From Fonticula-like sp. SCN 57-25 (Eukaryota): DNA of 63,158 nucleotides. Shown piece by piece: positions 1 through 63,158 of this stretch. Made by a program: the position numbers and the translations under genes. The DNA is taken from assembly GCA_001724245.1 (NCBI GenBank), contig MEDX01000007.1, positions 1 to 63,158 of the forward strand, written 5' to 3'. How positions within the stretch are numbered: position 1 is the first letter of the stretch; each line of letters begins with the position of its first letter. A model generated the notes under the pieces. It did not search any database and was not told where the DNA came from. It worked only from the letters and a program-made list of their open reading frames with translations.

Positions 1-347
1 GACCGAACCGCCGACAGCGAATCAGAACAACCGGTGGGGTGACAGTGATTAGCCACTTTATTGATTATGGAGGAGTACCCCCCTGGACTCTACCCTTAAG
101 TGCCTCGGAGGCCTCGGATTGGGCAGGCTGTGCACTGCGCACAGAGATATAAAAATAACAATAATTATACGGATACATTATTCGTGCAGGCACAGGCGAA
201 CACGAGGTGGCGCAATCCTACGGGAAACAAAATTGGACTGGGAGGTCGGGACGGGGGAACGTAAACTGAGAGTACAAAGAAGTCGGAAAGTACAGAGGAG
301 GAACAGGAAAGAAAGCTCGGAGAAAACTGGTATCGTGGGATGAAACC

Positions 348-1791
348 CTATGAGGTGGGGTGCAGGACCTGCACGTGTGAGCCCTCGACAACCTTGGGCT
401 CGGCGTCCTCCTCCTTGCGCTCCGACACGCTGTCGGCGACGTAGTGCCAGGCATCCTTGACATCCTATCGTGGCGAATGAGCGGGTGCATAGAGAGCGCG
501 AGCTGCGTACGGCGCGGAAGCAGGCCGACATGGCGAGGAAGTGCACGCGGGACGGCTCGCCGGTGCGCACGGTCGCGCGGAACTTGTGCGCGACATAGTC
601 GAGGCCCGCCTTGGCGTCGCCGGCCGGCCCTGCACGCGAGCGCACCGCAATTAGCAAATGCAACAAAAGGCCCGTTTGGCATCGCACCTTCAAAGTCGCT
701 AAAGAGCTTGCACGTGTTGAGCGGCTTGTGCTTGATGAGCTCGGCAAAGAGGTCGTGCTTGTTGAACAGCAGGTAGACGGGCGTGTTTGTGAAGAGCGGG
801 TTGTTGATCGTTTGCTCAAAGAGGCGCAGCGCCTCGCTCATGCGGTTGATGGTGCTGTCCTCAAAGAGCACGTTGGCATAGTCGGCCAGGTTGACAATGA
901 ACACGATCGACTTTACATTGTCAAAGCAGTGCATCCACTTGCGGCGCTCGGTGCGCTGACCGCCCACGTCCACGATGCTGGCACAGCGAGTGAGTATGCG
1001 CGGCGCGCGTCAGTGGGCAACGCACTTGAACTGGCCCGACGGGTGGTCAATCACGGTCGTCGAGATGCCGAGGGTTACCACGCGCGTCATGATAGCGTCC
1101 TCCTCCGTCGGCTCGTAGTTTGGCGCGGCGATACGCGGCGCCGCCTCAAAGTAGCTGTTAACAAGTAGGGTTAGTACACGCACGTGCAGCAGCAGGGTCC
1201 GTGGCGTACTAGGCACTCGCTTCGAGGATCCAAAACTCGTGGCGCAGCTCGAAAGTCTGCTTAATAACGGGGTTTTGCCAAAGGCGGAAAATAGCGTCCG
1301 CCAGCTGGGGCGAAAACTCGTCCTCGCTCGAAATGTCGTACGCCGAAACAACCGCCGCGCGTGCCTAAATAACAAAACAGGAGTCCCGCGCGAGGTCAGT
1401 AGCGAGGCTCGGCGAGATTTTCGCGCGTGCCTTATCCTCGTCGCTGCCAAGGTCGGTCTTATAGACGTTGAGCGCGCGATCCACAAGGATCTGCATGCTC
1501 TGCGCAGCGTTCCGCTTGATACTGCTGATAAAACTGCTCCGCTCCGCTTCCGTCATGGCGATGTTGTAGACCAGCTTGAGCTGCTTCAAAAAGGTGGTTT
1601 TACCGGATTCCCCCGGGCCTGCGCAGCATGTGAGCAACTGATCGAAAATTTCCCCGGGCGTCGAAATCGGCCATCCCGAGCAAAAAACTCTACTACATAC
1701 CAAGCAGGAGAATTTTCGTCGCGTTATTATCGACCGCTTCCAGCGGCTGGTCGGCATCCGCCGGCTGCTCCTTGCTACCCCCGCAACCCAT
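348..1791 (-). CDS. Heterotrimeric G-protein alpha subunit (divergent), multi-exon
   Basis: Spliced reading: MGCGGSK (myristoylation/palmitoylation-type N-terminus), KILLLG-PGESGKTT (P-loop), RVVTLG (switch I), DVGGQRTERRKWMHCF (switch II), NKHD (G4). Last exon DVKDAWHYV...LHPTS* ends at TAG 348-350. Confidence 0.93.
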
Positions 1792-1947
1792 TTTCCCACC
1801 CGACTGTTGTGGTCTGTGTTCGCTTCTCCGCGAACTCGCCGCTTCTCTGGCCAATCACATTGGGTCATCCCCTAATTGTTGCAATTTTGCAAATTTGCTA
1901 ATTTGACTTTTCAACTTGATCGTTGGCGCGCTTGAAACGTACTCAAC

Positions 1948-2782
1948 ATGGGCGCCAGCGGTGAAGTGTGGGCTCCTGAGAATGAGATTCACCTATTCCA
2001 CGCAATGCAAAAGTACAAGCCGGTGGGGATGCACAAGCACGTGCGCATGTTTAATATCCACCGGTTCGTGAACGAGCACGCCAAGGCGCCCATCTCGGTG
2101 GAGCAGATCTGGGAGCGCATCAATGACATGTATGACATTCAGCTGCTCGACGAGCTGGTACGGGGCCTCACTCGATATCCGGCACGAACTTTGGCTGACG
2201 TCGTTTGTAGGCCGAGGAGGACTCGGAGGGCGAGCACGAAGAGGACGAACCCATTGAATTCTGGCTCCCGAGCGACTTTTTAGAAGAATGTTCGTATTAC
2301 CCTTCCTTGCTGCCTTGCACCTGTTGGCTAACTGATACGCTCAGCCACACGCGCGTCACAGACGTCGCGTCGCACACAGTCGGGGTCGCCGTCTCAAGAG
2401 CAGTTGGATGACACGGAAGGTACGATTTACAACTCTTTCTCGCTTTTGCGCCGCGGTGCTAACCTCTTTCTGTGTGGCAGAACGAAAGGAGGGCATGCGG
2501 AGATCGTCCCGCGCGGGCACCACGGCGTCGACCGCAGCGACTGCGTCCGCCCTTGGTACCTCCAAGCAGTCCACGGCTGAGCCAACAAGGTCCGTCTCAC
2601 CCCTGATGACCTTTTATCTCGCGCTAATCCGCAGTAGCCCGGCGGTGACGAGCCCCGCCCCATCGCGGACACCCGAAACAGCGACGGCCAGCGGGCGGAG
2701 AAAGCGCAGGGGGTCAGAGTCGAGCTCTGCGGCGCCCACGACGCCGTCCGCTCAGCCGACGAAGAAGACGCGCCGCAACTAA
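1948..2782 (+). CDS. EAF7: NuA4 subunit Eaf7/MRG-binding protein
   Basis: W..ENEIHLFHAMQKYKPVGMHKH.RM...IWE.I..MYD...LDE matches the Eaf7/MRGBP signature. Followed by a low-complexity basic tail; several short introns. Confidence 0.85.
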
Positions 2783-2970
2783 TTTGACTCTGTATTTTTT
2801 CCTTTGTGCATTACCAACAAAACTATTATTCAATGCGACCCTTTACTTGTTCCATTACTTGCATGCATTATGCGTGCTGTGGCCCCTTTGCTGTGCCAAA
2901 ATGTCACATATTCCTTTGGGATCAGCTCTGCTCCGCTCGCTCGGTGCTGCGCTCTTTCCTGTTGGCCAGT

Positions 2971-2982
2971 TTGCAGTTTGCA
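2971..2982 (+). promoter_or_regulatory. TTGCAGTTTGCA motif upstream of EI24 start
   Basis: Exact 12-mer ending 13 nt before ATG 2996; recurs at other genes. Confidence 0.55.
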
Positions 2983-2995
2983 GTCATTGCAAACA

Positions 2996-4284
2996 ATGAA
3001 GCGGACCCGGTTCGAGGTACCGGCCGATCAGCCGCCCTCGCCAACGACGCCGTCCTCGCCGGCGCGCTCGAAAGAAGAGGCTCAGTCACCTTCAAGCCGA
3101 GGCTTGCTTCCCGCAGTGCTGCAGTGCTGGAATGACATACTGAGTGGACTGCGGGATGCGGTTGCCCTCATAACCGCGGTTGACCCGTTTAGGCAGTTAC
3201 GTTGTCTGCCATGGCGCCTCTGATCACTGACTAAGTAGCTGTGTAGGTCGACCAAGATGCTCATGCGTGCAGCTTTTTGCTTTCTGCTGAACGGCGTCAT
3301 CTTTGGCGGCAGCATATTCACGTTCAATGTCGCCGTAGTCCCGCTGACGCGGTGGCTCTGGTCGCTGCCGACGGGCGGCGACCCACCGCGCATTGGCGAG
3401 CTCTTTGAGCTCATTCTTCATGTAGTGTACTATGTGCGCCAGTCTCTTTTCCTGTTATGTTAGCTGTGTGTTGCTGACAACGCGCCGCGACAGATTGGGT
3501 GGGTATACCCGGTATATGCGTTCAGCTTTCTCCTAAACGGGTGGTGGCATCAAGAGATCGCCGATCTCGCCTACAAGCTGCGTCATGAAGGCGCGCCGGC
3601 CAATGTGTCTGCCACGTACGTTCACTTTCGGCAGCGCGTCGCCGACGAGATCTTTCGCGCCGTCATGATCCTCTTTTACCTCTCGCTCGCGGCCGCCGTT
3701 CGATTCGTCCCGCTGGTCGGCACGCCCGCCAGCTTCATCCTCCTGTCGTGGGTCTATGCCTTTTACAGCTTTGAGTGCGGCGCTGCCTTTGCGGCCACTT
3801 TTACGAAAAAGGCGTCTAATTTGGTTCTTGTTAGATACATTTGGATCAACAGGGGATGGACGCTGGCTCAGCGAGTCGGCTTTTTTGAGACGCACTGGGC
3901 GTATTTTTTCGGTTTCGGTACGCAAAGGCACAGCGCTTCGCCTGTTGTTAACAGTGCTGTGCAATTCAGGTCTGCCATGCACGCTTTTGACATTTTTCTC
4001 GTCGCACCTTGTCAGCGGCGTCGTCTTTGCGATGATTTTCCCTCTCGTGCGCCAATAACAATTTGCATGTTTGGCTCTTTCACTGACACGGTGTCTAGTT
4101 TATTGTTATGGCAAACGCAGCGACCGTGCGTCCCGTGGCGCAGCCGAACGCGCAGCTGCCCTCGCGGATCCTCGACTCGGTCCTGCCGACGCGCATGCCC
4201 GTCTTTAGCCTGCCGTGGAGGACGACGAGCTTTTTTGTGCGGCGCATTCAGGCCATTTGGGCGTCGCCCGCTGCGCGGCAATGA
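2996..4284 (+). CDS. EI24: EI24 (etoposide-induced protein 2.4) family membrane protein
   Basis: CFLLNGVIFGGSI, YAFYSFEYIW...GW.L.QRV.FFETHWAYFFGFG are typical of EI24. Multiple hydrophobic segments and many introns; 3' end approximate. Confidence 0.82.
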
Positions 4285-4555
4285 GCGCGCTTGTACTCGA
4301 ATTGAACTGTACCATCATATCGGTCACCGTTTCAGCGGGGTGATGCAGAGTTGTCCACCTTGAAATGCGAAATCGAATAGGAAAAGGATCGGGTGGGTGC
4401 ATTTTTTGTACACGATCCACACCGTCAACAAAGACGCCCGCCCGCCATGTTTGCGGTGAAAAAGGGCATTAAGAATGTGTACGGGGCGGAATGAAGCGCG
4501 CGGCGCACTGCTGAGAGTATTGTCTGACTTGGTATGACGTAGCAAAAAGGCGGTG

Positions 4556-6229
4556 ATGAATTACTCGGAAGTAGAGCTGAAGGTGCGAAATGCGACGTCG
4601 AACGAGCCCTGGGGCGCGTCGCCCGACCTGATGCAGGAGATCGCCCTTGCCACCTTTGATCCGTGCGTGCCCCTCTGGCCTTCCCTCGCTTTGCTAACAG
4701 GGCGCTCCTTTAGCTCTGCGTGCAAGCGCGTGACGGATGTCCTGTTCAAGCGCCTTGGCGATCGCAAAAACTGGCGGCATGTATACAAGGGCCTCGCGTT
4801 GCTCGAATACCTTGTCAAGGCTGGCTCAAGCCAGTTCCTCCAGGATGTCGCGGATCGCATGTCGGACATTGACGCGGCGACGGCTATCCAGTTTGCCGAC
4901 GAGAGCGAGACGGATCACAGCGTCGTGCGGACGCGCGCGCGCGAGGTAGCGACGCTCCTTCGCAACAAGGAGGCCGTCGAGCACGAGCGGCAGCCCTTTG
5001 CCGCCTTTAGAGAGGCCGCGATGCAGGAGGCCGCGGAGGAACTCGCAACGGAAACGGAAGGGCGGCGACTGCGTAAATCGGTGCGCTTGCGCTGCTCTAT
5101 TGACCGTCTCTGTTGACATCGCATCTGATCTAGTCTGTCAACATGAGCATGCCCGTCCTGGACTCGGTGCGCATCGCGATGGCGCGATCGAAGTGAAACT
5201 AACGCACGCCGACAGGGCAATGACGAGATGGCGCAGTCGCTCTACTCCCCGTTGGACCAGGAGCCTTCTGTCGATGCGTCGCCGCCGCGCCAGTCTGCCT
5301 CCGTACGCTCTTTTGCCTCCAACTGTCCATGACTGACGCGCGCGGCAGTATGTGCGCCCGTCGTTCATGTCGGCGATGGACACGGCGCGCGGCACCCGGC
5401 TGTTGGAAGCAGGCTGGAAAGGTGCGCTTTATTTTTATTTTTTGTTAGCTCACCAATGCTGCAGCGGTGCACCGCATTGTGGCGCCGTCCTCTGACACGC
5501 CGGGCGACGACGGCGCGCTGCTATGCGCGCTGCTGTCGGTGATGGCGAGCGGCAGCTGGGACTATGCTCACGTACGAGTACCTACATTGTCATTTACCCT
5601 GACATACTTTATGTAGCTCAAGGAGACGATGGTGCCCGAGGGCGTTAACCTTGTGCAGGAGCGGCGGTCAATCTTTTACTACTTGTACAATGCGTGTACG
5701 CACTGCGTGCAGCTGCGGGCGCCCATCGCCGAGCAGGCCAAGGCGGCGTTCCCCGACAAGCCGGCCAACAGCGCGCTGCTCTCATATGTGAGCGCGCAAT
5801 ACGCATCGTACGTGCACTGATTCTGGTTCGTCCGTTCTCACCGGCTGGTAGGCATCAAAATTTGACGGTAAGCGAGGTGGGCGCTGGCGCCTACCGCGAC
5901 GCGTACGCTGCTCTATTGTGCTCTCCTTTTAAACGCTAACGGGTGGCTATAGATACATCCTGGTGCTCCTCAGCGAGAAGGAGAATGGGACGCTGGCGGT
6001 GACGCAAATGTTCACGCCGATCAATGCGACGTCGGTGTTTTACGTGCTGCACCATGACGGCGCGTTTGACCTGCTAGAGCCCAACACGGTGCCCGAAATG
6101 GGCAAGCCCGAGACGTTCCAGTCGGCCCCCGAGGGGCTGCAGCACACGCTGCAGGCAATGTACGCGCACGAGATCGGCCTCGTGCTCATGGACGAGCGGC
6201 CAATGGTGACCGAGCAGCTCCCGTTCTAG
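4556..6229 (+). CDS. ENTH (epsin N-terminal homology) domain protein with uncharacterised C-terminal globular domain
   Basis: MNYSEVELKVRNATSNEPWGAS..LMQEIA..T...KNWRHVYK.L.LLEYLVK.GS is a canonical ENTH domain. Downstream exons join through GT..AG introns to a stop at 6227-6229. Confidence 0.8.
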
Positions 6230-6334
6230 ACTGCGCCACGGCGGCCAAAACTATCGATGATCATGATGTACTTTTAATATCCACTTGTAACATATCAAAT
6301 TGAACACGGCTGAACACAGTGCGGCGCGCGGCGC

Positions 6335-7644
6335 TTACATAATGCGAATGTCCTTCTTGCGGTTGGGCGCATACGTGTCCTTGTGGCGGTCGTAGAGCGC
6401 CTGCAGCTCCTTGATGTAAATGTCGTGGTACTTGTCGAGCGTCTCGTTGTCCACGACGTCGAGCTTGGGCACCTTGATGGGCTTGCCGACTATACAAAGG
6501 CACCCTTAGCACACGGCGCAGCGCGACAAGAGGAGGCTGCGTACCGACAGAGGTGATGGGGCTGCGCATGGGCAGGAGGCCAAAGTCATAGTTGAACACG
6601 CCGCGGCCGATAAAGAGCGGCATCGAAAAGCCAAAGACGCTCTTGAGCTTGTTCTGCAGCGTGCGGATGCGCGAGCCCTGCGGGTTCGCAATAAGAACAT
6701 TGTACGCGTCGTTCTCGCCAAACGAAAAGACGGGCACGAGGTTGGCGCTGCGCGTCGTGTCAGCACAACAAACAAACATTCATGAACAGAACGGACCCAT
6801 GCTTGAGCGCCATCTTGACGAACCCCTTCCTGTTCTTGATTGTGAGGTCGGACGTGCCCGGGCGCGCGTCGAGGGCCTCGGCGGCGCCGCCGACGACGAT
6901 CATGACCGCGTTGCCCGGGCCGCGCTTGAGCACGCTCGAGATGGACTCCTTGCTCGCGCTGATCATGCCGATGCTCAGGAGAAGGTCGCGGAACACGGGC
7001 ACGACAAAGTTGTTGTCGAGCGTGCACACGCGAAGATTGATTTTCGGAAAGAGGTGGTCAAAGCCCGTCGCATTGCTGCAAAAGTTGCCCCACGCGCCGA
7101 ACCCAATAATGCCTGCGGGAATGAGGTGGTAAGAATACGGTCGACAAGGCGAATACGTATCGACCAGCGCCGCATCCCGCGCAAACCAACACACAAAACA
7201 ATGCCCTACCCGCTACCTTGCCTTGGTGGCAACATATTACGAACAATGGCCCGCTTTCCCGGTCACTTCAACCGCGTACCGTGGGGGTGGTATGCAAGGA
7301 GGTACGACTCTTTGGGATCAAGGTCAACCTCCTTGACGAGCTTGAGCGGAAAGTAGCCCGCAAAGTACGTCCAAAGCTATTCATATCAAACATGAGTGGC
7401 GAAAAAGAGCGTTAAACAGGCATACCCTCATATTGCGGATGACCTTGAGGGGCCGGCCTCCGCTGCGGGCGGCCTTGTCCAGCAGCATGTAGATGAGGTA
7501 GATAATTGTAAAGGGCCAGAGGATGGGGAACGCGAGGCACGCAAAGCAGATCAACGCGCATATCGGTAGCATGCACACCCATAAAAGCAGCGTCGCCGTC
7601 TCGAGCCTCCGCCGGAGCGGGATGTTGAGGAACGCCCAGCGCAT
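6335..7644 (-). CDS. DGAT2: Diacylglycerol/monoacylglycerol acyltransferase (DGAT2/MOGAT family)
   Basis: PLRRRLET plus TM hairpin, [49 protein letters not shown] motifs. Confidence 0.9.
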
Positions 7645-7724
7645 GGCGACCCGGTCAAAGTTGCAAGGCACGGATTCACGTTCGTGCAATCTGCAAACTC
7701 GCCCTTGCAAATTGCAATCTTGCG

Positions 7725-9213
7725 ATGGCGGAGGACGGCGGCCCTGTCAAGCGGACGCGGACGGATGACGGCAGCGGTCTCGGTGCGTTGCTCTCTCGAG
7801 GGCAGCTGAATTGCACTAACACGCACACAGTGCGGCGCTCGTTTGTTGAAATAGAAGCTGTACCGTGGGTGTCGTGTCCTCACCCGTCGTCGGTGCATGC
7901 GCTCGATGCGACCGCCGACGGGCGGTGGCTCTACACTGCCGGCGGCGAAGGCGTCGTGCGCCGCTTCGACATAGTGCGGTCATTCAATTCGCCGCCCGTG
8001 CCGACGCTGAAAGGCCCTATGGGTCCTCTCCGCGTCGGCCTCATGCTGAGCTCGTTCGAGACGTTTCAGCGACCGGCGGGGTCAATGTCGCCGGCGGCAA
8101 AGGCCAACGGCACCGGAATGGCCGGCGGCGCTATGGGCCCGCCATCGGCCGCGTCGGGTAATTCTTCAAGTACAATTTACAGCATGGCGGTGCACTCTGA
8201 AGGAGTGTGGTCGTTAACGGGGCATGCGGTACGTAAAAAACGTTTGACGCAATTTTTGGTTTGTTTGTTTGATACCAATTGCTGCCATGTTGCGCTTGTT
8301 GTATAATAGTGCGCTCTTGTTACGCTTTTGCTTATCTGGCATGTAGGATGGCGCGGTGCGCCTGTGGAGCATGCGCGTCTACGAAGGGCGGTGTCAGCAT
8401 GTGTTTGCGGCCCACAAGCAATCTGTGTCTTGCCTTGCTCTCGCTCCCGGTGAGCGTTCGTTTGTCAGCGGCGGCTGGGACAGCCACCTTGTCGTGCACG
8501 ACCTCAACACTGGCGCGACGCAGCGCCGGCTCGAGGGCCACCGCGGCCAAGTTACTGCCGCCCACTTTTACAGCCCGCCCGCGGGCGGCCCCGCGCAGCT
8601 GCTCACGTCGTCCGTAAAGGGCGACAGCCTGCTGTGGGACACGCGGCAGGAGGCTCCGACACGAAAGATCACCACGCAGCCGAGTTGGGCGCTGTCGTCG
8701 TGCTGGTCGGCGAGCGGGTCGAGCGTGTTCTGCGCCTACAAGAACCAGGTTGTGGACGAGTTTGACCTCACAGCGGGGCGGACCCTGCGTACCGTCAAGC
8801 TGCCGCCGTCGTCGCGCGGCGCTACGCATGTGGCGGCCTTCCCGGATGGCAAGCACGTCTTATGGTGCGCAGACTGAGGCCGAGTCACGCCTTGCTAACG
8901 GTTTTTAATAGCGGCTCGGAGGACGGGCTGCGCATTTGGCGCCTGGGCGACGGCGGCGAGCAGCCAAAGGGGATGCTGCCATACTCAATTGTGCCCTCGG
9001 GTGCCACCGGGTCAGGCTCGGTCTGTGCCTCTGGTGCGCCTTTTTGTCCCCTTGTGTACACCTTGGCTGACACTGCGCGCAGTGATTGACCCGCAGATGC
9101 GGTATATGATTACGTCAACCGGCGACCGCGGCATCTTGGGTTCGTCGGACCGCGCGGCGATGATCTACAAGCTGTCCGCCGCGCCGCTGGTGGCCGCAGA
9201 GAGCGCCGCGTGA
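7725..9213 (+). CDS. SPT8: WD40 protein, SAGA subunit Spt8-like
   Basis: Motifs IYSMAVHSEGVWSLTG, H...VS.L.LAPGE.SFVSGGWD....DLNTG, PSWALSSCWS..G, VDEFD, IDP..RYMITSTGDRG follow the order recalled for fungal Spt8. Confidence 0.75.
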
Positions 9214-9353
9214 GCTTTGTTTTGGCATTCTCTACTGTACTCGATAGTGTATCCAATATGACCAGTTACATTGCGTAAAGATATCACGCGGGAAAGTAAA
9301 GGTATTCAGTTTGCGCGATGCAGCTAGCTGCTGTATATATGTCTACGCGACGC

Positions 9354-11220
9354 TCAGTAGAGGTATCCGATCTCGGCAAAGACGTCGCAGCCGGGGATGT
9401 CCCACGTGGCGACGCTAAAGGTATCGTGGATCAAGACGTGCTGGAGCGTGGTGGCGTTGAAGCGCGGCCAGACAACCTCGGGGCCGTGGCCGTTGATGTT
9501 GCCCGCGGCAAAGTTGGTCCAGTAGTCGATCATGCCGGCGGAGAGCAGCTCCTCCTCGGGGGTGAACAGGCCGTCGGGGATGTGGAACGTGTAGGGGAGC
9601 TCCATGGCGTGGCAGGCCATCGTGCCGTAGCACTGCGTGATGTTGCCGGCCTGCGGGCGGTAGTCGGGCGTGTGCGTAAAGTGGTACGCGTACACCGGGT
9701 TGCTCGTCGCCTGCGCGTAGCTCTCAGCAGCCTGTGAGGGAGCGGTCAGCAAAAGAACCAAAAGTTTTTCAGTGGCGCACGTGAAGGCTCGGGCAGCGGA
9801 ACATAAAGTCAGTGACGAGCGAGCTAAAGAGCTGGTAGTTGTTCTCGCTGACGGGCGGGTACGCCTCGCGCACGAGGTCGCTCTTGTCGCCAAAGATGCG
9901 GTCGAGGAGCACGTTATAGACGGGCGGCGGGAAGGTGATGTCAAAGTCGGTGCCGAGGATGGCGTTGACGACATCAATCGCAATCAGGATCACGTCAGTG
10001 AACAGGACGGCCTCGTCCCTGCAAGGCCGGTCAGAATGGAAGCAGCAATAAAAGGGTGTAAAGGGCGTACTTGTTGACACCCCAGAGCAGCGGGACGTCA
10101 GAGAGATACTCGCTTTGCTCGAGGAAGGCGTCGAGCGACGCCATGGGCAGGACCTCGCCGTCGACGGTCGGTCCCCACTGCGCGCGCGTCAGCAAAAAAG
10201 CAGACTATCTGCCAAATAGAGCATACCGTGAGGAGGTCGGCCAGCCAGTACTCTGAGCGCGGCTGGATGCGGCCGTGCTTGAAAGCGATGGTCTCAAGGG
10301 TCGCGTTGCGGAGGCACACGACATCGTCGTGGCCGCACCCGACGGCCTCGGCGAAGCCGTTGCCGAGCTCGATGGCAAAGTCGCGGGGCTTGAAGCGGAT
10401 ACCAAAGGCATTGCTCTGCATGATGGCGCGGTGGAAAAGGCCGCGGGCCGGCGGCGAGGAAAGCTGCGCGCCGACGCTCATGGCGCCCGCGGACTCGCCG
10501 TAAATGAGGACATTGTTCGGGTCGCCGCCAAACTGGGCAATGTTGCGCTGAACCCACTCAAGCGCAAAGCGCTGGTCCTCGAGGCCGTAGTTGCCGCGCA
10601 GGGACTCGGTGACGAGGAAGCCAAACGGACCAAGGCGGTAGTTGGGCGCCACAATGATCACGTCGTGGCCGGAGACGGTGAACGTGCCGTCGTAAAAGCC
10701 GAGCTCCCAGTTGTCGCCAAGGACAAAGGCGCCGCCGTAGAACCACACCATGACGGGCAGCGGGCGCGTCAGGCGGTCAGCGCTCGGCGTGTACACATTC
10801 AACTGAAAGAATAGTCAGCGCAAGCTCATCAAGGGAGAGAAGAGGGCGCACAAAGAGGCAGTCCTCGCTGACGGCATAGTTGGGCATAAAGTTGAAGAGC
10901 TGCTGCAGCGACGTACCGGGGCTAAACGACCAAAGTCAGTACGCAATATACAAAAGAAAATGTACGTACCAGATGTTTCCGTTCTCGGTCGCGTCGGCAA
11001 CCTCGGTCCAAGGCTCCGGATCGACCGGCGACGTCCAGCGGAGATCGCCGACCGGGCCGCGACCATAGCGGATGCCGCGGAACAAACGAGAATTCTCGAG
11101 GATCTTACCCCGCACGGGGCCCAGGTGCGTCGAGACAACATCGTCCGACTGTGCGCGCACAGTCGCGGACACGGCTAGCGCCGCAACCAGCACCGCCGTG
11201 AGCCAAGCTTGGGGCTGCAT
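9354..11220 (-). CDS. Secreted type-B carboxylesterase (cholinesterase-like)
   Basis: Signal peptide, VMVWFYGGAF, NYRLGPFGFL, GNYGLEDQ, FGGDP..V.IYGESAG (catalytic Ser), RDEA (Glu), CHAMEL (His). Confidence 0.93.
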
Positions 11221-11755
11221 CGGGTGGCGGGGAGCTGGCGGGGAGAGCGAGGGGTGTCTGCTGGTCGTCTGTGGGGCGTCTCAAACATGATTTACCTCGA
11301 ATGTGATTGGCTCGATATAAGTGGCCAAGCCAATCCGCAAAGGATTTGTGGGGGTGGGTGAGACATCCTACTCGAACAAGTCTCAAGGGGGGCCCACCCG
11401 GCCTGCATATTTTCTTTTTTGCGGTTTCTTTTTTTCGTTGTATTAGCGTCCTTTCCCAAAGGTGCGAATCGGAAGTTCGTTGGGGACCCCTGTCGGTCGG
11501 AGCGGGCTTTGTTGGGCGGCTGGGCGTCAAAGGCGGACGCGCGGAGGTCGCGCGAATGAAGCCTTTTGTTCAGACACTATTTGCTATGAAAAGAAACGGC
11601 GTTTCATTTCACCTTGTTTCGCCTATTTCGACAATCGGAAACAGGGGTCGCTTGTTGTTTTTTCGGCCCTCTATTTCTTTCTTGCCTCGCGTAGCTCTAC
11701 CAGCAGCATTGCTAACGTTTAATTTTTGCCGCGCAGAACCTACAAGTAAAGCATA

Positions 11756-12496
11756 ATGGCTGACGACGAGGCCCCCGATCAGACCGCCGGCTACAAGACG
11801 CCCAAGCAGGCGACGCTCGCCGAGATGGAGAAGCTCGACCAGAACGACGACGCCATGCAGAAGTGGAAGGCCTCGCTTGTTAAGGAGACTTTCTGTGCGC
11901 ACTTTTATACTAGTTTGCCGCGCGGTAACTAATGTTTGTTGCAGCCCCCGCTGATGACCCGCGCCGCGTCGTCGTGCTCTCGATGGCCCTCGAGATTGCC
12001 GGCCGCCCGAACCTTGAGCTCGCCCTCGATACCCCCGGTGCGTTTTCACTGCTCGCCGTGTTCGTGCGTACTGACGACCTCACAGAGAAGCTTGCCAAGG
12101 CCAAGGCCACCCCGCTCGTCCTGAAGGAGGGCACTGAGTACCGCCTCACCGTGACGTTCCGCGTGCAGCACGAGATCGTCACCGGCCTCAAGTACCTCCA
12201 GATCGTCAAGCGCAAGGGTGTCAAGGGTGCGCGCGCTGAGCATAGCTCTTATTTTATCATTTGCTGACGGTCCTCTGCCTTTTTCTTGTCTGTCCCCAGT
12301 CGACAAGTCGACCGAGATGATTGGCAGCTATGCTCCCCAGCGCGAGCCCCACGTCAAGCGCTTCCCGCTTGAGCAGGCGCCCTCTGGCATGCTCTTCCGC
12401 GGCACGTACACGGTGCAGAGCAAGTTCCTCGACGACGACAACAACGTTTACCTCGAGTGGGACTGGTCGTTCGATATCAAGAAGGAGTTTGAGTAA
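11756..12496 (+). CDS. Rho GDP-dissociation inhibitor
   Basis: GYKTPKQATLAEM..LD.ND.A..KWKASL, DDPRRVVV, LKEG.EY...F.VQHEIVTGLKY, MIGSYAP, EQAPSGML.RG.Y...SKF.DDD....LEW.W.F.IKK. Confidence 0.95.
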
Positions 12497-13635
12497 AGGA
12501 AAAGTGTTGGCAATATGCCCTGCATGATTCTGTTCTTTTTGTCCTTGTTGTGTCGAATGTAGTAGCTATCTTCCTGTCAGCCCTTTCCCCTTTCTTTGTC
12601 TCATGCTCATCACTTGTACCGCATCGTCGCTGTGTGACTCGCTTGTATGTCGTCGTCCTGTGAAGACGTGAGTACAAGCACCATATCTTATTGTCGGCAT
12701 ATCAAAATGATACTCGGTATCTCAAAACCACAACATCAGTAGAAAAATTGCACACAATAGGGGAAAAGGCACCTTAACTGCACACGTTTCTGGCAAGTGT
12801 CACTGTTGCCGCAACCAGACATTGAGTTTAACAAAAACAAAAGCCGTTTACCGGCATATGATTCAGATAACTTATCTTGTCGAGAAGCAATGCTCAGTTG
12901 AGGTGCCACTTTGCCACTTTGCTTCCAATTGTTGTGATCACGTGATGACACATGATTTATACCTTTATTTCGTCCCTGCGATACAGTTCGTGAAGGAAAG
13001 GAATGATAATAAAGTGGAAATATAAGCTGAATGCCCTGAGTCTGTGACGGTTGAAAAATTGTTGAAAGTCGCAAATTGACATTTTTCGCCTATAGATTTA
13101 ACCTTTGGAACCATGTTGATTGCTTTATCCAGTAGGCGGTGTTTTGACCCTAAACTCTTTTTCACTTTTCCAAAACGCTTATTTAACTTACTTGCGCACG
13201 ACAATCGCATATATAAACATTAGAATGAATATTAACATAGATTATACTTGCAAAAATCAAGCAAAAAGTAGATTTTGGTTAATCACCACTGTCATTCGAA
13301 CGACCGATCAATTGTAAAATGTCGGACAAAGGCGTCAACAGCAAACCCCACTGCTTTTTTTATATCAATTTTTCATAATATATTATTCTTGCATTTGAAC
13401 TATGTTTATAATGGTCGCCTTGCGGCCCAATGTTTCAAATGTTGCATTTTACCGGGATCTACATCGTTGCATCTGCGCACATGGCCGGGCCCGCGAAAAA
13501 GCGATACTGTAATCGCTCTAGCCAGGACAAAATAGAGCCACTGACCTACCCAAGTTCTACAGTTAGGCCCCTGCGCGCACCTACAGCCTTAAAAAAGACA
13601 ATTGTCCAAGGCTTCGTGCCCTTGTCCCACAAAGA

Positions 13636-13647
13636 TTGCAGTTTGCA
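13636..13647 (+). promoter_or_regulatory. TTGCAGTTTGCA motif upstream of LRR gene start
   Basis: Exact 12-mer about 20 nt before ATG 13667. Confidence 0.55.
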
Positions 13648-13666
13648 CATCAGTTTGCATCCTGCC

Positions 13667-15136
13667 ATGCGTCTCACGCTCGCCCGCGTCGTTGAGCTGT
13701 CCGGCGTGGACGTCCGCGATGTCCAGCGCCTTAATGCGTCGGGTCAGGGCATCACTGGTGCGTTCCTTGACTATTTGCGAGGCTATTTGTCTAATGCCGT
13801 TTTGTTGTAGACCTTGATGATCTGAGTGTGTGCGTCAACATGACGCGCCTTGATCTGTCCAAGAACGAGCTGTCAGACATCAAGGGCGTCGCCTTTAACA
13901 AGGAGCTCTCGTGGCTCAGCGTCGCCGGCAACCACCTCAAGGACCTTTCGAACTTCTCTGAATTGTCCAAGCTGAAGGGTACGCAGGGCGCGGTTCCTTT
14001 GCATTGTGTGCTCATGCCATGTGCAGTGCTGACGGCGTCCAACAATGAGATCGCCCGCGTGGAGGGCCTGCATCGCTGCACCAAGCTGAACGCGATCGTC
14101 CTTGCGCACAACCAGATCAAGTACATTCAGGACCTGAGCGCCCTCAAGGAGCTCAACACGATTGTCTTGTCGCACAATCAGCTCGAGCTCATTTCGTCGA
14201 TCGGGCAGCCCACCGGCCTTGTCAAGCTCGCCGTCGCGCACAACAAGCTGCGCATGATCCCCGACCTCACCTTTGCGCCCAAGCTCCAGGAGCTGCGCTG
14301 GAACGACAACAAGCTCCTGAACCTTCCAGAGACGCTCGCGCGCTGCCCCGCGTACGTGCACGTCGCACAATTGCCTTTTGCTCACGCCTATACTCAGGCT
14401 CTCGCTGCTCGACGTTGGAAACAATCTTATCCGGTCGTACGAGGACGTTGCGGTTCTGAGCGACATGCTGCACTTGACACAGCTGACGCTCAAGGGGAAC
14501 CCCATCTGCGACCTGCCCGACTACAAGGTCAAGGTACGCCTTTTAGATAGCAGTGAATGTTACTGACACTCTAGAAAGATCCGCGAGATGGCGCCGAGGC
14601 TGCGCATCCTCGACGGCGACCGCTTTGACGAGGCGTTCCTGCACCGCAAGGCAAAGCGCCAGCTGATGGAGCGGAAGCGCGCCGACGCGACCGAGTTCCG
14701 CCGCCGTGCCGCACACCTGCGCTACGCGGCGTCGGCGTCGGCGACGGCGAGCGAGGACGAGGCGGGCACGCGCGAGGGCACGCCGGAGCAGCAGCCGGAG
14801 CAGCGCAAGAAGAGCAAGCGCGCGGACAGGGAGGAGGAGCGCGAGGAGGAGGCGCCAGCAGAGGGAAAGAAAAAGAAGAAGGCCAAGAAGGAGGCCGAGG
14901 GTGAGGCCGAGAAGGAGGAGAAGCAGGAGAAGAAGGAGAAGCGCAGCAAAAAGCGCAGCGCAGAGGGCGAGGAGGAGAAGAAGGAGGGCGTACACGCAAA
15001 GGCGACGTCGCTCTCGGGCGTCGTCGCCGTTGTCGACAATACGAAAAAGGCCGCCGGGGTGCAGCGCGACTCGCCGGCCGACCTGCTCGCGGCAGCCGCC
15101 GCGCCCGAAGTCGGCTCGCTCGGCGCCTGGGACTAA
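13667..15136 (+). CDS. SDS22-type leucine-rich repeat protein with LRR cap and Lys/Glu-rich C-terminal tail
   Basis: Repeated LxxLxLxxNxL units, L.GNPIC..DYK...PRLRILDG cap, then a K/E-rich low-complexity tail. Confidence 0.85.
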
Positions 15137-15202
15137 ATTTCTGACATATTGCTTATTTAAAGTTTGTATTGGCCGTTTTGTTGTTATATATAATACACGT
15201 TG

Positions 15203-16460
15203 TCATGGAAAGAGCGGCTCGGTCTCGCGCGGCTCCTCAAACTCGAGGGCCAGCTCAAAGGTATCACTAAGGTACGTCGAGCCGGCTCCGCAGGTCACAT
15301 AGTACGCCACGAACGACTCTTCGGCGGCTGTGCGGGGTGTCAGCATGCTAGTGCGGCAGAGAGAGTTTGCGCACCGACGCGGTACATGCAGTGGCCGTAG
15401 CGCGCGAATGGCAAAAGGCCCTTGCTGCTCGTGGCCATGCTCGGCATGTCGCCGCTCTCCATCATGGCGGCCCACATCTCGAGCGTCGTCCACGTCAGCG
15501 CTGGAATAGCGGGGTCAGCTTAGCGCCAAATTGGATAGGTACGGCGCACTGGCAAGATCGAGGTCGTAGCACTCGGCGGAAGGGGTGCGGCCGTCAAAGC
15601 CGCCGAACACGAGGACGTGCCTCGAGCCGTCCCGCCGCACCACGAGGTCGCCCGTGAGCGTGCGCGCGGTGCCAGGGCAGCGGCCCGATACGTCAATTTC
15701 GCTGAAGGTGGCGGCGCTGTCGCCGAGGTTGAGCATGAAGCCGTCGCTAAAGTACTTGAAGCCTCCGTCGCCCGCATAGCCGCCGTACATAAACACATTG
15801 CCGTCGCCAACGTCGACGGCGAGCATCCCCGCGCGCTCAGTGGGGCGAACCGGGGATGACACGGTGGCATGTTCCCACGCACCGGTGGCTGGCGATCATC
15901 GGTCAGGGGCACAGGACGGCGCAAACGAGCGGGCGCACCAGGCGTAAAGATAAACAATTCATTTGAGTAGCTGGAGTGCGTAAGGGCGCCGCCAAACACG
16001 TAGAGGCGTCCCAGATGCGCAATGCATTGGTGATGGTACCGCGCGGTGGGCACCACATCCCCCTGGAATGTGACACGACGCCAAACGAGTGTATCTACAT
16101 GCAGGAAGTCGATCAGCGGCGCGGCAGCCACGAAAGGGTCAGCGTACCGAGGTTAAGAACGTACATGTCTCCTAGCGCCTGCTTCATAAACAAGCCGCCG
16201 TAGACGTACATTTCGTTACCGACGAGGGTCGCCGAGTGACTGGCGCGAGGAGATGGCCCCTCCCCCGTCGGTGCCAAAAGCTCCACAGTCTTGGCGTTGC
16301 CGTCGAACGCAAACAGATCAGCATGGAACAGTCGCGAGCTGGTCTGGCCCCCAAAGAGAAAGGTTCGGCTGCCGTATGTGATGGACGAGGCAAAGCGCCG
16401 GGCAGAGATGGCCGCGCCACTCAGTGCGACCTTAACCCACGAACATGACACGTTCGACAT
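15203..16460 (-). CDS. Kelch-repeat beta-propeller protein
   Basis: Repeats of P.xR..H......x FGG/YGG motifs (ARRFAS..FLFGG, PRASHSA..YVYGG, ARYHHQ..YVFGG, FMYGG, LVFGG). Confidence 0.87.
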
Positions 16461-16775
16461 GGTGACAAGTGAACAAACAACAATAAGCCATCAATGGTAT
16501 CCGTGTGCGCGGCTTTAACAGAAAAATAATACTCTAGTTACGGGCAACACAAATTCTCCACGTTGCGGCTGTTATTGAACGCGTCGGTAACTCACATAGA
16601 CATAAATTTACACGATAAGGGAATGATGGCCACTTGCGCGGCCGTTTCCAAAAATCCTTTGTGCACAAAGAGAGCGGGGGTAGGGCTGTCTAAGCAGAAA
16701 TCGGGCGCTTGGATGCTTCTAGTTCAGCAGCAGCGCGGCTCGCATAGTGCTCCGCCTTCTCCTTGCGGTACTGGC

Positions 16776-17134
16776 TCAGGCCGGCGGGATTCTCGTGGGG
16801 GATAACATCGACCTGGAGGACCTCCTTCACCTACCATTCAGCGCGAGCGCAAGGAAACACACACCAACTGGTAAGCAAAGAAGCCACGGAAACAGGCTGC
16901 TTCGGGAGGGCACGGCGTACCTTGAGAAGCATGCCGGCCAAGGACGGCGTGGCCGTGCGCACGATCGTGTGCTCGCGCCACCGCAACCCGATGGCGTGAA
17001 TGACACGGCGCTTGTTCTCAGGCAAACCTAAAAGTGGTCATTAGCAACATTGGCGTCAATTATGTGTGAGCCGTACCCATGATCCCGCGCACGAGCTTGA
17101 TGCGGTACGCGAGCAGTCCCGGCGGTCCCGACAT
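16776..17134 (-). CDS. Mitochondrial ribosomal protein uL30m
   Basis: Three exons spliced at GTACG..AG give MSGPPGLLAYRIKLVRGIMGLPENKRRVIHAIGLRWREHTIVRTATPSLAGMLLKVKEVLQVD..., an L30-type pattern (IKL.R..IG.P....L..LGL....V......G.I.KV...V). Confidence 0.8.
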
Positions 17135-17284
17135 GCTTGCTTCCACTATGTGACCGATCAAAATCGTCTCTGATCAAGATTGCGTTGAGACGAAATCCGG
17201 AAATAAAGCGATCCGACTCTGCTGCAGTGTCGCCCTCTCTCATCGCGCCAGCGCATCCCTGAACAGTTTGCGTTTGAGGCAACC

Positions 17285-18232
17285 ATGGTACGTCCGCGCT
17301 GGCAATGTAGCTGGGAGTGGCGCTCTCTGTTGTGGGCGTGATGTGTTTTGTGGGAGGGAAGCTTTGATGGAGCGATGGCGGATGGCAGATGAGCGCGAGC
17401 GAGGATGGAGGGAGTCGCGTAGCAGAGTCGGTAGTGGAGAGTCGCGACGCGACAATCATCCATAGCGGAGCAGAGGAAAGCGTGCCACGGTCACCGCGCG
17501 CTTCCCCATGCTTGATGGAGTTTGGGTGTTTGTCGTAGCGGTGGCTGTGGAGGGGCTGGACTTGTGGATGGATGTGCATCCACTGGATGCCATCAATGGA
17601 TGAATCGTTGCATCCGCTCCGTTCAGCAGCGTATCCCTGCCTGCAGCAGCGTCCGCCTTCCGCCATCCGCTCGTGTGTTGTTTTGTGTGTTGGGTTTTTG
17701 ATGTGTTGGTGATACCTGGACTATTCAGCGCACTTTTGTTTTGGAGATCTCTTTGCTTACATTCGATGCGCGATGATAGACCCAGAAGCGTCGTAACAAC
17801 GGTCGCTCCAAGCACGGCCGCGGCCACGTTAAGCACGTCCGCTGCGCCAACTGCGCTCGCTGCGTCCCGAAGGTACGGCGATCTTTTTTTTTAGCTTTGT
17901 TTTCTAATCGATTGATGTGTTTAGGACAAGGCCATCAAGCGCTTCATGGTCCGCAACATGGTCGAGCAGGCTGCCGTCCGTGATATTACGGAGGCCTCTG
18001 TCTACGAGGGTGCGTTTTTTCTCTTTCCTGTAACTTTTTTTGCTGATGTTTCTGTTTAGTGTACGCCATCCCGAAGCTGTACATTAAGATGCAGTACTGC
18101 GTCTCGTGCGCCATCCACTCGCACATTGTCCGCGTGCGGTCGGCCGAGACCCGCCGCTCGCGCGACCCGCCGCCGCGCTTCCGCTTCAAGGATGGCAAGA
18201 AGGTTACCGTCGCCGCTGGCAAGAAGGCGTAA
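17285..18232 (+). CDS. RPS26: 40S ribosomal protein eS26
   Basis: ATG-only first coding exon (17285-17287), intron 17288-17779, then [38 protein letters not shown]...[16 protein letters not shown]. Confidence 0.96.
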
Positions 18233-18520
18233 ACGTTCTTTCCATAATGTTCATACTTTCTTTTTAATTTGCCTCACTTTTCGTGGTGGTGCCACAAAAT
18301 GACCCGGTGCATGCGCCGGAATAAATGGGACTGCCATGACGATTTTTATGCAGCTAACGCGGGGGGTGGGGGAGACACATATTTGGTTCACTGGAGCGGC
18401 TTCTCGTCAGAGAATGGAATAGGCATATAGGTTATTATATTCACGCGACAGACATGAATGAAGGGAAGAAGAGTCGGAAAAACGGCATTGTTAAACTATA
18501 AAAGATGTCTACAAAGTAAA

Positions 18521-20806
18521 TTAGGCCGTAGTGCTGGGCACCTCGGTCAATTTGAGAACCTTGCCCATAGCAATTGTCTTGCCGCCGCCGCGCAGCGAGA
18601 AGCGGCCGAGCTGCGGGTAGTCCTCGTAGCGCTCGACGCAGAGCGTGTTCTCGCACACGATGCGGCAAATGCAGACCTGGCCGGCCTTGACAAAGTTCGG
18701 CGGGTCGCGGGTGCGCTTGCCCGTCTTCTTGTCGATGAGGTGGAGGAAGGCCTCGATGGTCACCTCCTCAATGCACGTGTGCAAATGCATGACGGCCTGG
18801 AAGCCGGCCACGATGATGCTCTCGTACTCGACAATGGCCAGCTGAGCGATGAACACGCGCGATGTGAGGACCGGCTTGCGCGGGTTGCACACCACAAAGC
18901 CAACAGAGACGTCCTATCAAAAGGTGAGCAAAAGAGAGAGGCAAAAAGTACACGCACGTCTTCCTCGGCGCCCTTGATACGAAGGCGGACGTTGTCACCC
19001 GCACGGGCGAACGGCGCTTCCTCCTCATCAATGGTGATGCCCGAAACTTCAATGACGTGCTGCACGGTCTGTTAGCAACTATCGCGTTATATGCTAATAC
19101 GGTCGTACGCGGTTGGGCATGACGAGAAGGCGCTGGTTGAGCTTGATGTAGCCCGACTCGACCTTCCCGGCGATCATGGTTCCCATGTCCCTGAACTTTT
19201 CCATGATGGGCATGCGGAGCGGCTGGTCGACGGGGCGCTTGATGGGGTCGAGGCTGTCGAGGAGCTCGAGGAGCGACGGGCCCTCGTGCCACGAGCACAC
19301 GCTCTTGTCGACGCGGTCCTTGACGTTGGCGCCCGAAAAGCCCGAGATGGGGAGGAAGTCGACGTCGGTCTTGAGGTTGAAGCCGGTCGACTTGATGAAC
19401 GGCTTGAGCTTGTCGAGGATCTCGTTGTAGCGGTCGGCAGACCACGCGACGGTCGAGTCGTCCATCTTGTTGATGGCGACAACGAGGCGGCGGAGGCCCG
19501 CCATCTTGGCGAGCAGCACGTGCTCGCGCGTCTGGCCGCCCTTTTCGTAACCGGCCTCAAACTCACCCTTGCGGGCCGAGATGATCAGGATGCCGACGTC
19601 GGCCTGAGCGGCGCCGCCAATCATGTTGGGCACAAAGGCCTTGTGGCCGGGGGCGTCGAGAATCGTGTAGCGCTTCTTCTCAGTCTCAAAGTAGCCGCGG
19701 CCGACCTCGACGGTCTTGCCCTTGTCGCGCTCCTCGGGGTTCGTGTCGAGCGCCCACGAAAGGAACCACGACTCACGGCCCTTCTCCTTGGCGTCGCGCT
19801 CGTACTTTTCAAGCGTGCGCTTGTCGACCTGGCCGGTAAGGAAAAGAATGTGGCCACCCATCGTGGACTTGCCGGCATCTGCGCAGAGTTAATATCAGAA
19901 AAGAAAGACAGCGCAAAGGAAAGAATAGGAACGGGTAAAAAGAGGCGAAAAGGGAAAAGCAAGAATTTGAGCTCTAAAATAGCGCGTCACACTGCAAACA
20001 GACAAAAAAACAAAGATAGAGAGCGTACCGACGTGTCCAATGAAAATGATGTTGAGGTGCTCCTTCTCGTCCTGCACCGTGAGCTCGGCCGGGATCGTGT
20101 CGTCCTCGGTGTCATCAACGGTGAGCGCGGAGAGCGCCTCGGCCGGCGGCTCGTCAACGTCCATCTGCTTGTCCTCCTCCTTGGCCTTGGCGGGCTTGGG
20201 CGCCTCCGCAGCGGGCTTCGCGGGCTCGGCGGCGGGCTTGGCCGGCTCAGCGGCGGGCTTGGCCACCTCCGAGTCGACCTCCATGGCCGGCTCAGCGGGC
20301 TTGGCCGGGGCGGCGGACGAAAGGCTCTTCACCTGCGCGGGACCGCTCGAGAGCGACTTGACCTGCGCGGGGCCGCTCGAGAGCGACTTGACCTGGGCCG
20401 GGCCGCTGGAAAGAGACTTGACCTGCGCGGGGCCGCTGGAAAGGGACTTGACGACCGCAGGGCCGGTCGATTGCGTCGGCGTCGGCAGCGGGTACGCAGG
20501 GGTCTTAACCTCGGGCTGACCCTGGTACGCCTGCTGCTGCGGCTGCTGCTGGTAATAGCCCTGCTGCTGGGGCGGGTAATAGCCCTGCTGCTGCGGGGGG
20601 TAATAGCCCTGCTGCTGGGGAGGGTAGTAACCCTGCTGCTGGGGAGGGTAGTAGCCCTGCTGCTGGGGCGGGTAGTAGCCCTGCTGGGGCTGGCCGTACG
20701 ACGGCGCGTACGCATCATAGCCGTTCGGCACAAAGGCAGGCACATTCGCGTTCATGCGCGGGCGCTGGCCCTGCTGGCCCTGCTGCTGCTGCTGCCAATC
20801 TCCCAT
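18521..20806 (-). CDS. SUP35: Translation release factor eRF3 (Sup35/GSPT)
   Basis: KEHLNIIFIGHVDAGKSTMGG..L.LTG.VDKRT.EKYER.AK..GRESW.LSWALD...EER.KGKTVEVGR.YFET is eRF3-specific; NKMD; C-terminal LGRFSLR...KTIA.GKV. Q/Y/P-rich N-terminus. Confidence 0.95.
20320..20452 (-). repeat. Coding tandem repeat, 30-nt unit (VKSLSSGPAQ), four full copies plus one partial, in eRF3 middle region
   Basis: Units like gacttgacctgcgcggggccgctc/gga recur at 30-nt spacing. Confidence 0.93.
20551..20690 (-). repeat. Coding tandem repeat, 24-nt unit (QQQGYYPP), six GYY units, in eRF3 N-domain
   Basis: Directly visible units of the form gtaatagccctgctgctgggg. Confidence 0.95.
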
Positions 20807-21177
20807 TCTTTGCGAGATCTCGTCGACTCGATCGACCGAGGCCGTGTCACCGCTGAAAGAGAAATCAAATCGATCCACGTGGTTAAGCACGCGCAATCAA
20901 GCACAACCGAAAGGGGTGCACACCAAAGAGTGGCGCTCGCGCTGCGCCTGAAAACACCAGAAAAATGCATATCACGGTGAAAAATATGCAGCATGCACCA
21001 TATTTCTTTTGATACGTGCACAGTATATTTTCGTTTTCATGTGTTTGGAGCATTTTCCCGGTGGGCCAAATAGGTATAGAAGTGAAAATAAATGACTGTA
21101 GCGCACATTCGGTAAAGGCATTGTTTATTTCTGAAAATGAATGGTATCGTTTAAAATAGAATAAGAGTGTACAAAAC

Positions 21178-23003
21178 TCAATGTGATTTGATACGGAGCG
21201 TGCCCTTGACGTCCATGAGCTGCCGGTCCAGCTCGGCAAACGTGTCGTTGAAATCGAAGCCGATGTCAAACAGCGCACTGCCCACATCGCTCGGCGGCTG
21301 CGCCGCTGGCGCCGCGCTCTCCTTCTGAGCATCGGCCGACTCGGACGGCGGCGTAAAGAGGTTGACGAGCCGGCTGGCCGGCGGCGCGGGCTTTGCCGCC
21401 TCGTCCGCCTTGGGCGCGACCGGCGTGAGCCCACGCATCCCGCGGATGGACGCGTTCACCATGGCCTTGTCGTTTTTTGACGTTTCCTATACAAAAGGCG
21501 GTGAGCAAGGCGCTGCTGCACGGCGGCGGCGGCGTACGAGAGCGGACGCAAGCGAGTCCATCTGGCCGGTCGTAGCGGCGGCGCCAGATTCCTTGGCGGC
21601 CTCGGCGGCGGCGCTCTTCTCCTTGCGTGCCTTGAGCTTCTCGGCCAGCTCGAGGATAGCGGCCTGCCGCAGCTCCACTAAAAGCCAGACGTCAGCGACC
21701 AACATTGCTATTCACTACTCGTACCCAGCTTGTCCTCTGCGCTCTTGGGCGCCTGCATCCTGCGCTTGAGCGTGCCGAGGCGGTTCATAAGCGGCGCGTT
21801 CTTGGCGAGCGGGACGTAGGCGGGCGGCGGCGGCGGCGGTGGCGGCGGCGGAGGCGGCGGCGTCGCGCCCTTCTCAAACGCGGTAAGCCGCTCCTTGAGC
21901 GACGCGGCCTCCTCACGCGCGGCGTCCATTGACGCCTCCATCTCGTCGCAGCGCTTCTGGGCGGCGACGAGCGAGCGCTGCGCGTCCTCGAGCTTGCATT
22001 CGAGCTGCGTGACAGTCATGAGGTCCACGTGCGACTCGCGGCGCGCGTCAAGCTGCAGCTGCAGGCTCTGCACCTCGCGCTCGGCCACCTCGCGGTACCC
22101 CTTCTCGACGCTCAGCGCCTGCTGCACCTTGACGAGTTCCGAAGCAGGGATCGCCTCGGCGTTCTTGGCGTCCGCCGTCGCCTTGGCCGCCTCGAGTTCG
22201 GCCGACAGGCGCGCGACCAGCTTTTCCGCCTCTTGGCGCTTGACAACCTCGGCGGTGTACCTGCGGCGCGCGTCAGTTGTGGCAAGGCGAGCAAGTAGAC
22301 GTACGTCTCGGACATGGAGCGGTACTCGCCCATCGTCTGCTCGGCCGCCTGGCTCAGCTTGGCGTTGCTGTTCTCCGCCGACTCGGCGCGCATGACCGCT
22401 TCGGCCAGGAGGGTCTGCGTCTGCTGGAGACGGTCGCCAAGTTCTGCCGACCATGCGTCAGCACGACGGTACAGTGAGTAAGCTCGTACCGCTCAGCGTC
22501 GAGATGAGGTACACATTGTCCTTGTCTTCATCCTCGAGAACGAGCGACGTCGCGGGCACGGGAGAGCGGCTCGCCTCGCGCTGAGGAGCAAGCTCCTCCA
22601 GCTGCTTCTCCAACGCGGCGCGCTGGTTCACCTCCTCGGTGTACTTTTCCTTGAGCGCGTAAAACTCTTCGAGGCCGTGCTGCGCCACTGAGAAGAAACA
22701 GGGAGTTAATGCGACATTCCACAAAAGGAATGTCAAGCGTACGCGACTTGAGTGTAACAAGCAGCTGCTGCGTGTCCGCCAGCTGACCCTTCGTCGCCGC
22801 ATGCGCGCTGGTTTCCGACTGAAGTGCGCGCGCCTGATTGATGTGCTCGACGCGAGCTATACTTACAAATCAGATGACATTATGATAAAGCGGCATCGCG
22901 TACCCCTCTCCCACAGCCGCAAGACGCGCTCAACCTTGGCAAGCGCGCCCGCCTTCTCCTCCTCTAGCGTCCGGCACCGAGCCAGAAGCGAATCAAAGTC
23001 CAT
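21178..23003 (-). CDS. Coiled-coil plus polyproline protein, shootin-1-like architecture
   Basis: MDFDSLLARC... long coiled coil, P12 tract, then ELRQAAILELAEKLK; multi-exon. Confidence 0.6.
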
Positions 23004-23218
23004 GGCGAGTGCCTGGCCTGATCCTCAGAATGCACCGCTGGCCACGTGGATGTTTGTTGGAATGCGCAACTTTCAGCAGATCGCATCGCGGGAATAGGAA
23101 AGTATGGCACTGAGGCCTTGAAACAGAGCAAAAGATATAAAGATATATAAAGTGTTTGAAGCAATGATGCCAAGTAGGTTTGATGATAATTTATAGGTAC
23201 ATGCAAGCCATAGTATGG

Positions 23219-24609
23219 CTAGTTCATTGAATGCGAAGTGGAGAGCGCCTTGACCGTCTCCTCGGCGTCCTCGATATCGTCGTCCTCCTCCTCCATCGGG
23301 AAGCGCAAAATTGCCGCCACTCCGGTGAGCTGCGCCGCATCTCAGTTAGATAGAGCACATACGCAAAAATAGTAGAGCATACCTGGTCGAGCTGCTCTCC
23401 CGTGACGTGCGCCGACGAAAAGATGTGCACGGTGCCGCTTGTGAGTTTGACGAGCTCGACGAGCTCGATGTAGCGCTTGCGCGTCTCGATATTGTCGGCG
23501 CGGAACAGCGAATCAGAGACGAGCAGCGTGTCAATGGCCTGGTTGTCTGCCGCGCGCAGGACGGCCTTGTAGCCGTAGTGGGCGCGGTTCGGGTCCGAGT
23601 TCATCATCTTGTAAAAGGTGTCCATCGAGCGGAACTCGCTCGCCGCCTTGGTATCAACCATGCGTACATTCACCGTGGGGTCCTGCAGCACATCTGGTGT
23701 CGTTCGCGTAAGCGCCACGGTGAAAAAAAGCAAGCGATTGGCGTACCGCGGAGGGCGTACTTGTGGCCGCTCGACGAGTGGGCGAGGATGAACTTTGAGC
23801 GGTTCTCGAGGATGGTCTTGTTCTCGGTGCGCACCGCCTGGTCAATCATGTACTCGTACATTTGGTCGCGGAGGAAGCCGGGGCTGGCAATGATGACGCA
23901 CTTTACAACGTCAAAGTTGACGTAGCGGACGATCGCCTGGTAGACGGCGTCCAGGAACTTGTTGACGCCCTTGTCGTGCTGTGTCGTGTCGCCGCGGCGC
24001 TTCCGCGGAACACCGACTTCAATGCGCTGACGGACGATGGTGATGCTCTCCATGACAAGGCAGACGTTGGCCAGGCCCTCCTGCATAAGAATCGCAACGC
24101 AGTCGGCGCGTGCCGCGACATCACACGCTGAAGTGATGCGCTCAAGCGTCACGCTGTCCCACTCGTCCTTAAAGATCTCAAAGTCGCGGTTCAGCTCAAG
24201 ATCAAGCGTGTGAAACGCGCCCATCTTAACAAACTGTTCCAGGAGGTGTGAGCCGCGGCATCGGGACTGCTGCAAGCGCACCTTGTTCTCCTCGGTATTG
24301 CGTCCAGTGAGGCGCAGCGTGCCGGCCCCGGGATCAAAGTGTATTGTGTCCACCTGAATAGTAAGAACTGTGCGCACACGCGACGACTCCATGGAGCCCG
24401 TCTGGCTCTCACTTTGTACGCGGCTAGAGCACGAAACCTGTTAGGCGACCATCGTCGTGCACACGTCTAGCATACCGGACCGTCGTCGATCGTACCCGAT
24501 CTCCCTTCATGATCAGGTTGTACGTGTGCCACATGTCTTCCTCATTCTCAGGATAGAGCTTTATCCTCCCCGCGCCGTCGCGATCAATGTCCTTAAACTT
24601 GAGCTGCAT
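23219..24609 (-). CDS. PELO: Pelota/Dom34 ribosome rescue factor
   Basis: PENEEDMWHTYNLI..GD.V...T.R, KMGAFHTLDLE, VKCVIIASPGFL, HSSSGHKYAL, LFR..DI.TR..Y, SSAHVTGEQLDQLTGVAAILRFP. Confidence 0.96.
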
Positions 24610-24752
24610 GCCTGCACCAGGTCGACGATGACGCACCGCTCACGCAACCACTGGTCCCGCCCGCGTCTCTGATAGAGACGATTTAGGGTAGCGCAATCGA
24701 TGCGCCACTGAATTGCGCGCCAAGTTCAAAATTGCATCGTAGCCGTCCCGAA

Positions 24753-27700
24753 ATGAATGCGGACGCTGTGCGCGCGCTCCTCGATCGTGCGTCCGACGAC
24801 GAGGTACGTTACCATACACACACCGTAAGTGTATTCTTACTTATATGTAGGTTTCGGTGGCGCTTGATCGCGCGCTGGCCGACGGTCATGCACCCCAGCT
24901 CGTTGACACGATCCTCGCCCTGGACGACGCCCCTAGCCGCGGGCGCATGTTTGCGCATCTTTTAAGGGTATTACCGAATGCGCCAGAGAAGGCTGCAATG
25001 CGCGTTGTCGGCCAGCTGCTTGGTGTACTAGACACATTTGATATCGATGCGCTTGTGTCGGCGACCGAGAGCATCCTACAGAGCATCTACAAGGGGACGT
25101 GCGGGCAGGGCGCCGTCCTCGAGCTCCTCCCCCGTCTCCTCTCCATTCTATCGCAGCAGCCTCGCTTGGCTGAAGGCGGAGCTGACCTGCAGACAGGCGC
25201 AGAGTTTGTGGAGCGCGCCCTTCAGCGCCTCTGCGAGAAGCGGTGGCCGTCGGCCGTCGCGGTTCGCCTGACCACCGTCCTCCGCGACAGCGATTTGGCC
25301 GACTCGCACCGCGACCTCATCCTACACGCAGCTCTCCGCCACCTCGGTCATGTGGATATCCATGAGCTGCCGTCCCTCACCTACCAAATCCTGTTGCTGG
25401 CGCGCAAGCCAGCCTCGCGGCAGCTTGCGCTTAAAAGTATCCTGGCCCAGATGGACTCCCTCTCTCGTCAGGTGGTCGTATCGCAGCAGGCCACCGGCCC
25501 CACGGGCGGCAGCAGCAGCCGCAGCATTGCCGAAAGCGACGAGAGCATCCGCAGCGTTGGTACCTCGCGCACCGTCCTTCGGCAGGTGCAAGGTAACTGC
25601 CTGCTGCACATCAACTTTGCCATCAAGCAGGATCATGTGCGCCTTTGCGCTGATGGTGCATCTTTTACTAACATTCTTTTCTTTTCAGGAACTCGGCCAG
25701 CTGATTATCAAGGTGGTCCGGTCGCTCGCGGGCGCCGGCATGACGTCATTTAATATGGCGCTGCTGCTGTCGGTCGCCCTCGTGAGCCACTTTGAGGACG
25801 CTGCGATTGGTGCGCTCAAGAGCGGCCTCTGGGCGCGCCTCAACGACGACGTGATGCGCGCCTCGAACGCGTGGCTTGCAAAGGCCGACGCCTCGGACGA
25901 TGACGCAGCCGATGCCGACGCGACGGTTGTTCTGCGGGACATTGTGGCGAGCTCCGCGGACGGGTGGGACCACGTCCTCCCTGCCTTTGTACGGCTCGGC
26001 GCCTGCCTCGTGGACGCCTACGCGGGCAAGCTGTCGAGCAGGAGCATGTGCGACATCCTGGCCGACTCGACGGACGACGCGGCATGCACTCTTGGCACCG
26101 CAAACGACCGCGCTTTCCGACTCGGCCTCGTCATGCTCCACAGCGCCTTTGCCGTACGTCTAGTTTATCGTCGTCGCTGAATGCTAAATGATACACAGAA
26201 ACACGAGCAGTCTCGAGGCGAGATTTTGTCGATGATGAGCGCGCGCCTGCTGAACCGGTCGCCGAGCGCGGGCGCCTTTGTTGCGCTGCTGAGGCGGATT
26301 GTGGCGACGTGCCCACACGCGCTGCTCGAGCAGCTGCAGCGCGTCCGCGATATGATTGACATTCTGGCGTACCTCCCGCTGCCCGTCGCGTCGGCCTTTT
26401 TGGCCGCCATCCGGCCGGTCATCACGCTCAACGTCGCCTTTCAGGACCATTTGGTTCTCGTATTGCGCAAGGCCATCTTTGCAAAGTGCGACACTGCTGC
26501 TACCTGCCTGTTGTCTGACACGCGTCATTAGGGAGATGGAGGCGCGCAAGGTGGCGGTCGCCGGCGTGCTGATGCTTCTTGGCGCGGGCGACGCGGGCGC
26601 CGTCCCTCAGTTTTCACAGCGCGCCTTTTCGCAAGACGCGCGCTCCTCTGCGCCCCCGCCCGCTGCTCTGTCTGCGGGCGAAGTGCTCGCGATCCTGCGC
26701 CGCTGCCTTTCGCAACAACCCGACGTTCGTCTGAGCCTCTACGTGGGTCTGCACCGCGCCGTAACCGACATGCCTCACCTCGCTGTCGACGTGCTCTCGG
26801 TGCTCGAGCCGCACTTTTCAAAGTACTTTGACCCCGATGGCGCGCAGCGCAACCCGTTCCGCACGTCGCTTTGCCTTGAGCAGCAGTCGGGCGCGCAGGG
26901 CGTGCACACATTGGTTGAACCGCTTCCGCAGCTGCTCGCCGTAGTGTGCCGCTGCGTGTCGGTGTCGTCGGCGCAGGCCGGTGCGGCCTCGGACGCGCGC
27001 CTTCAGCATCTCGGCGGCGCCCTTCGCGAGGCGTGCGCGCGCCTTTCCCGCGCCGAGCTTGACGACTTTGGGCTGAGCCGCGCGAGCGACATGAACCCTG
27101 CAACGGCCGCCGGCAGCCGCAACCTCATGACGGCCGCCACAATTGTGTGCTGCATCGAGGTGCTCATGGAGTTTGTCTTTAGCGGCGGGGAGAGATCCAT
27201 GGAGAGCTGCAACCTCATCGTGGCGCTCTTTCACCGCCGTGACGCGCTCATGGCGCTCGCCCGCGACGCCCACGCTGCGCCCGCCGCCGCCCCGGCCACC
27301 GCTGCGGCGACCGCCACGGCTGCGACGGCGGCCGACGCGCACATCAACTCGGGCGTCCACTCGATCGAGTTTGCCGCCGCCTTTTGCCGCTTCATGTTTT
27401 CGGACAATGACCCGCACAACCTGTCGGCGCAGAATGTACTGCGCGCCGAAAAGCCGCTGTTGCGTATGGCGGCGGGCCTCGCGGTACAGTGCCCCGACAC
27501 AGCGCCAGCGCTCGACGCGCCGATGCCCGACCGCGTGTTTGTGAACGCGTGCCTGCTTGGCCGCACGCTCGTGCACGACGTCGCCATGGCGCAGCAGATG
27601 CGCGTGGCGTCGACCGGTCCGGCCGCCAAAGAAAAGGTGCGTGCTTTGCTATTCTATTTGCGCGAGGCTAACAATAAAACCTTTTAGCGAATTGCGTCGA

Positions 27701-29068
27701 TTGCACTTGAAGGGTTTCTTTCGCTGTTCGAGTCCGTCGTTCGGCTGGCGCCGTCGCGAGCGGCCTCTTTCCTTGTGCACACGGCCGGCTCGAGCGGCGG
27801 AGACGACAGCGCTTCGCTACGGGCCGCCTTTGTATACTTTCAAGAGGCAGTGGTGACGCTTGTGGTCGAGCGCGTGCCAATGTACCGCGAGGCGGGCCTG
27901 CTGGTCGGCGCGCTCGAGTCGCTGCTGGCTGGTGGCCTTCTTTCGCAGCCGCTGCGCACCGAGCTGCTCGCGGGCATGTCGGCGTGGCTCGCCACGCTTT
28001 GCGAGGACCAAAACATTGACGACCTCTCGTTCGCGCGCGTCGCCTTTCAGTTTCTCTTTTCCACCGCGGCGTCATCGGCCGACCTCGCCGTTCTTCGCAA
28101 CGCCGTGCGCGACGCGCGTCGGCTGCTTGGCGACATTTTTGAAAAGGACGGCGACGCGGCGGGCGACGACGACATCCGCGGCGACGGTACTGTCCAGATG
28201 GCGGCGGTGAACGCCAAGACGGTCGTGGCGGTGTCTGCGCTCGCGGTCGGCGGAATCGACGCGCTGCTGGCGGGCGCCGAGTGGGGGCTGTCATACGCGC
28301 GCGCGCTCGACGCAGCGCACACGGACGCCGAGGATGGCGCCAAGGGCCGCGCGGCACGCATCGTCGCCGCCGTATCGGAGCGGACGACGCGCGCCGTTGA
28401 GCTGCTCAGCGAGCTACTGCAGGCCATCATGACGGGCGCGGGCGCCGAGGCGCTCCTGCGGGCGCTCACTCGCGCATGCAAACTCGTACTGAATATTGCA
28501 AAGTGGTACGGAAAGAACGCGCACGCCGCGGCGCCCAGCAAAGAGTTTGTCGCGCTCATCGACCTCGTGCTCGGCCGCCTCACTGACGACGCCTACCGTG
28601 CGACATTTCTTATGGCCACACGCCCACTCACACTTTACAGAGTTTATCCCGTTCTGGCAGACGTCCGATCTCGAGAATGCGCGTCTGCAGGCCGAAGCAC
28701 GCGGCGGCGTCGGTGGCGATGGAAAGGGAAAGCGCAAAAAGGGCGCGGCGTCGAATGCGGCGCAGCGCGCGCGCATTTCACGCGAAAGCAAGCTGCTGCC
28801 CAATCTCATCTTTTCCATCGAGCACATGGAGCGGCAGCTCGTGCAGCTCGCCAAGGCGACAAAGGTGCGACTTTTTTCTTTCATGCCCACGTGTCTAATT
28901 TATCTCTAGGTGAACCTTCTCAAGAACTGGAAGCGTGGCGCCGCGCGCGACTTTCGTATCCAGGTTGGCCAGGTGGCGCAGGTGCTGCAGGCCGGCGGCG
29001 GCGACGATGGCGACGGCGACGACGCCGGAAAAGGCCCCGCCAAGCGCGCGCGCACCGACGCTGCGTAG
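24753..29068 (+). CDS. FANCI: Fanconi anemia group I protein
   Basis: ELPSLTYQILLL, VQGN.LLHI.FAIKQD.ELG, LVLVLRKAIFA...ARK.AV.G (monoubiquitination Lys region), SQ motifs, LRRCLSQQ.DVR..LY, C-terminal RESKLLPNLIFSIE..E..L..L.K.TKVNL.......RDFRI. Confidence 0.92.
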
Positions 29069-29180
29069 CACTGTGTACAAGAGAGCAAGTTGATATAGTG
29101 TAAACATGTTTGTTGCTGTTGTACAAAAGAGGCAAATGGTATCAATGTAGCAATAAAGTAATAATAGTTGCATAGTTTTG

Positions 29181-32100
29181 CTACTGCGCAGCAGCGGCAG
29201 CGGGCTCCTGCTTGCGTCCGAGGAGCATGTTCATAAACTGGTCGTATCCCTTTGCGTGCATCTCGGTGATCGCCAGCCCCTTTCCATCCGCGTTAAAGAA
29301 GAACAGGAGCACTTCAACCGTGCGCGCGAGCGTAAAGCGCTGCGTCTCGTCCTGCATGATGGCCACGCCGTACTCTTCGCGCGCGAGAATCGACTCGATC
29401 TCCTTGAGGATGAACCGAAAGATGGTCATGACGACGCCCTCGTAAATGCGGTCGTACAGGTGCTTTGAGAGGTACTGGATGAGCGGCGCGAGCATGTCAA
29501 TCATCTCCTCGAGCATGCGTCCAATCTCGGCGTCGGGGTCGGTCGTCGGCTTGCCTTTGGAAACGGTCGCCGTGTGCGACTTGCTCATGCGCGAAAGGCG
29601 CTGCAAAAGTGTCCGCAAAATCGGCGAAAGCTCTTCCTTGATCTGAAACAGCATATTGTGAATATAAAAGGGCAGAAAAAAAAGAAGTGCGCACCAGCAG
29701 CATGGCAATGTCGATGAGCTTTTCAGAGACGGCGCCGATTCCGTCGTGGCAGCGTTGGAACGTGTCCCTGAGCTCGTCGGCGGTCCTCTGCTGCTCTGCG
29801 GCCGGCACGTCCGTGACGCGGCCCAGCAGATTGATGATGCTCTGCGAGATCTTGTCCAGGTTGAGCACGGAAATCTCGACTGAGTTCATCATTTGGCAAA
29901 ACTGCGAGCACGTGCGTCAGCATTTCGCGCACTCTTATTGGTCCACTCGTACCTTTTTGTCGACTGCGACGTCGTACGACGGCTTCTGCTTAAAGAACGA
30001 CTTTACCGCGCGCTTGATCTGCTCCTGCCCCGACAGCTGCTGCCACGGCTGGTACTGCACGGCGTACATGAGCAGGTTGGCCGTGAACGACACGAACGCG
30101 CTGCAGACAATGTCGGCAAAGTCGGTCAGCAGCGACGACAGCACCTCGTGCGACGTCCACTGGAACTGACCCAAAAAGTCGAGCACGCGCGTCAGCCATA
30201 CAAACACCTCGGCAATCGCGACAGAGTGCAGCGACTGCTGGGACACGGCAAGCCACTAAGAATGTGTCAGCAAGGAGCCAAACGCAATGATAACCACGCG
30301 TACCGTGTCGGGGCTAATGGGGATGGCGAGGCATGAGGTCAGGTGCGTGCGCAGCGTGCCCATCCAGGCGGTAAAGTACGGGCGGTACCACTGGTCGACG
30401 GGGAAGGCGACCGCCGACGAGTCAAGGTGCGGCACGTACGCCTCGTTGAGGCGCTGGAGGGCAAAGTAGCCGCGGAAGATGGCGGTCGCGTCGCGCGAGT
30501 CGTACTCGAGGTTGGAAAGGAACGACTGGATGTTGACGGCGAGGCAGGTAAAGTAGCCAGAAGCAGACACTTCAAGAGAATTGCTGCGAAAAGGTGTCAG
30601 AAGAGAGAGATAAAGGGCGTAAAATAAACGCGGCACGACGAGAAAAGTACCAGAAAGCCACCAGAATGACTTAAAATACACCAAAAAGACGTCAAACATG
30701 CACAAAAAACCACTTTCGCACAACACACCACGCCAATATACGTACACAGGGAATGCGTTCTTGTAGTAGACACGGTCAGCCTCGAGCTCGAGCAGCGACG
30801 TCTCCGCCAACGACACAACGTACGTCGCCTTCCCCATTCTCCTCAAATTCTCCGTCTGCGCCAGCAGCATATCAAGCTGATGCGAAATGTTTCGCCTGAC
30901 ACAGTCGCGCAGCAGCAACGAAAAGCTCGGCGACGGCACTGTCGGCTCGCACACGCGGATAATTAACGAGGCAATCCGCAGAATTTCAATATTGTCCTTG
31001 ACGTGCGACAGCGGCATCGTCGTCGGGAAACAGTAACGGTACCGCGAAAGGCGCGTCAGCTGGTACTGCCGCACGCTCTTGAGCGCCCCGACAAGCAAGT
31101 CAACCTATAGGACAGCAAAAGTGCGTTAGAAAAGTGACCATGAGAGGCGGTGCGTACCTCGAGGCGGTTAAAGAATTCGACACGCTTGCCCACCAGGGCC
31201 TGCATCCGCGAAAGGGCTGTCAGCATAATGCTTGTGTCAATCCCCAAATTGATCATCTTTTCCGACAAGATGCGGAACTCGCTGGTAGCAAACATGAGTT
31301 AGCAAAGGGGTACTGGAAATAAATAGAGCGTACATGATCTCGCGGTAGCTGGCGCGGACGCCGTAGCGCTGCCCGTAAATGTCGAGAAGGGCGCGGCAGA
31401 CGGTTGAAGGAAAGCCGGAGCGGTCGAGGTGCGACAGGTCGTACTCGATGACCTTGCGCGCCAGCATTTGAAACATGCCTGGAAAAAGAGTCAGCAAAGT
31501 CGAAAATTGGGCACAAACATGAGGAAAGCAAAAAACAAGAACGAAAATTTCACTATCACACAAACGCTAATAACATGATTTAAAGCAAAAAGGGGCACAA
31601 CATGACACAAAAAAGAGCCAAATACGCACCATAGTGATCGGGCAGCGAGTAATAATTTTGCTTTGCCCAGCGATATGACACGCTGACAAACACCTTTTCG
31701 TCCCATGCAAACTCCCCCTCTCTCAACACCGCGCTCGCGACTGCGCTGCCCTCAGGCTCCATCAGCCCGTCGAGCGAGAGCGCGAGCCTCCCGAGCGGCA
31801 GCTGCGCCTGGCTCTGCGTCGACGCGACGCGCAGCGGCGACAGCTCTTCATCGCCGATGCCGCCGCCGTTCGCGCGCTGCGTGCTCATGTACGGCACCGA
31901 TAGGCGGTCATCGTCAAGCAGCTCAACGTCAAGCTCATGCGTCGCGCTGCTCACGTGGATGACACTCACGTCATCCTCAAAGCCGAATTGCCGCTCTGGC
32001 AGCGGTTCTAACAGGGGGTGAGTAAAACTGGGAAAAGTTTGCATTGCCAACGTACCGCTCTCGATGCCGCCGACGCCAATCACCTGCAGTATCAGCTGGC

Positions 32101-33500
32101 CAACAAAGCTGCGTTTACGCTGATAGGGATAGGAAAAATAAGCAACCAGGAACCCATGGAGAAAATTTGTTCGCCGCACCTTTTCGGTGAGCCTCGTGCG
32201 GCAGCGCGCGAGAACCTGCTCGGGGTTGACTTGCGGGAGGCCCGACACGCGCAAGGCCACGTCGCACACCTCCTCGTAGCGCCACTGGTCGTACACGGCC
32301 TGCGACGGGAACGACTCGCGCGTGTAGATCGGGTGAAAATCGATGGCGGCGATGCGCGTCACGACTTCGTCAATAAGAATGTTGGTGTCGGCGATGCGCC
32401 GCTTGTCCAAATTGATGACCGTCTTGTGCGTCTCGGGGTCAATTTGAAAGAGCTAGCAGATGTCAGCGCCGCACGGCCATAAAAAATCCTCGTACCTTGA
32501 GCACGAGCTGCAGCAGCTCGGCGGTGCGCACTTTGGCCACTTCAGAGTCATCCTCGGACCCGACGCGGCGATCGCCGGCGGCCGCCGCCAGGGCCGCCGC
32601 TGTCGTGGCCGCGACCACGAGCGGGCTCGAATTGCGCGTCGAGGTCGCAGTCGAAAGGCTCCGCCGATGCGACCGCTGAACGCCACGCTGGGTAATGTCG
32701 CTCGTCGACCGCGTGAAGCCGCTGTCCGTGCTGCTACTCGGCTGGACGACGGTCTCGTCCTCGGAGACAGGGCTCAATGGATCGCCGCCGAGCGACCTCA
32801 CAGAGTCGGTTGGGCCCGCTAGCGTCATCGACAGCGAATGATCAAGCTGCTCGGTCACGCGCTGCACGTCCACCTTCGAATCACGAAGCGACCTAAAAGA
32901 AGAAAGAAAAGGGAGTTAGTACGGGACGGCGGGCGGTGATCCGCGGACCTGTCTGTGCTCAGATTGCCGTACACGGCAAACTCCCACTGGGCGATCGCCA
33001 CCTGACACTGGACGTCTGTCGCGGCGGGATCCAGCCCGCGGAGGATCGCGACCACGGTCGCCCGGTGAAGGCGCTTCTCCTCGGTAGAAAGACGCACAAC
33101 AGGGCGGTCATTGCGCTGAAACAGGTTATTGGTGTTCCACCGCTTGCTCGAGCTGCTGCTCTCCTTGGTCACGTCCTCGAGCTGCTTTTGAAGCTGCTTA
33201 CCGTACGTCGTCTGGGAAGCGCCACAGGTGAGCTCGCGAAAGGAAAGGCAAAGCATAAAGCGCGCACAAGGTCACTCGTCTTGGAGAGAAACGTGGAGAG
33301 GTCTGTCGACTGCACAAAGGTGGCATCGGTATCCCCAGGTAGCTTTAGCCCGAAATCGAGCGGGATTGGCCGTTTTGATAAAACTAGTTTCTGTTTTAGC
33401 CCTAATAATGTCGACCTAGAAGCGGAGCGCAAGCGCGCGAGTCAGCTATGCGTAACAGACCACCTCAGCGCGGGCGTGTCCCTGCGTACTTTGAGTCCAT
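29181..33500 (-). CDS. MUN-domain (Munc13/CAPS-like, CATCHR) vesicle priming/tethering protein
   Basis: YGQRYGVRASYR and LSRYRYCFP (CAPS-like), W...HS....VF (MHD1-like), FFNADGKGL (MHD2-like FFHA.G.GL). Many introns; exact exon set uncertain. Confidence 0.65.
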
Positions 33501-33580
33501 GATGCTGCCGAGCGGTCAAACACACCCTCCTGCACACCACAAACACAATCTCCAGACCGACCAAAACCAAACCCAAACGT

Positions 33581-33634
33581 ACCGTAACCTACCGAAACCG
33601 ACATTTTTGTGATGAAGCGGACCGTAACCTACCG
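33581..33634. promoter_or_regulatory. 14-bp direct repeat ACCGTAACCTACCG, 40 bp apart, upstream of the MUN-protein start
   Basis: Exact copies at 33581-33594 and 33621-33634. Confidence 0.45.
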
Positions 33635-33828
33635 CATAACTGTGCAAACCCTGTCAAGTATGTTCAAGCTCCTCGGAGCGAGTGTATTTGAAAAGCGGAC
33701 ATGGAAACGATTTTGAATAAACTAAGCCATACAAAAAGAGACAAAACAAGCTGGAGAGGCATGGGCGACCAGCCTTCCGCCCAATTTCGATTCACTATTC
33801 ACACAAACAAGCCGATTGCCGCGGCCGC

Positions 33829-34870
33829 CTACCACGTAAACTCGCCGGTCGCCTTTGAAAACAGGTAGTCGCGCCCGCCGATGTGCATGATGCCGTCCTT
33901 CAGGACCGCGCGCCATTTGCTGTTTTTCGTGTGCGACACCTTGTCGTATTGGCAGAGCACCTCGTTGTCCGTCTCGGTATTGTCGTCCTCGTCGTCATCG
34001 TCGTCGAGCGATATCGACGACAGATTCCCTTCGTCGTCGTCCTGCGGGGCGGCGGCGGCGCTCGGTCCGGCACCGTCGTCCTCGTCGCTGTCGCCTTCGC
34101 CGTCGTACTGCGCGACGCGGCGGGCCGCCAGCGCGCGCTCAAGGGTCGCGTCCAGCGCAGCCACGGACGGGGGGGCCTCGTCATCGGCGCCATCATGCTG
34201 AGAGAGGTAGCCGGGTGCGCGGCCAGGCCCAGCACCAGCAACCGCCTTGTTCTAAACACCAAATTATCAGAAAAAAGACACCAAAAAGCGACGCAAAGAC
34301 ACTTTTTCGTTCCACATCAACCACACAACTGCTGCCACGAGGACGTCACTTGTTAAACACAACCGCGTACCAAAAACTGCTGAGGCTTGCCCGAGTCGTC
34401 GCGCCCAACCGCCGCGCGCACCGCTGCCATGCTCGCCGCCGCTGGCGACACCTGCTGCTGCTGCTGCATCGGCTGGTGGAGGTACGCGGCAGTCTGACCG
34501 TAGGGATCCGCCGCATACTGGGTGTTGTCATACTCGGCCGCCGCGGCGACATTCGTCGTGTGCTGAAGAAGCTTTGTCTCCCAAATCTTTATAGGCAAAC
34601 AAAAGGAGAGCGTCAGCATGCATAAAAAACGCGCAGAGCGCGAAAAGGCGCACCCGCTGGAGGGCGTTAAGCGTCTGCTCGTCAACCCCTTCGCTCATGA
34701 AATCGTCACGAGAATTGCGGATGACATCGTCGATAATTGTCCTATACACAAATTCCTGCAGCGCGCACAACACAATAAACAACACAACAGAAAAGACACA
34801 GCGAATATACGGCGTGAGCGGCTGCGGCCATCAAGCGCGTTGGCGCCAAACGCACCGTCTGATGTGACAT
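33829..34870 (-). CDS. TOA1: Transcription initiation factor TFIIA large subunit
   Basis: VYRTIIDDVI...R.DF..EGVDEQ.L..L..IWE.KL N-terminus; acidic linker; N.VLCQYDKV..TK..KW...LKDGIMHI.GRDY.F.KA.GE..W C-terminus. Confidence 0.95.
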
Positions 34871-34898
34871 GCCGGCGGACAGTGGAAAAATACAATGA

Positions 34899-34910
34899 TG
34901 CAAACTGCAA
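34899..34910 (-). promoter_or_regulatory. TTGCAGTTTGCA motif upstream of TFIIA start
   Basis: Reverse-complement tgcaaactgcaa about 28 nt upstream of the minus-strand ATG at 34870. Confidence 0.55.
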
Positions 34911-35302
34911 ACTGCCAACCGAGCTTTGATCGAAGTGGCAGAAAGTGAAGTGGGATGGACAATTATGTAATAATTGGACACAGAAATGCTCTTGTCTAGC
35001 TAGCATAGAATCAAAAAGTCATGTATAACAGTATAAAAGGTCCGGTGATTGTATTATTTGGGCTGAAAGGTGGTACAGGAGAAATACACATCCATTGACG
35101 GTGGGGATGCCCTAGAGTACTTGAACAACTTTGCTGCCCTACTAAAGTCGGCAAGCGTGCTGTGATATAATTGGTGAGACAAAAGATGGGTTATGGGTTC
35201 ACTTGGATATGGTCGAAGTCACTTGTGTTGTAGGGATGAAGGATATAAATATAAACTACTGGGTCAACCAGCAGGCGAAAGGCATAAACTAAATGTGAGC
35301 GG

Positions 35303-38300
35303 CTACTCCTGCTCCTGGCGTCTGCGCGTGGCAGACTCCTCCTCGAGCCTATCGGCTTCGTTGAACCTGTCGACGAGGCCCTGCACCATCGACTTGATTG
35401 AGAGGAGCTCGTCCATGACCTTGTCGTCGTCCTGCTGGAGGCAGAGCGCGCGGCCGACGGGGTACCACGAGGTCTCCTGGCGGTCGACGAGGTCCCTGAC
35501 GTACGCCTCGTAGGCGGTGTACTCGGTCGTCTCGGTCTGGAGCAGGTGCGCCGTGAAGAAGAGGTAGTTCCACTGGTTGTGCTCGTTCTTGCAGTGGTAG
35601 TCGAATCCGACGCCGGCACGGTCAAAGTCGTACGAGCGCAGCGAGCACACAAAGCAGGCGTTGCTCATGTCCTCCTCGGCCTGGTAGCGCGCGTCGCGCA
35701 GCTCAGAGAAGGTGTCGACAATGATACCAAAGACAATGTTGAGGCCGATGACGGCGACGATGATGTAGAACGAGAGGTCAAAGATGATGCGCAGGCCGAC
35801 CGCGCTCCACGTGGGGTCCGTTGGCTCCAGCACCAGGCCAAGGGGCTCTTGCAGACCCATCGTGAGGCACGTGAGGAAGCACTGCCACATGTTTTCACAC
35901 CACAGGTAAATGTTTTGGGACGGGTCAAACGACGCGCGCAAAAAGGCAAAGCTGACAACCGAGTAGATATAAATCACTATGATGGCGAGCATGAGCACGT
36001 TGAGCAGCGAGAGGCCGTTCTGCGTGATGGAGCGCAGCACACGCTTGAGAATATCATTGTTGGCGATAACATGGAGCAGATGGAAGCAGTAAAAGTAGCC
36101 CGACGTGGCAATGCCGGCGACCGAGCAGGCAAAGAACACCAGGTGGTACAGGTTGGAGAACCTCAACACGTCCCCGGCCGACTGGACCGGGTGGCCCATA
36201 AAGTGCGCCGATACAACGAGGAACGATATCAGTATGTGCGCGGCGCCCAGCGCGTAGATCACGGGCTGGTACCAGGACTCGACGACGGGCATGATCACGG
36301 TCGGGTCGGGGTCGGCCTGCCAGGTGGCCAGGATAAGGATGTTGATGCCGAGGGTCAGGGTAAGAATCATAAGGTGCCAGATGTAGGCGTTGAACACGAG
36401 GAAAGTAGCGACGGGGTTGGTCATCAGGCGCTGGTGGTAGCGCATGTGCTCGCGGAGGCCCTCGCACGCCTCGGTAAAGCTCTCAATCTTGCCGGTCGGC
36501 GAGCTGCGGTCAACGTTCCACTGCAGCTCCTCCATCATCGGGCGCGTCAGGGCCTCGCGGTCGCGCACGCGGAAGTACACACGCATGAGCTCGCCCTCCA
36601 TGAGGATCTCAATGGAGGCGGAGTTGTTGCGGAAGAAGGAGATGCGCTCGTAGGCCTCCTGCTGCTCGTGCGAGAGGACGCGCTGCTCCTTGTCCGACAG
36701 CTTCTCCAGCAGCCAATGCGTGCCAAAGCGGTGGCCGACAATGTCGCGCAGGCGCGAGAAGACAAAGTACATCATAAAGCCGGCCTCCTCAAACTCGGCG
36801 GGCGTCGTGGGGCTCTCCGAGTAGCTGATCATGAGGGTGTGCATGGCCTCGAGGTCGAGCGCCGTGCTCAGGTCCATGGCAAGGCGAACGGACTCGCGGT
36901 TGTTCTCCTCGACAACGGTGCGGAGGACCGTCGCGGCCTTCAAGTGCAGATCGGCAACGTCCTCGGCGCTCGCGTTGCCAAAGGTGGACTCGCGGATGAC
37001 CGCGTTGACCACATCAACGATCTTGCCGTCGTACAGCTGCAGCTTGTTCTGCATGTTGCCCGACGAGAACTCGTTGAGCGTCTCAAAGATCTGGCGGACG
37101 AGGTCAATCGACTCGTGGTCAATGTTGACGTAGATGATGTGCAGGTAGTCGAGCGTCGCCGCCACCAGGTTGTACTGGTTGATGTGGTCGGGCTGCTCGC
37201 GGAGATAGTTCTTGATCTCGTCGTTCTGGTTCTCGCACAGCAGCTGCAGGATGCGCAGCAGCAGCTCGACAAAGCCAACAACGTTCTTGAACTGGAGGGC
37301 GGCCTGCTGGTCGTCGTCGTCGTCCTCCACCGGCGGCGGCGGCGGCGGAGCGGCCGGGGCCGTAACCACCTCCTTCATGGCAAACGAGCTCTTCCTGAGC
37401 GCGCTGCCAAACGAGCTGGTGCTCTTGAGCGGCTCGAGCGGCGGCGAGTCGTTGGCAGACACCGTCATCTCCACGGAGCGCCTCATGCTCTTGCCATAGA
37501 GCTCCTCGAGCGCGGCCTTGTCGCGCGCAGCCTGGGCAATCAGGCCGCGCTGCTCCTTGATGGCGCTGGCGGACTGCTGCAGGCGATCGCGGATGATGGT
37601 GAAGAAGGTCTCGTCCTGCTTGCCGCGGAAGAACTCGACAAAGGACTTTTGGACCAGCGGGTTGCCGCCAATGAGCATCATGACAAGGAGGCGGAGCGCG
37701 GCGCGCTCCACGACAGGCGCCTTGGAGGCCATCAGCTCCACAGCGACGGCGGCCACATGGTTGTCATTGAGCTCGGCCTGGATCTGCTGCGTGGTGGCCT
37801 TGACTACTTCATTCGCTTCCTCGACAAAAGGACCGTCCTGCAGCTTGAGGTACTCGTTGGAAATGATGGCGCGCAGCAGGCGGAGGTGCTTGACGTCGAG
37901 CGCGATCTGGTTCTCCTTGTCGCGGTCCGACATAAACGGGAAGGCCTCGAGCGAGACGCGCAGCGAGCGGACGATCTGGAGCGTCCACGGCTTGATGGCC
38001 ACAAACTCGCGGTTGCGGCGGTACTGCACAAAGGCCGCAATGTGCTGCTGGAACTCTTCACCGCGCCAGAGACCGCCCAGCATCGCGTCCGGGTCGGTGT
38101 CGTAAGCCGGGCAGGTCTTGTCGCTGCGGTACGACGACTCCATGTTGGAGACAAACTTGCGCAGGCTGCGCATGATCTCGAGCTGCGTCGAGTACGCCGC
38201 CAGGAAATTCTGGACGGCAAAGTTGGCCGGCTTGCGTCCGCCGGCGGCCTTGTGAGCAACGATCTCGTCATAGCGAGCCTGCTGCTCCTCGGTGGCCCAG

Positions 38301-41300
38301 CCGGCCTGATCGAGGGCCACGAGGGCGGTGCGCAGCTTGCGGACGCGGAGCTTGGTCGCGTACAGCGGCGACTGCAGGATACGGTCGTAGAACGCCAGGA
38401 GGCTCGACATGATCTGCGAGGTGATGGCCTTGTGGTCGGGGCACAGCTTGTCGATCATGCCCGACTTGGAGTAGTGGTTAAGGTAAAACTCCTTGACAAA
38501 CTCAAAGACGCCCTCGCGCATGGTGTAGTCATCCTGCACACCCTCGGGGGTGTCGAGCAGGTGGTCGAGGTCCTTGGCGCTCACCTCCTGCACCTTGGAG
38601 TTCATCATGCTGAGGAACGTCCACATCTGGGGGTTGAGGTCAATGTCGGACGCCTTTCCGGGGCCCATCGACGTCGAGAGGTAGGCCCAAAGAAGGAAGC
38701 GCAGGTACGGGCGCTTGTTGTTCATAGCAATAGAGGGGTGCGTGAGCACCTCGAAAATCTCGGCCGGGTCAAAGATGTTTTGGCAGACGGACTCGACAAA
38801 GGGGTTCTCGCCCTCGCAGCACGAGGCCAGGAAGCGGATGAGGCGGACGTGGTAGTTCAAGGCGTGCTTGTCCTCGGGGCTAAGGGTGCCCTGGCTTTCC
38901 TCGACGAGCAAGCGCATGCGCTCCTCATTCTCGGAATCGGACATGAGCGTCAGCGTCGTGGTGCGCTGCTGCATCATGTACTTGACGGCGAGGCTCTGGT
39001 TGCGGCGGATCGGGACGTCGCCCACGCGCACGACGGCGTTGAGCAGCACGAGCAGCTCGGGGGCCTTGGTCTTGGCGAGCAGCTGAATAATGGAGTGGAT
39101 CTGCCTTTCCTGCAGCTTGATGCACATCTCGTTCGACGTGAAGATCTCGGCAAGGGCAAGCGCCATGTTGGGCACCGACACCTCGCGCTCAATGAAAAAG
39201 TCGAGGTGCGCGAAAATGTCGAGCTGGATCATGCGCTGGATTCCGTCCGTGTCCAGCTTGGGATCACGGCGAGCAAAGGCGGCGAGGAACATGAACGCGG
39301 CATCGTACACCTTGGCCATGCCGCTGTAGGCCTCCAGCTTGATGTCGTAGGGCTTCTCGAGGAGAGCGTAGACGTCAGCGAGAATGCCCGAGCTAAAGAG
39401 AATCTGCTGGTTGATGACGTGCGGCTTGGTGCGGTCCTCCTGCAGGATGCAGTACTCGCGGAACGCGTTGAAGCTGTTCACCATGGTAGCCTCGCCAGAC
39501 GTCGTGAGCTTGGTGCGCAAAAGGCGGCGGATGGCCGGCACCTTCGAGGCGACATCCTTGTAGACCGAAACAGCGTCGGGCTGGACGATAAGCTGGCACA
39601 CCTGGCCAGACTCGAACAAATGCTGAATCTTGGAAAAGTGGCGGTTCACGAGCGACATGCCAAGCGTGGCCATCTTGGTGTAGTCGTACAGCGTGAGGTC
39701 GAGGAGCACCTCCACGACCCGGTCGTCGTTGCTGATAAAGTCCGTGCGGCTGTCGAGGCTCGCAAGGTACGCCTTGACCGGCGGGGCTTCCATAGCGCCC
39801 GTAACGCACGACGTGATCGACGCCAGCTCGGACCCAAGGTTGAGCAAAAGGCTAGCCGACGCCTTGGAGACTGACATCTTGACAGACTGGCCAATCGTGT
39901 TGTAGATCGACTTGAAGTTGAAGAGGAACTCGGCTGTGCGCAAGACGGCGCGCTGGTTGAAGAGAATGTCGAGCAGGAGCAGACCCGCATACTTGGCATT
40001 CACAACCGCCTTATTCTTGCGAGTCTTGGTAATGCGGAGCGTCGCGCGCCACTGCTTGAGCTCATCGTGGTTGAGGTGCGAGTTGTGCGACGGCACGTCC
40101 GTGTGGCCATCGAGCAGCTTGATAAGCAACGGCACCAGCTGGGTGGCATCTTCGCTCGAATAGTAGCCAAAGTTGACCAGCTGGGAAAGCAGGTGGAACA
40201 GCTGCTCCGTGAACGCGTTCTGCGCCTCCTCCTCATGCGACATGACATGGTTATGGGAGAGGTACTTGACGGCAAAGTCGCGCAGATCAGGGTAGCAGGC
40301 GAGCTTGGCACCCGACACGCTCATAGTCTCATCGGCGACCTTCTTCTGCGCGACGAGCTGGTCCCACAGGAAGGTTGTCGAAGGATTGCTAAAGATGCGG
40401 CGGTTACCCTTCACGTTCACAAACACGTTCTGAACAAAGTCGACAAAGGCCGAGCGGAGCATGTACGGGACGGTCTCGTCGCGGATGGCGCGGATAACGA
40501 GGTCATACGGAATGGCCTTGGAGAGCAGGCCAATGTTGCGATCGTTGCGACCCATGCAGACGCGGCTCATGACGCGCACCTGAGAGGCAAGGTACTGCAT
40601 GTGGGTCTTGTTCTCGGAGAACTTGTCAAGCGAAAGCCAGGCGTCCTTGGGCTTGAAGCGCGCGCTGATGCTGTTGCCCTGCATCTGGAACTGGGCGAGA
40701 ATGCCGAGGTCAGCCGACTCGGCAGAGAGGTAGTCCCAGACCAGCTGCTGGTTCTGGGGGATGGCGCTCTCTTCGCAGACGCAGAGGAGGCTCAAAAAGT
40801 CGAGGAAGCTGCGGTCGTGTGTCTTCTTGAGCCAAAACACAAAGGAGGAGATCTGCTGCGCGCTAATGCGGTCGAGAATCTGCTGATTGTCCGCGACAAG
40901 CTGCATAAACATGGCAGGGGTGTGCATGTCATAGCCGATCTGCGACTGGAAGAAGCTAATGTACTTGGCAATGTACAGCTCGTTCTTGCGGGAGTCGCCG
41001 TCGAGGTACACCGCGAGCAGATCGTAGGCCGTCTGGCAAATCTTCTTGAGCTTGGGGAAGTTGGGCAGCTCTTCAAGATCAATGCCTGTCTTGTTGAAGC
41101 CCTCCACAAACGCAAAGCCCTCCGGGGGCTTGAACAGCACCTTGAGCATGCCGACGAGAATGTCGACCACGCGCAGCTGGCGAAGCAGCTTTTGGCGCTT
41201 ACGCTCGGGTGTGCCGCTGTCGCCCTCCACAAACTTGATGAGGTGCTGCAGCACGCGGTAGAGCACCTGGAAGACCATGGGGTCGAGGCGCTGAATCTTT

Positions 41301-42821
41301 GCGTCCTTGTGGCGCTTGATGAACTGCATGAGCTCCTCGAGGGTGCCCATGACAAAGTTGACGTTGTACTCGTAGGTCGGCTCGACGCAAACAATCACAA
41401 AGGCATCGTCGTTCTTGACGTCGTTCTGGGTGGCGACCTTGCGGAGAACGCCATTGTCCCAGCGCAGGCTCTCCATGCCCTCGTTGGAGAGCGCCTTGTA
41501 CTGGTTCAGCTCGTAGGCGTTGAAATCGCCGTGGAGGAACATGCCGCTCGAGCGGTGCTGGATCTTGCCGTACGACATGTTGTCGAGCTCGGGCTTGTCC
41601 TTGATGATGGGGATGAGGCGGAAGACGGACGCCGTGCGGTCCGAGCCGTCCACGAGTCCGACCGAGCGGTCCTTGGAGACACCAAGGTACTTGCGCGTCT
41701 GGACATGGCGGAAGCGCACAAGCTGCACCCACTTCATGGGCTCACCGCAGCCGGCATCGTCGGCCATCTCGATCTGCCAGAACGTGTTGGACGACGGCGA
41801 CTTCAAGGACGGGCTCGCCGTCGGCTTGCGGACGCGCAAATGAACGTCCTCGCCAATGCCAAAGTCCAGGAAGTTTCCCTCGGCCGTCATGTACGCGTCC
41901 ATTTCCTTGTGGACGATATGCACGAGGTTGTTGCCATAAATGGCGTCTTGCTTCTCTTGGGCGAACTTGCGGTGGCAGTGCAGCAAAAAGGCCGACTTGC
42001 GGACCGACGCGTCAATTTCGCGCTGGCCCTCGTACAAGTGCATATGCGGAAGCACATCGTCCGAAATGTGCAAGAACTGGCCGGCCGTCTTGGCGCTCTC
42101 GAGCACGACCTGGTCGTTGACGCGGACAAAGTCGCCCTCGGACTGGATCTTGAAGCGCGGCATGATGCGGAAGTAGCATTCTACGGCAAACCGTCAGCAT
42201 GAATAGACAGGAGCGGGCATCGCGCACGTTTGCTGTTGTCGCCGGAAAGCTCGACGCGCATGTTCATGACGTCGGTGGTGGCGGCCTCGCGGTTGCTGAA
42301 GCGCAGGAAAGAGTGCGACATCACGTGGCGCAGCTGGATGACCTGGCCGTACTTGAGGCCGCGGCCCTGCTGGCGAGCCTGCTCCTTGCGGTTGTCGTTC
42401 TTCTCGGCTTCGACAAGGCGCTCCATCTTGCGGACTTCGTCGTCCTCGCTCAGGTTCTTGCTCTCGAGGGCATTGCGGTACTTTTGCAGGCGCTTGGCGA
42501 CCTTGTACTTCAATGGCGGGAGGATCTAGGGCACGATGTGTGAGCTGAGCCACGGCGCGGCGCAGGATTCAGGCTCGCGCACCTCAAACGACGCTCCCTT
42601 AAAGTTGGGAACCTGCGGGTTCTTCGGGTCCTCGGTCTGGCACAGGTAGAGCGAGGGGCGCACCGAGGCGTCCGTGTAGGCGAAGCCATTGGGCTACAGC
42701 GGGTGTCAGAAAAAGGGCGGCCGGATACAGGGGCGCTTCAACGTCGCACCTCTTCATGATAAAAGCATATTTCGTCTCCAAAGAGGACGGTGTCCAACCT
42801 CGTGTCAGGTTGGTCCCCCAT
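35303..42821 (-). CDS. ITPR: Inositol 1,4,5-trisphosphate receptor-like Ca2+ release channel (~2500 aa)
   Basis: Suppressor domain (YGQVIQLRH..S), MIR beta-trefoil, RQKLLR, RKNELYIAK, RIH-associated LRILQLLCENQN...NYLREQ, TM region with LNIVFGIIVDTFSELR, and C-terminal CFVC...H...EHN.WNY zinc site. Three short 5' exons, then one ~6.9 kb exon. Confidence 0.95.
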
Positions 42822-43079
42822 CCCGTCAAGCAGTTCGTGGAGCTGAAGCGACTACCTTTTTCTTGCCTTTTTTCTCTTTTTTCGGACGATTCTCCATTGG
42901 GTCAACTCGTCTGTCTTTGTGATTCGCGATTGGCTCCTATTGGCTGATCCTTCCCGTTTAGGCAACTGTGATGATCGATGCTTTCAGGGTCACCCGAGCC
43001 TGCCACAAGCCTGTAGCGGCGTTGCGCAACTCTTGCCCCGCTGTTGGTTGGCTGGCCGGGTGCAGGCCGGGTAAGCCCC

Positions 43080-43475
43080 ATGAGCCCGCCGTCGGTCCGA
43101 TGCCAGGCGTGCTACCGACGGCACGAGCGCTGCGCGAGGAGCGAGACAGACGGGGAGCCGTGCGAGCGGTGCGCCAGTAGGGGCGAAAAATGCCTTCCCA
43201 GGAGCTTGGATGCGGAGCAGAGGCCGCTGGTGAAGCGTAAGCGGCTGCCAATGAGCAGCAGCACGGCGGTCAGCAAGGCCGCGGGGCAGGAGGCGCTGCC
43301 GGACGACGCGGCCGAGCACTCGGAGCTGTTGACGCAGCTGCATCATGCGGCCAGTGTTTATTACGGCGCAAGCCGCGGACGGCGGAAAGCGCTAAAGTCG
43401 CTCGATGGAACGGCGTTGGCGGCCCTCGGCATCCTTCTCGAGGAGGCGATGCGCGACGCAATTGAGGACGCTTAG
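43080..43475 (+). CDS. Small protein: Zn(II)2Cys6 cluster plus Rrn10-like (UAF) C-terminal domain
   Basis: CQACYRRHERCARSETDGEPCERCASRGEKC = CX2CX6CX9CX2CX6C. SELLTQLHHAASVYY...SLDGTALAALGILLEE resembles fungal Rrn10-family SDLLKAIH.YAS..Y...SMDETALLALGIL.EE. Confidence 0.7.
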   Translation: MSPPSVRCQACYRRHERCARSETDGEPCERCASRGEKCLPRSLDAEQRPLVKRKRLPMSSSTAVSKAAGQEALPDDAAEHSELLTQLHHAASVYYGASRGRRKALKSLDGTALAALGILLEEAMRDAIEDA

Positions 43476-43562
43476 GAGGCGCAAAGTGTACAGTGCATTA
43501 TCAAAAATTGTATATTGAATTATTAGACGTTGTGTATTGTGAATAATAGTCTGCGTTGTCGG

Positions 43563-45543
43563 TCAAGATACAACCAGCACGCGCACGTAACGACCAGCCG
43601 CTTCTGTGGACGCCTTTTGCAGAACGGCCGCCGGGTCGTCTTTGGATGAGAGTACCATGTGTGGATCAAGCCCACGGTCGTCCGCCGAGCTGGCAACCAC
43701 GACAGTGACGATCCCGCGCTCGTTCTTGTACGAGACCATTTCCGATCCCGCATCACACATGACCCAAATCACGCCCTCCTGCTTGGCCCCAAAGCCTGCT
43801 ACCGCGCCCCGTGCCATGCTGCCGATATTCTCGCTTACACCGACAATCGAGAAAGGTGCCCGGGGCCGCGCAAAGCGCCGCAGTGCCAGCGACATTTCGG
43901 CAGACTCGCACACCACCTTGTCGTCGGGCCCTAGCGGGAGCGCGCCCGCAACCCGATCGGTCAGGGACGATGGCGCGGGAAGAGCACTAAAGTGCGGCAG
44001 CGGCCGCTCATTACGCCTCGCGCGCTTTGCAAACTCCAAAAGGAAGCGGCCCGGCGCGCCCAGAATCACCAAGTGAGGCTCCCTACATACGGTTAGCCAA
44101 TGCACGCGACCCGAGCAGCGCTTCGCACATGTTAAGCGTGAGTTGCAGCTTGCTCTCATTGACGGCGACCACCTGCGCGGTCGCCGGGATCTTGGTGCCA
44201 AAGTCGAACCGGTCATCCACGGGAACGCCCAAAAGAATGACCATGTCGCTCTGCGCAAGCGCCTCGTCGCGCTTCTCATAGGGCACCAGCAGTCCACTGG
44301 CGCGCATGGAGTTAGCCTATAGAGGGAAATGTAGTTGAGCGCACCTTGCTTCGCCAAGCAGGCCGCCAGTCCCATCCATGAGCACAACAGGAATATTCAA
44401 TTTCTCGAGGGCCTTGCTGACATCTTGCGTGAGCGGGCGGTCAAAAAGCGCCTGCGACCCGATAAAGATGAGCGGCGCCGCAGCATTGCCGAGCCGCGTC
44501 GTCGCCTCGCGCATCGCCGGCCCCGCAAACGATGCCGGCCGCCGCGGGCGCACTAAGATTCAACTATTAGTGGGCGCTTTTATAATTGACAATATCGTAC
44601 GCGGGACGGCGGGCCGCACAGACGCGGCATCGGTCGCATACAGGCGCGCAAAGCTGTACTGCAGGAGCATGGAAGCGCCGTCCAAGAGCGCCCCGTACGT
44701 TCTCCGCATCTCCTCCTCGGAAAAGAATAGGTCCGTAATGACGCCGACCACGACAACGCCCTGTTCGGCGGCGGTGGCGGCCGAAAAGGCCTGCTCCACG
44801 GACGAGACGATGCTGCGCATCTGGGGGGCGCGCAGGACCTTTGTCACATGCGCCGACATTGCGGCCTCGAGGTCGACATCTGTCCGCTCGCCGCGCCCGG
44901 TGCGAAGAAGCGCAGACTCTATTGCAATGACAACGACCGCAGAATGCGACCGCTGGGCGCGCATGATCGCCGCCGAAGCGTCCACAAGCACCGGCCCCGC
45001 GTCGACCTAGCCCAGGAGCGCAGTGAGTTTATGACAATCCCAAACGTAGTTTTGCGCACCAGCACCACGCCGACCTTGCCGGTCGCCCAGTAGTACGCGT
45101 CCGCAGCGGCCACGGCTGCGGGCCCGTCGCCGAGCACTGTCACTGCAATGTCGCTGGGGAGGGCAGCAAGGCCCGCGCGCATTGCGTCGCTGCCGGCGTC
45201 ATGCGCAAACACCACGCCCACACCTGATGCCAATCACCAATTAGCGAGCTAGAAGAGCAGATACCCGCACGATCCATACCGTGACGCTGCAGTGCGTCGG
45301 CCAATAGAGCGCTTCCCGTCGGGCATTTTAGCCGGTACGCGCCGGTTCGCAGGTTGGCGCGCAGCTGCCGATCAAGCGTCAACAACTCGATTCCATAACC
45401 TACCTCTATAGCGCTCGTACGAGAAACTTTATCCACGCCGCCCGTCCTACTACACCAACGAGCTTGCGCACGAGCGACAGCGCAAACGCCGCCAGAACGA
45501 CATTCTTTACTGTAATCTGCTTCCGAGCTGCCGCCACCAACAT
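43563..45543 (-). CDS. Degenerate thiamine-diphosphate enzyme, acetolactate synthase-like/ILVBL-like
   Basis: N-terminal hydrophobic anchor, G..LLADALQRHG, A..AADAY...TGKVGV.LV, PL..IGSQ, LNIPV.L.G...GLLG, EAL..SD.VILLG...D.R..FG. Catalytic motifs appear altered. Confidence 0.65.
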
Positions 45544-45592
45544 CGTCGTCGTTGAGCTTGTTGACACGTGACCAGCAGAAGTCCTTACGACC

Positions 45593-47271
45593 ATGGCGGA
45601 CGACAAGGCATCTTCGTCAAGCGAGTCGGGCGCGCCCGCGTCGGTACGCCTTTCTCCGTGCACGCCTACATGCGCGCCGCGTTGCTCACATGATACGCCC
45701 TTACAGTCGCAGGACGCCAAGAAGGCGAACCCGCTTGCGGCGCTGCAGGCCGCTCAGGCCAACGAGCTCATTGCCCAGTTGCAAAAGATGTCGGCTGGGT
45801 CCGTTGAGCAGGGGGACCGCAAAGAGTTCCACAAGTTCTGGAACACGCAGCCGGTCCCCGACTTTGGTGCGCTTCATTGTATGCGTCGGCGCGTGCGTAC
45901 TGACCGTTTGCAGGCGATGACGAGGATGAGCCTGACGTGATGGGCGCCCTCGAGCCCGACAAGCCGCAGAGCGAGGTCCGCCAGACGCCGTACGCGCTCC
46001 CCGGCGGGTTCGAGTGGTGCAACGTCGACATTGGCACGGACGAGGAGCTCAAGGAGCTCTACGACCTGCTGACGTACAACTATGTCGAGGATGACGATGC
46101 CATGTTCCGCTTTGACTACTCGGCCGACTTTCTCCGCTGGTGCGCCGATCCGACATTGTTGCTATTTTCTAAGCATTTATAATAGGGCTCTGCACTCGCC
46201 CGGGTGGCTCCCGCAGTGGCTCTGCGGTGTCCGCGCGACCCAGTCGCGTAAGCTCGTCGCCTTCATCAGCGCGATCCCCGCCGACGTCCGCATCTACAAC
46301 GAGTGCGCGCGGTCTCCTCACAAACCGTCACACTCACCGCTTCTTAGGGCCAAGCACCTGGTGGAAATCAACTTTTTGTGCGTACACAAGAAGCTCCGCT
46401 CGAAGCGCTTTGCGCCCGTGCTGATCAAGGAGATCACGCGCCGCGTTCACCAGACCAACTGCTTCCAGGCCGTTTACACGGCGGGCATCCGCATCCCGCG
46501 CCCGGTCTCCATCTGCAAGTGCGCACATCCCCTTTTTCGTATTCGAACTTGCACCAACACACGTCTTTTTGCGTACTTTTCAGCTACTACCACCGCTCGC
46601 TGAACCCGAAGAAGCTCATTGAGACTGGCTTTTCGCACCTCGGCCGCAACAAGAGCATGGCGCTGACCGTCAAGCTGTACAAGGTTCCCGACGCGCCCAA
46701 GATCCCCGGCTTCCGGCCGCTCGAGGAGCGCGACATTCCGCAGGTGTGCCGCAAGCTCAAGGCGTACACGGACCAGTTCAGCCTCACGGCCGTCCTGTCT
46801 GAAGAGGAGTGCCGCCACTGGCTTCTGCCTCGTGCTGGCGTCATGTACTCTTACGTCGTGCAGGTGCGGCTTTTTATTGTTTTTTGTGACCTTCGTCGCG
46901 TTTTGCTAATCATTCTTGTCGAATTTCTTATTATTTTTTAGGCGCCCGGCTCTGACGAGATCACCGACTTTGTGTCGTTTTACAACCTGTCGTCGTCGGT
47001 CATCAACCACCCGGTGCACAATATGATCCGCGCGGCTTACCTCTTCTACTACTTTGCGAATGCCAACCCGCTCACGGAGCTGATGCGCGACGCGCTCATC
47101 GTCGCCAAGCAGCACGACTTTGACGTGTTCAACTGCCTCAACATCATGAACAATGACGAGTTTGTCGACAAGCTCATGTTTGGCATCGGTGACGGAAAGC
47201 TCCACTACTACCTCTACAACTGGCAGTGCCGCTCGATGCAGCACAACAAAATGGGCCTCGTGCTCCTCTAG
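45593..47271 (+). CDS. NMT1: Glycylpeptide N-myristoyltransferase
   Basis: [87 protein letters not shown], ending GLVLL*. Confidence 0.97.
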
Positions 47272-47440
47272 TGCGCGCGCACGGTGCATATGGCTGCAAC
47301 AAACAGTTTTCCCATTCTCTTTGGATTGAAATAAATCGCCGCCCACAGTATCTTTCCCAGTATCAAAATAAACATTTCAGACACTTTTATTCAAACAAAT
47401 ATCCTTTTCTGCGACACCTTTCCCTCCGCGCATGATTTTT

Positions 47441-48685
47441 TTAGTATTCAACCTTGAAGTTAAAGTAGTCCTCGTCGAATGTGTGCATGCGAACGTAACC
47501 GTCCTCACCACCGCTCGAGAACCCGCGGCCGCTAGGGTGGAAGTGCACGGTATTGATGGGACCAAAGTGGCCCTTGATGCGGCCAATCTCCTCAGACATG
47601 ACCTTGTGGAACACGCGGACCTCAAACTTGCCGGCGCGGAGCGATGATGTCGTCACCTGCATGGCTTCCTGACCACCACCGACCAGCACGTGGTCGCGGT
47701 CGGGGGCGATCGACGCCGAGTTGACCGGCCGGTCCGTCTGGTACGTCTTGAGGTGGCGAAGAGAGTCAGTGTCAAACAATTTCGACGACGTGTCCTTGCT
47801 CGAAGTAATAAAGTACGTCTGGTCGGGGGCAAACTGAATGTCCATAATCGTGGCAGTGTGCTCCTTCACGCTCGTCAGCTTGGCATTGTCCAGGCTGTAG
47901 TGAGCAATCTCGCCGTCCTCGTGGCCGGCAAGAATGGTCTGGTTCAGCGGGCTCCACCGCGCAGTCGTGATCTTGCTGCTCCTGGGGGCAAGATCAACAG
48001 CGCGAACCGGCGCTAAACAACATCGCAATCAGCATCGGCGGAAAAGGGTTAAGAACACCAAACGAGACAACAATTACCACAAAGACCACACAAAAACTAA
48101 AGAGCGGGTCGTACCTCCGTTGGCATTGGTGCGCACATCGTAGACGAGCACCTGACTGGTCTGTCCCATGATGGCGTCCGTCACGACGAGAAAAGTGGCA
48201 TCACCGAGCGCATAGTCAACCGAACGAACGGGCGACTTGTGCGCCATGCTCTGAACCTCCTTGCCGGTCTCCGTATCCCAAACCTTGGCCGAAAAGTCGG
48301 CCGAGCCCGTAAGAAGGCGCGTGCTGTCGTCTGAGCAAAGAAAGGCCGTGTCAGATGAGTTGATTTAAAGATTCGCGGCTGGACGTACACGTGCTGGCGA
48401 CACACCATACGGAACCCATATGGCCGCGGTACGTGCCGAGGCGCTCGCCGGTCGACGTGAGCCAGACATTCGGAACGTTGTCCTTTGACACGGTGAACAA
48501 GAGATCACCCTCGCGATTGTACCTGACCATCGTCAGCGAGCGCGTATGGCCCTGCAGAAGAATCGGACGCTGCAAATCAAAACGAAAAGATGGAAAAGAG
48601 AAATTGCAATAGCAAAGTAAAAGAAGCCAGTGCGTCAGAAACTAGCCTTCAAAGCGCGAGCGAGGGCGAAAAGCGGGCGCACCAT
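47441..48685 (-). CDS. EIF3I: Translation initiation factor eIF3 subunit i
   Basis: ATG-only first exon, then [23 protein letters not shown]...[49 protein letters not shown]. Confidence 0.96.
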
Positions 48686-48913
48686 GGCTGCCTCGAGGAA
48701 TCCTGCGCGCCACGCGAGTCAAGAGAGGAAAGAAGCGTCGATGTATCGATACGGTAATCTTGGTTTTGATTGGTCAAAATTCTTGCAAAAACATAGTTTG
48801 ATCATGTGATTTTCATTAACAGGATTGGTCAATAAATGTTATAGATGTGCATGAGAACGTAAAAATGTGAGAAAAAGATACAAAAAAGGTGCCTTAACAG
48901 CGCGGTCTCCTCT

Positions 48914-51900
48914 TTAATGCGCCGCGGGGACCTCCTCCTGTTGGTTATGCATCTGCATCTGCTCGTTATTGGTCTGCTGGTCGCGCGTAAAGTCGTCCGA
49001 CCCATAGTACGAGTAGCCTGCACCGCTGTTGTCGGCGGGCGCGGCGGGCGCAAACACGGTCGGCGCCGGCATCGTGCTCGAGTCAACAAACATGGTCGAC
49101 GACGGCGGCATAAACGACATGGCGGGCGGGAGCGCCGCCGCGGGCCGTGCCTGCTGCTGCTGCTGCGCGGCGGGGTTCATGATGTCGACGTACTTTGACC
49201 GCGCGGGGCGCCTGCCGGCCGCTGGCATCGCTGCCGGCGGCGGCATGGCGCCACCGGGAATACCAGGCGCGCTCACGGGTCCGCCCATGGCACCCATAGC
49301 ACTACCCATGCCAGGCGGGAGCATGCTGCCGTTGGCGGGCGCCGCAGGAGCAGCCGCGGGAGCAGGCGGCGGCATCACGGGCATCTTTGGCGGCGGCGGC
49401 GGGGGCGCGTCCTCCTCGGTCACCAGAGGCGATCCCTGTACATAAGAGTCAGCAACAGACGAACAGAAAAAACATGGCGTACGTCTGAAGTGACCCAGCG
49501 GCCGAGGTTCTTGTCAAAGGTGAGCTGCAGCTGCGAGCCGAGGTTGACTTCGGTCTTTCGCCTAAAGAGCCCGGAGATGCGCGACAGAAAGCCCGCATTG
49601 TCGGCGGACGGCGAAGCGGGCCCGGACGACTCCTTTTTGGACGGCGACGCGGTCGGCGTGGACGGCGCCTTTTTCTTGTGCGCGTCATTGCCAAACCCAA
49701 GATCATCGGCGTCATCGGGCTCCTCGCGCGTCGTCTTGACGGGAGCGGGGGCGGGGGCGGGACGCGGCGGCTTGCCGGCATCCGCGCTGGTGGGCTGCGC
49801 GGGCGCCGGTTGGTAAGCAGCCGGCTGATACGACGCGGCCGGTGGCTGGTAAGCAGACTGCTGAGCTGGCTGATACGCCGACTGCTGGGCGGCCTGCGCA
49901 GGCTGATAAGCGGGCTGCGCTGGCTGGTAAGTCGGCTGAGCAGGCTGATAGGGTGCTGGTGCGCCGCCCTGTGTTGATGACATGCGCCTGTGGCCAATAC
50001 CCGCCTGCGACACTGTACGCGAAAGCGACGGCTCCGACGGCGTCCTGGCCGGGAAAAAGTCTGTCGGCGTCTGAGTGCGCGAGTTCCTCCCGCTCGGCGG
50101 CAGGAACGGCTGCTGCACCTCGCTCTCGGCCGCCTTGTCGGTGTCGTCACCAATAAGCTTCTCGATGCCGCGGTCAAAGAGGTTCCTGAGTCCGTCGCGC
50201 GACGTCACGCTCTGGAAGAGCCCGCCGAGGCGGTTGCTCGCGTTGGCAAAGGCCTCGAGGCCAGGCGTGCTCGCGCGCGTCGACGTGCGCGCCTGCTCCA
50301 TCTGGAGACGAGCAGAGAACTCGGCGACCCAGTGAAGGAACTGCCGCGAAAAGTACTCGCCGCCCTTGGCATGCTGCTGCTGCAGGCTCGACGTCACAAG
50401 GTCGACGTAGCGCTGCGCCTGTTGCAGGTGTCCAAGCTCAGAGAGCAGCGCGGCGTACCGCACGCGGAACACGTGAAGCCAGGGGAGAGAGTACTGCGTG
50501 TTGCGGCCAATGCGGGCGGCCTCAAGGAGCTCAGTGCGCTGGAAGGCGTGGGCGTCAATGCCGGGGGCGAGACCGGCACGAGAAAGCGGAGCGCCGACAA
50601 GGCGAGGCAGATCAGGCTTGGGCATGTCGGCCACAAGCAAGCTGCAACAGGATATTAGTAAAGAAAAATAAACAAAAACAGCGGAGAACGGCTCAGATCC
50701 TTAAAAAACCACCGCCCCCCCTTAAAAATCTGCATTACGTACCAAACGTGAGCGGCGTCGTATTGGCCGTTGGCGTTGAGCAAGTCGGCCAACCGCATGA
50801 GCATTCCAATGTCCGAATGGTCGCGCGCCTGAATGAGCAGCCCGAGCGTCTCCTTCCAGCGCGACGTCGCCTCTGACTTTGCCTGCTCACTCGAAAGCTG
50901 CTGCGCGTACGCGGCCGGCCCGCCGGTCGTCTGGTGAAGCGAGAGCGCCGCGAGCATGGTGCGCAGCGGGTCGCCCTCGGGGAGAGACGCCGCGGCAAAG
51001 CGCCCAACAACGGCGCGCTGGGCGGCCGCCGGGAGCAGCGTCGCCAGCGCAAGGGCGTGAGACCAGTTGCCCGCCGCGGCGGCTGCGTCGACAGCGTCCT
51101 GACGCTTGCCTGACAGGAGAAGCTGGCGGACCTGCGCGAGCGCCTTGGCCGGGTCGGCCGCCGGTGCTGCCGGCCGCTGAGCGTCATTCACAAACGAGCC
51201 AAAATTCTGCTGGCCGGCAATCAGTAGCAGCGTAAGCGCGGCCTCGGCCTTTTCACTACAGAAAATGGTCAGTTGAAGTTGGAAAATAGCTATAATTGCG
51301 CACTTTTGGTTGAAAAAGCCGCCGTTCTCGTAGAGCGACCTGATGAGTCGCCACATCACCTCGCTGTCCGACTCGCCGTACGCCGACTGCGACTGCGCCA
51401 CCATCTCGTTGAGGTACGTGACCACCGCCGACGTCGTGCCCTTCTTGAGCGGGCCGGGCCACTTTGAAATGGCCCCGGCCGTCGACGTCTGGGCCAGCAG
51501 GTCGGCCACGCGATGTACCTTGAATGGCTGCGCGCTGCCGTGGTGCTGGTTGACCAAAATAAGACGGCCGCCAAAGGCAAACACGGGGATCGAATGCGGC
51601 CGGCGAGACTTATTAAAGTCGTCCATCGCGGCGTGCTGCTGCTGCTGCTGCGCGTACGGCTGGTACGCGTCGTAGGCACCAGCGCCGTACTGCGACTGAT
51701 CGTACTGCTGCTGGCCATACTGCGACTGGTCATACTGCGACTGATCATACTGCTGCGGGGCATACTGCTGGTCCTGCGGCACGAACTGCTGCTGGTCGTA
51801 CTGCTGCTGGTCGTACTGCTGCTGGTCGTATTGCTGATCGGGAACATACTGCTGCTCGGGAGAGTACTGCGTCTCAGTGGGCGCGTACTGCGTATCTGTG

Positions 51901-54900
51901 GGGGCATATTGGTATGACTGGTCGAGAGTCTCCTGAGCGACCGACGAGTCAACGGCTGCCGTGACCGACTCTTGCTGCGTCTCGGCCGCCTCCTGTGACT
52001 CGGTGGCGTAGCCGTCGGGGACGTACGTGTTCAGCTCGGCGTTCCACGAGTACTGCATGCCCTCGTGCACAAAGGTATACACGGGCTGCGTCGACACATT
52101 CAAATTGGACTCGTCAAGGGCGCTGACGCCGCCGCCGAGCTGCGTTGACTGGTCGGCAACGGCGGAAACGTCGGCCTGCGTGGAGATCTCCGTCTGCGCC
52201 TGCGCCTGCGTCTCATCCGGCTGATCGACATACCGGATAGCGATGTAGGCGCCCTGTGCGGCGTCCCACGCGTACTCGACACCATTTGAAATAACATTGC
52301 CAATCGCCTGCTGAGCAACGCTCTCGTCAGCGACGACACTTGCATCCGCGGCGGGTTCCTCGGCGGTATATGTTTCCTGTACCGACGAATAGTCCGCGTC
52401 CTGTTGCTGCTGCTGTTCCTGCTGCTGCTCCTGCGGCTGTTCCTGTTGCTGTTCCTGGGGCTGCTCGGTGGTGTAATACCCTTCCGAGTAGGACTGGTTC
52501 TGGTCATATTGCTGGTCATACTGCTGGTAGTACTGCTGCTGCTGCTGGTCATCGGTGGCTGTCTGCTGCTGCTCGCCGTACCACGAGGAATTGTCATACT
52601 GCGCCGACGCGCCGTACTCGTTAGACTTCTCAGTCTCTCCGTAGCTCTGCTGACCGCCGACCTGATCGTCGTAGGCGGCAGTCAGAGCCGCATCCGCCTC
52701 GGCCGCCTGCTCGACGCCGATCGTCGCGAACGGGTCGTCTTCCGCCGCGACCGACTTCTCCGCCCAGTCATAAACAGAGCCGGTCGACGCGGCGGGGTTG
52801 AACTGCGCCGAAGCAGTACCGTCAAACGCCGGTGTTGACGACCGTGGAGGCGCAAACAGCGCTGTCTCGCTCTCCTCGACCGCTGCCGCGGGTGCTTGAA
52901 CCGGCTCGGCAGCCGGCTCAGCGACCTCCTGATCGCCGCCAATCTGCGAGAACGGGTCCTCGTCGTCGTGCCCGGCGGTAAAGATGGGCGCATCGGCAAA
53001 GGCACCCCCGTGCGGCGCCTCGGTCTGCAAAGTCTCCTGCCGAACGTCCAGTACGGCAGGCTCGCTCGGAATCACCGCCGGGGCGCTCTCCTCAAAGGCG
53101 GTCTCCTCAAAAGCGGCCTCCTCAAAATCGGTTTCCTGTACAACATCAACCACGGCCGGTGGGCTGGCAAACGACTCGTCCATGTCCTCGACCTCGAGGG
53201 CCGGCGCGGTGTCATGGTGCACGCCGCTAAAGTAGTCGGTGGCGGCGGCGGCGGGCGGGGCCGCATGATCCTCATTAAGGACGTCCTCCATGAGCTGGGA
53301 GGGGTCAAGCGGGGCGACCGGCGGCAGCGAAAGCGGGTCCTCAATCGAGCTCGCGGCCGAGAAAGTGGGCTGCTCGTCAGACATCTGACTATAAACAGTG
53401 CTCCACTGGTCATTCGAGGCGCTCCCACTGCTCCAGAGCGACTCTGGAACCGACGCGCTCGGCTGCGGCTCGGGCTGCGCAACGACAGGCGCGCGAATCT
53501 CTTGCGGCGGCGCACGCGGGGGCTCGCTAACCGCTTGTGTCTGCTGCGGCGGAGCGGCAATGTTGGTGTCCGCGGGGGGCGACGAGATGGAAAGCGCCGA
53601 CACCTTTTCCGTCAATGTGGAAGGAAGCCCGAGGCCCTCCTGCCTCATCTGCTCATCAATCGTGTCCAAAAAGTTCATGTCCGTGTCCCATCCGTCGGCC
53701 GACTCGGTCAGTGCGTCATCGGAAAGCGACTCTGGTACAGCAGCGGGCTCTGGTACAATAGCGGCGGACTGCGGCACAACTGCAGCGGACTGCAGCACAA
53801 CTGCAGCGGACTGCGGCACGAAAGTAGCGGGCTGAGACACAACAACAGCGGGCTTCGGCACAACAACGGCGGGCTTCGGCACAGCAGCAACGGGCGCCTC
53901 GTACTTCACCGGAACCTCCTTGGTTTCTGCCGCCACAGGTGCAGGGGCGACCGGGGAGGGCACATCGGAAGGTGCGAAGGCGTGTGATACGTCATACGCG
54001 TACGCGGATGGCGAGACGTACGTATCGTTGGGTGACAACAAAGCAGAGCTGGGCGCCTTGAGAGGCACAACTTCCAGGATGTCGTCGAGCGGCGTGTCCC
54101 ACCCGTCAACCTCATCGGCATACTCAAGGTCGACCGGGCGGGGCGTCCCAGCAGGCGAAGGATCGGCAATCGCGAGCGGCGTGACTTCGGGAACAGCGTG
54201 CGACTCAGTCACGGGAGCCGCAGGTGCATCCCAGGGTGCAGGTGCATCTGCCGGTGCGTCCCATGGGGCAGGCGCATCAGCAGGTACCTGGGCCGTTTCT
54301 GACGGTGCATCCCATGGTGCTGGTGTATCGGTCGGCGGCGCATCCCACGGAGCCGGTGCTTCTGTCGTCTTGGCATGCGCATCCCACGGAGCCGGTGCTT
54401 CAGTCGTATGGGCAGGAGCAGCAGTGTTGGTAGGGGCCGCAGGGGCATCCCACGGTGCAGGTGCTTCAGCAGTCTGAGCGGGAGCAGCAGGCGCTTCCCA
54501 TGGAGCATGTGTCGTCTGGGTAGAAGCTGGAACGTCCCAGGGCGCCGGTGCATCATCTGCTGGCGTAGACGGAACGGACACGTCCCACGGCGCAGGTGCG
54601 TCGGCCGCCGCGTGGGAAGCAGCGCCATTGCTCGAGGGCGTCGTGGAAGGCACTGCCTCCTGCTGCATCGCGGCGGTCTTTGCCGGCGGCGGAGTCGGCT
54701 CCGCCGCGTTCGAGCCAGCGAACGTCGGTGTGCTGCCTTGGTTCCCATAGGCAAAGCTGCTCACCTGGTTGGCGTACGTCCTGGGCGCATTCGGCGGCGC
54801 CGCCGAGTCGCTCGGGCGACGCTGGATGTTGGGCTGGGGCGGCAGGCTAAGATACGGAGTCTGCAGCTGCTGATGCATATACACTTCCGCCTGTGCCGAG

Positions 54901-56065
54901 TAGGACAGGCTAGAGCGCGGCGAGAGTGCCTCGCTTGGCGGGCGTGGCGGGCGGTACGGCGGTGGCGCCGCCTTTGCCTGCCAGTTGGGCGCCGGCGCAG
55001 CGTCAAAGCGGAGACTGTCCTCGCTGTAGGCGCGGGAGTGGCGCACAGGAAGGTACTCTTCCGAGCCGTCAAGGGCGTCTTCCGAAGCGGCGCGCGAGTG
55101 CTTGGACCGCGGGCGTCTGCGTGTCGGCGGCGAACTGCCATCCTCGTCATTGTTGGCCAAGTGGTCCAGCTCCAAATTGGCCTTGCGCGAGCTGCTGCGC
55201 TTCGACTTGGTACCCTTTGTCTTTTTCTTCTTTTCGCGCGTGCCGTCGTCGGGGCTCGTCGCGCGCGAGGCGGGCGTCGACGAGCGGCTCGAGTCGACGG
55301 ATCCGAGCGCCGAACGAGAAGGGAGCGGGCCAGAAGTGCTTTCTGAAACGGCGTACTGAGCGGCAGAGACCTGCTGACCACCCTGGTAGTGCGATACCTG
55401 CACATTGGGGGCCCACGTGTCGGCGCCAGCTGACAGTCAATGTGAGCAAGCGTGAGGTGAAGGCAAGGGAGACATACCAGGCGCAGCCGAATAAGACGCG
55501 TACTGCTGCTGGGCATACTGCTGCGGCTGCTGCGCTTGTTGATACTGGCGAGAAATATGGTTAACACGACAGATCAAAGCCACCAGGGGAGCACGCTTAC
55601 CTGATCATGGGCAGAGTAGGATGGGTGCGATTGTTGAGTCGCCGTTTGTGCGGGAGCAGAATACGTTGGCTGCTGCTGGTACTGCGATGACGTCTGCTCA
55701 TGCTGGGCCATGTAGGTGGTGTATGTCTCGTGGTGCACGAAGCATCCGTACTGTTCGTACCAGTAGTAACCGAGGCCGGCCATGTACTGGTCCGTCTCGC
55801 CCGTGCGCACCAATCCCTCCGGCATATAGTAATACATGTTGTTGATTTGCTCCTGCGTAAGCGCCGGCTTCACAGGCGCAGCAGCTGGCGCGGCGTAAAC
55901 GGGCGCTCCCGCCTGGCCCTGCTGGCGCTTCTGCAGCTGTTCCTGCAGCGCATTCACCGGCCGTGTGCTCGCCGCGACCGGCCTGCTGGGCTCGCTCTGC
56001 CCAAACGACGCAAACGGGTCATCCGCCGAGTAGCTGCTCGCAAACAGCTGCGACGCGTCTCCCAT
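48914..56065 (-). CDS. SEC16: COPII ER exit-site scaffold Sec16
   Basis: Long disordered N-terminus; central conserved domain (P.FAFGGRL, WPGPL.K, LLSG.R..A...A.....WSHAL.LA, GDPLRT, AAHVC-like, FQRTELLE, YA..L.ELG....A.RY); LG.....FD..L.RWV and RSKYVDIM C-terminal motifs. Confidence 0.88.
51650..51900 (-). repeat. Coding low-complexity QQYD/QSQY repeats in Sec16
   Basis: 15-nt units such as gtcgtactgctgctg. Confidence 0.8.
54225..54600 (-). repeat. Coding repeat: nine (P)APW[D/E] motifs in the Sec16 N-terminal region
   Basis: Translation shows eight PAPWD and one APWE, with DNA units such as gcatcccacggagccggtgc. Confidence 0.85.
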
Positions 56066-56203
56066 CCCGTCGCGCGCGCTCTAGATAGGCAACGGTGCTC
56101 CGGATCTAAGGGCGCGACGCACCGACGACGGTGTTGGTCCTTTTTGGGGCGGCGGTGTTTGTACCGCCAAAACTGCCGGCAGGGCTGCCACAATACCAAA
56201 TTA

Positions 56204-56248
56204 GCAAACTGCAAACCTGTGACGTCAAATTAGCAAGTTTGCAGTTTT
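56204..56248. promoter_or_regulatory. Back-to-back TTTGCAGTTT motifs in the Sec16/SRP68 bidirectional promoter
   Basis: gcaaactgcaaa (points to Sec16) and gtttgcagtttt (points to SRP68) flank a TGACGTCA palindrome. Confidence 0.5.
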
Positions 56249-56270
56249 GTCGGGCGTCCCATCAGCAAGG

Positions 56271-58290
56271 ATGGTGGACGAGACGCAGGCAGCCGATCCC
56301 GTCGTGGACGTTCCCACGGCGGAGGACGCCGCGCCGGCGCCCGTGGTTGTTATCAGCCTGGAAATCCTGGCGCTGACAAAGGATGCCCAAAATCAGAACG
56401 GCATGCGTGACGGCAACTATGAGAAATACAGGTTTGTTCTCTAGCGAGTGTTGCGCTGGTGCTAACGCCCGAGTAGGCAATTTTGCGCACGCAAGCTTGC
56501 CCGCCTCCGCAACGGCGTTGGCATCAAGATTAACAAGAGCAAGCACAAGACGTCCAAGCGGTACCCCACGACGGAAAACGTCAAGGACTCGCGCGCCTTG
56601 CAGCTTTTGCTCTTTGATGCCGAGCGCGCCTGGGCGTACGCGATGGAGCTCAAGGCCAACATGGCGGCCGAGCCGCGCAAGCGGCACCACATGGTCGCGC
56701 GCCTGCGCAAGGCGACGCGCCTTGTTGACCAGCTCGAGCAGCTCGCCGCCACCGTGACGTGCGATGCGCGCACAAATCTCGAGATCTCGGTTCGTTTTGC
56801 ATGATCTCTGCTTTCTTTCCCTGCTAACGGCGACGTCCAGGCGTACCGCACGTGGCTCCACGGTGTCTTGTCCTTTGAGCTTCAGCAGTGGCAGGACGCC
56901 CTTGACAAGCTTGCGACTGCCCGCGCCGTTTATGAGCGCATGGCGAGCATCGGCAACCCCGGCCAGCGCGCCCTCTGCCACGCTCGCGTTGAAGAGATCG
57001 AGCCGAGCCTGCGCTACTGCGCATACAACATTGAGGCGCAGAGCGGAGCCGCCACGACGATGGACCTTTCTCAGCTCGTCAAGCTGCGCTCGCAGATGTC
57101 GGCGGCCGGCCTCACCGCCCTGGCCGACAAGTTTGAGGAGCTCATGGTGTCGTCGGGCGGCAGCACTGCGTCGACGGCCAGCGTGGCCCAGACCATCACG
57201 CTCGGCTCCCGCACCGTCCCCGTCCAGAACGGCAAGGTGCAGGAGCTCGTGCAGCAGTCGAGGCAAATGCACGAGGCCATCGACGCGACGGCCGACAAGG
57301 TCGAAAAGGTCGGCCTCTTTGACCGCGTACGTTACAACTCGGGGTGATGATGCATGTATCTAACTTATGTTTTAGCTTTTGATGTTGTTGAGCGACGCTG
57401 CGCGCCTCGCCGCCGCCGACATCAAGGAGAACAATGAGGCGCAGGCGCGCGCCAAGTCGGAGCTCGGCAAGGACACGACGCTCGAGCTTCAGACCGTTCA
57501 CAGCGCGATCCTCTACGAGCGCGCCCAGCGTGCCATTGAGCGGACGACGATCATGGCCGAGCTTGCATCTGGCACAGCCGACGCGCCGATTCTTTACAAC
57601 ACGCTCGTTCAGAGCTGGTCGGACGCCAAGGCGCTTCCGCTCGTCGACCAGGAACCGTCGATTGTCGCGCTCGCCGACGCCTCGATGGCGCTCAACCGCG
57701 CCCAAAAGTGTCTTCAGCTTGCCGACGCTCGCGAGGCCGCCGGCAAGCCCGCCGACGCCACTGCTTTGTTGCAGCGCGCTATTGACGTCCTCACGGAGGC
57801 GGCGCCGACGTCGACCGACGACGCCGTCAAGGCCGTCGCCAAGCAGATGACCGCCCTTGAGACGACGCTGCGCGCGCGCATTGGCATTGCCCGCGCGTCG
57901 GCCGTTCTCGGCAACAAGGACGTGGCGGCCGCGCCCGCCGCGTCGACCAAGAAGACGGCGCAAAAGGGCGCGCTCGTCGAGCTCGATGAGCTTCACGTGA
58001 CTGGCGTGCCTGGCGTCGTGCCCGAGCACCCGCCGCGGACGCTCTCTCTCGAGACGCCCAACCTGCTCGATATTCCCGCCAAGTTTGTCGCAATGCCCGT
58101 CAAGCCCATCTTCTTTGACCTTGCCGAGCGGTACGTTGACTACCCCGAGGTGCACCACAAGGCGTCGTCAGGGCACGCTCGCGCGCCGCAGGCGAGGACG
58201 GAAAGTACCGACGACGAGGAGCAGGACCAGGGACAGCAGCAGGGCGGCCTCAAGGGGTACCTGTCGTCGTGGTGGGGAGGAAAAAAGTAG
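56271..58290 (+). CDS. SRP68: Signal recognition particle subunit SRP68
   Basis: LEIL...KDAQ.QNGMR.G.Y.KYR.FC.RKL.RLR, LL..AERAWAYAMELK, R.RHH...RL.KA, EEIEPS.RYCAYNI, P.KP.FFDLA..YV.YP, GL.GYLS.WWG. Confidence 0.95.
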
Positions 58291-58447
58291 ACAATATTAT
58301 TGTTTTGTTATCATGGAATTCGATAAATAAATCATATTCTATCACGCAATGTACAATACCGAACAACGCAACGCAGCAAGTGGACATAAAATTGTAAATT
58401 GCTACGAAATTGACCAATTTGTTTATTGAAATGTGCTACAAATCGGC

Positions 58448-59227
58448 TCACTTTGGCCCATTCAAGAGCAGATCAAGCATCGACGGCGTGCTTTCCACCT
58501 GCGGCGCGATATGAACCGGCTGCGGCGCAATAACCGCCGGCGCCTCTGGCTGCTTCGGTCCCGCCAGCAAAATGTCAAGCATCGACGGCGTCGGCTCGAG
58601 CGGCGCCGGCGGCGCCTGCTGCTGATGGTGCACAACAGGCACGGCCGTCGGTACACCGTGGTACGCCACAGGCACCTGCTGACTGTGCATTACCGGCTGA
58701 CCGTGCATCACTGGCATTGGCTGACCATGGACAGGATAGGCCGCAAAGGTACCCATCGTTTGAGGCATGTAATGCGGGCCCTGCATGTAGATCGCCTGCT
58801 GCGCGTGCACTTTTGCCATGTCGCCGACAAGGCCAGCTGCAAGAAGAGGCGGCATTGGAGACGGCGCGACGGGGGCGCCAGCGGGGCTCGCATACATCCA
58901 CGGCGCGTTGACATACCCTGACGGCGAAGCGCTCATCGCCGGCAACGACGGCGACGCGGCCGCCGACAATGGCGGCGACTCGGCCGACGGCGTCGTCAGA
59001 GCGCTAGCAAAGAGACGATTAAGTGCGGAATCCGACGCAGACGTTTCCAATTTTGGCGACGGCGCGGGCTGCGTCGGCGTCGGCGGCAGCGCAAAGCTCC
59101 CAGTGGCGCCGCCAAAGAGACGCGAGAGCTCGCTCGACTGCGAAATCGCGAGTTCTGTCGACGATCCAGCGGCGCCGGCTTGCGGTGGCCGCTTCAAAAT
59201 CTGCTTCTTTTCCACCTTTTTCGCCGC

Positions 59228-59259
<32 letters not shown>

Positions 59260-60244
59260 TTTGCTGCTGCTTGGACTTTTTCCCGCCGGCGGGCGTGATG
59301 AGGACGGGCTGGCCGGGCCTGCTCATGTCGACGATGACGGCCGGCCGCGACTCGGCGGGCGGCGCTTCGCCAAAGTCAATGTTGCGCTTGCGCAGCCAAG
59401 ACTTGAACGGCTTGATGTATGGAACAATGTTGAAGTACTTTGAAGAGTGGTCGGCCACTTCGCGGAACAGCTTTGGGAGCTCGACCCATTTGATGCCCTA
59501 AAGCAGCAAAAGTTTAGAAAATTGCAACAAATGCACATCAAAAACCGCTACGTACGCCAATTTCGTTGACGGTTTGCGGCTGGAAATCAGTGTTTAGTGG
59601 GACTCCCGGGATCACGTACATGCCGGCCGGGTGGCCGCCACGCTGTATCCCGATAAAGTTGGATTTGCTCAGCTTGCTGGTGATGTCGTAGCCAACTTCT
59701 TCCAGTGTCTCGCGGATGGCGCATGCGTCAGCCGCCTCGTCCTTGTTGATCTTGCCGCCGGGAAAGTTCCATGAGCGGCGCTTCATGCCGGTCACGAGAA
59801 GGACGCTGCGCTTGTCGCTGCTCATGATGATGGCGCCGTAGGTAGGGACACTAAACTTGTATCGGATAAACTCGTCCATGATAGAGGCACATTCATCCTT
59901 GTGCTTTACAAGCAGCGGACATACATTAAATACTGCGAAAAAGGGGTGTCAGGCGGGGATTGCGCAAGAGGATCCGCGCACTTTGCTGGGCAAAGCTGAC
60001 AAGCTTGTATGTGGGGAATGACGGGTTCACTGGCTGTACAACATCAATATAATACCAAAAGGCAAGCTCTATGTGAATACAGATGCGCTCAAACGAGGAA
60101 AGCTCCTCCTGTGGAAGGTTCACAATAAACCGACTGTCGGGTGATTAGTCAACCGGCCATGGTGCGATGCGATGCGCACCTGCAGAGGTCCTCAAAGGTG
60201 TCTATCAAACTGTCGCTCGATTCAAAAAACTCCTCCGACTGCAT
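58448..60244 (-). CDS. DCP2: mRNA decapping enzyme Dcp2
   Basis: Box A DLCSRFIVNLP.EEL....RI...IE.AFWYYID, YK..VPTYGAI, intact Nudix box GKINKDE...CA.RE..EEVGYD, disordered tail with polyQ and LxxLL/F motifs. Confidence 0.95.
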
Positions 60245-60603
60245 GATTAATATTCCAGCACTAGCTGTTCCTCTGACACTCGTAGTAATTCGGAAAGTGG
60301 TACACCGCTTTGCACGCCGCCCCTCACACTAAGGGAAAGGCGCACCGAGTGGCAGACTTGACTGGCAGTTGGCACAAAACCGAAATCGAAAGTGGTGACA
60401 CACCAATTCCTATTGACGTCACGGGCGGCGAGCGTGCCATCAGCGTTGCGACGCCGCAATCCCTGTGTGGTCATCGGACGCGGTCTTTTCTTGCGCCTCT
60501 GGCATTAAGCGCGCGCGCGTCAGTGTCGAGCGGCGAACACTATCGTTTGTATATTTTTGGGGCTGCCGATTGGCGGCGTGTGCGATCTAGCAGTTTTGCC
60601 GCG

Positions 60604-63158
<2,555 letters not shown>

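Follow-up and report, generated by a model that had tools for sequence, protein, structure and literature searches.

An eRF3 from outside the sampled fungi with a fungal-type N-terminal head: a degenerate PAM2 motif and a proline-rich Tyr/Gln repeat tract of putative condensate type

Sup35 carries the textbook prion domain, which may really be a stress sensor. The window, i.e., the whole stretch of 63,158 nt of DNA that was analysed, contains a gene whose first exon encodes a PAM2-like motif followed by Gln/Tyr-rich oligopeptide repeats. The sequence-only reading took this gene for an eRF3 that combines a PAM2 motif, known from animals, with prion-like repeats of the yeast Sup35 type, in an organism that does not otherwise look like a yeast. 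This raises the question whether the N-terminal head is a prion domain, a region for reversible condensates or a stretch of repeats of another kind, and whether its layout is peculiar to this organism.

The identification as an eRF3 holds for the hand-built gene model (Table 1). In the spliced product Pfam finds GTP_EFTU (4.7e-41), GTP-eEF1A_C (2.1e-31) and GTP_EFTU_D3 (1.5e-20), and the splice of exon 1 to exon 2 restores the P-loop GHV|DAGKST, a G1 motif of the EF1A type; beta-barrel domains are present as well. Exon 2 scores 376–380 bits against the solved eRF3 chains of human, S. cerevisiae and S. pombe, compared with 263 bits for Hbs1L and at most 231 bits for EF1A; judged by sequence similarity, the gene is nearer to eRF3 than to Hbs1 or eEF1A. 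According to the sequence and the list of open reading frames, the reading frame starts with the ATG at 20806-20804 on the minus strand; it is preceded by an in-frame stop (20897-20899), with no ATG between the two. A Logan contig of the probable source run, which belongs to a separate contig set made from the same sample, spans positions 18450-21100 with 0 differences and 0 gaps. It is extremely improbable that exon 1 lies outside the eRF3 message because the gene model is wrong or another start is used. None of the 22 runs listed is an RNA run containing the locus, the transcript start and the inclusion of exon 1 are predictions, and internal Met codons occur at residues 18, 173 and 213. However, no stop interrupts the frame between the ATG and the GT donor that completes GHVDAGKST with exon 2, and the exon 1 product is collinear with the N-M regions of the homologues up to KEH(L/V)N(I/V)(I/V)F.

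Table 1. Positions in the window of the eRF3 gene and of the features of its N-M region.
Feature	Position	Strand	Remarks
eRF3 (SUP35/GSPT-type) gene	18521..20806	-	hand-built model, four exons, 680 aa product
eRF3 coding exons	20806-20029, 19878-19109, 19059-18958, 18913-18521	-	stop 18523-18521
eRF3 introns	20028-19879 (150 nt), 19108-19060 (49 nt), 18957-18914 (44 nt)	-	all GT..AG
Start codon and Trp patch MGDWQ	20792..20806	-	aligned to the SWEDD-type patch seen in fungal eRF3s with a long N region
QQQQQGQQGQ after the Trp patch	20765-20794	-	
Degenerate PAM2-like pair, MNANVPAFVP, then NGYDAYAPSY	20696..20755	-	
Six tandem octapeptides, PQQGYYPP, four QQQGYYPP, QQQGYYQQ	20546..20689	-	residues 40-87
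PQQQAY motif ending the Q/Y tract	20525..20542	-	aligns with PQQQAY(Q/R/K)AP of chytrid eRF3s
Five tandem decapeptides GPA(V/Q)VKSLSS	20315..20464	-	residues 115-164, net charge +5
Three AKPAAE(P/A) heptapeptides	20201..20263	-	
Acidic M-region end	20057..20200	-	net charge -11; similar acidic stretches before the GTPase in homologues
GTPase start LNIIFIGHV	20030-20056	-	

The proposed PAM2 at the N-terminus stood in part. The exon 1 protein reads MGDWQQQQQGQQGQ, then RMNANVPAFVP, then the six octapeptides; written from the ATG, the translation is MGDWQQQQQGQQGQRPRMNANVPAFVPNGYDAYAPSYGQ, followed by PQQGYYPP, four QQQGYYPP and QQQGYYQQ. MNANVPAFVP (residues 18-27, 20726-20755) keeps the Asn, Phe and Pro of the PAM2 core Leu-Asn-x-x-Ala-x-x-Phe-x-Pro and has Met for Leu and Val for Ala, the latter in a column that is conserved in at least 90% of the rows of our MAFFT alignment A1. 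F25 and P27 are invariant columns in A1 and lie opposite the PAM2 of the homologues, pointing to positional homology. On a profile built from the homologues the motif scores 5.8 bits, a value that none of 1000 shuffles of residues 1-110 attained; the median of the homologues is 20.9 bits, 104 of the 106 homologues outscore it and only two are as low. Pfam PAM2 (PF07145) gives no match in exon 1 (E ≤0.01) or in residues 1-40 (E ≤10), a search in which the HMMER filters can drop very short weak matches. What was borne out is a PAM2-like motif in the orthologous position; by its residues and its profile score, the PAM2 of this eRF3 is a weak, degenerate copy of the motif. As the first step of the mechanism that we propose, this region probably binds poorly or requires other contacts. 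Kononenko et al. (2010; PMC2811017) describe PAM2-region homology together with a conserved Trp patch in some fungi, report a 'dSWEDd' patch for fungi and also give a metazoan consensus.

The six GYY units of an eight-residue repeat that had been read after RMNANVPAFVP are present, and the head is almost free of charge, as had been noted: four of residues 1-96 (Q 34%, Y 17%, P 17%, N 3%) are charged, and the part from residue 38 to residue 96 (Q 42%, Y 22%, P 20%, G 14%) is uncharged. Tandem Repeats Finder reports a 24-nt period at 20537-20686 with 6.2 copies, 90% matches and a score of 216, so that the octapeptide array is not due to chance. The array is predicted to be disordered. Among the four identical core units every codon difference is synonymous; comparison of the 15 unit pairs gives 15 non-synonymous ones, all due to the two edge units. 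For the PQQQAY motif that ends the tract, the pattern QQ[AQ]Y.[AGP] is found in seven of the 106 homologues. Variation in the number of repeats was looked for in the Logan contigs of X1, X2, X4 and X5; those of X2, X4 and X5 match the locus with 0-2 differences, and no piece among them spans the array. Contig joints at 20698/20764 and 18971/20769 have short sides of 20-21 letters and were set aside as probably CAG-rich DNA of other organisms.

Behind the Q/Y tract, Tandem Repeats Finder detects the decapeptide array with a 30-nt period and 4.8 copies. Its units show 44 synonymous and four non-synonymous codon differences, and selection on the octapeptide and decapeptide units appears to act on the peptide. 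MAFFT puts the decapeptides opposite the PAK-S-I-S-L-G-G repeats of fungal eRF3s. On a profile of 60 fungal M-motif 12-mers they score -0.4 bits, which in this weak test was reached by 26 of 1000 shuffles; therefore, their homology to the fungal M motif is not established at the sequence level. Among the matches of the decapeptide array in the representative library, 12 of 12 inspected were unrelated 10-residue repeats. A full-text literature search on SISIGG-type words brought up no paper about eRF3, judged by title and abstract. The five strongly conserved GPAQVKSLSS units may hint at a so far undescribed linear motif within the M regions of eRF3s. Further on, residues 165-250 contain 23 Asp and Glu compared with nine Lys and Arg. 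AlphaFold2, run on a 15-row alignment, gives the N-M region a mean pLDDT of 47.5 with no residue at or above 70 and no secondary structure; in this model, the N-M extension ahead of the essential GTPase is intrinsically disordered. In its predicted arrangement, with a disordered N part rich in stickers and behind it an M part that is charged and acidic, the protein resembles the condensate-forming N-M region of Sup35.

How widespread this layout is was counted in 106 eRF3 homologues with at least 100 N-terminal residues. A PAM2-type motif is present in 101 of them, a Q/G/Y-rich tract in ten and both in eight; the combination of PAM2 and repeats is not a rare hybrid. Its carriers include chytrids, Saitoella, Jaminaea and Verticillium. 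As PAM2 and Q/Y tracts coexist widely, budding yeast, in the form of S. cerevisiae with its Sup35 lacking PAM2, is the odd one out. The Q/G/Y tract is absent from 96 of the 106 homologues and therefore dispensable for eRF3 function. Eleven long-N homologues, read by eye and in alignment A1, share with this protein the order Trp patch, PAM2 region, uncharged Q/G/Y tract, QQQAY, Lys/Ser/Leu repeats and acidic tail. By these aligned motifs, the eRF3 head of this uncultured protist is a lineage version of a layout common to many fungal eRF3s outside the budding yeasts. In both eRF3 trees the gene falls outside all sampled fungi, in agreement with the view that the host is not a yeast. Harrison in 2007 and Edskes in 2014 reportedly worked on the Sup35 N domains of other fungi. 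Judged by title, none of the matches listed in a literature search was about prion-like domains in the eRF3s of Holozoa, Holomycota or Nuclearia.

Searched against 1.84 billion representatives, exon 1 gave 63 matches, none at or below 1e-30, and among the 21 of the 63 that were inspected only three eRF3 N-M regions matched over the full span. A word-index search with exon 1 returned six matches, including a full eRF3 (P0124) and a partial eRF3 (P0126); BLASTP of exon 1 against P0126 gave no alignment. A metagenome scan revealed no close relative among 80 loci, with a best segment identity of 74%. In the PDB, the sole matches of exon 1 were to 8-residue repeats in the tails of trypanosomatid eS21 and were discarded; the A1 profile picked up C-terminal chains of eRF3 but none of Sup35 NM.

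Is the Q/Y tract then a prion domain? It would be one if self-templating amyloid of the N domain lowered termination activity, as in [PSI+]. The tract has a composition of the Sup35 type, i.e., it is uncharged and Gln-rich with aromatic, Tyr-containing tandem oligopeptide repeats, and these repeats sit where Sup35 has its N domain and its own repeats, as the sequence-only reading had stated; Table 2 of PMC3941796 lists S. cerevisiae repeat peptides such as YNPQGGYQQY. Against a prion stand the two prolines per eight residues and the Asn content of 3%. The longest stretch that is free of proline and charge measures 11 residues compared with 13-56 in 12 comparators, and in S. cerevisiae Sup35 residues 4-27 are free of both (PMC3930707). 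Prolines and charges are described as strong inhibitors of prion formation in PAPA (PMC3930707, PMC4964860). The PAPA-type scoring that had been suggested for this head was run as an approximation, with an approximate propensity table, an assumed cut-off of 0.05 and PAPA's disorder filter left out; it gave -0.072, under this cut-off, compared with 0.053-0.179 for 12 of 13 comparators and -0.068 for the sister protein P0005. The expectation that high proline and low Asn content disfavour amyloid is in line with these values, and a true prion is improbable. Because the tract is proline-rich, has a free stretch of 11 residues and scores under the cut-off, it reads as a disordered, weakly self-associating region of the condensate type rather than as an amyloid prion domain. 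Reversible condensates driven by Sup35N are reported to be conserved among yeasts (PMC11736011).

The repeats might also do nothing beyond being disordered, as a spacer made of near-neutral products of replication slippage. The octapeptide array is built on CAG runs, most homologues lack such a tract, N-M regions diverge fast, as the failure to find a match at 1e-30 illustrates, and a Sec16-like gene elsewhere in the window has Q/Y-rich repeats as well. However, the units drifted at synonymous sites while the peptide was kept, which speaks against an expansion of very recent date, and several phyla as well as the sister P0005 have Q/Y-rich tracts in this position; we consider slippage without function rather unlikely. 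Alternatively, rather than mediating self-association, the Tyr-Pro-rich array could dock a folded partner in a multivalent manner; examples would be a domain that recognises proline or tyrosine, or a penta-EF-hand protein that binds calcium. Pro/Gly/Tyr/Gln tails of annexins bind EF-hand partners. Similar arrays (PQQQGYVP, QQGGYYPP, QQQGGYPP; 4-11 tandem copies) occur in unrelated proteins, i.e., a bacterial FHA-subtilisin (P0121), a copine-2 of Balamuthia (P0123), small membrane proteins, and P0122, P0302 and P0306. Near-identical arrays form the ends of the copine and of the small membrane proteins, as would be expected from a portable ligand module, but the array here has no conserved flanking context, and docking seems hardly probable. 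The arrays in proteins other than eRF3 look like convergent low complexity, and the repeat of wheat HMW-glutenin, GYYPTSPQQ, resembles the octapeptide unit too. The occurrence of arrays like QQQGY(Y/V)PP in unrelated proteins means that such an array is not necessarily tied to behaviour of the Sup35 type.

On balance, it is fairly probable that the front of exon 1 encodes a disordered N-M head of the fungal type with a weak PAM2 and a reversible sticker tract. In the second step of the proposed mechanism, the six QQQGYYPP units would act as a Tyr/Gln 'sticker' tract for weak, multivalent and reversible self-association, by analogy to the condensates that yeast Sup35 N is described as forming under stress, and the paired prolines every eight residues would keep the tract from forming heritable amyloid. 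In a third step, the basic KSLSS repeats and the acidic tail may tune solubility or dock a partner. A layout that is kept together with a proline-loaded tract and a decaying PAM2 would fit reversible assembly, not amyloid, as the conserved property. The known function of eRF3 is unchanged by these findings, which add a data point on Sup35-type heads from a eukaryotic lineage that is itself poorly sampled and lies beyond the sampled fungi.

A wider reading, which we regard as speculative and unlikely as a whole, joins three parts: the N-M layout would predate Fungi, as the lineage falls outside all sampled fungi in the eRF3 trees; K-x-(I/V/L)-S-L would be a conserved docking element; and the protein would form reversible condensates with no prion state. 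In this reading, copies of the 10-residue K-x-(I/V/L)-S-L motif would number one to six across the range between this protist and the budding yeasts, with a five-fold multiplication here that is kept by purifying selection. The motif presumably overlaps the Hsp104-binding segment 129-148 and the amyloid Core 3 of S. cerevisiae Sup35. If this were true, the proline-blocked Tyr/Gln tract and the motif would together make a purely reversible, chaperone-tuned condensate former.

Among known systems, the Sup35 N-M region of S. cerevisiae is similarly a disordered extension before the same GTPase, with an uncharged Q-/Y-rich repeat N part and a charged M part, and its Lys/Leu/Ser motif KPKKTLKLVSSSG (PMC3941796, Table 2) lies roughly opposite GPAQVKSLSS. 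In contrast to the protein described here, it has no consensus PAM2 (PMC4274632), its repeats contain one proline per nine residues instead of two per eight, and its stretch without proline and charge comprises 24 residues (PMC3930707), compared with 11 here at an Asn content of 3%. Dictyostelium ERF3 is likewise a non-fungal protein whose N region is disordered and whose M region is acidic, but it is described as lacking a Q/N-rich tract, and its aggregation under stress as being driven by the C domain and not by the N domain (PMC11537047); by analogy, this would count against a condensate role of the N tract in the present eRF3. Animal eRF3a/GSPT1 shares the Trp patch and the overlapping pair of PAM2-1 and PAM2-2, as seen for sturgeon P0002 with LNVNAKPFVPNVHAAEFVP compared with MNANVPAFVPNGYDAYAP in this eRF3, but has no Q/Y repeat tract; relative to the animal pair, the second motif here has lost its spacing and the first its Ala.

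The long-N fungal eRF3s of the chytrids Spizellomyces (P0098) and Phlyctochytrium (P0036) and of Saitoella (P0085), Jaminaea (P0063) and Verticillium (P0004) have the same order of motifs, i.e., Trp patch, (R)MN, PAM2, Q/G/Y tract, QQQAY, PAK-x-(I/V)-S-(I/L)-G-G repeats and acidic tail. Unlike this eRF3, they have a canonical PAM2 and irregular, proline-poor G/Y/Q tracts, in them 19-56 residues run without proline or charge, compared with 11 here, and their regions from the GTPase to the C-terminus fall inside the fungal clade whereas that of this eRF3 falls outside. The sister in both trees (100/96; 0.977) is P0005, a 763-aa eRF3 from JGI and Logan data. It differs in that its overlapping PAM2 pair is still canonical (21.6 bits), in having no exact octapeptide array and in an M region of NQPKQAA type, and it resembles this eRF3 in starting with MGD, in its low PAPA-like score given above and in its P/Q/Y-rich N tract (P 21%), the longest stretch of which free of proline and charge is 13 residues.

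The segment at 20500–20806, which the sequence-only reading had taken as the N-terminus of an eRF3, is part of a real exon for the disordered head of this protein. Open frames, homology and GT..AG borders guided a manual gene model, in which splicing restores the P-loop GHV|DAGKST across the joint of exons 1 and 2. Exon 2 matches Pfam GTP_EFTU (4.7e-41), and exon 4 matches GTP-eEF1A_C (2.1e-31) and GTP_EFTU_D3. Against solved eRF3 chains (human, S. cerevisiae, S. pombe) exon 2 scores 376–380 bits compared to 263 bits for the paralogue Hbs1L and at most 231 bits for EF1A, and judged by its sequence the gene is eRF3. A Logan contig from the probable source run covers the stretch in full with 0 differences.

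Features of the eRF3 locus and its neighbours
Feature	Position	Strand	Remark
eRF3 gene, 4 exons	18521-20806	minus	680-aa predicted product
eRF3 coding exons	20806-20029, 19878-19109, 19059-18958, 18913-18521	minus	hand model
Six octapeptides	20546-20689	minus	residues 40-87; PQQGYYPP, 4x QQQGYYPP, QQQGYYQQ
Five decapeptides GPA(V/Q)VKSLSS	20315-20464	minus	exon 1, outside 20500-20806
Three AKPAAE(P/A) units	20201-20263	minus	exon 1
Acidic tail	exon 1 end	minus	net charge -11, up to LNIIFIGHV
Gene between Pelota and eRF3	21178-23003	minus	coiled-coil-looking protein, run of 13 prolines
Pelota/Dom34 gene	23224-24609	minus	Pfam eRF1_1, eRF1_2, eRF1_3; Pelota-type N-terminus

The exon 1 product starts MGDWQQQQQGQQGQRPRMNANVPAFVPNGYDAYAPSYGQ, and its octapeptide array, which is followed by QPQQQAYQGQPEV, was recorded by Tandem Repeats Finder with a period of 24 nt, 6.2 copies, 90% matches and a score of 216. 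The earlier description of a PAM2-like sequence with six almost uncharged GYY units was accurate. Residues 1–96 contain 4 charged side chains and residues 38–96 none. The four core octapeptides that are identical in peptide differ at synonymous sites only, and the decapeptide units show 44 synonymous vs. 4 non-synonymous codon differences counted among units. For exon 1, AlphaFold2 predicted no structure with a 15-row alignment; pLDDT averages 47.5 and stays below 70 at every residue.

The homologue search with exon 2 resulted in 5850 proteins at E ≤1e-60 from 7999 scored candidates. The best 120 of these 5850, nearly all fungal, are 47–75% identical in the best local alignment, and 118 of the 120 carry the motif GH(V/I)D(A/S)GKS. 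Among the 106 of these best 120 that have at least 100 residues before the GTPase motif, a PAM2-type pattern is present in 101, a Q/G/Y-rich tract (at least 10% Q and 3% Y) in 10 and both together in 8; the Trp patch and RMN were found in 9 each, QQ(A/Q)Y in 7 and the (I/V)S(I/L)GG-type motif in 31, with at least two copies in 13. Eleven long-N homologues (six chytrids, Saitoella, Jaminaea, Verticillium and two unnamed) were read by eye, and most have the same motif order as the window eRF3, i.e., Trp patch, (R)MN, PAM2, Q/G/Y tract, QQQAY-AP, PAK-x-(I/V)-S-(I/L)-G-G repeats and acidic tail; a MAFFT alignment also shows this order. These counts and the common order show that PAM2 plus a Q/Y-rich tract recurs among eRF3s as a layout and does not represent a hybrid of animal and yeast features. 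The window exon is a lineage-specific, proline-rich member of this known, widespread layout with a degenerate PAM2. For some fungi, homology in the PAM2 region was noted earlier, together with a 'dSWEDd' patch (Kononenko et al., 2010; PMC2811017), and S. cerevisiae eRF3 was shown to be without consensus PAM2 (Roque et al., 2015; PMC4274632).

The PAM2 of the window is weak, and Pfam reported no PAM2 for the N-region. Within the alignment the Phe and Pro are invariant and also kept in the window, the Ala column (at least 90% of rows) holds Val in the window, and Leu is replaced by Met. On a profile built from 105 distinct homologue PAM2 14-mers, residues 17–28 score 5.8 bits, matched by 0 of 1000 shuffles of residues 1–110 (maximum 3.0). 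The homologue scores (median 20.9, 10th percentile 15.6, 2 of 106 as low as the window) are inflated, as the profile was built from these proteins. NGYDAYAPSY, which comes next, resembles a second motif that has eroded and changed its spacing. We read the PAM2 as a decaying remnant, for which PABP binding is uncertain.

The octapeptide is not specific to eRF3. Unrelated proteins also carry arrays that are almost identical, with PQQQGYVP present 11 times in a bacterial FHA-subtilisin, QQQGGYPP in an unnamed 472-aa protein and QQGGYYPP at the C-terminal end of Balamuthia copine-2; small membrane proteins have such arrays as well. Exon 1 gave 63 matches at E ≤1e-3 among 1.84 billion representatives, four at ≤1e-10 and none at ≤1e-30; of the 21 inspected, only three span the full exon, all being eRF3 N-M regions, and the others cover one repeat array each. 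The array (20537–20689) also aligns with QKGARPPA repeats of eS21 C-termini (PDB 8a3w_SY, 6az1_Y, 5t2a_AR; E 1.4e-6), which have an equal 8-residue period; the match is due to composition and not to homology. Within the window, a Sec16-like gene (49420–55436, minus strand; Pfam TPR_Sec16 and Sec16 mid-region) has long QQYDQ-type and APAPWDAP-type repeat tracts plus a YQPAQ tract, showing that Q/Y-rich low complexity is not restricted to eRF3 in this genome.

The head had been proposed to be prion-like or condensate-forming, and by the criterion given with this proposal its prion score is low. Residues 1–96 consist of 34% Q, 17% Y, 17% P, 12% G and 3% N, and the residue classes that PAPA treats as strongly inhibiting are prolines and charges (PMC3930707, PMC4964860). 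The longest stretch free of both has 11 residues in the window compared to 13–56 in 12 comparators and to residues 4–27 of S. cerevisiae Sup35 (PMC3930707). A PAPA-like score (double 41-residue average, approximate propensity table) was -0.072 for the window; its sister sequence P0005, an unnamed eRF3, had -0.068, and the remaining 12 comparators, among them the yeast-like Sup35 of metagenome locus L011, reached 0.053–0.179. Sup35N drives the formation of reversible condensates in several yeasts (PMC11736011), but aggregation of Dictyostelium ERF3 maps to the C domain (PMC11537047). The eRF3 head would probably serve weak self-association and solubility rather than act as a prion domain.

An IQ-TREE phylogeny of 39 eRF3 sequences, each trimmed to run from GHVDAGKS to the C-terminus, places the window with P0005 (100/96) and this pair outside a clade that contains all sampled fungi (98/89). 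In a FastTree phylogeny (116 rows), the two group with a sturgeon sequence and with two unnamed, animal-like ones (0.972). The best named matches of a Pelota exon from the window (53–60% identity) are scattered over insects, Mucorales, chytrids and Balamuthia. By these results the lineage has no close reference and may have its place anywhere among opisthokont-grade eukaryotes. Pieces of 18450–21100 with 0–2 differences are present in Logan contigs of aquatic, wastewater and 'fungus metagenome' runs from three other studies, showing that the organism recurs across samples. An unnamed partial eRF3 of 464 aa (P0126), 70% identical to the window eRF3 over 138 GTPase residues, carries three PAM2-like motifs in a row, QPNYYQQ units within a Q/Y/P-rich tract, one AKSTISFVS motif and KPAAE units. 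The Pelota/Dom34 gene, located on the strand of eRF3 and ~2.4 kb upstream of it, is separated from it by one gene, the largest exon of which has no Pfam match; this proximity of termination and rescue factors is probably a coincidence.

Finally, the decapeptide repeats are a lead, not a finding, regarding an eRF3 M-region motif. By eye and in the MAFFT alignment, the GPA(V/Q)VKSLSS units occupy the exact position of the fungal PAK-S-I-S-L-G-G repeats, and the Saitoella repeats share their 10-residue period. On a profile of 60 fungal M-motif instances, a weak test, the window units score only -0.4 bits, a value that 26 of 1000 shuffles attain, so that their homology is argued from position and period and not from sequence statistics. 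A full-text literature search for SISIGG-type words returned nothing on eRF3. The decapeptides are a possible conserved linear motif that has not been described before. An intron-less budding-yeast-like Sup35 on a metagenome contig (L011:169-1161), with QGGYQQGGY and RGGY repeats, has three PKKVISL(G/S)S units. In S. cerevisiae Sup35, a single KPKKTLKLVSSSG near 139–151 (peptides in Table 2 of PMC3941796) stands at the position equivalent to the five window units, and it overlaps the Hsp104-binding segment 129–148 and the protease-resistant Core 3, as delimited in PMC8699242 and PMC6600473.

Follow-up and report, generated by a model that had tools for sequence, protein, structure and literature searches.

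The window analysed here, a stretch of 63,158 nucleotides from a metagenomic assembly, carries on its reverse strand (35303..42821) an IP3R-B-type channel gene in which a short loop stands in place of the glycine-rich selectivity filter of the pore. The gene is a new member of the known and understudied IP3R-B subfamily, and subfamily membership combined with a real loss of the filter is a reading that we hold with high confidence. As most of its relatives also have no glycine-rich filter, the protein is unremarkable within a family that is itself unusual. The explanation as a whole, which joins the IP3R-B gene and the real, recurrent filter loss to a predicted cation pore, appears fairly probable to us.

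The gene was modelled from the listing of open reading frames, their translation and splicing as four exons encoding 2452 amino acids, with the stop codon at 35303-35305; the upstream exons were located by tblastn with the N-termini of related proteins and by reading of the frames. Exon 1 (42750..42821; reverse strand, like all features below) holds the start codon, the first ATG downstream of a stop codon in the same frame, and the beginning of the N-terminal suppressor-like domain. It is followed by a 56-nt intron (42694-42749, GTGCG...TAG), exon 2 (42583..42693), a 57-nt intron (42526-42582, GTGCG...TAG), exon 3 (42228..42525), which is matched in tblastn by residues 15-95 of the Capsaspora protein P0002 at 39.5% identity, and a 47-nt intron (42181-42227). 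Exon 4 (35303..42180) encodes the MIR domain and everything C-terminal to it, which makes up most of the protein. The spliced model comprises 7359 nt and a single terminal stop, with three clean GT..AG introns and a 2296-codon exon free of interruptions, in agreement with the initial annotation, which had described the rest of the approximately 2500-residue protein as intact. The Pfam families Ins145_P3_rec, MIR, RYDR_ITPR, RIH_assoc and Ion_trans were all detected above the curated cut-offs; the start of Ins145_P3_rec is missing from the Pfam match and is encoded by the upstream exons. The protein is a complete member of the IP3R/RyR superfamily. An exon of the neighbouring gene, eIF3I, finds its best named matches in animals, fungi and an ichthyosporean (52-61% identity) and another match at 70%, and these levels indicate that the organism is an opisthokont without a close sequenced relative.

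Translation of 35303-42400 contains the pore region WCENMWQCFLTCLTMGLQEPLGLVLEPTDPTWSAVGLRIIFDLSFYIIVAVIGLNIVFGIIVDTFSELR, exactly as it had been quoted in the initial annotation, and the pore helix, loop, S6 and zinc finger lie inside or adjoin the interval highlighted there (35790-35900). The pore helix CENMWQCFLTCLTM (35858..35899) is conserved in the alignments and is helical (residues 136-149) in the AF2 model of a 330-residue segment, as is the pore-lining S6 with LNIVFGIIVDTFSELR (35660..35809; residues 163-212). The C-terminal zinc finger, C-x2-C ... H-x4-H (35579..35656), was placed by alignment to IP3R2, and its residues C214, C217, H234 and H239 hardly vary across alignment A1; the claim that the flanking S6 and the zinc site are conserved is borne out by the alignment to IP3R2. 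Where solved IP3Rs read GLRNGGGVGDVL, the window protein has GLQEPLGLVLEPTDP (35813..35857), a loop that is two residues shorter, has no GGG and carries Leu for Asp/Glu. The HMMER alignment to the solved IP3R2 sets GLQEP--LGLVL opposite GLRNGGGVGDVL, with two glycines deleted, the third changed to proline and Asp/Glu changed to leucine, and MAFFT alignments of 63 and of 79 relatives give the same register. Since the alignments agree on these changes, the earlier description of a shortened or replaced filter and of a change from GD to GL proved correct. The selectivity-filter motif has been given as GGGXGDX (PMC2995152), and the GGGxG[D/E] signature of the IP3R/RyR superfamily was not found in the window protein. 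As judged from the alignments, the canonical glycine-rich filter is genuinely absent, and a shorter loop with Leu at the acidic position stands there. A hidden intron or an alternative frame restoring GGG was ruled out: neither of the other two frames of 35650-36050 encodes GGG, and the intron signals of the gene (GTGCG, CTGAC) are absent from the same interval.

Placement in the B subfamily is based on similarity searches, trees and shared signatures. The best non-self match (of 140 matches) is Capsaspora CAOG_04510, most likely, we presume, the CO.IP3R-B of Alzayady et al. 2015, with 45% identity over the C-terminal 447 residues (E 2.6e-131). The same protein was again at the top of 5411 matches in 1.84 billion cluster representatives, among which no relative above 45% identity was found outside the protein's own cluster; a metagenome scan for close relatives produced 118 pattern matches, none of them confirmed by tblastn. 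All sequence matches in the PDB are IP3Rs or RyRs, the best being IP3R2 (E 1.1e-50). Three trees were built without RyRs, two of them by quick searches. In the 79-row tree the window protein falls into a 41-row clade (SH-aLRT 99), and a separate six-row A-type clade (99) comprises Fonticula, Corallochytrium Clim_evm11s55 and a nematode. In the more careful, outgroup-rooted 30-row tree it lies outside the outgroup and inside a 24-row B clade (support 100/99) with CAOG_04510, choanoflagellate and sponge proteins and invertebrate "IP3RB", a membership also seen in the 63-row tree. The window and Capsaspora proteins are sisters with moderate support in the 63-row tree (SH-aLRT 90), without resolution of this pair in the 79-row and 30-row trees. 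The naming of the A and B groups follows clade composition and secondary citations: CAOG_04510 (XP_004347257.1) differs from the accession named as Capsaspora IP3RA, XP_004347577.1 (PMC9522344), and the Lottia and Saccoglossus proteins fall within the B clade, their IP3RB genes being among those that define the subfamily (PMC7992859).

The B-type proteins share signatures that represent our own reading of the alignments rather than published criteria, namely FGIIVDTFSELR in S6 and H[LMI]R[VIL]R (here HLRVR) and SRKN in the IP3-binding-core region. CAOG_04510 resembles the window protein in its domain set, in the S6 sequence FGIIVDTFSELR, in the pore helix WQCFLT and in the HLRVR and SRKN signatures, and it is also devoid of GGG; however, its loop reads GLENGLASVGIAD, which is unrelated in sequence and different in length. 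The two proteins differ further at the R504-equivalent, which is Arg in the window protein and Lys in CAOG_04510, and in the VTTKR stretch, which the window protein does not have. The invertebrate IP3RB proteins (leech ip3rb2, Lottia, Saccoglossus) share with it the clade, the missing GGG and the S6 signature, but the animal proteins possess conserved replacement loops of their own, such as GLIGD[LM]FE and GLIDGLQE, none of which is matched by the window loop. Invertebrate IP3RB is reported as missing from vertebrates, Drosophila and C. elegans and as physiologically uncharacterised (PMC7992859).

Filter loss is common in this subfamily. The initial annotation had implied a singular change in a canonical IP3 receptor, and neither part of this view is supported: the protein sits in the separate IP3R-B-type clade, and GGG is missing in 122 of 183 B-type sequences, the closest relative CAOG_04510 among them, so the motif does not define the B subfamily. 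The possibility it had also raised, that many protist IP3Rs share this loop, stands as far as the widespread lack of GGG is concerned and fails for the loop sequences, which differ. On the 63-row tree at least five changes of GGG are needed, four of them forced by the starred branches, and on the 30-row tree five changes were counted in 200 of 200 bootstrap trees. A single clade of the 36 GGG-less rows was rejected (delta lnL 434.5, p-AU 9.3e-57), and in the 30-row tree GGG is present in the outgroup and in a basal B member, Corallochytrium. As reconstructed from these sequences, GGG is ancestral in the B clade and has been lost several times independently. Counted from the pore-helix Gly, an Asp or Glu at +2 to +4 occurs in 97 of the 122 GGG-less B-type sequences vs 3 of the 61 GGG-bearing ones, and in the window protein this stretch reads GLQE. 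Corrected for kinship, the relocation of the acidic residue appears in four independent pairs, of which a mean of 3.5 go the same way and none the opposite way (sign-test p 0.125, not significant); the raw counts would fit a compensating change, which we take as a lead only. No statement on the IP3R-B filter was found in the literature searched, which excluded the primary 2015 paper.

Outside the filter loop, the protein has the architecture of the superfamily. The AF2 model of the last 330 residues has a pLDDT of 87.0, and its top Foldseek matches are the transmembrane domains of IP3R3, IP3R1 and RyR1-3, with E down to 8.1e-14; modelled as a monomer, which leaves pore geometry beyond its reach, the segment consists of the pore helix, a four-residue turn (LGLV) and S6. 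AF2, Foldseek and the alignment together reveal the superfamily fold with its pore helix, S6 and C-terminal zinc finger. The transmembrane domain aligns to RyRs (E about 1e-40, query residues 186-460; Foldseek TM 0.52-0.56) nearly as well as to IP3Rs, and RyRs are cited as derived from the IP3R-B lineage (PMC9113742). The window protein is nevertheless half the size of an RyR and has no GGGIGD; as RyRs have about 5000 residues with SPRY and RyR-repeat domains, neither of which was found by Pfam in these 2452 residues, it is evidently not an RyR. Both glutamates of the Ca2+ sensor are conserved in the alignment to rat IP3R1 (chain 7lhe_A), the first, hand-indexed, in LLCENQN (37232..37234) and the second in TLNEFSS (37070..37072).

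The locus is best read as an intact IP3R-B gene that belongs to an uncultured protist from a deep, holozoan-like branch of the opisthokonts, captured by metagenome sequencing. As both Ca2+-sensor glutamates and the zinc finger are conserved, together with the pore helix and S6, gate Phe included, the protein most likely still assembles into a tetramer with working gating machinery. Instead of a funnel of glycine carbonyls, its cation pore would probably use acidic side chains, some in GLQE, where the pore helix ends, and others in LEPTD, in the luminal turn, with the consequence that Ca2+ preference or conductance may be weaker than in A-type IP3Rs. Gating by IP3 is doubtful. That the protein conducts ions at all has, on these data, roughly even chances. 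Over a non-conducting sensor or scaffold we favour a cation pore that is gated and has lost part of its Ca2+ selectivity, a reading that we regard as evenly balanced between right and wrong.

A non-conducting member of the superfamily is the less probable but most serious alternative. Such a protein would be an ER-resident sensor, tether, scaffold or modulatory partner of other channels, with the tetramer and the Ca2+-sensing cytosolic domains kept and the loop drifting. The loop is indeed hypervariable in the closest relatives and differs between lineages: mean pairwise identity in the closest trio is 0.71 for the pore helix, 0.16 for the filter loop and 0.75 for S6 (flanks 0.71-0.76), and so nearly unconstrained a loop between conserved flanks is as expected of one with no ion-coordinating role. 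The GD position has no acidic residue any more, and the substitution D2550A by itself renders rat IP3R1 non-conductive, while IP3R1 and IP3R2 with dead pores remain able to restore contacts between ER and mitochondria, so that an otherwise intact IP3R can serve roles independent of Ca2+ flux (PMC6700175). The engineered D2550A channel thus resembles the window protein in its missing acidic filter residue, although it is an A-type receptor with one substitution made in the laboratory, whereas the window filter is wholly and naturally replaced and is flanked by other acidic residues. In the 2015 work of Alzayady the one tested relative (CO.IP3R-B) reportedly gave no Ca2+ release. Through that relative, IP3R-B is cited elsewhere as not binding IP3 (PMC9113742). 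Against a non-conducting role, the pore helix and S6 with its gate Phe are as conserved as in GGG-bearing relatives, with identities of 0.71-0.76 in the trio and of 0.97 for S6 in hemichordates, and this is hard to explain without a role in permeation or gating. The hemichordate replacement loop is itself conserved (0.75), and acidic residues recur beside the pore helix in the GGG-less forms. A bolder version of the favoured cation pore seems doubtful to us, namely that IP3R-B represents a distinct, overlooked class of ER channels. In such a class the filter would have been repeatedly and convergently replaced by a short loop, an acidic residue shifted to the pore helix, at its C-terminal end (GLxD/E or GLIGD, in the window protein GLQE), and selectivity altered, for example towards monovalent cations in a counter-ion or leak role, with gating by the Ca2+ sensor and not by IP3.

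It is very unlikely that the protein is a canonical A-type IP3-gated receptor with a filter changed uniquely in this lineage. The IP3 contacts of the binding core are R265, T266, T267, G268, R269, R504, K508, R511, Y567, R568 and K569, and their equivalents were located by HMMER alignment to IP3R2 and MAFFT alignment of 20 sequences. In the beta-domain segment HLRVRKPTASPS (41807..41842) the Arg aligned to R265 is kept and the TTGR-type motif is replaced; in the alpha-domain segment PERKRQKLLRQL (41174..41209) the positions aligned to IP3R1 R504, K508 and R511 are all basic; and in DSRKN (40982..40996), which includes the B-type signature SRKN, the equivalents of R568 and K569 are kept and that of Tyr567 is Ser. 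The conservation of 6 of these 11 positions would suit an A-type receptor. Architecture, fold, the pair of Ca2+-sensor glutamates and the zinc finger are shared with mammalian IP3R1-3. The protein nevertheless lies outside the strongly supported A-type clade, its S6 and IP3-binding-core signatures are B-type, with FGIIVDTFSELR in S6 as opposed to FGVIIDTFADLR in IP3R-A, and its matches to canonical IP3Rs (E 1e-50) are far weaker than those to B-type proteins (E 1e-100 to 1e-131). Unlike IP3R-A, it also has no GGGxGD, and its luminal loop from S5 to the pore helix is shorter by about 50 residues (IP3R2 2422-2474 has no aligned counterpart); the loss of the filter, moreover, is widely shared.

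Decay of a canonical IP3 receptor gene into a pseudogene could account for the disappearance of a motif regarded as essential to Ca2+ flux, but it is highly improbable given the uninterrupted long exon, the clean introns, the single stop and an identical sequence in samples of several studies. The 23 runs listed as containing the sequence include no RNA data set, which is neutral as to expression. The intact Ca2+-sensor glutamates, zinc-finger Cys and His residues, S6 and pore helix confirm the earlier opinion that the gene does not look like decay. The local assembly error for which a check had been advised was sought in contigs, not raw reads, of four runs, one of which (X1) is possibly where the window itself came from, and no substitution or indel relative to the window was listed in any of them; the contigs covering the loop from a different study of 2022 (X2, 35504-35859) and from 2025 (X3, 35735-35885) show no other letters and no gaps. 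An artefact such as a small in-frame deletion, conceivable in a metagenomic assembly compared at the level of contigs, is therefore the least credible reading of all, as contigs of two other studies agree, the changes of Gly to Pro and of Asp/Glu to Leu are substitutions beyond a 6-nt deletion, and the closest relatives have no GGG either.

The broader pattern in IP3R-B is more useful than this single gene. Most IP3R-B proteins, from molluscs, annelids, hemichordates, demosponges, Trichoplax and Capsaspora, do not have the motif that is taken as the filter of every IP3R/RyR, and in the GGG-less members S6 and the pore helix are retained along with the Ca2+ sensor and the zinc finger. The loss of the filter would be a simple structural explanation for the reported failure of the one tested member to act as an IP3-gated Ca2+ release channel, and the database names "ITPR1-like" and "ITPR3-like calcium channel" given to B-type proteins may over-state what is known of them. 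If IP3R-B did form a distinct class of channels, the window protein would provide a representative from a single-celled organism, and its expression could serve to define the class.

The minus-strand translation of the window contains the string ...WCENMWQCFLTCLTMGLQEPLGLVLEPTDPTWSAVGLRIIFDLSFYIIVAVIGLNIVFGIIVDTFSELR... exactly as quoted in the initial annotation, which had described an IP3 receptor without the GGGxGD filter. In a phmmer search of all solved structures, only IP3Rs and RyRs were matched (51 distinct sequences; top match IP3R2, E 1.1e-50), the window's 'glqep..lglvl' being paired with 'GLRNGGGVGDVL' of IP3R2, and the same pore-loop register was recovered in MAFFT alignments of 63 and 79 family members. 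By alignment, two glycines of the filter are deleted in the window's protein, the third is replaced by proline, 'LG' is retained and the Asp/Glu is changed to Leu. No GGG is encoded in the other two frames of 35650-36050, and the intron signals of the gene are absent from this interval. Part of the window stretch is present in 20 of the 23 metagenomic runs listed, and at least half of its words in 2, and no RNA run is listed as containing it; contigs, not raw reads, of four runs were compared with the window, and no substitutions or indels relative to it are listed for them. Contigs of one run (X1), possibly the source of the window, cover it completely; contigs from two other studies span 35504-35859 (X2) and 35735-35885 (X3) with 0 differing letters and 0 gaps, and both include the loop codons, 35813-35857. 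The missing filter is thus confirmed at the contig level by the agreement of three studies, and an assembly artefact, which would need one error recurring in all three, is very unlikely.

The loop lies within one very long open frame (35303-42193, minus strand, 2296 codons in the ORF listing), and the Ins145_P3_rec, MIR, RYDR_ITPR, RIH_assoc and Ion_trans domains of the protein all score above the curated Pfam cut-offs. Since the Ins145_P3_rec match begins only at profile position 143, the N-terminus was expected upstream of the long frame, and tblastn searches using the N-terminal sequences of three related proteins, together with reading of the three frames, revealed three short upstream exons. 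The resulting spliced model, with minus-strand exons at 42821-42750, 42693-42583, 42525-42228 and 42180-35303, encodes 2452 aa with one stop, at the terminus. Its introns (42694-42749, 42526-42582 and 42181-42227; 56, 57 and 47 nt) all start with GTGCG and end with YAG preceded by a CTGAC-like branch site, a tiny and uniform style that could make genes easier to call on the organism's other contigs. Antisense to the gene lie very long open frames, 35402-39871 (+, 1490 codons) and 39875-42199 (+, 775 codons), which are most likely not genes but a consequence of the G+C-rich codons used on the sense strand.

The statement that the rest of the protein is intact also holds: the zinc finger, S6, the glutamate pair of the Ca2+ sensor and the modelled fold are all kept. 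The zinc-finger Cys/His residues and S6 align residue for residue, and the equivalents of rat IP3R1 E1978 and E2042, which we take to be the Ca2+-activation sensor glutamates, are found in LLCENQN and TLNEFSS (alignment to chain 7lhe_A, indexed by hand). The last 330 aa were modelled with AlphaFold2 from a 40-sequence alignment (mean pLDDT 87.0); the model has a pore helix at residues 136-149 of the segment, a short LGLV turn at 152-155 and, at 163-212, a long S6, and its top Foldseek matches are the transmembrane domains of IP3R3, IP3R1 and RyR. A pseudogene is very unlikely.

The surrounding frames are ordinary eukaryotic ones: a G-protein alpha subunit (221-1552, minus), an epsin-type ENTH-domain protein (4538-5113, plus), N-myristoyltransferase (46073-46938, plus), Sec16 (49423-55436, minus) and SRP68 (57376-58287, plus), all identified by Pfam, as well as DAGAT, FANCI and eIF3I. 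The S1, HD1, HD2, S3 and S4 domains of FANCI are distributed across several plus-strand frames at 24851-29100, and the presence of this gene is in keeping with the gene content of a holozoan-like or, more broadly, an opisthokont organism. The best named relatives of the eIF3I exon (47444-48028, minus) come from animals, fungi and an ichthyosporean at 52-61% identity, with one Logan fragment at 70%; judged from such comparisons, the organism is without a close sequenced relative. The G+C content is 56-65% throughout, except for one 2-kb bin (12001-14000) at 48%, into which an LRR-repeat frame (13795-14547) reaches. At 61081-62364 (plus, 428 codons), a frame weakly matches the bacterial solute-binding family SBP_bac_8 (E 5e-07) on this otherwise eukaryotic contig.

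With the C-terminal 447 aa as the query, 140 proteins were retrieved at E <= 1e-10; among the best 120 of these, the top non-self match is Capsaspora owczarzaki CAOG_04510 (45% identity, E 2.6e-131), and no canonical animal IP3Rs occur. The S6 anchor was found in 118 of these 120 proteins, which are dominated by S6 of the form FGIIVDTFSELR, as against FGVIIDTFADLR in solved IP3Rs, and many lack GGG. Among 1.84 billion cluster representatives, there were 5411 matches at E <= 0.001, none of those listed nearer than Capsaspora, so the gene itself appears to have no close sequenced relative; no relatives of it were found in the metagenome scan. Public databases label many of the GGG-less invertebrate proteins among the C-terminal matches 'inositol 1,4,5-trisphosphate-gated calcium channel ITPR1/2/3-like', although these are members of the B-type clade without the filter motif.

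Three trees were built with the pore-loop columns taken out and without RyRs. In the 63-row tree (hand-picked from the 120, mollusc isoforms thinned; 776 columns, quick IQ-TREE search, mixture model), the window's protein groups with Capsaspora and a Logan protein (SH-aLRT 90), adjoining a metazoan clade (99). The 79-row tree (81 picked from 258, 2 dropped for want of the anchor; 419 columns, LG+G4, quick search) unites all FGIIVDTFSELR-type proteins, including the window's, which falls in a polytomy, in a 41-row clade (99), and places canonical S6 in a separate 6-row clade (99), in which Fonticula alba, Corallochytrium Clim_evm11s55 and a nematode are the rows with names. In the 30-row tree (careful search, ultrafast bootstraps; the root set by six rows that are A-type or more distant), support for the B-type clade is 100/99, with Corallochytrium Clim_evm22s25 basal, followed by a choanoflagellate clade (98/97) and by a group of the window's protein, the Capsaspora pair and animals (94/94), within which the window's place is a polytomy. 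The B-type clade includes proteins of Lottia and Saccoglossus, two taxa with IP3RB genes that serve to define the 'IP3RB' subfamily in a leech transcriptome paper (PMC7992859). CAOG_04510 (XP_004347257.1) is not XP_004347577.1, the accession under which the laboratory behind the characterisation of these proteins lists Capsaspora 'IP3RA' (PMC9522344), and it contains no RyR-specific domains; by elimination, it is the putative CO.IP3R-B. We conclude from these comparisons that the window's gene is very probably a new, divergent IP3R-B-type member of an already known subfamily; an aberrant A-type receptor is very unlikely.

The IP3-binding positions were compared by HMMER alignment to IP3R2 and a 20-sequence MAFFT alignment, with the numbering that we take to denote the IP3 contacts (R265, R504, K508, R511, Tyr567, R568, K569 and the T-T-G-R stretch). 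The window's protein has a basic residue at each of the positions matching R265, R504, K508, R511, R568 and K569; in it, the T-T-G-R stretch is replaced by HLRVRKPTASP and Tyr567 by Ser. HLRVR and SRKN occur throughout the B-type clade, whereas the two A-type rows carry LR[ST]TGR and YRKN. According to a secondary source, IP3R-B 'could not bind IP3' (PMC9113742).

The pore-helix anchor is present in 248 of the 267 family proteins fetched, and a B-type S6 in 183 of those 248; GGG is absent from 122 of the 183. The 138 newly listed cluster representatives comprise 86 with GGG, 40 without (some keep two Gly) and 12 without the S6 anchor. Lineages without GGG include protists (the window, Capsaspora with its Logan relative, and two choanoflagellates, Salpingoeca punica and Hartaetosiga balthica) and animals (demosponges, Trichoplax, an acoel, hemichordates, molluscs, annelids, nemerteans, brachiopods and flatworms); GGGLGE is retained in most choanoflagellate-type sequences, Corallochytrium and homoscleromorph sponges. 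The presence of GGG changes at least 5 times on the 63-row tree, 4 of the changes being forced by well-supported branches, and 5 times in 200/200 bootstrap trees of the rooted 30-row set; a tree constrained to keep the 36 GGG-less rows together as a clade is worse by 434.5 log-likelihood units (p-AU 9.3e-57). Since GGG is present both in the outgroup and in the basal B-type member, repeated loss is the best reading of these changes. In the S. punica (P0014) and H. balthica (P0112) proteins, GGG was lost independently of close relatives, which bear it, and the S. punica loop, GFTDGLGTALPHNDP, is, like that of the window, 2 residues shorter with 'LG' kept. In the reviews of protist channels that were sampled, GGGXGD is described as conserved or as varying slightly, for example to GGGLG(G/S) (PMC3194816, PMC7399828). 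The literature searched by motif and topic, which excludes the paper likeliest to say so, contained no mention of the filter being absent from IP3R-B proteins, and we do not claim that the pattern is unpublished.

The trio of the window's protein and its two closest relatives has a mean pairwise identity of 0.76 in S5, 0.71 in the pore helix and 0.75 in S6, but only 0.16 in the loop. The hemichordate replacement loop is conserved (0.75), and loop identity is 0.33 in the GLIGD-type bilaterian group versus 0.59 in GGG-bearing choanoflagellate-type sequences. An Asp/Glu at +2 to +4 past the pore-helix-terminal Gly occurs in 97/122 GGG-less versus 3/61 GGG-bearing B-type proteins, counts inflated by relatedness; the window has GLQE here. 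A tree-based test gave 4 independent contrasts, on average 3.5 in the same direction and 0 opposite (sign-test p 0.125). An acidic residue near the pore-helix end may accompany GGG loss, which is a lead rather than a result.

GGGXGDX is regarded as the selectivity filter itself or as lying next to it, its acidic residue concentrating cations (PMC2995152). IP3R1 D2550A is non-conductive, and pore-dead receptors still organise ER-mitochondrial contacts (PMC6700175). The main rival reading is that the window's protein is a non-conducting sensor or scaffold, which is favoured by the D2550A precedent and by the free drift of the loop among its closest relatives; we regard it as possible but rather unlikely. 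That lineages without GGG have kept S6, the pore helix and also the Ca2+ sensor for hundreds of millions of years argues for a gated pore still being used. We therefore favour, at roughly even odds, the proposal that the window's protein is a tetrameric, Ca2+-regulated cation channel, in which the narrowest part of the pore would be the short loop QEPLGL, close to side chains of Glu and Asp, and Ca2+ preference or conductance would lie below that of A-type receptors.

Follow-up and report, generated by a model that had tools for sequence, protein, structure and literature searches.

A Zn2Cys6 cluster and a divergent Rrn10-like region encoded in one short open frame of a Fonticula-like eukaryote

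Introduction

According to the structural account of Baudin et al. 2022 (PMC9020658), the yeast UAF has a hexameric histone-like core that contains Rrn9, Rrn10, Rrn5, two H3, and one H4. Within this core, Rrn10 is described as having an H2A-like histone fold that lacks helix 3 and as pairing with Rrn9. In the same account, promoter recognition depends for the most part on the shape of the DNA, and base contacts are very few. The DNA is read via Rrn5, H3, and Rrn9, and Rrn10 is not among the subunits that this account names as contacting DNA; TBP is also held by Rrn9 and Rrn10 (PMC9020658). UAF is called unique to unicellular fungi in a 2025 review (PMC12235521).

Zn2Cys6 proteins are presented in PMC5611559 as overwhelmingly gene-specific regulators. 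The described clusters that are closest to the one studied here belong to factors of the Gal4/Put3/Leu3 type, represented by PUT3 (1ZME/1AJY), Leu3 (2ER8), and Gal4 (1D66). A different use of the cluster is seen in Cep3 of the budding-yeast CBF3 complex, where the Zn2Cys6 cluster is the sequence-reading head of a multi-subunit complex that is not an activator and that works near histone-fold proteins.

Herein, a short gene of Fonticula-like sp. SCN 57-25 (assembly GCA_001724245.1) was analyzed. The window is the whole stretch of 63,158 nucleotides of contig MEDX01000007.1. An original prediction, made from the DNA letters alone, had described at this locus a zinc cluster fused to an Rrn10-like domain and had suggested a UAF-like Pol I promoter factor. 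In this analysis, an uncultured microbial eukaryote is found to encode a divergent Rrn10-family protein, while UAF is otherwise deemed a yeast speciality.

One open frame across the domain junction

The gene lies in a stop-to-stop frame at 43017-43475 of the + strand, and the preceding in-frame stop is at 43014-43016. The first ATG of the frame, at 43080, is the predicted start, and a TAG stop at 43473-43475 ends a protein of 131 amino acids. The parts of the gene and its flanks are collected in Table 1. The original prediction had described an ORF of about 131 amino acids with the cysteine spacing CX2CX6CX9CX2CX6C. The spacing was verified to be exact, the frame is intact at 43080-43475 (+), and the C-terminal strings quoted in that prediction were found in the translated ORF. 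A protein of the same length, P0002, is present in a public protein collection and is 99% identical to the predicted product, P0001.

Table 1 Features of the fusion gene and its flanking regions.
Feature	Position	Strand	Description
Zn2Cys6 / Rrn10-like fusion gene (P0001)	43080..43475	+	one open frame, 131 aa + stop
Zn2Cys6 binuclear-cluster motif, aa 8-38	43101..43193	+	six Cys: C8, C11, C18, C28, C31, C38
Link from cluster to Rrn10-family region, aa 39-49, low confidence	43194..43226	+	pLDDT <50 for aa 41-72
Rrn10-family homology region, aa 50-129	43227..43466	+	by leave-query-out profile of 119 relatives
Basic patch KRKR, aa 52-55	43233..43244	+	aligns with family L-F-R-R-K-G-A-P
Predicted helix core, aa 82-97, 104-107 (short), and 110-130 (long)	43323..43469	+	AF2 with family alignment, pLDDT 74-85
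Divergent intergenic region, presumed shared promoter, 258 bp	42822..43079	.	between IP3R/RyR-like gene start and ORF ATG; GC3 0.53
AT-rich 3' spacer, 87 bases	43476..43562	.	GC 0.31-0.41 by codon position; common to the converging - strand gene

GC3 was calculated separately for the two halves of the ORF. In the Cys-rich half (nt 43080-43250) the value was 0.825, and in the second half (nt 43251-43472) it was 0.797, compared with 0.87 and 0.73 in two big nearby genes and 0.53 in the same frame directly upstream of the ATG. Since GC3 is gene-like in each half, both halves of the fusion ORF look coding in this frame. The GC content of the genome is about 60%.

The physical continuity of the two halves was verified with contigs from other runs. 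The domain junction is bridged by record 3 of X2 (43065-43700), record 4 of X4 (42958-43421), and record 7 of X5 (43156-43306). Variation was compared over the contigs of four runs (X2, X4, X5, and X8). The contigs of several runs, from different studies, show zero differences inside the ORF where they cover it, and the one position that differs from the contigs of other samples is intergenic (A>G at 42854). An assembly chimera was ruled out because independent contigs span the junction without a difference. Contigs of other organisms account, through short matches, for an apparent joint in X4 (43308/43438) and for the pieces of below 90% in X5 and X8, and these were ignored.

The N-terminal zinc cluster

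The test pattern for Zn2Cys6 consisted of six cysteines spaced CX2CX6CX5-12CX2CX6-8C. Over the six reading frames of the 63 kb, it matched a single time, and it was absent from all 200 mononucleotide shuffles of the window. This difference indicates that the Cys pattern in the ORF is not due to chance. When aa 8-38 were compared with Pfam Zn_clus (PF00172), the score was 17.8 bits, below the cut-off of 21, and the E-value of 0.0036 is significant for a single protein.

The best PDB sequence match of the cluster by phmmer was PUT3, and the alignment covers all six cysteines, the R-H pair, and the Pro that precedes Cys 4. The query R-R-H-E-R stands opposite K-R-H-I-K of PUT3, and G-E-P-C stands opposite G-N-P-C. 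The conserved features other than the cysteines are therefore present: R-R-H with the basic residues between Cys 2 and Cys 3, where PUT3 has the same R-H pair, and the Pro before the fourth Cys, which together with the canonical six-Cys spacing is the likeness to the Gal4/Put3/Leu3-type factors as a group. Among 1.84 billion representatives, P0006 was the sole phmmer match to the cluster part (E 2e-4, 44% identity over 32 aa). The cluster of P0006 reaches 21.8 bits with Zn_clus, above the Pfam cut-off.

The structure was predicted by AlphaFold both from the single sequence and from the family alignment. In both models, short helices start at each CX2C, at aa 9-13 and 29-33, with pLDDT of about 57-69. 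With the single-sequence model, the first 12 rows of the Foldseek search were Zn2Cys6 DNA-binding domains, which made up 15 of the 23 rows overall. With the alignment-based model, 16 of 17 rows were Zn2Cys6, and Leu3 was superimposed with an rmsd of 1.7 over 34 columns. Every E-value in both searches was 0.23 or higher, as expected because the cluster has only 31 residues. In the Atlas, the ten best named clusters for aa 1-49 all carry Zn_clus, with a score of 0.86 that serves as a lead only.

On the sequence comparisons and the models, the N-terminal part is accepted as a Zn2Cys6 cluster, and it would be expected to bind zinc and DNA. The Gal4-type zinc cluster named in the original prediction is thus supported by the Zn_clus E-value, the alignments with PUT3 and P0006, Foldseek, and the Atlas. 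The protein differs from the Gal4-type factors in what follows the cluster, since it is without the linker-coiled-coil dimerization element and without the large regulatory/activation domain, and its total length is 131 aa. No coiled coil was predicted after the cluster, and the models have no helix between aa 46 and aa 76 or 81.

The Cep3 chain, 6GYS_B, is present in both Foldseek lists. Cep3 (6GYS chain B) differs from the query in its length of 600 aa, in belonging to another family, in being without an Rrn10-like part, and in acting in a different complex and at a different locus. The likeness of Cep3 to the query would be a functional analogy only.

The Rrn10-like region

The direct comparison of the protein with Pfam UAF_Rrn10 (PF05234) gave 12.6 bits and an E-value of 0.16, with aa 101-130 on model positions 85-114 and a cut-off of 20.8, a match that is worthless on its own. 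The original prediction had proposed to search the protein with Zn_clus and UAF_Rrn10; both domains were matched, and both direct scores are under the Pfam gathering cut-offs.

The relatives of the region were found by phmmer, which gave P0004 (E 5.4e-6, 52% identity) and also P0005 and P0007, all of which share aa 70-130. The top Pfam match of each of these three proteins is UAF_Rrn10, with E-values of 0.0018-0.037 at only 14.7-19 bits. A profile of 4 sequences then matched 677 proteins, some of them with a precomputed PF05234 annotation, and one of them, P0042, is entered by its source as 'UAF complex subunit Rrn10'. We take the named proteins among these profile matches to be hypothetical proteins of ascomycete moulds and lichens. 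In the alignment of the best 120 of the 677 matches, PF05234 was matched at E<=0.01 by 99 sequences, with a best E-value of 3e-7. The sole PDB match of the 120-sequence profile at E<=10 was yeast Rrn10 (7z0o_F, residues 56-110), with E 0.14 and 15.2 bits.

The query was then scored with a profile from which it had been left out. This profile of 119 relatives gave 53.3 bits over aa 50-129, with an E-value of 1.7e-12 in a search space of 1e6. No other ORF of the 959 in the window was matched, and 2000 shuffles of aa 70-131 peaked at 6.4 bits. The nearest clusters of the tail in the Atlas, which is based on a language model, are UAF_Rrn10, with a score of 0.91. The Rrn10-like domain of the original prediction is upheld by the score with the relatives' profile, by the PF05234 matches of the aligned sequences, and by yeast Rrn10 as the sole PDB match.

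Yeast Rrn10 in the PDB was not found by direct phmmer, and the 4-sequence profile gave chance rows only. In the structure comparisons, 7z0o_F was absent from both Foldseek lists and from the wide VIA-align search. Histone-fold chains appeared in the VIA rows at low rmsd, namely 3v9r_C (2.5 A over 55, Z 4.4), 1bh9_A (2.2 A over 41, Z 4.0), and 1u35_C (2.3 A over 47, Z 3.9), and none of the three ranks above unrelated helical hairpins. The helical hairpin is too small for a structure search to discriminate. The original prediction was to fall if the protein had neither a profile nor a structure match to Rrn10; the profile matches were found, and the fold searches did not return 7z0o_F.

As judged by sequence profiles, the tail thus belongs to the Rrn10 family as Pfam defines it, and it is divergent and shortened at the C-terminus. 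The tie between the family of the relatives and the biochemically defined yeast Rrn10 is weak in score, yet consistent. Apart from yeast Rrn10, we know of no family member that has been tested.

Several features are common to the query and yeast Rrn10 (7Z0O chain F). Both are small proteins, and the conserved part is a helix, a loop, and a long helix, in the query by prediction. The profile match spans the ...H-x-Y-A... and D-E-T-S-L...L-G-L-L-I-E blocks. In the query, the helix core corresponds to the conserved block ...S-L-D-G-T-A-L-A-A-L-G-I-L-L-E-E..., which is aligned to yeast Rrn10 residues 56-110. The query model has helices at 82-97 and 110-130 and then ends, and the fold of yeast Rrn10 is without helix 3 in the description of Baudin et al. 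(PMC9020658). The predicted helices are compatible with this H2A-like fold. The differences are that yeast Rrn10 is without a zinc cluster and that the sequence similarity is weak (E 0.14 via the profile).

Similarity was also found with the Rrn10-like family of filamentous ascomycetes (for example P0004, P0005, and P0007), with 40-52% identity over the core. This family is large and mostly unannotated, and its members are mostly entered as 'hypothetical protein'. A basic L-x-[KR]-R-K-x-x-P stretch is also common to the query and this family. The original prediction had read the KRKR of the query as an NLS-like element. The four residues are in place at aa 52-55, and a separate nuclear signal is doubtful, since they align with the conserved L-F-R-R-K-G-A-P and may be a family feature instead.

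The region departs from its relatives at many positions. The family residues H88, Y95, S107, D109, T111, A112, L113, A115, G117, L119, E121, and E122 are kept. P79 and Y90, which are invariant in the other 119 sequences, are E and A in the query, and D93, K85, Y66, and G129, which are 93-98% conserved in the relatives, are altered. The N-terminal Y-D-A-V-A-G-R-V-G...P-E-E-V-L-F-R-R block of the relatives is absent. The C-terminal G-D-L-x-F-V-E is also absent, as the protein ends before this motif, and so is the long basic tail of the relatives. Because invariant residues are changed and the flanking blocks are absent, the protein is filed as a divergent, shortened, and atypical member. An Rrn10-like protein so derived could have left UAF. 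The kept core block, together with H88/Y95 and the 53.3 bits, suggests that the ancestral partner surface is retained.

Distribution of the fusion

The best 120 of the 677 profile matches, from a search that covered proteins of up to 349 aa, were compared for the presence of the zinc cluster. Neither the Zn2Cys6 pattern nor a Zn_clus match was found in any of the 119 relatives, and the pattern was confined to P0001, the variant P0002, and P0006, which is unrelated. Metagenome loci with a gene for an Rrn10 relative were searched in the same way, up to 3 kb on each side. The zinc-cluster pattern was found in 0 of 59 loci, in a search that an intron-split cluster would escape, and the 12 ORFs inspected from such loci were all of the ordinary fungal type. 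The original prediction had noted that Rrn10 is not known to carry a zinc cluster, and this holds for the relatives and loci examined here. In the literature searched, no description was found of a fusion of Rrn10 with a zinc cluster, nor of Zn2Cys6 in Fonticula, and the one paper that mentions both Rrn10 and a zinc cluster concerns NMD-related expression and has no bearing on the fusion.

Among the family members examined, the fusion protein alone has swapped the N-terminal block for a zinc cluster. The fusion thus looks unique among the relatives examined, and the architecture appears to be new within the known family. That the protein consists of two modules, a zinc cluster and an Rrn10-like part, is considered highly probable.

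Possible roles of the protein

The gene is taken to be real and intronless, with a nuclear protein of 131 aa as its product. The explanation that we favor, with a probability of roughly 0.45, is that this protein serves a UAF-like complex as its subunit of the Rrn10 type, has acquired a zinc head that reads bases, and has a UAF-like role in Pol I transcription. We infer the expression of the gene, the binding of zinc and DNA, the partner, and the Pol I role. The Rrn10-like helices would form a pair with a partner of the Rrn9/H2B type and thereby dock the protein into a UAF-like histone-fold complex. A flexible stretch of about 10 to 40 residues would tether the zinc cluster, which would read a short GC-rich word of the CGG type beside the site of the complex. 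In the other direction, Rrn10 is not one of the yeast UAF subunits described as contacting DNA, and the geometry proposed for a tethered head is accordingly hypothetical. The zinc head would then provide base-specific anchoring of the complex, most plausibly at the rDNA upstream promoter. Because yeast UAF reads mostly shape, the search of the complex for its site would be altered by a head that reads bases. It may be speculated that, in a genome of about 60% GC, the shape code that yeast builds from A-tracts and TA steps could give way to the zinc head.

Should the protein belong to a UAF-like complex, a subunit of a general factor has gained its own sequence reader, and the organism offers a compact natural experiment on the evolution of Pol I promoter recognition. 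A more specific form of this reading is that a UAF-like Pol I factor exists in an uncultured protist outside the yeasts and finds its rDNA promoter by direct base reading via the Rrn10-borne zinc cluster. This form is regarded as doubtful at present. If true, a general Pol I factor would be shown for the first time with a zinc-cluster domain, and the finding would lead directly to the promoter word of an organism that is not amenable to culture. A protein of 131 aa is easy to make, and its DNA word and its partner could be sought in vitro.

The strongest of the alternatives is an autonomous small gene-specific regulator of the Pol II type that has no link to rDNA, in which the helices derived from Rrn10 serve as an oligomerization or partner module in place of the coiled coil. 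This alternative is judged unlikely, and it is the one to be weighed most seriously. It agrees with the prevailing role of Zn2Cys6 proteins as presented in PMC5611559. The loss of invariant residues and of both flanking blocks is as expected after a change of job, and with no coiled coil after the cluster, another module must supply the contacts. On the other hand, the S-L-D-G-T-A-L...G-I-L-L-E-E core and H88/Y95 are kept with 53.3 bits, which suggests an ancestral partner surface, and the 131 aa include neither an activation nor a regulatory domain. If the protein has left UAF, a minimal zinc-cluster regulator has taken over a histone-fold subunit as its partner-binding domain.

It is quite improbable that the gene is a young chimera, formed by a recent domain shuffle, with weak or no expression and an unsettled function, while the working Rrn10, if any, is encoded elsewhere. 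Such a gene would fit a fusion that is seen only in this organism and in the 99%-identical variant, and a truncated and aberrant Rrn10 part. Against it, the frame is intact and free of differences in the contigs of several runs and studies, and the GC3 of both halves is as high as in the large neighboring genes. None of the six cysteines of the cluster is missing, nor are its Pro and basic residues. The gene also occupies a tidy slot between two others, with a divergent promoter region of 258 bp and an AT-rich 3' spacer.

A wrong gene model is rated as very improbable. In this case, translation from Met58 or a downstream transcript start would give a 74-aa Rrn10-like protein, and the Cys stretch would be a 5' leader or a remnant of another gene. 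An in-frame ATG is present at aa 58, and callers of the prokaryotic style gave shorter versions, namely the 89-aa P0124 and an Atlas record that starts from residue 51. These versions start on non-ATG codons (aa 43 and 51 are not Met) and carry no weight for a eukaryote. The homology to the family starts at aa 50, upstream of Met58. The Cys-rich part has a GC3 of 0.825 in the frame, and the full six-Cys cluster never arose in the 200 shuffles. This part is also contiguous with the rest and free of stops from the first ATG after the in-frame stop.

A chance resemblance of the Cys-rich stretch and the helical tail to two families would agree with direct Pfam scores that are both under the cut-off and with fold-search E-values that are all >0.2, but it is refuted for practical purposes by the shuffle controls (0 of 200 with the Cys pattern) and the leave-query-out profile (E 1.7e-12 against a shuffle maximum of 6.4 bits), and independent lines converge on the same two families.

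Genomic neighborhood

Upstream of the fusion gene, on the - strand, lies a giant IP3R/RyR-like gene with its ATG at 42821, of which the first exon was translated. The domains RIH, MIR, Ins145_P3_rec, and Ion_trans were identified in this gene, with Ins145_P3_rec on the second exon. The best named matches are IP3Rs of animals and choanoflagellates at about 30% identity, with one chytrid protein at 10% coverage. These matches indicate no more than a eukaryote whose close relatives have not been sequenced. Downstream, a converging gene on the - strand ends near 43563. It is divergent and TPP-enzyme-like, with weak TPP_enzyme_M/N matches on its pieces.

An extra 3' exon that would carry the G-D-L-x-F-V-E motif of the family was considered and rejected, as no frame in the spacer codes the motif. 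Since the stop and the converging gene lie only 87 AT-rich bases apart, there is no space for a further exon.

The Rfam search of the whole 63-kb window gave 0 matches, and there is no rDNA within the window. A scan of the 51 large window ORFs at E<=1e-5 gave no member of the families Rrn9, Rrn5, Uaf30, H3, and H4. The other genes in the window are of ordinary eukaryotic kinds and include a G-alpha gene, an eRF1-type gene, FANCI, Sec16, and SRP68.

The zinc cluster and the Rrn10-like family

The nearest relative of the zinc cluster in the query, the 131-aa Rrn10-like protein, was P0006, an unnamed record of 376 aa. One canonical Zn2Cys6 cluster was located at aa 244-274 of P0006. A second, degenerate Cys-rich stretch was found at aa 135-190, and the cluster region of the query aligns there too.

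The Rrn10-like family is large and well conserved, with 677 matches at E<=1e-3 (P0004-P0126 in alignment A2; metagenome loci L001-L059), and its members are annotated as "hypothetical protein" almost throughout. One member carries the name "Vacuolar-sorting-associated 25". Some conserved blocks of the family are poorly covered by Pfam PF05234, namely the N-terminal Y-D-A-V-A-G-R-V-G, P-E-E-V-L-F-R-R, and the C-terminal G-D-L-x-F-V-E.

Genes around the Rrn10-like gene

The IP3R/RyR-like gene is composed of small 5' exons and a single exon of 2296 aa, and its identity with animal and choanoflagellate IP3 receptors is only about 30%. Its start codon and that of the Rrn10-like gene are on opposite strands, 258 bp apart. 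Position 42854 is A in the window and G in contigs from three other runs, X2, X5, and X8; this was the sole difference listed within nt 42700-43700 across the four runs compared with the window.

The TPP_enzyme matches in the converging neighbour (E 7e-4 to 4e-3) were scattered across several short frames. Either this gene encodes a thiamine-pyrophosphate enzyme that has diverged strongly and is interrupted by small introns, or it is in decay. SBP_bac_8 is a bacterial extracellular solute-binding protein family, while the rest of the window is eukaryotic; the matching frame may have come from bacteria. The pieces of the FANCI gene of this microbial eukaryote were spread over several frames.

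Table. Other genes and open frames within the window.
Feature	Position	Strand	Matches or domains
FANCI (Fanconi anaemia group I) gene	24851-29100	+	solenoid and helical domains
Giant IP3R/RyR-like calcium-channel gene	35303-42821	-	RIH, MIR, RIH_assoc, Ion_trans
Converging neighbour of the Rrn10-like gene	43563-45300	-	TPP_enzyme_M/N (weak)
428-aa open frame	61081-62364	+	SBP_bac_8 (E 5e-7)
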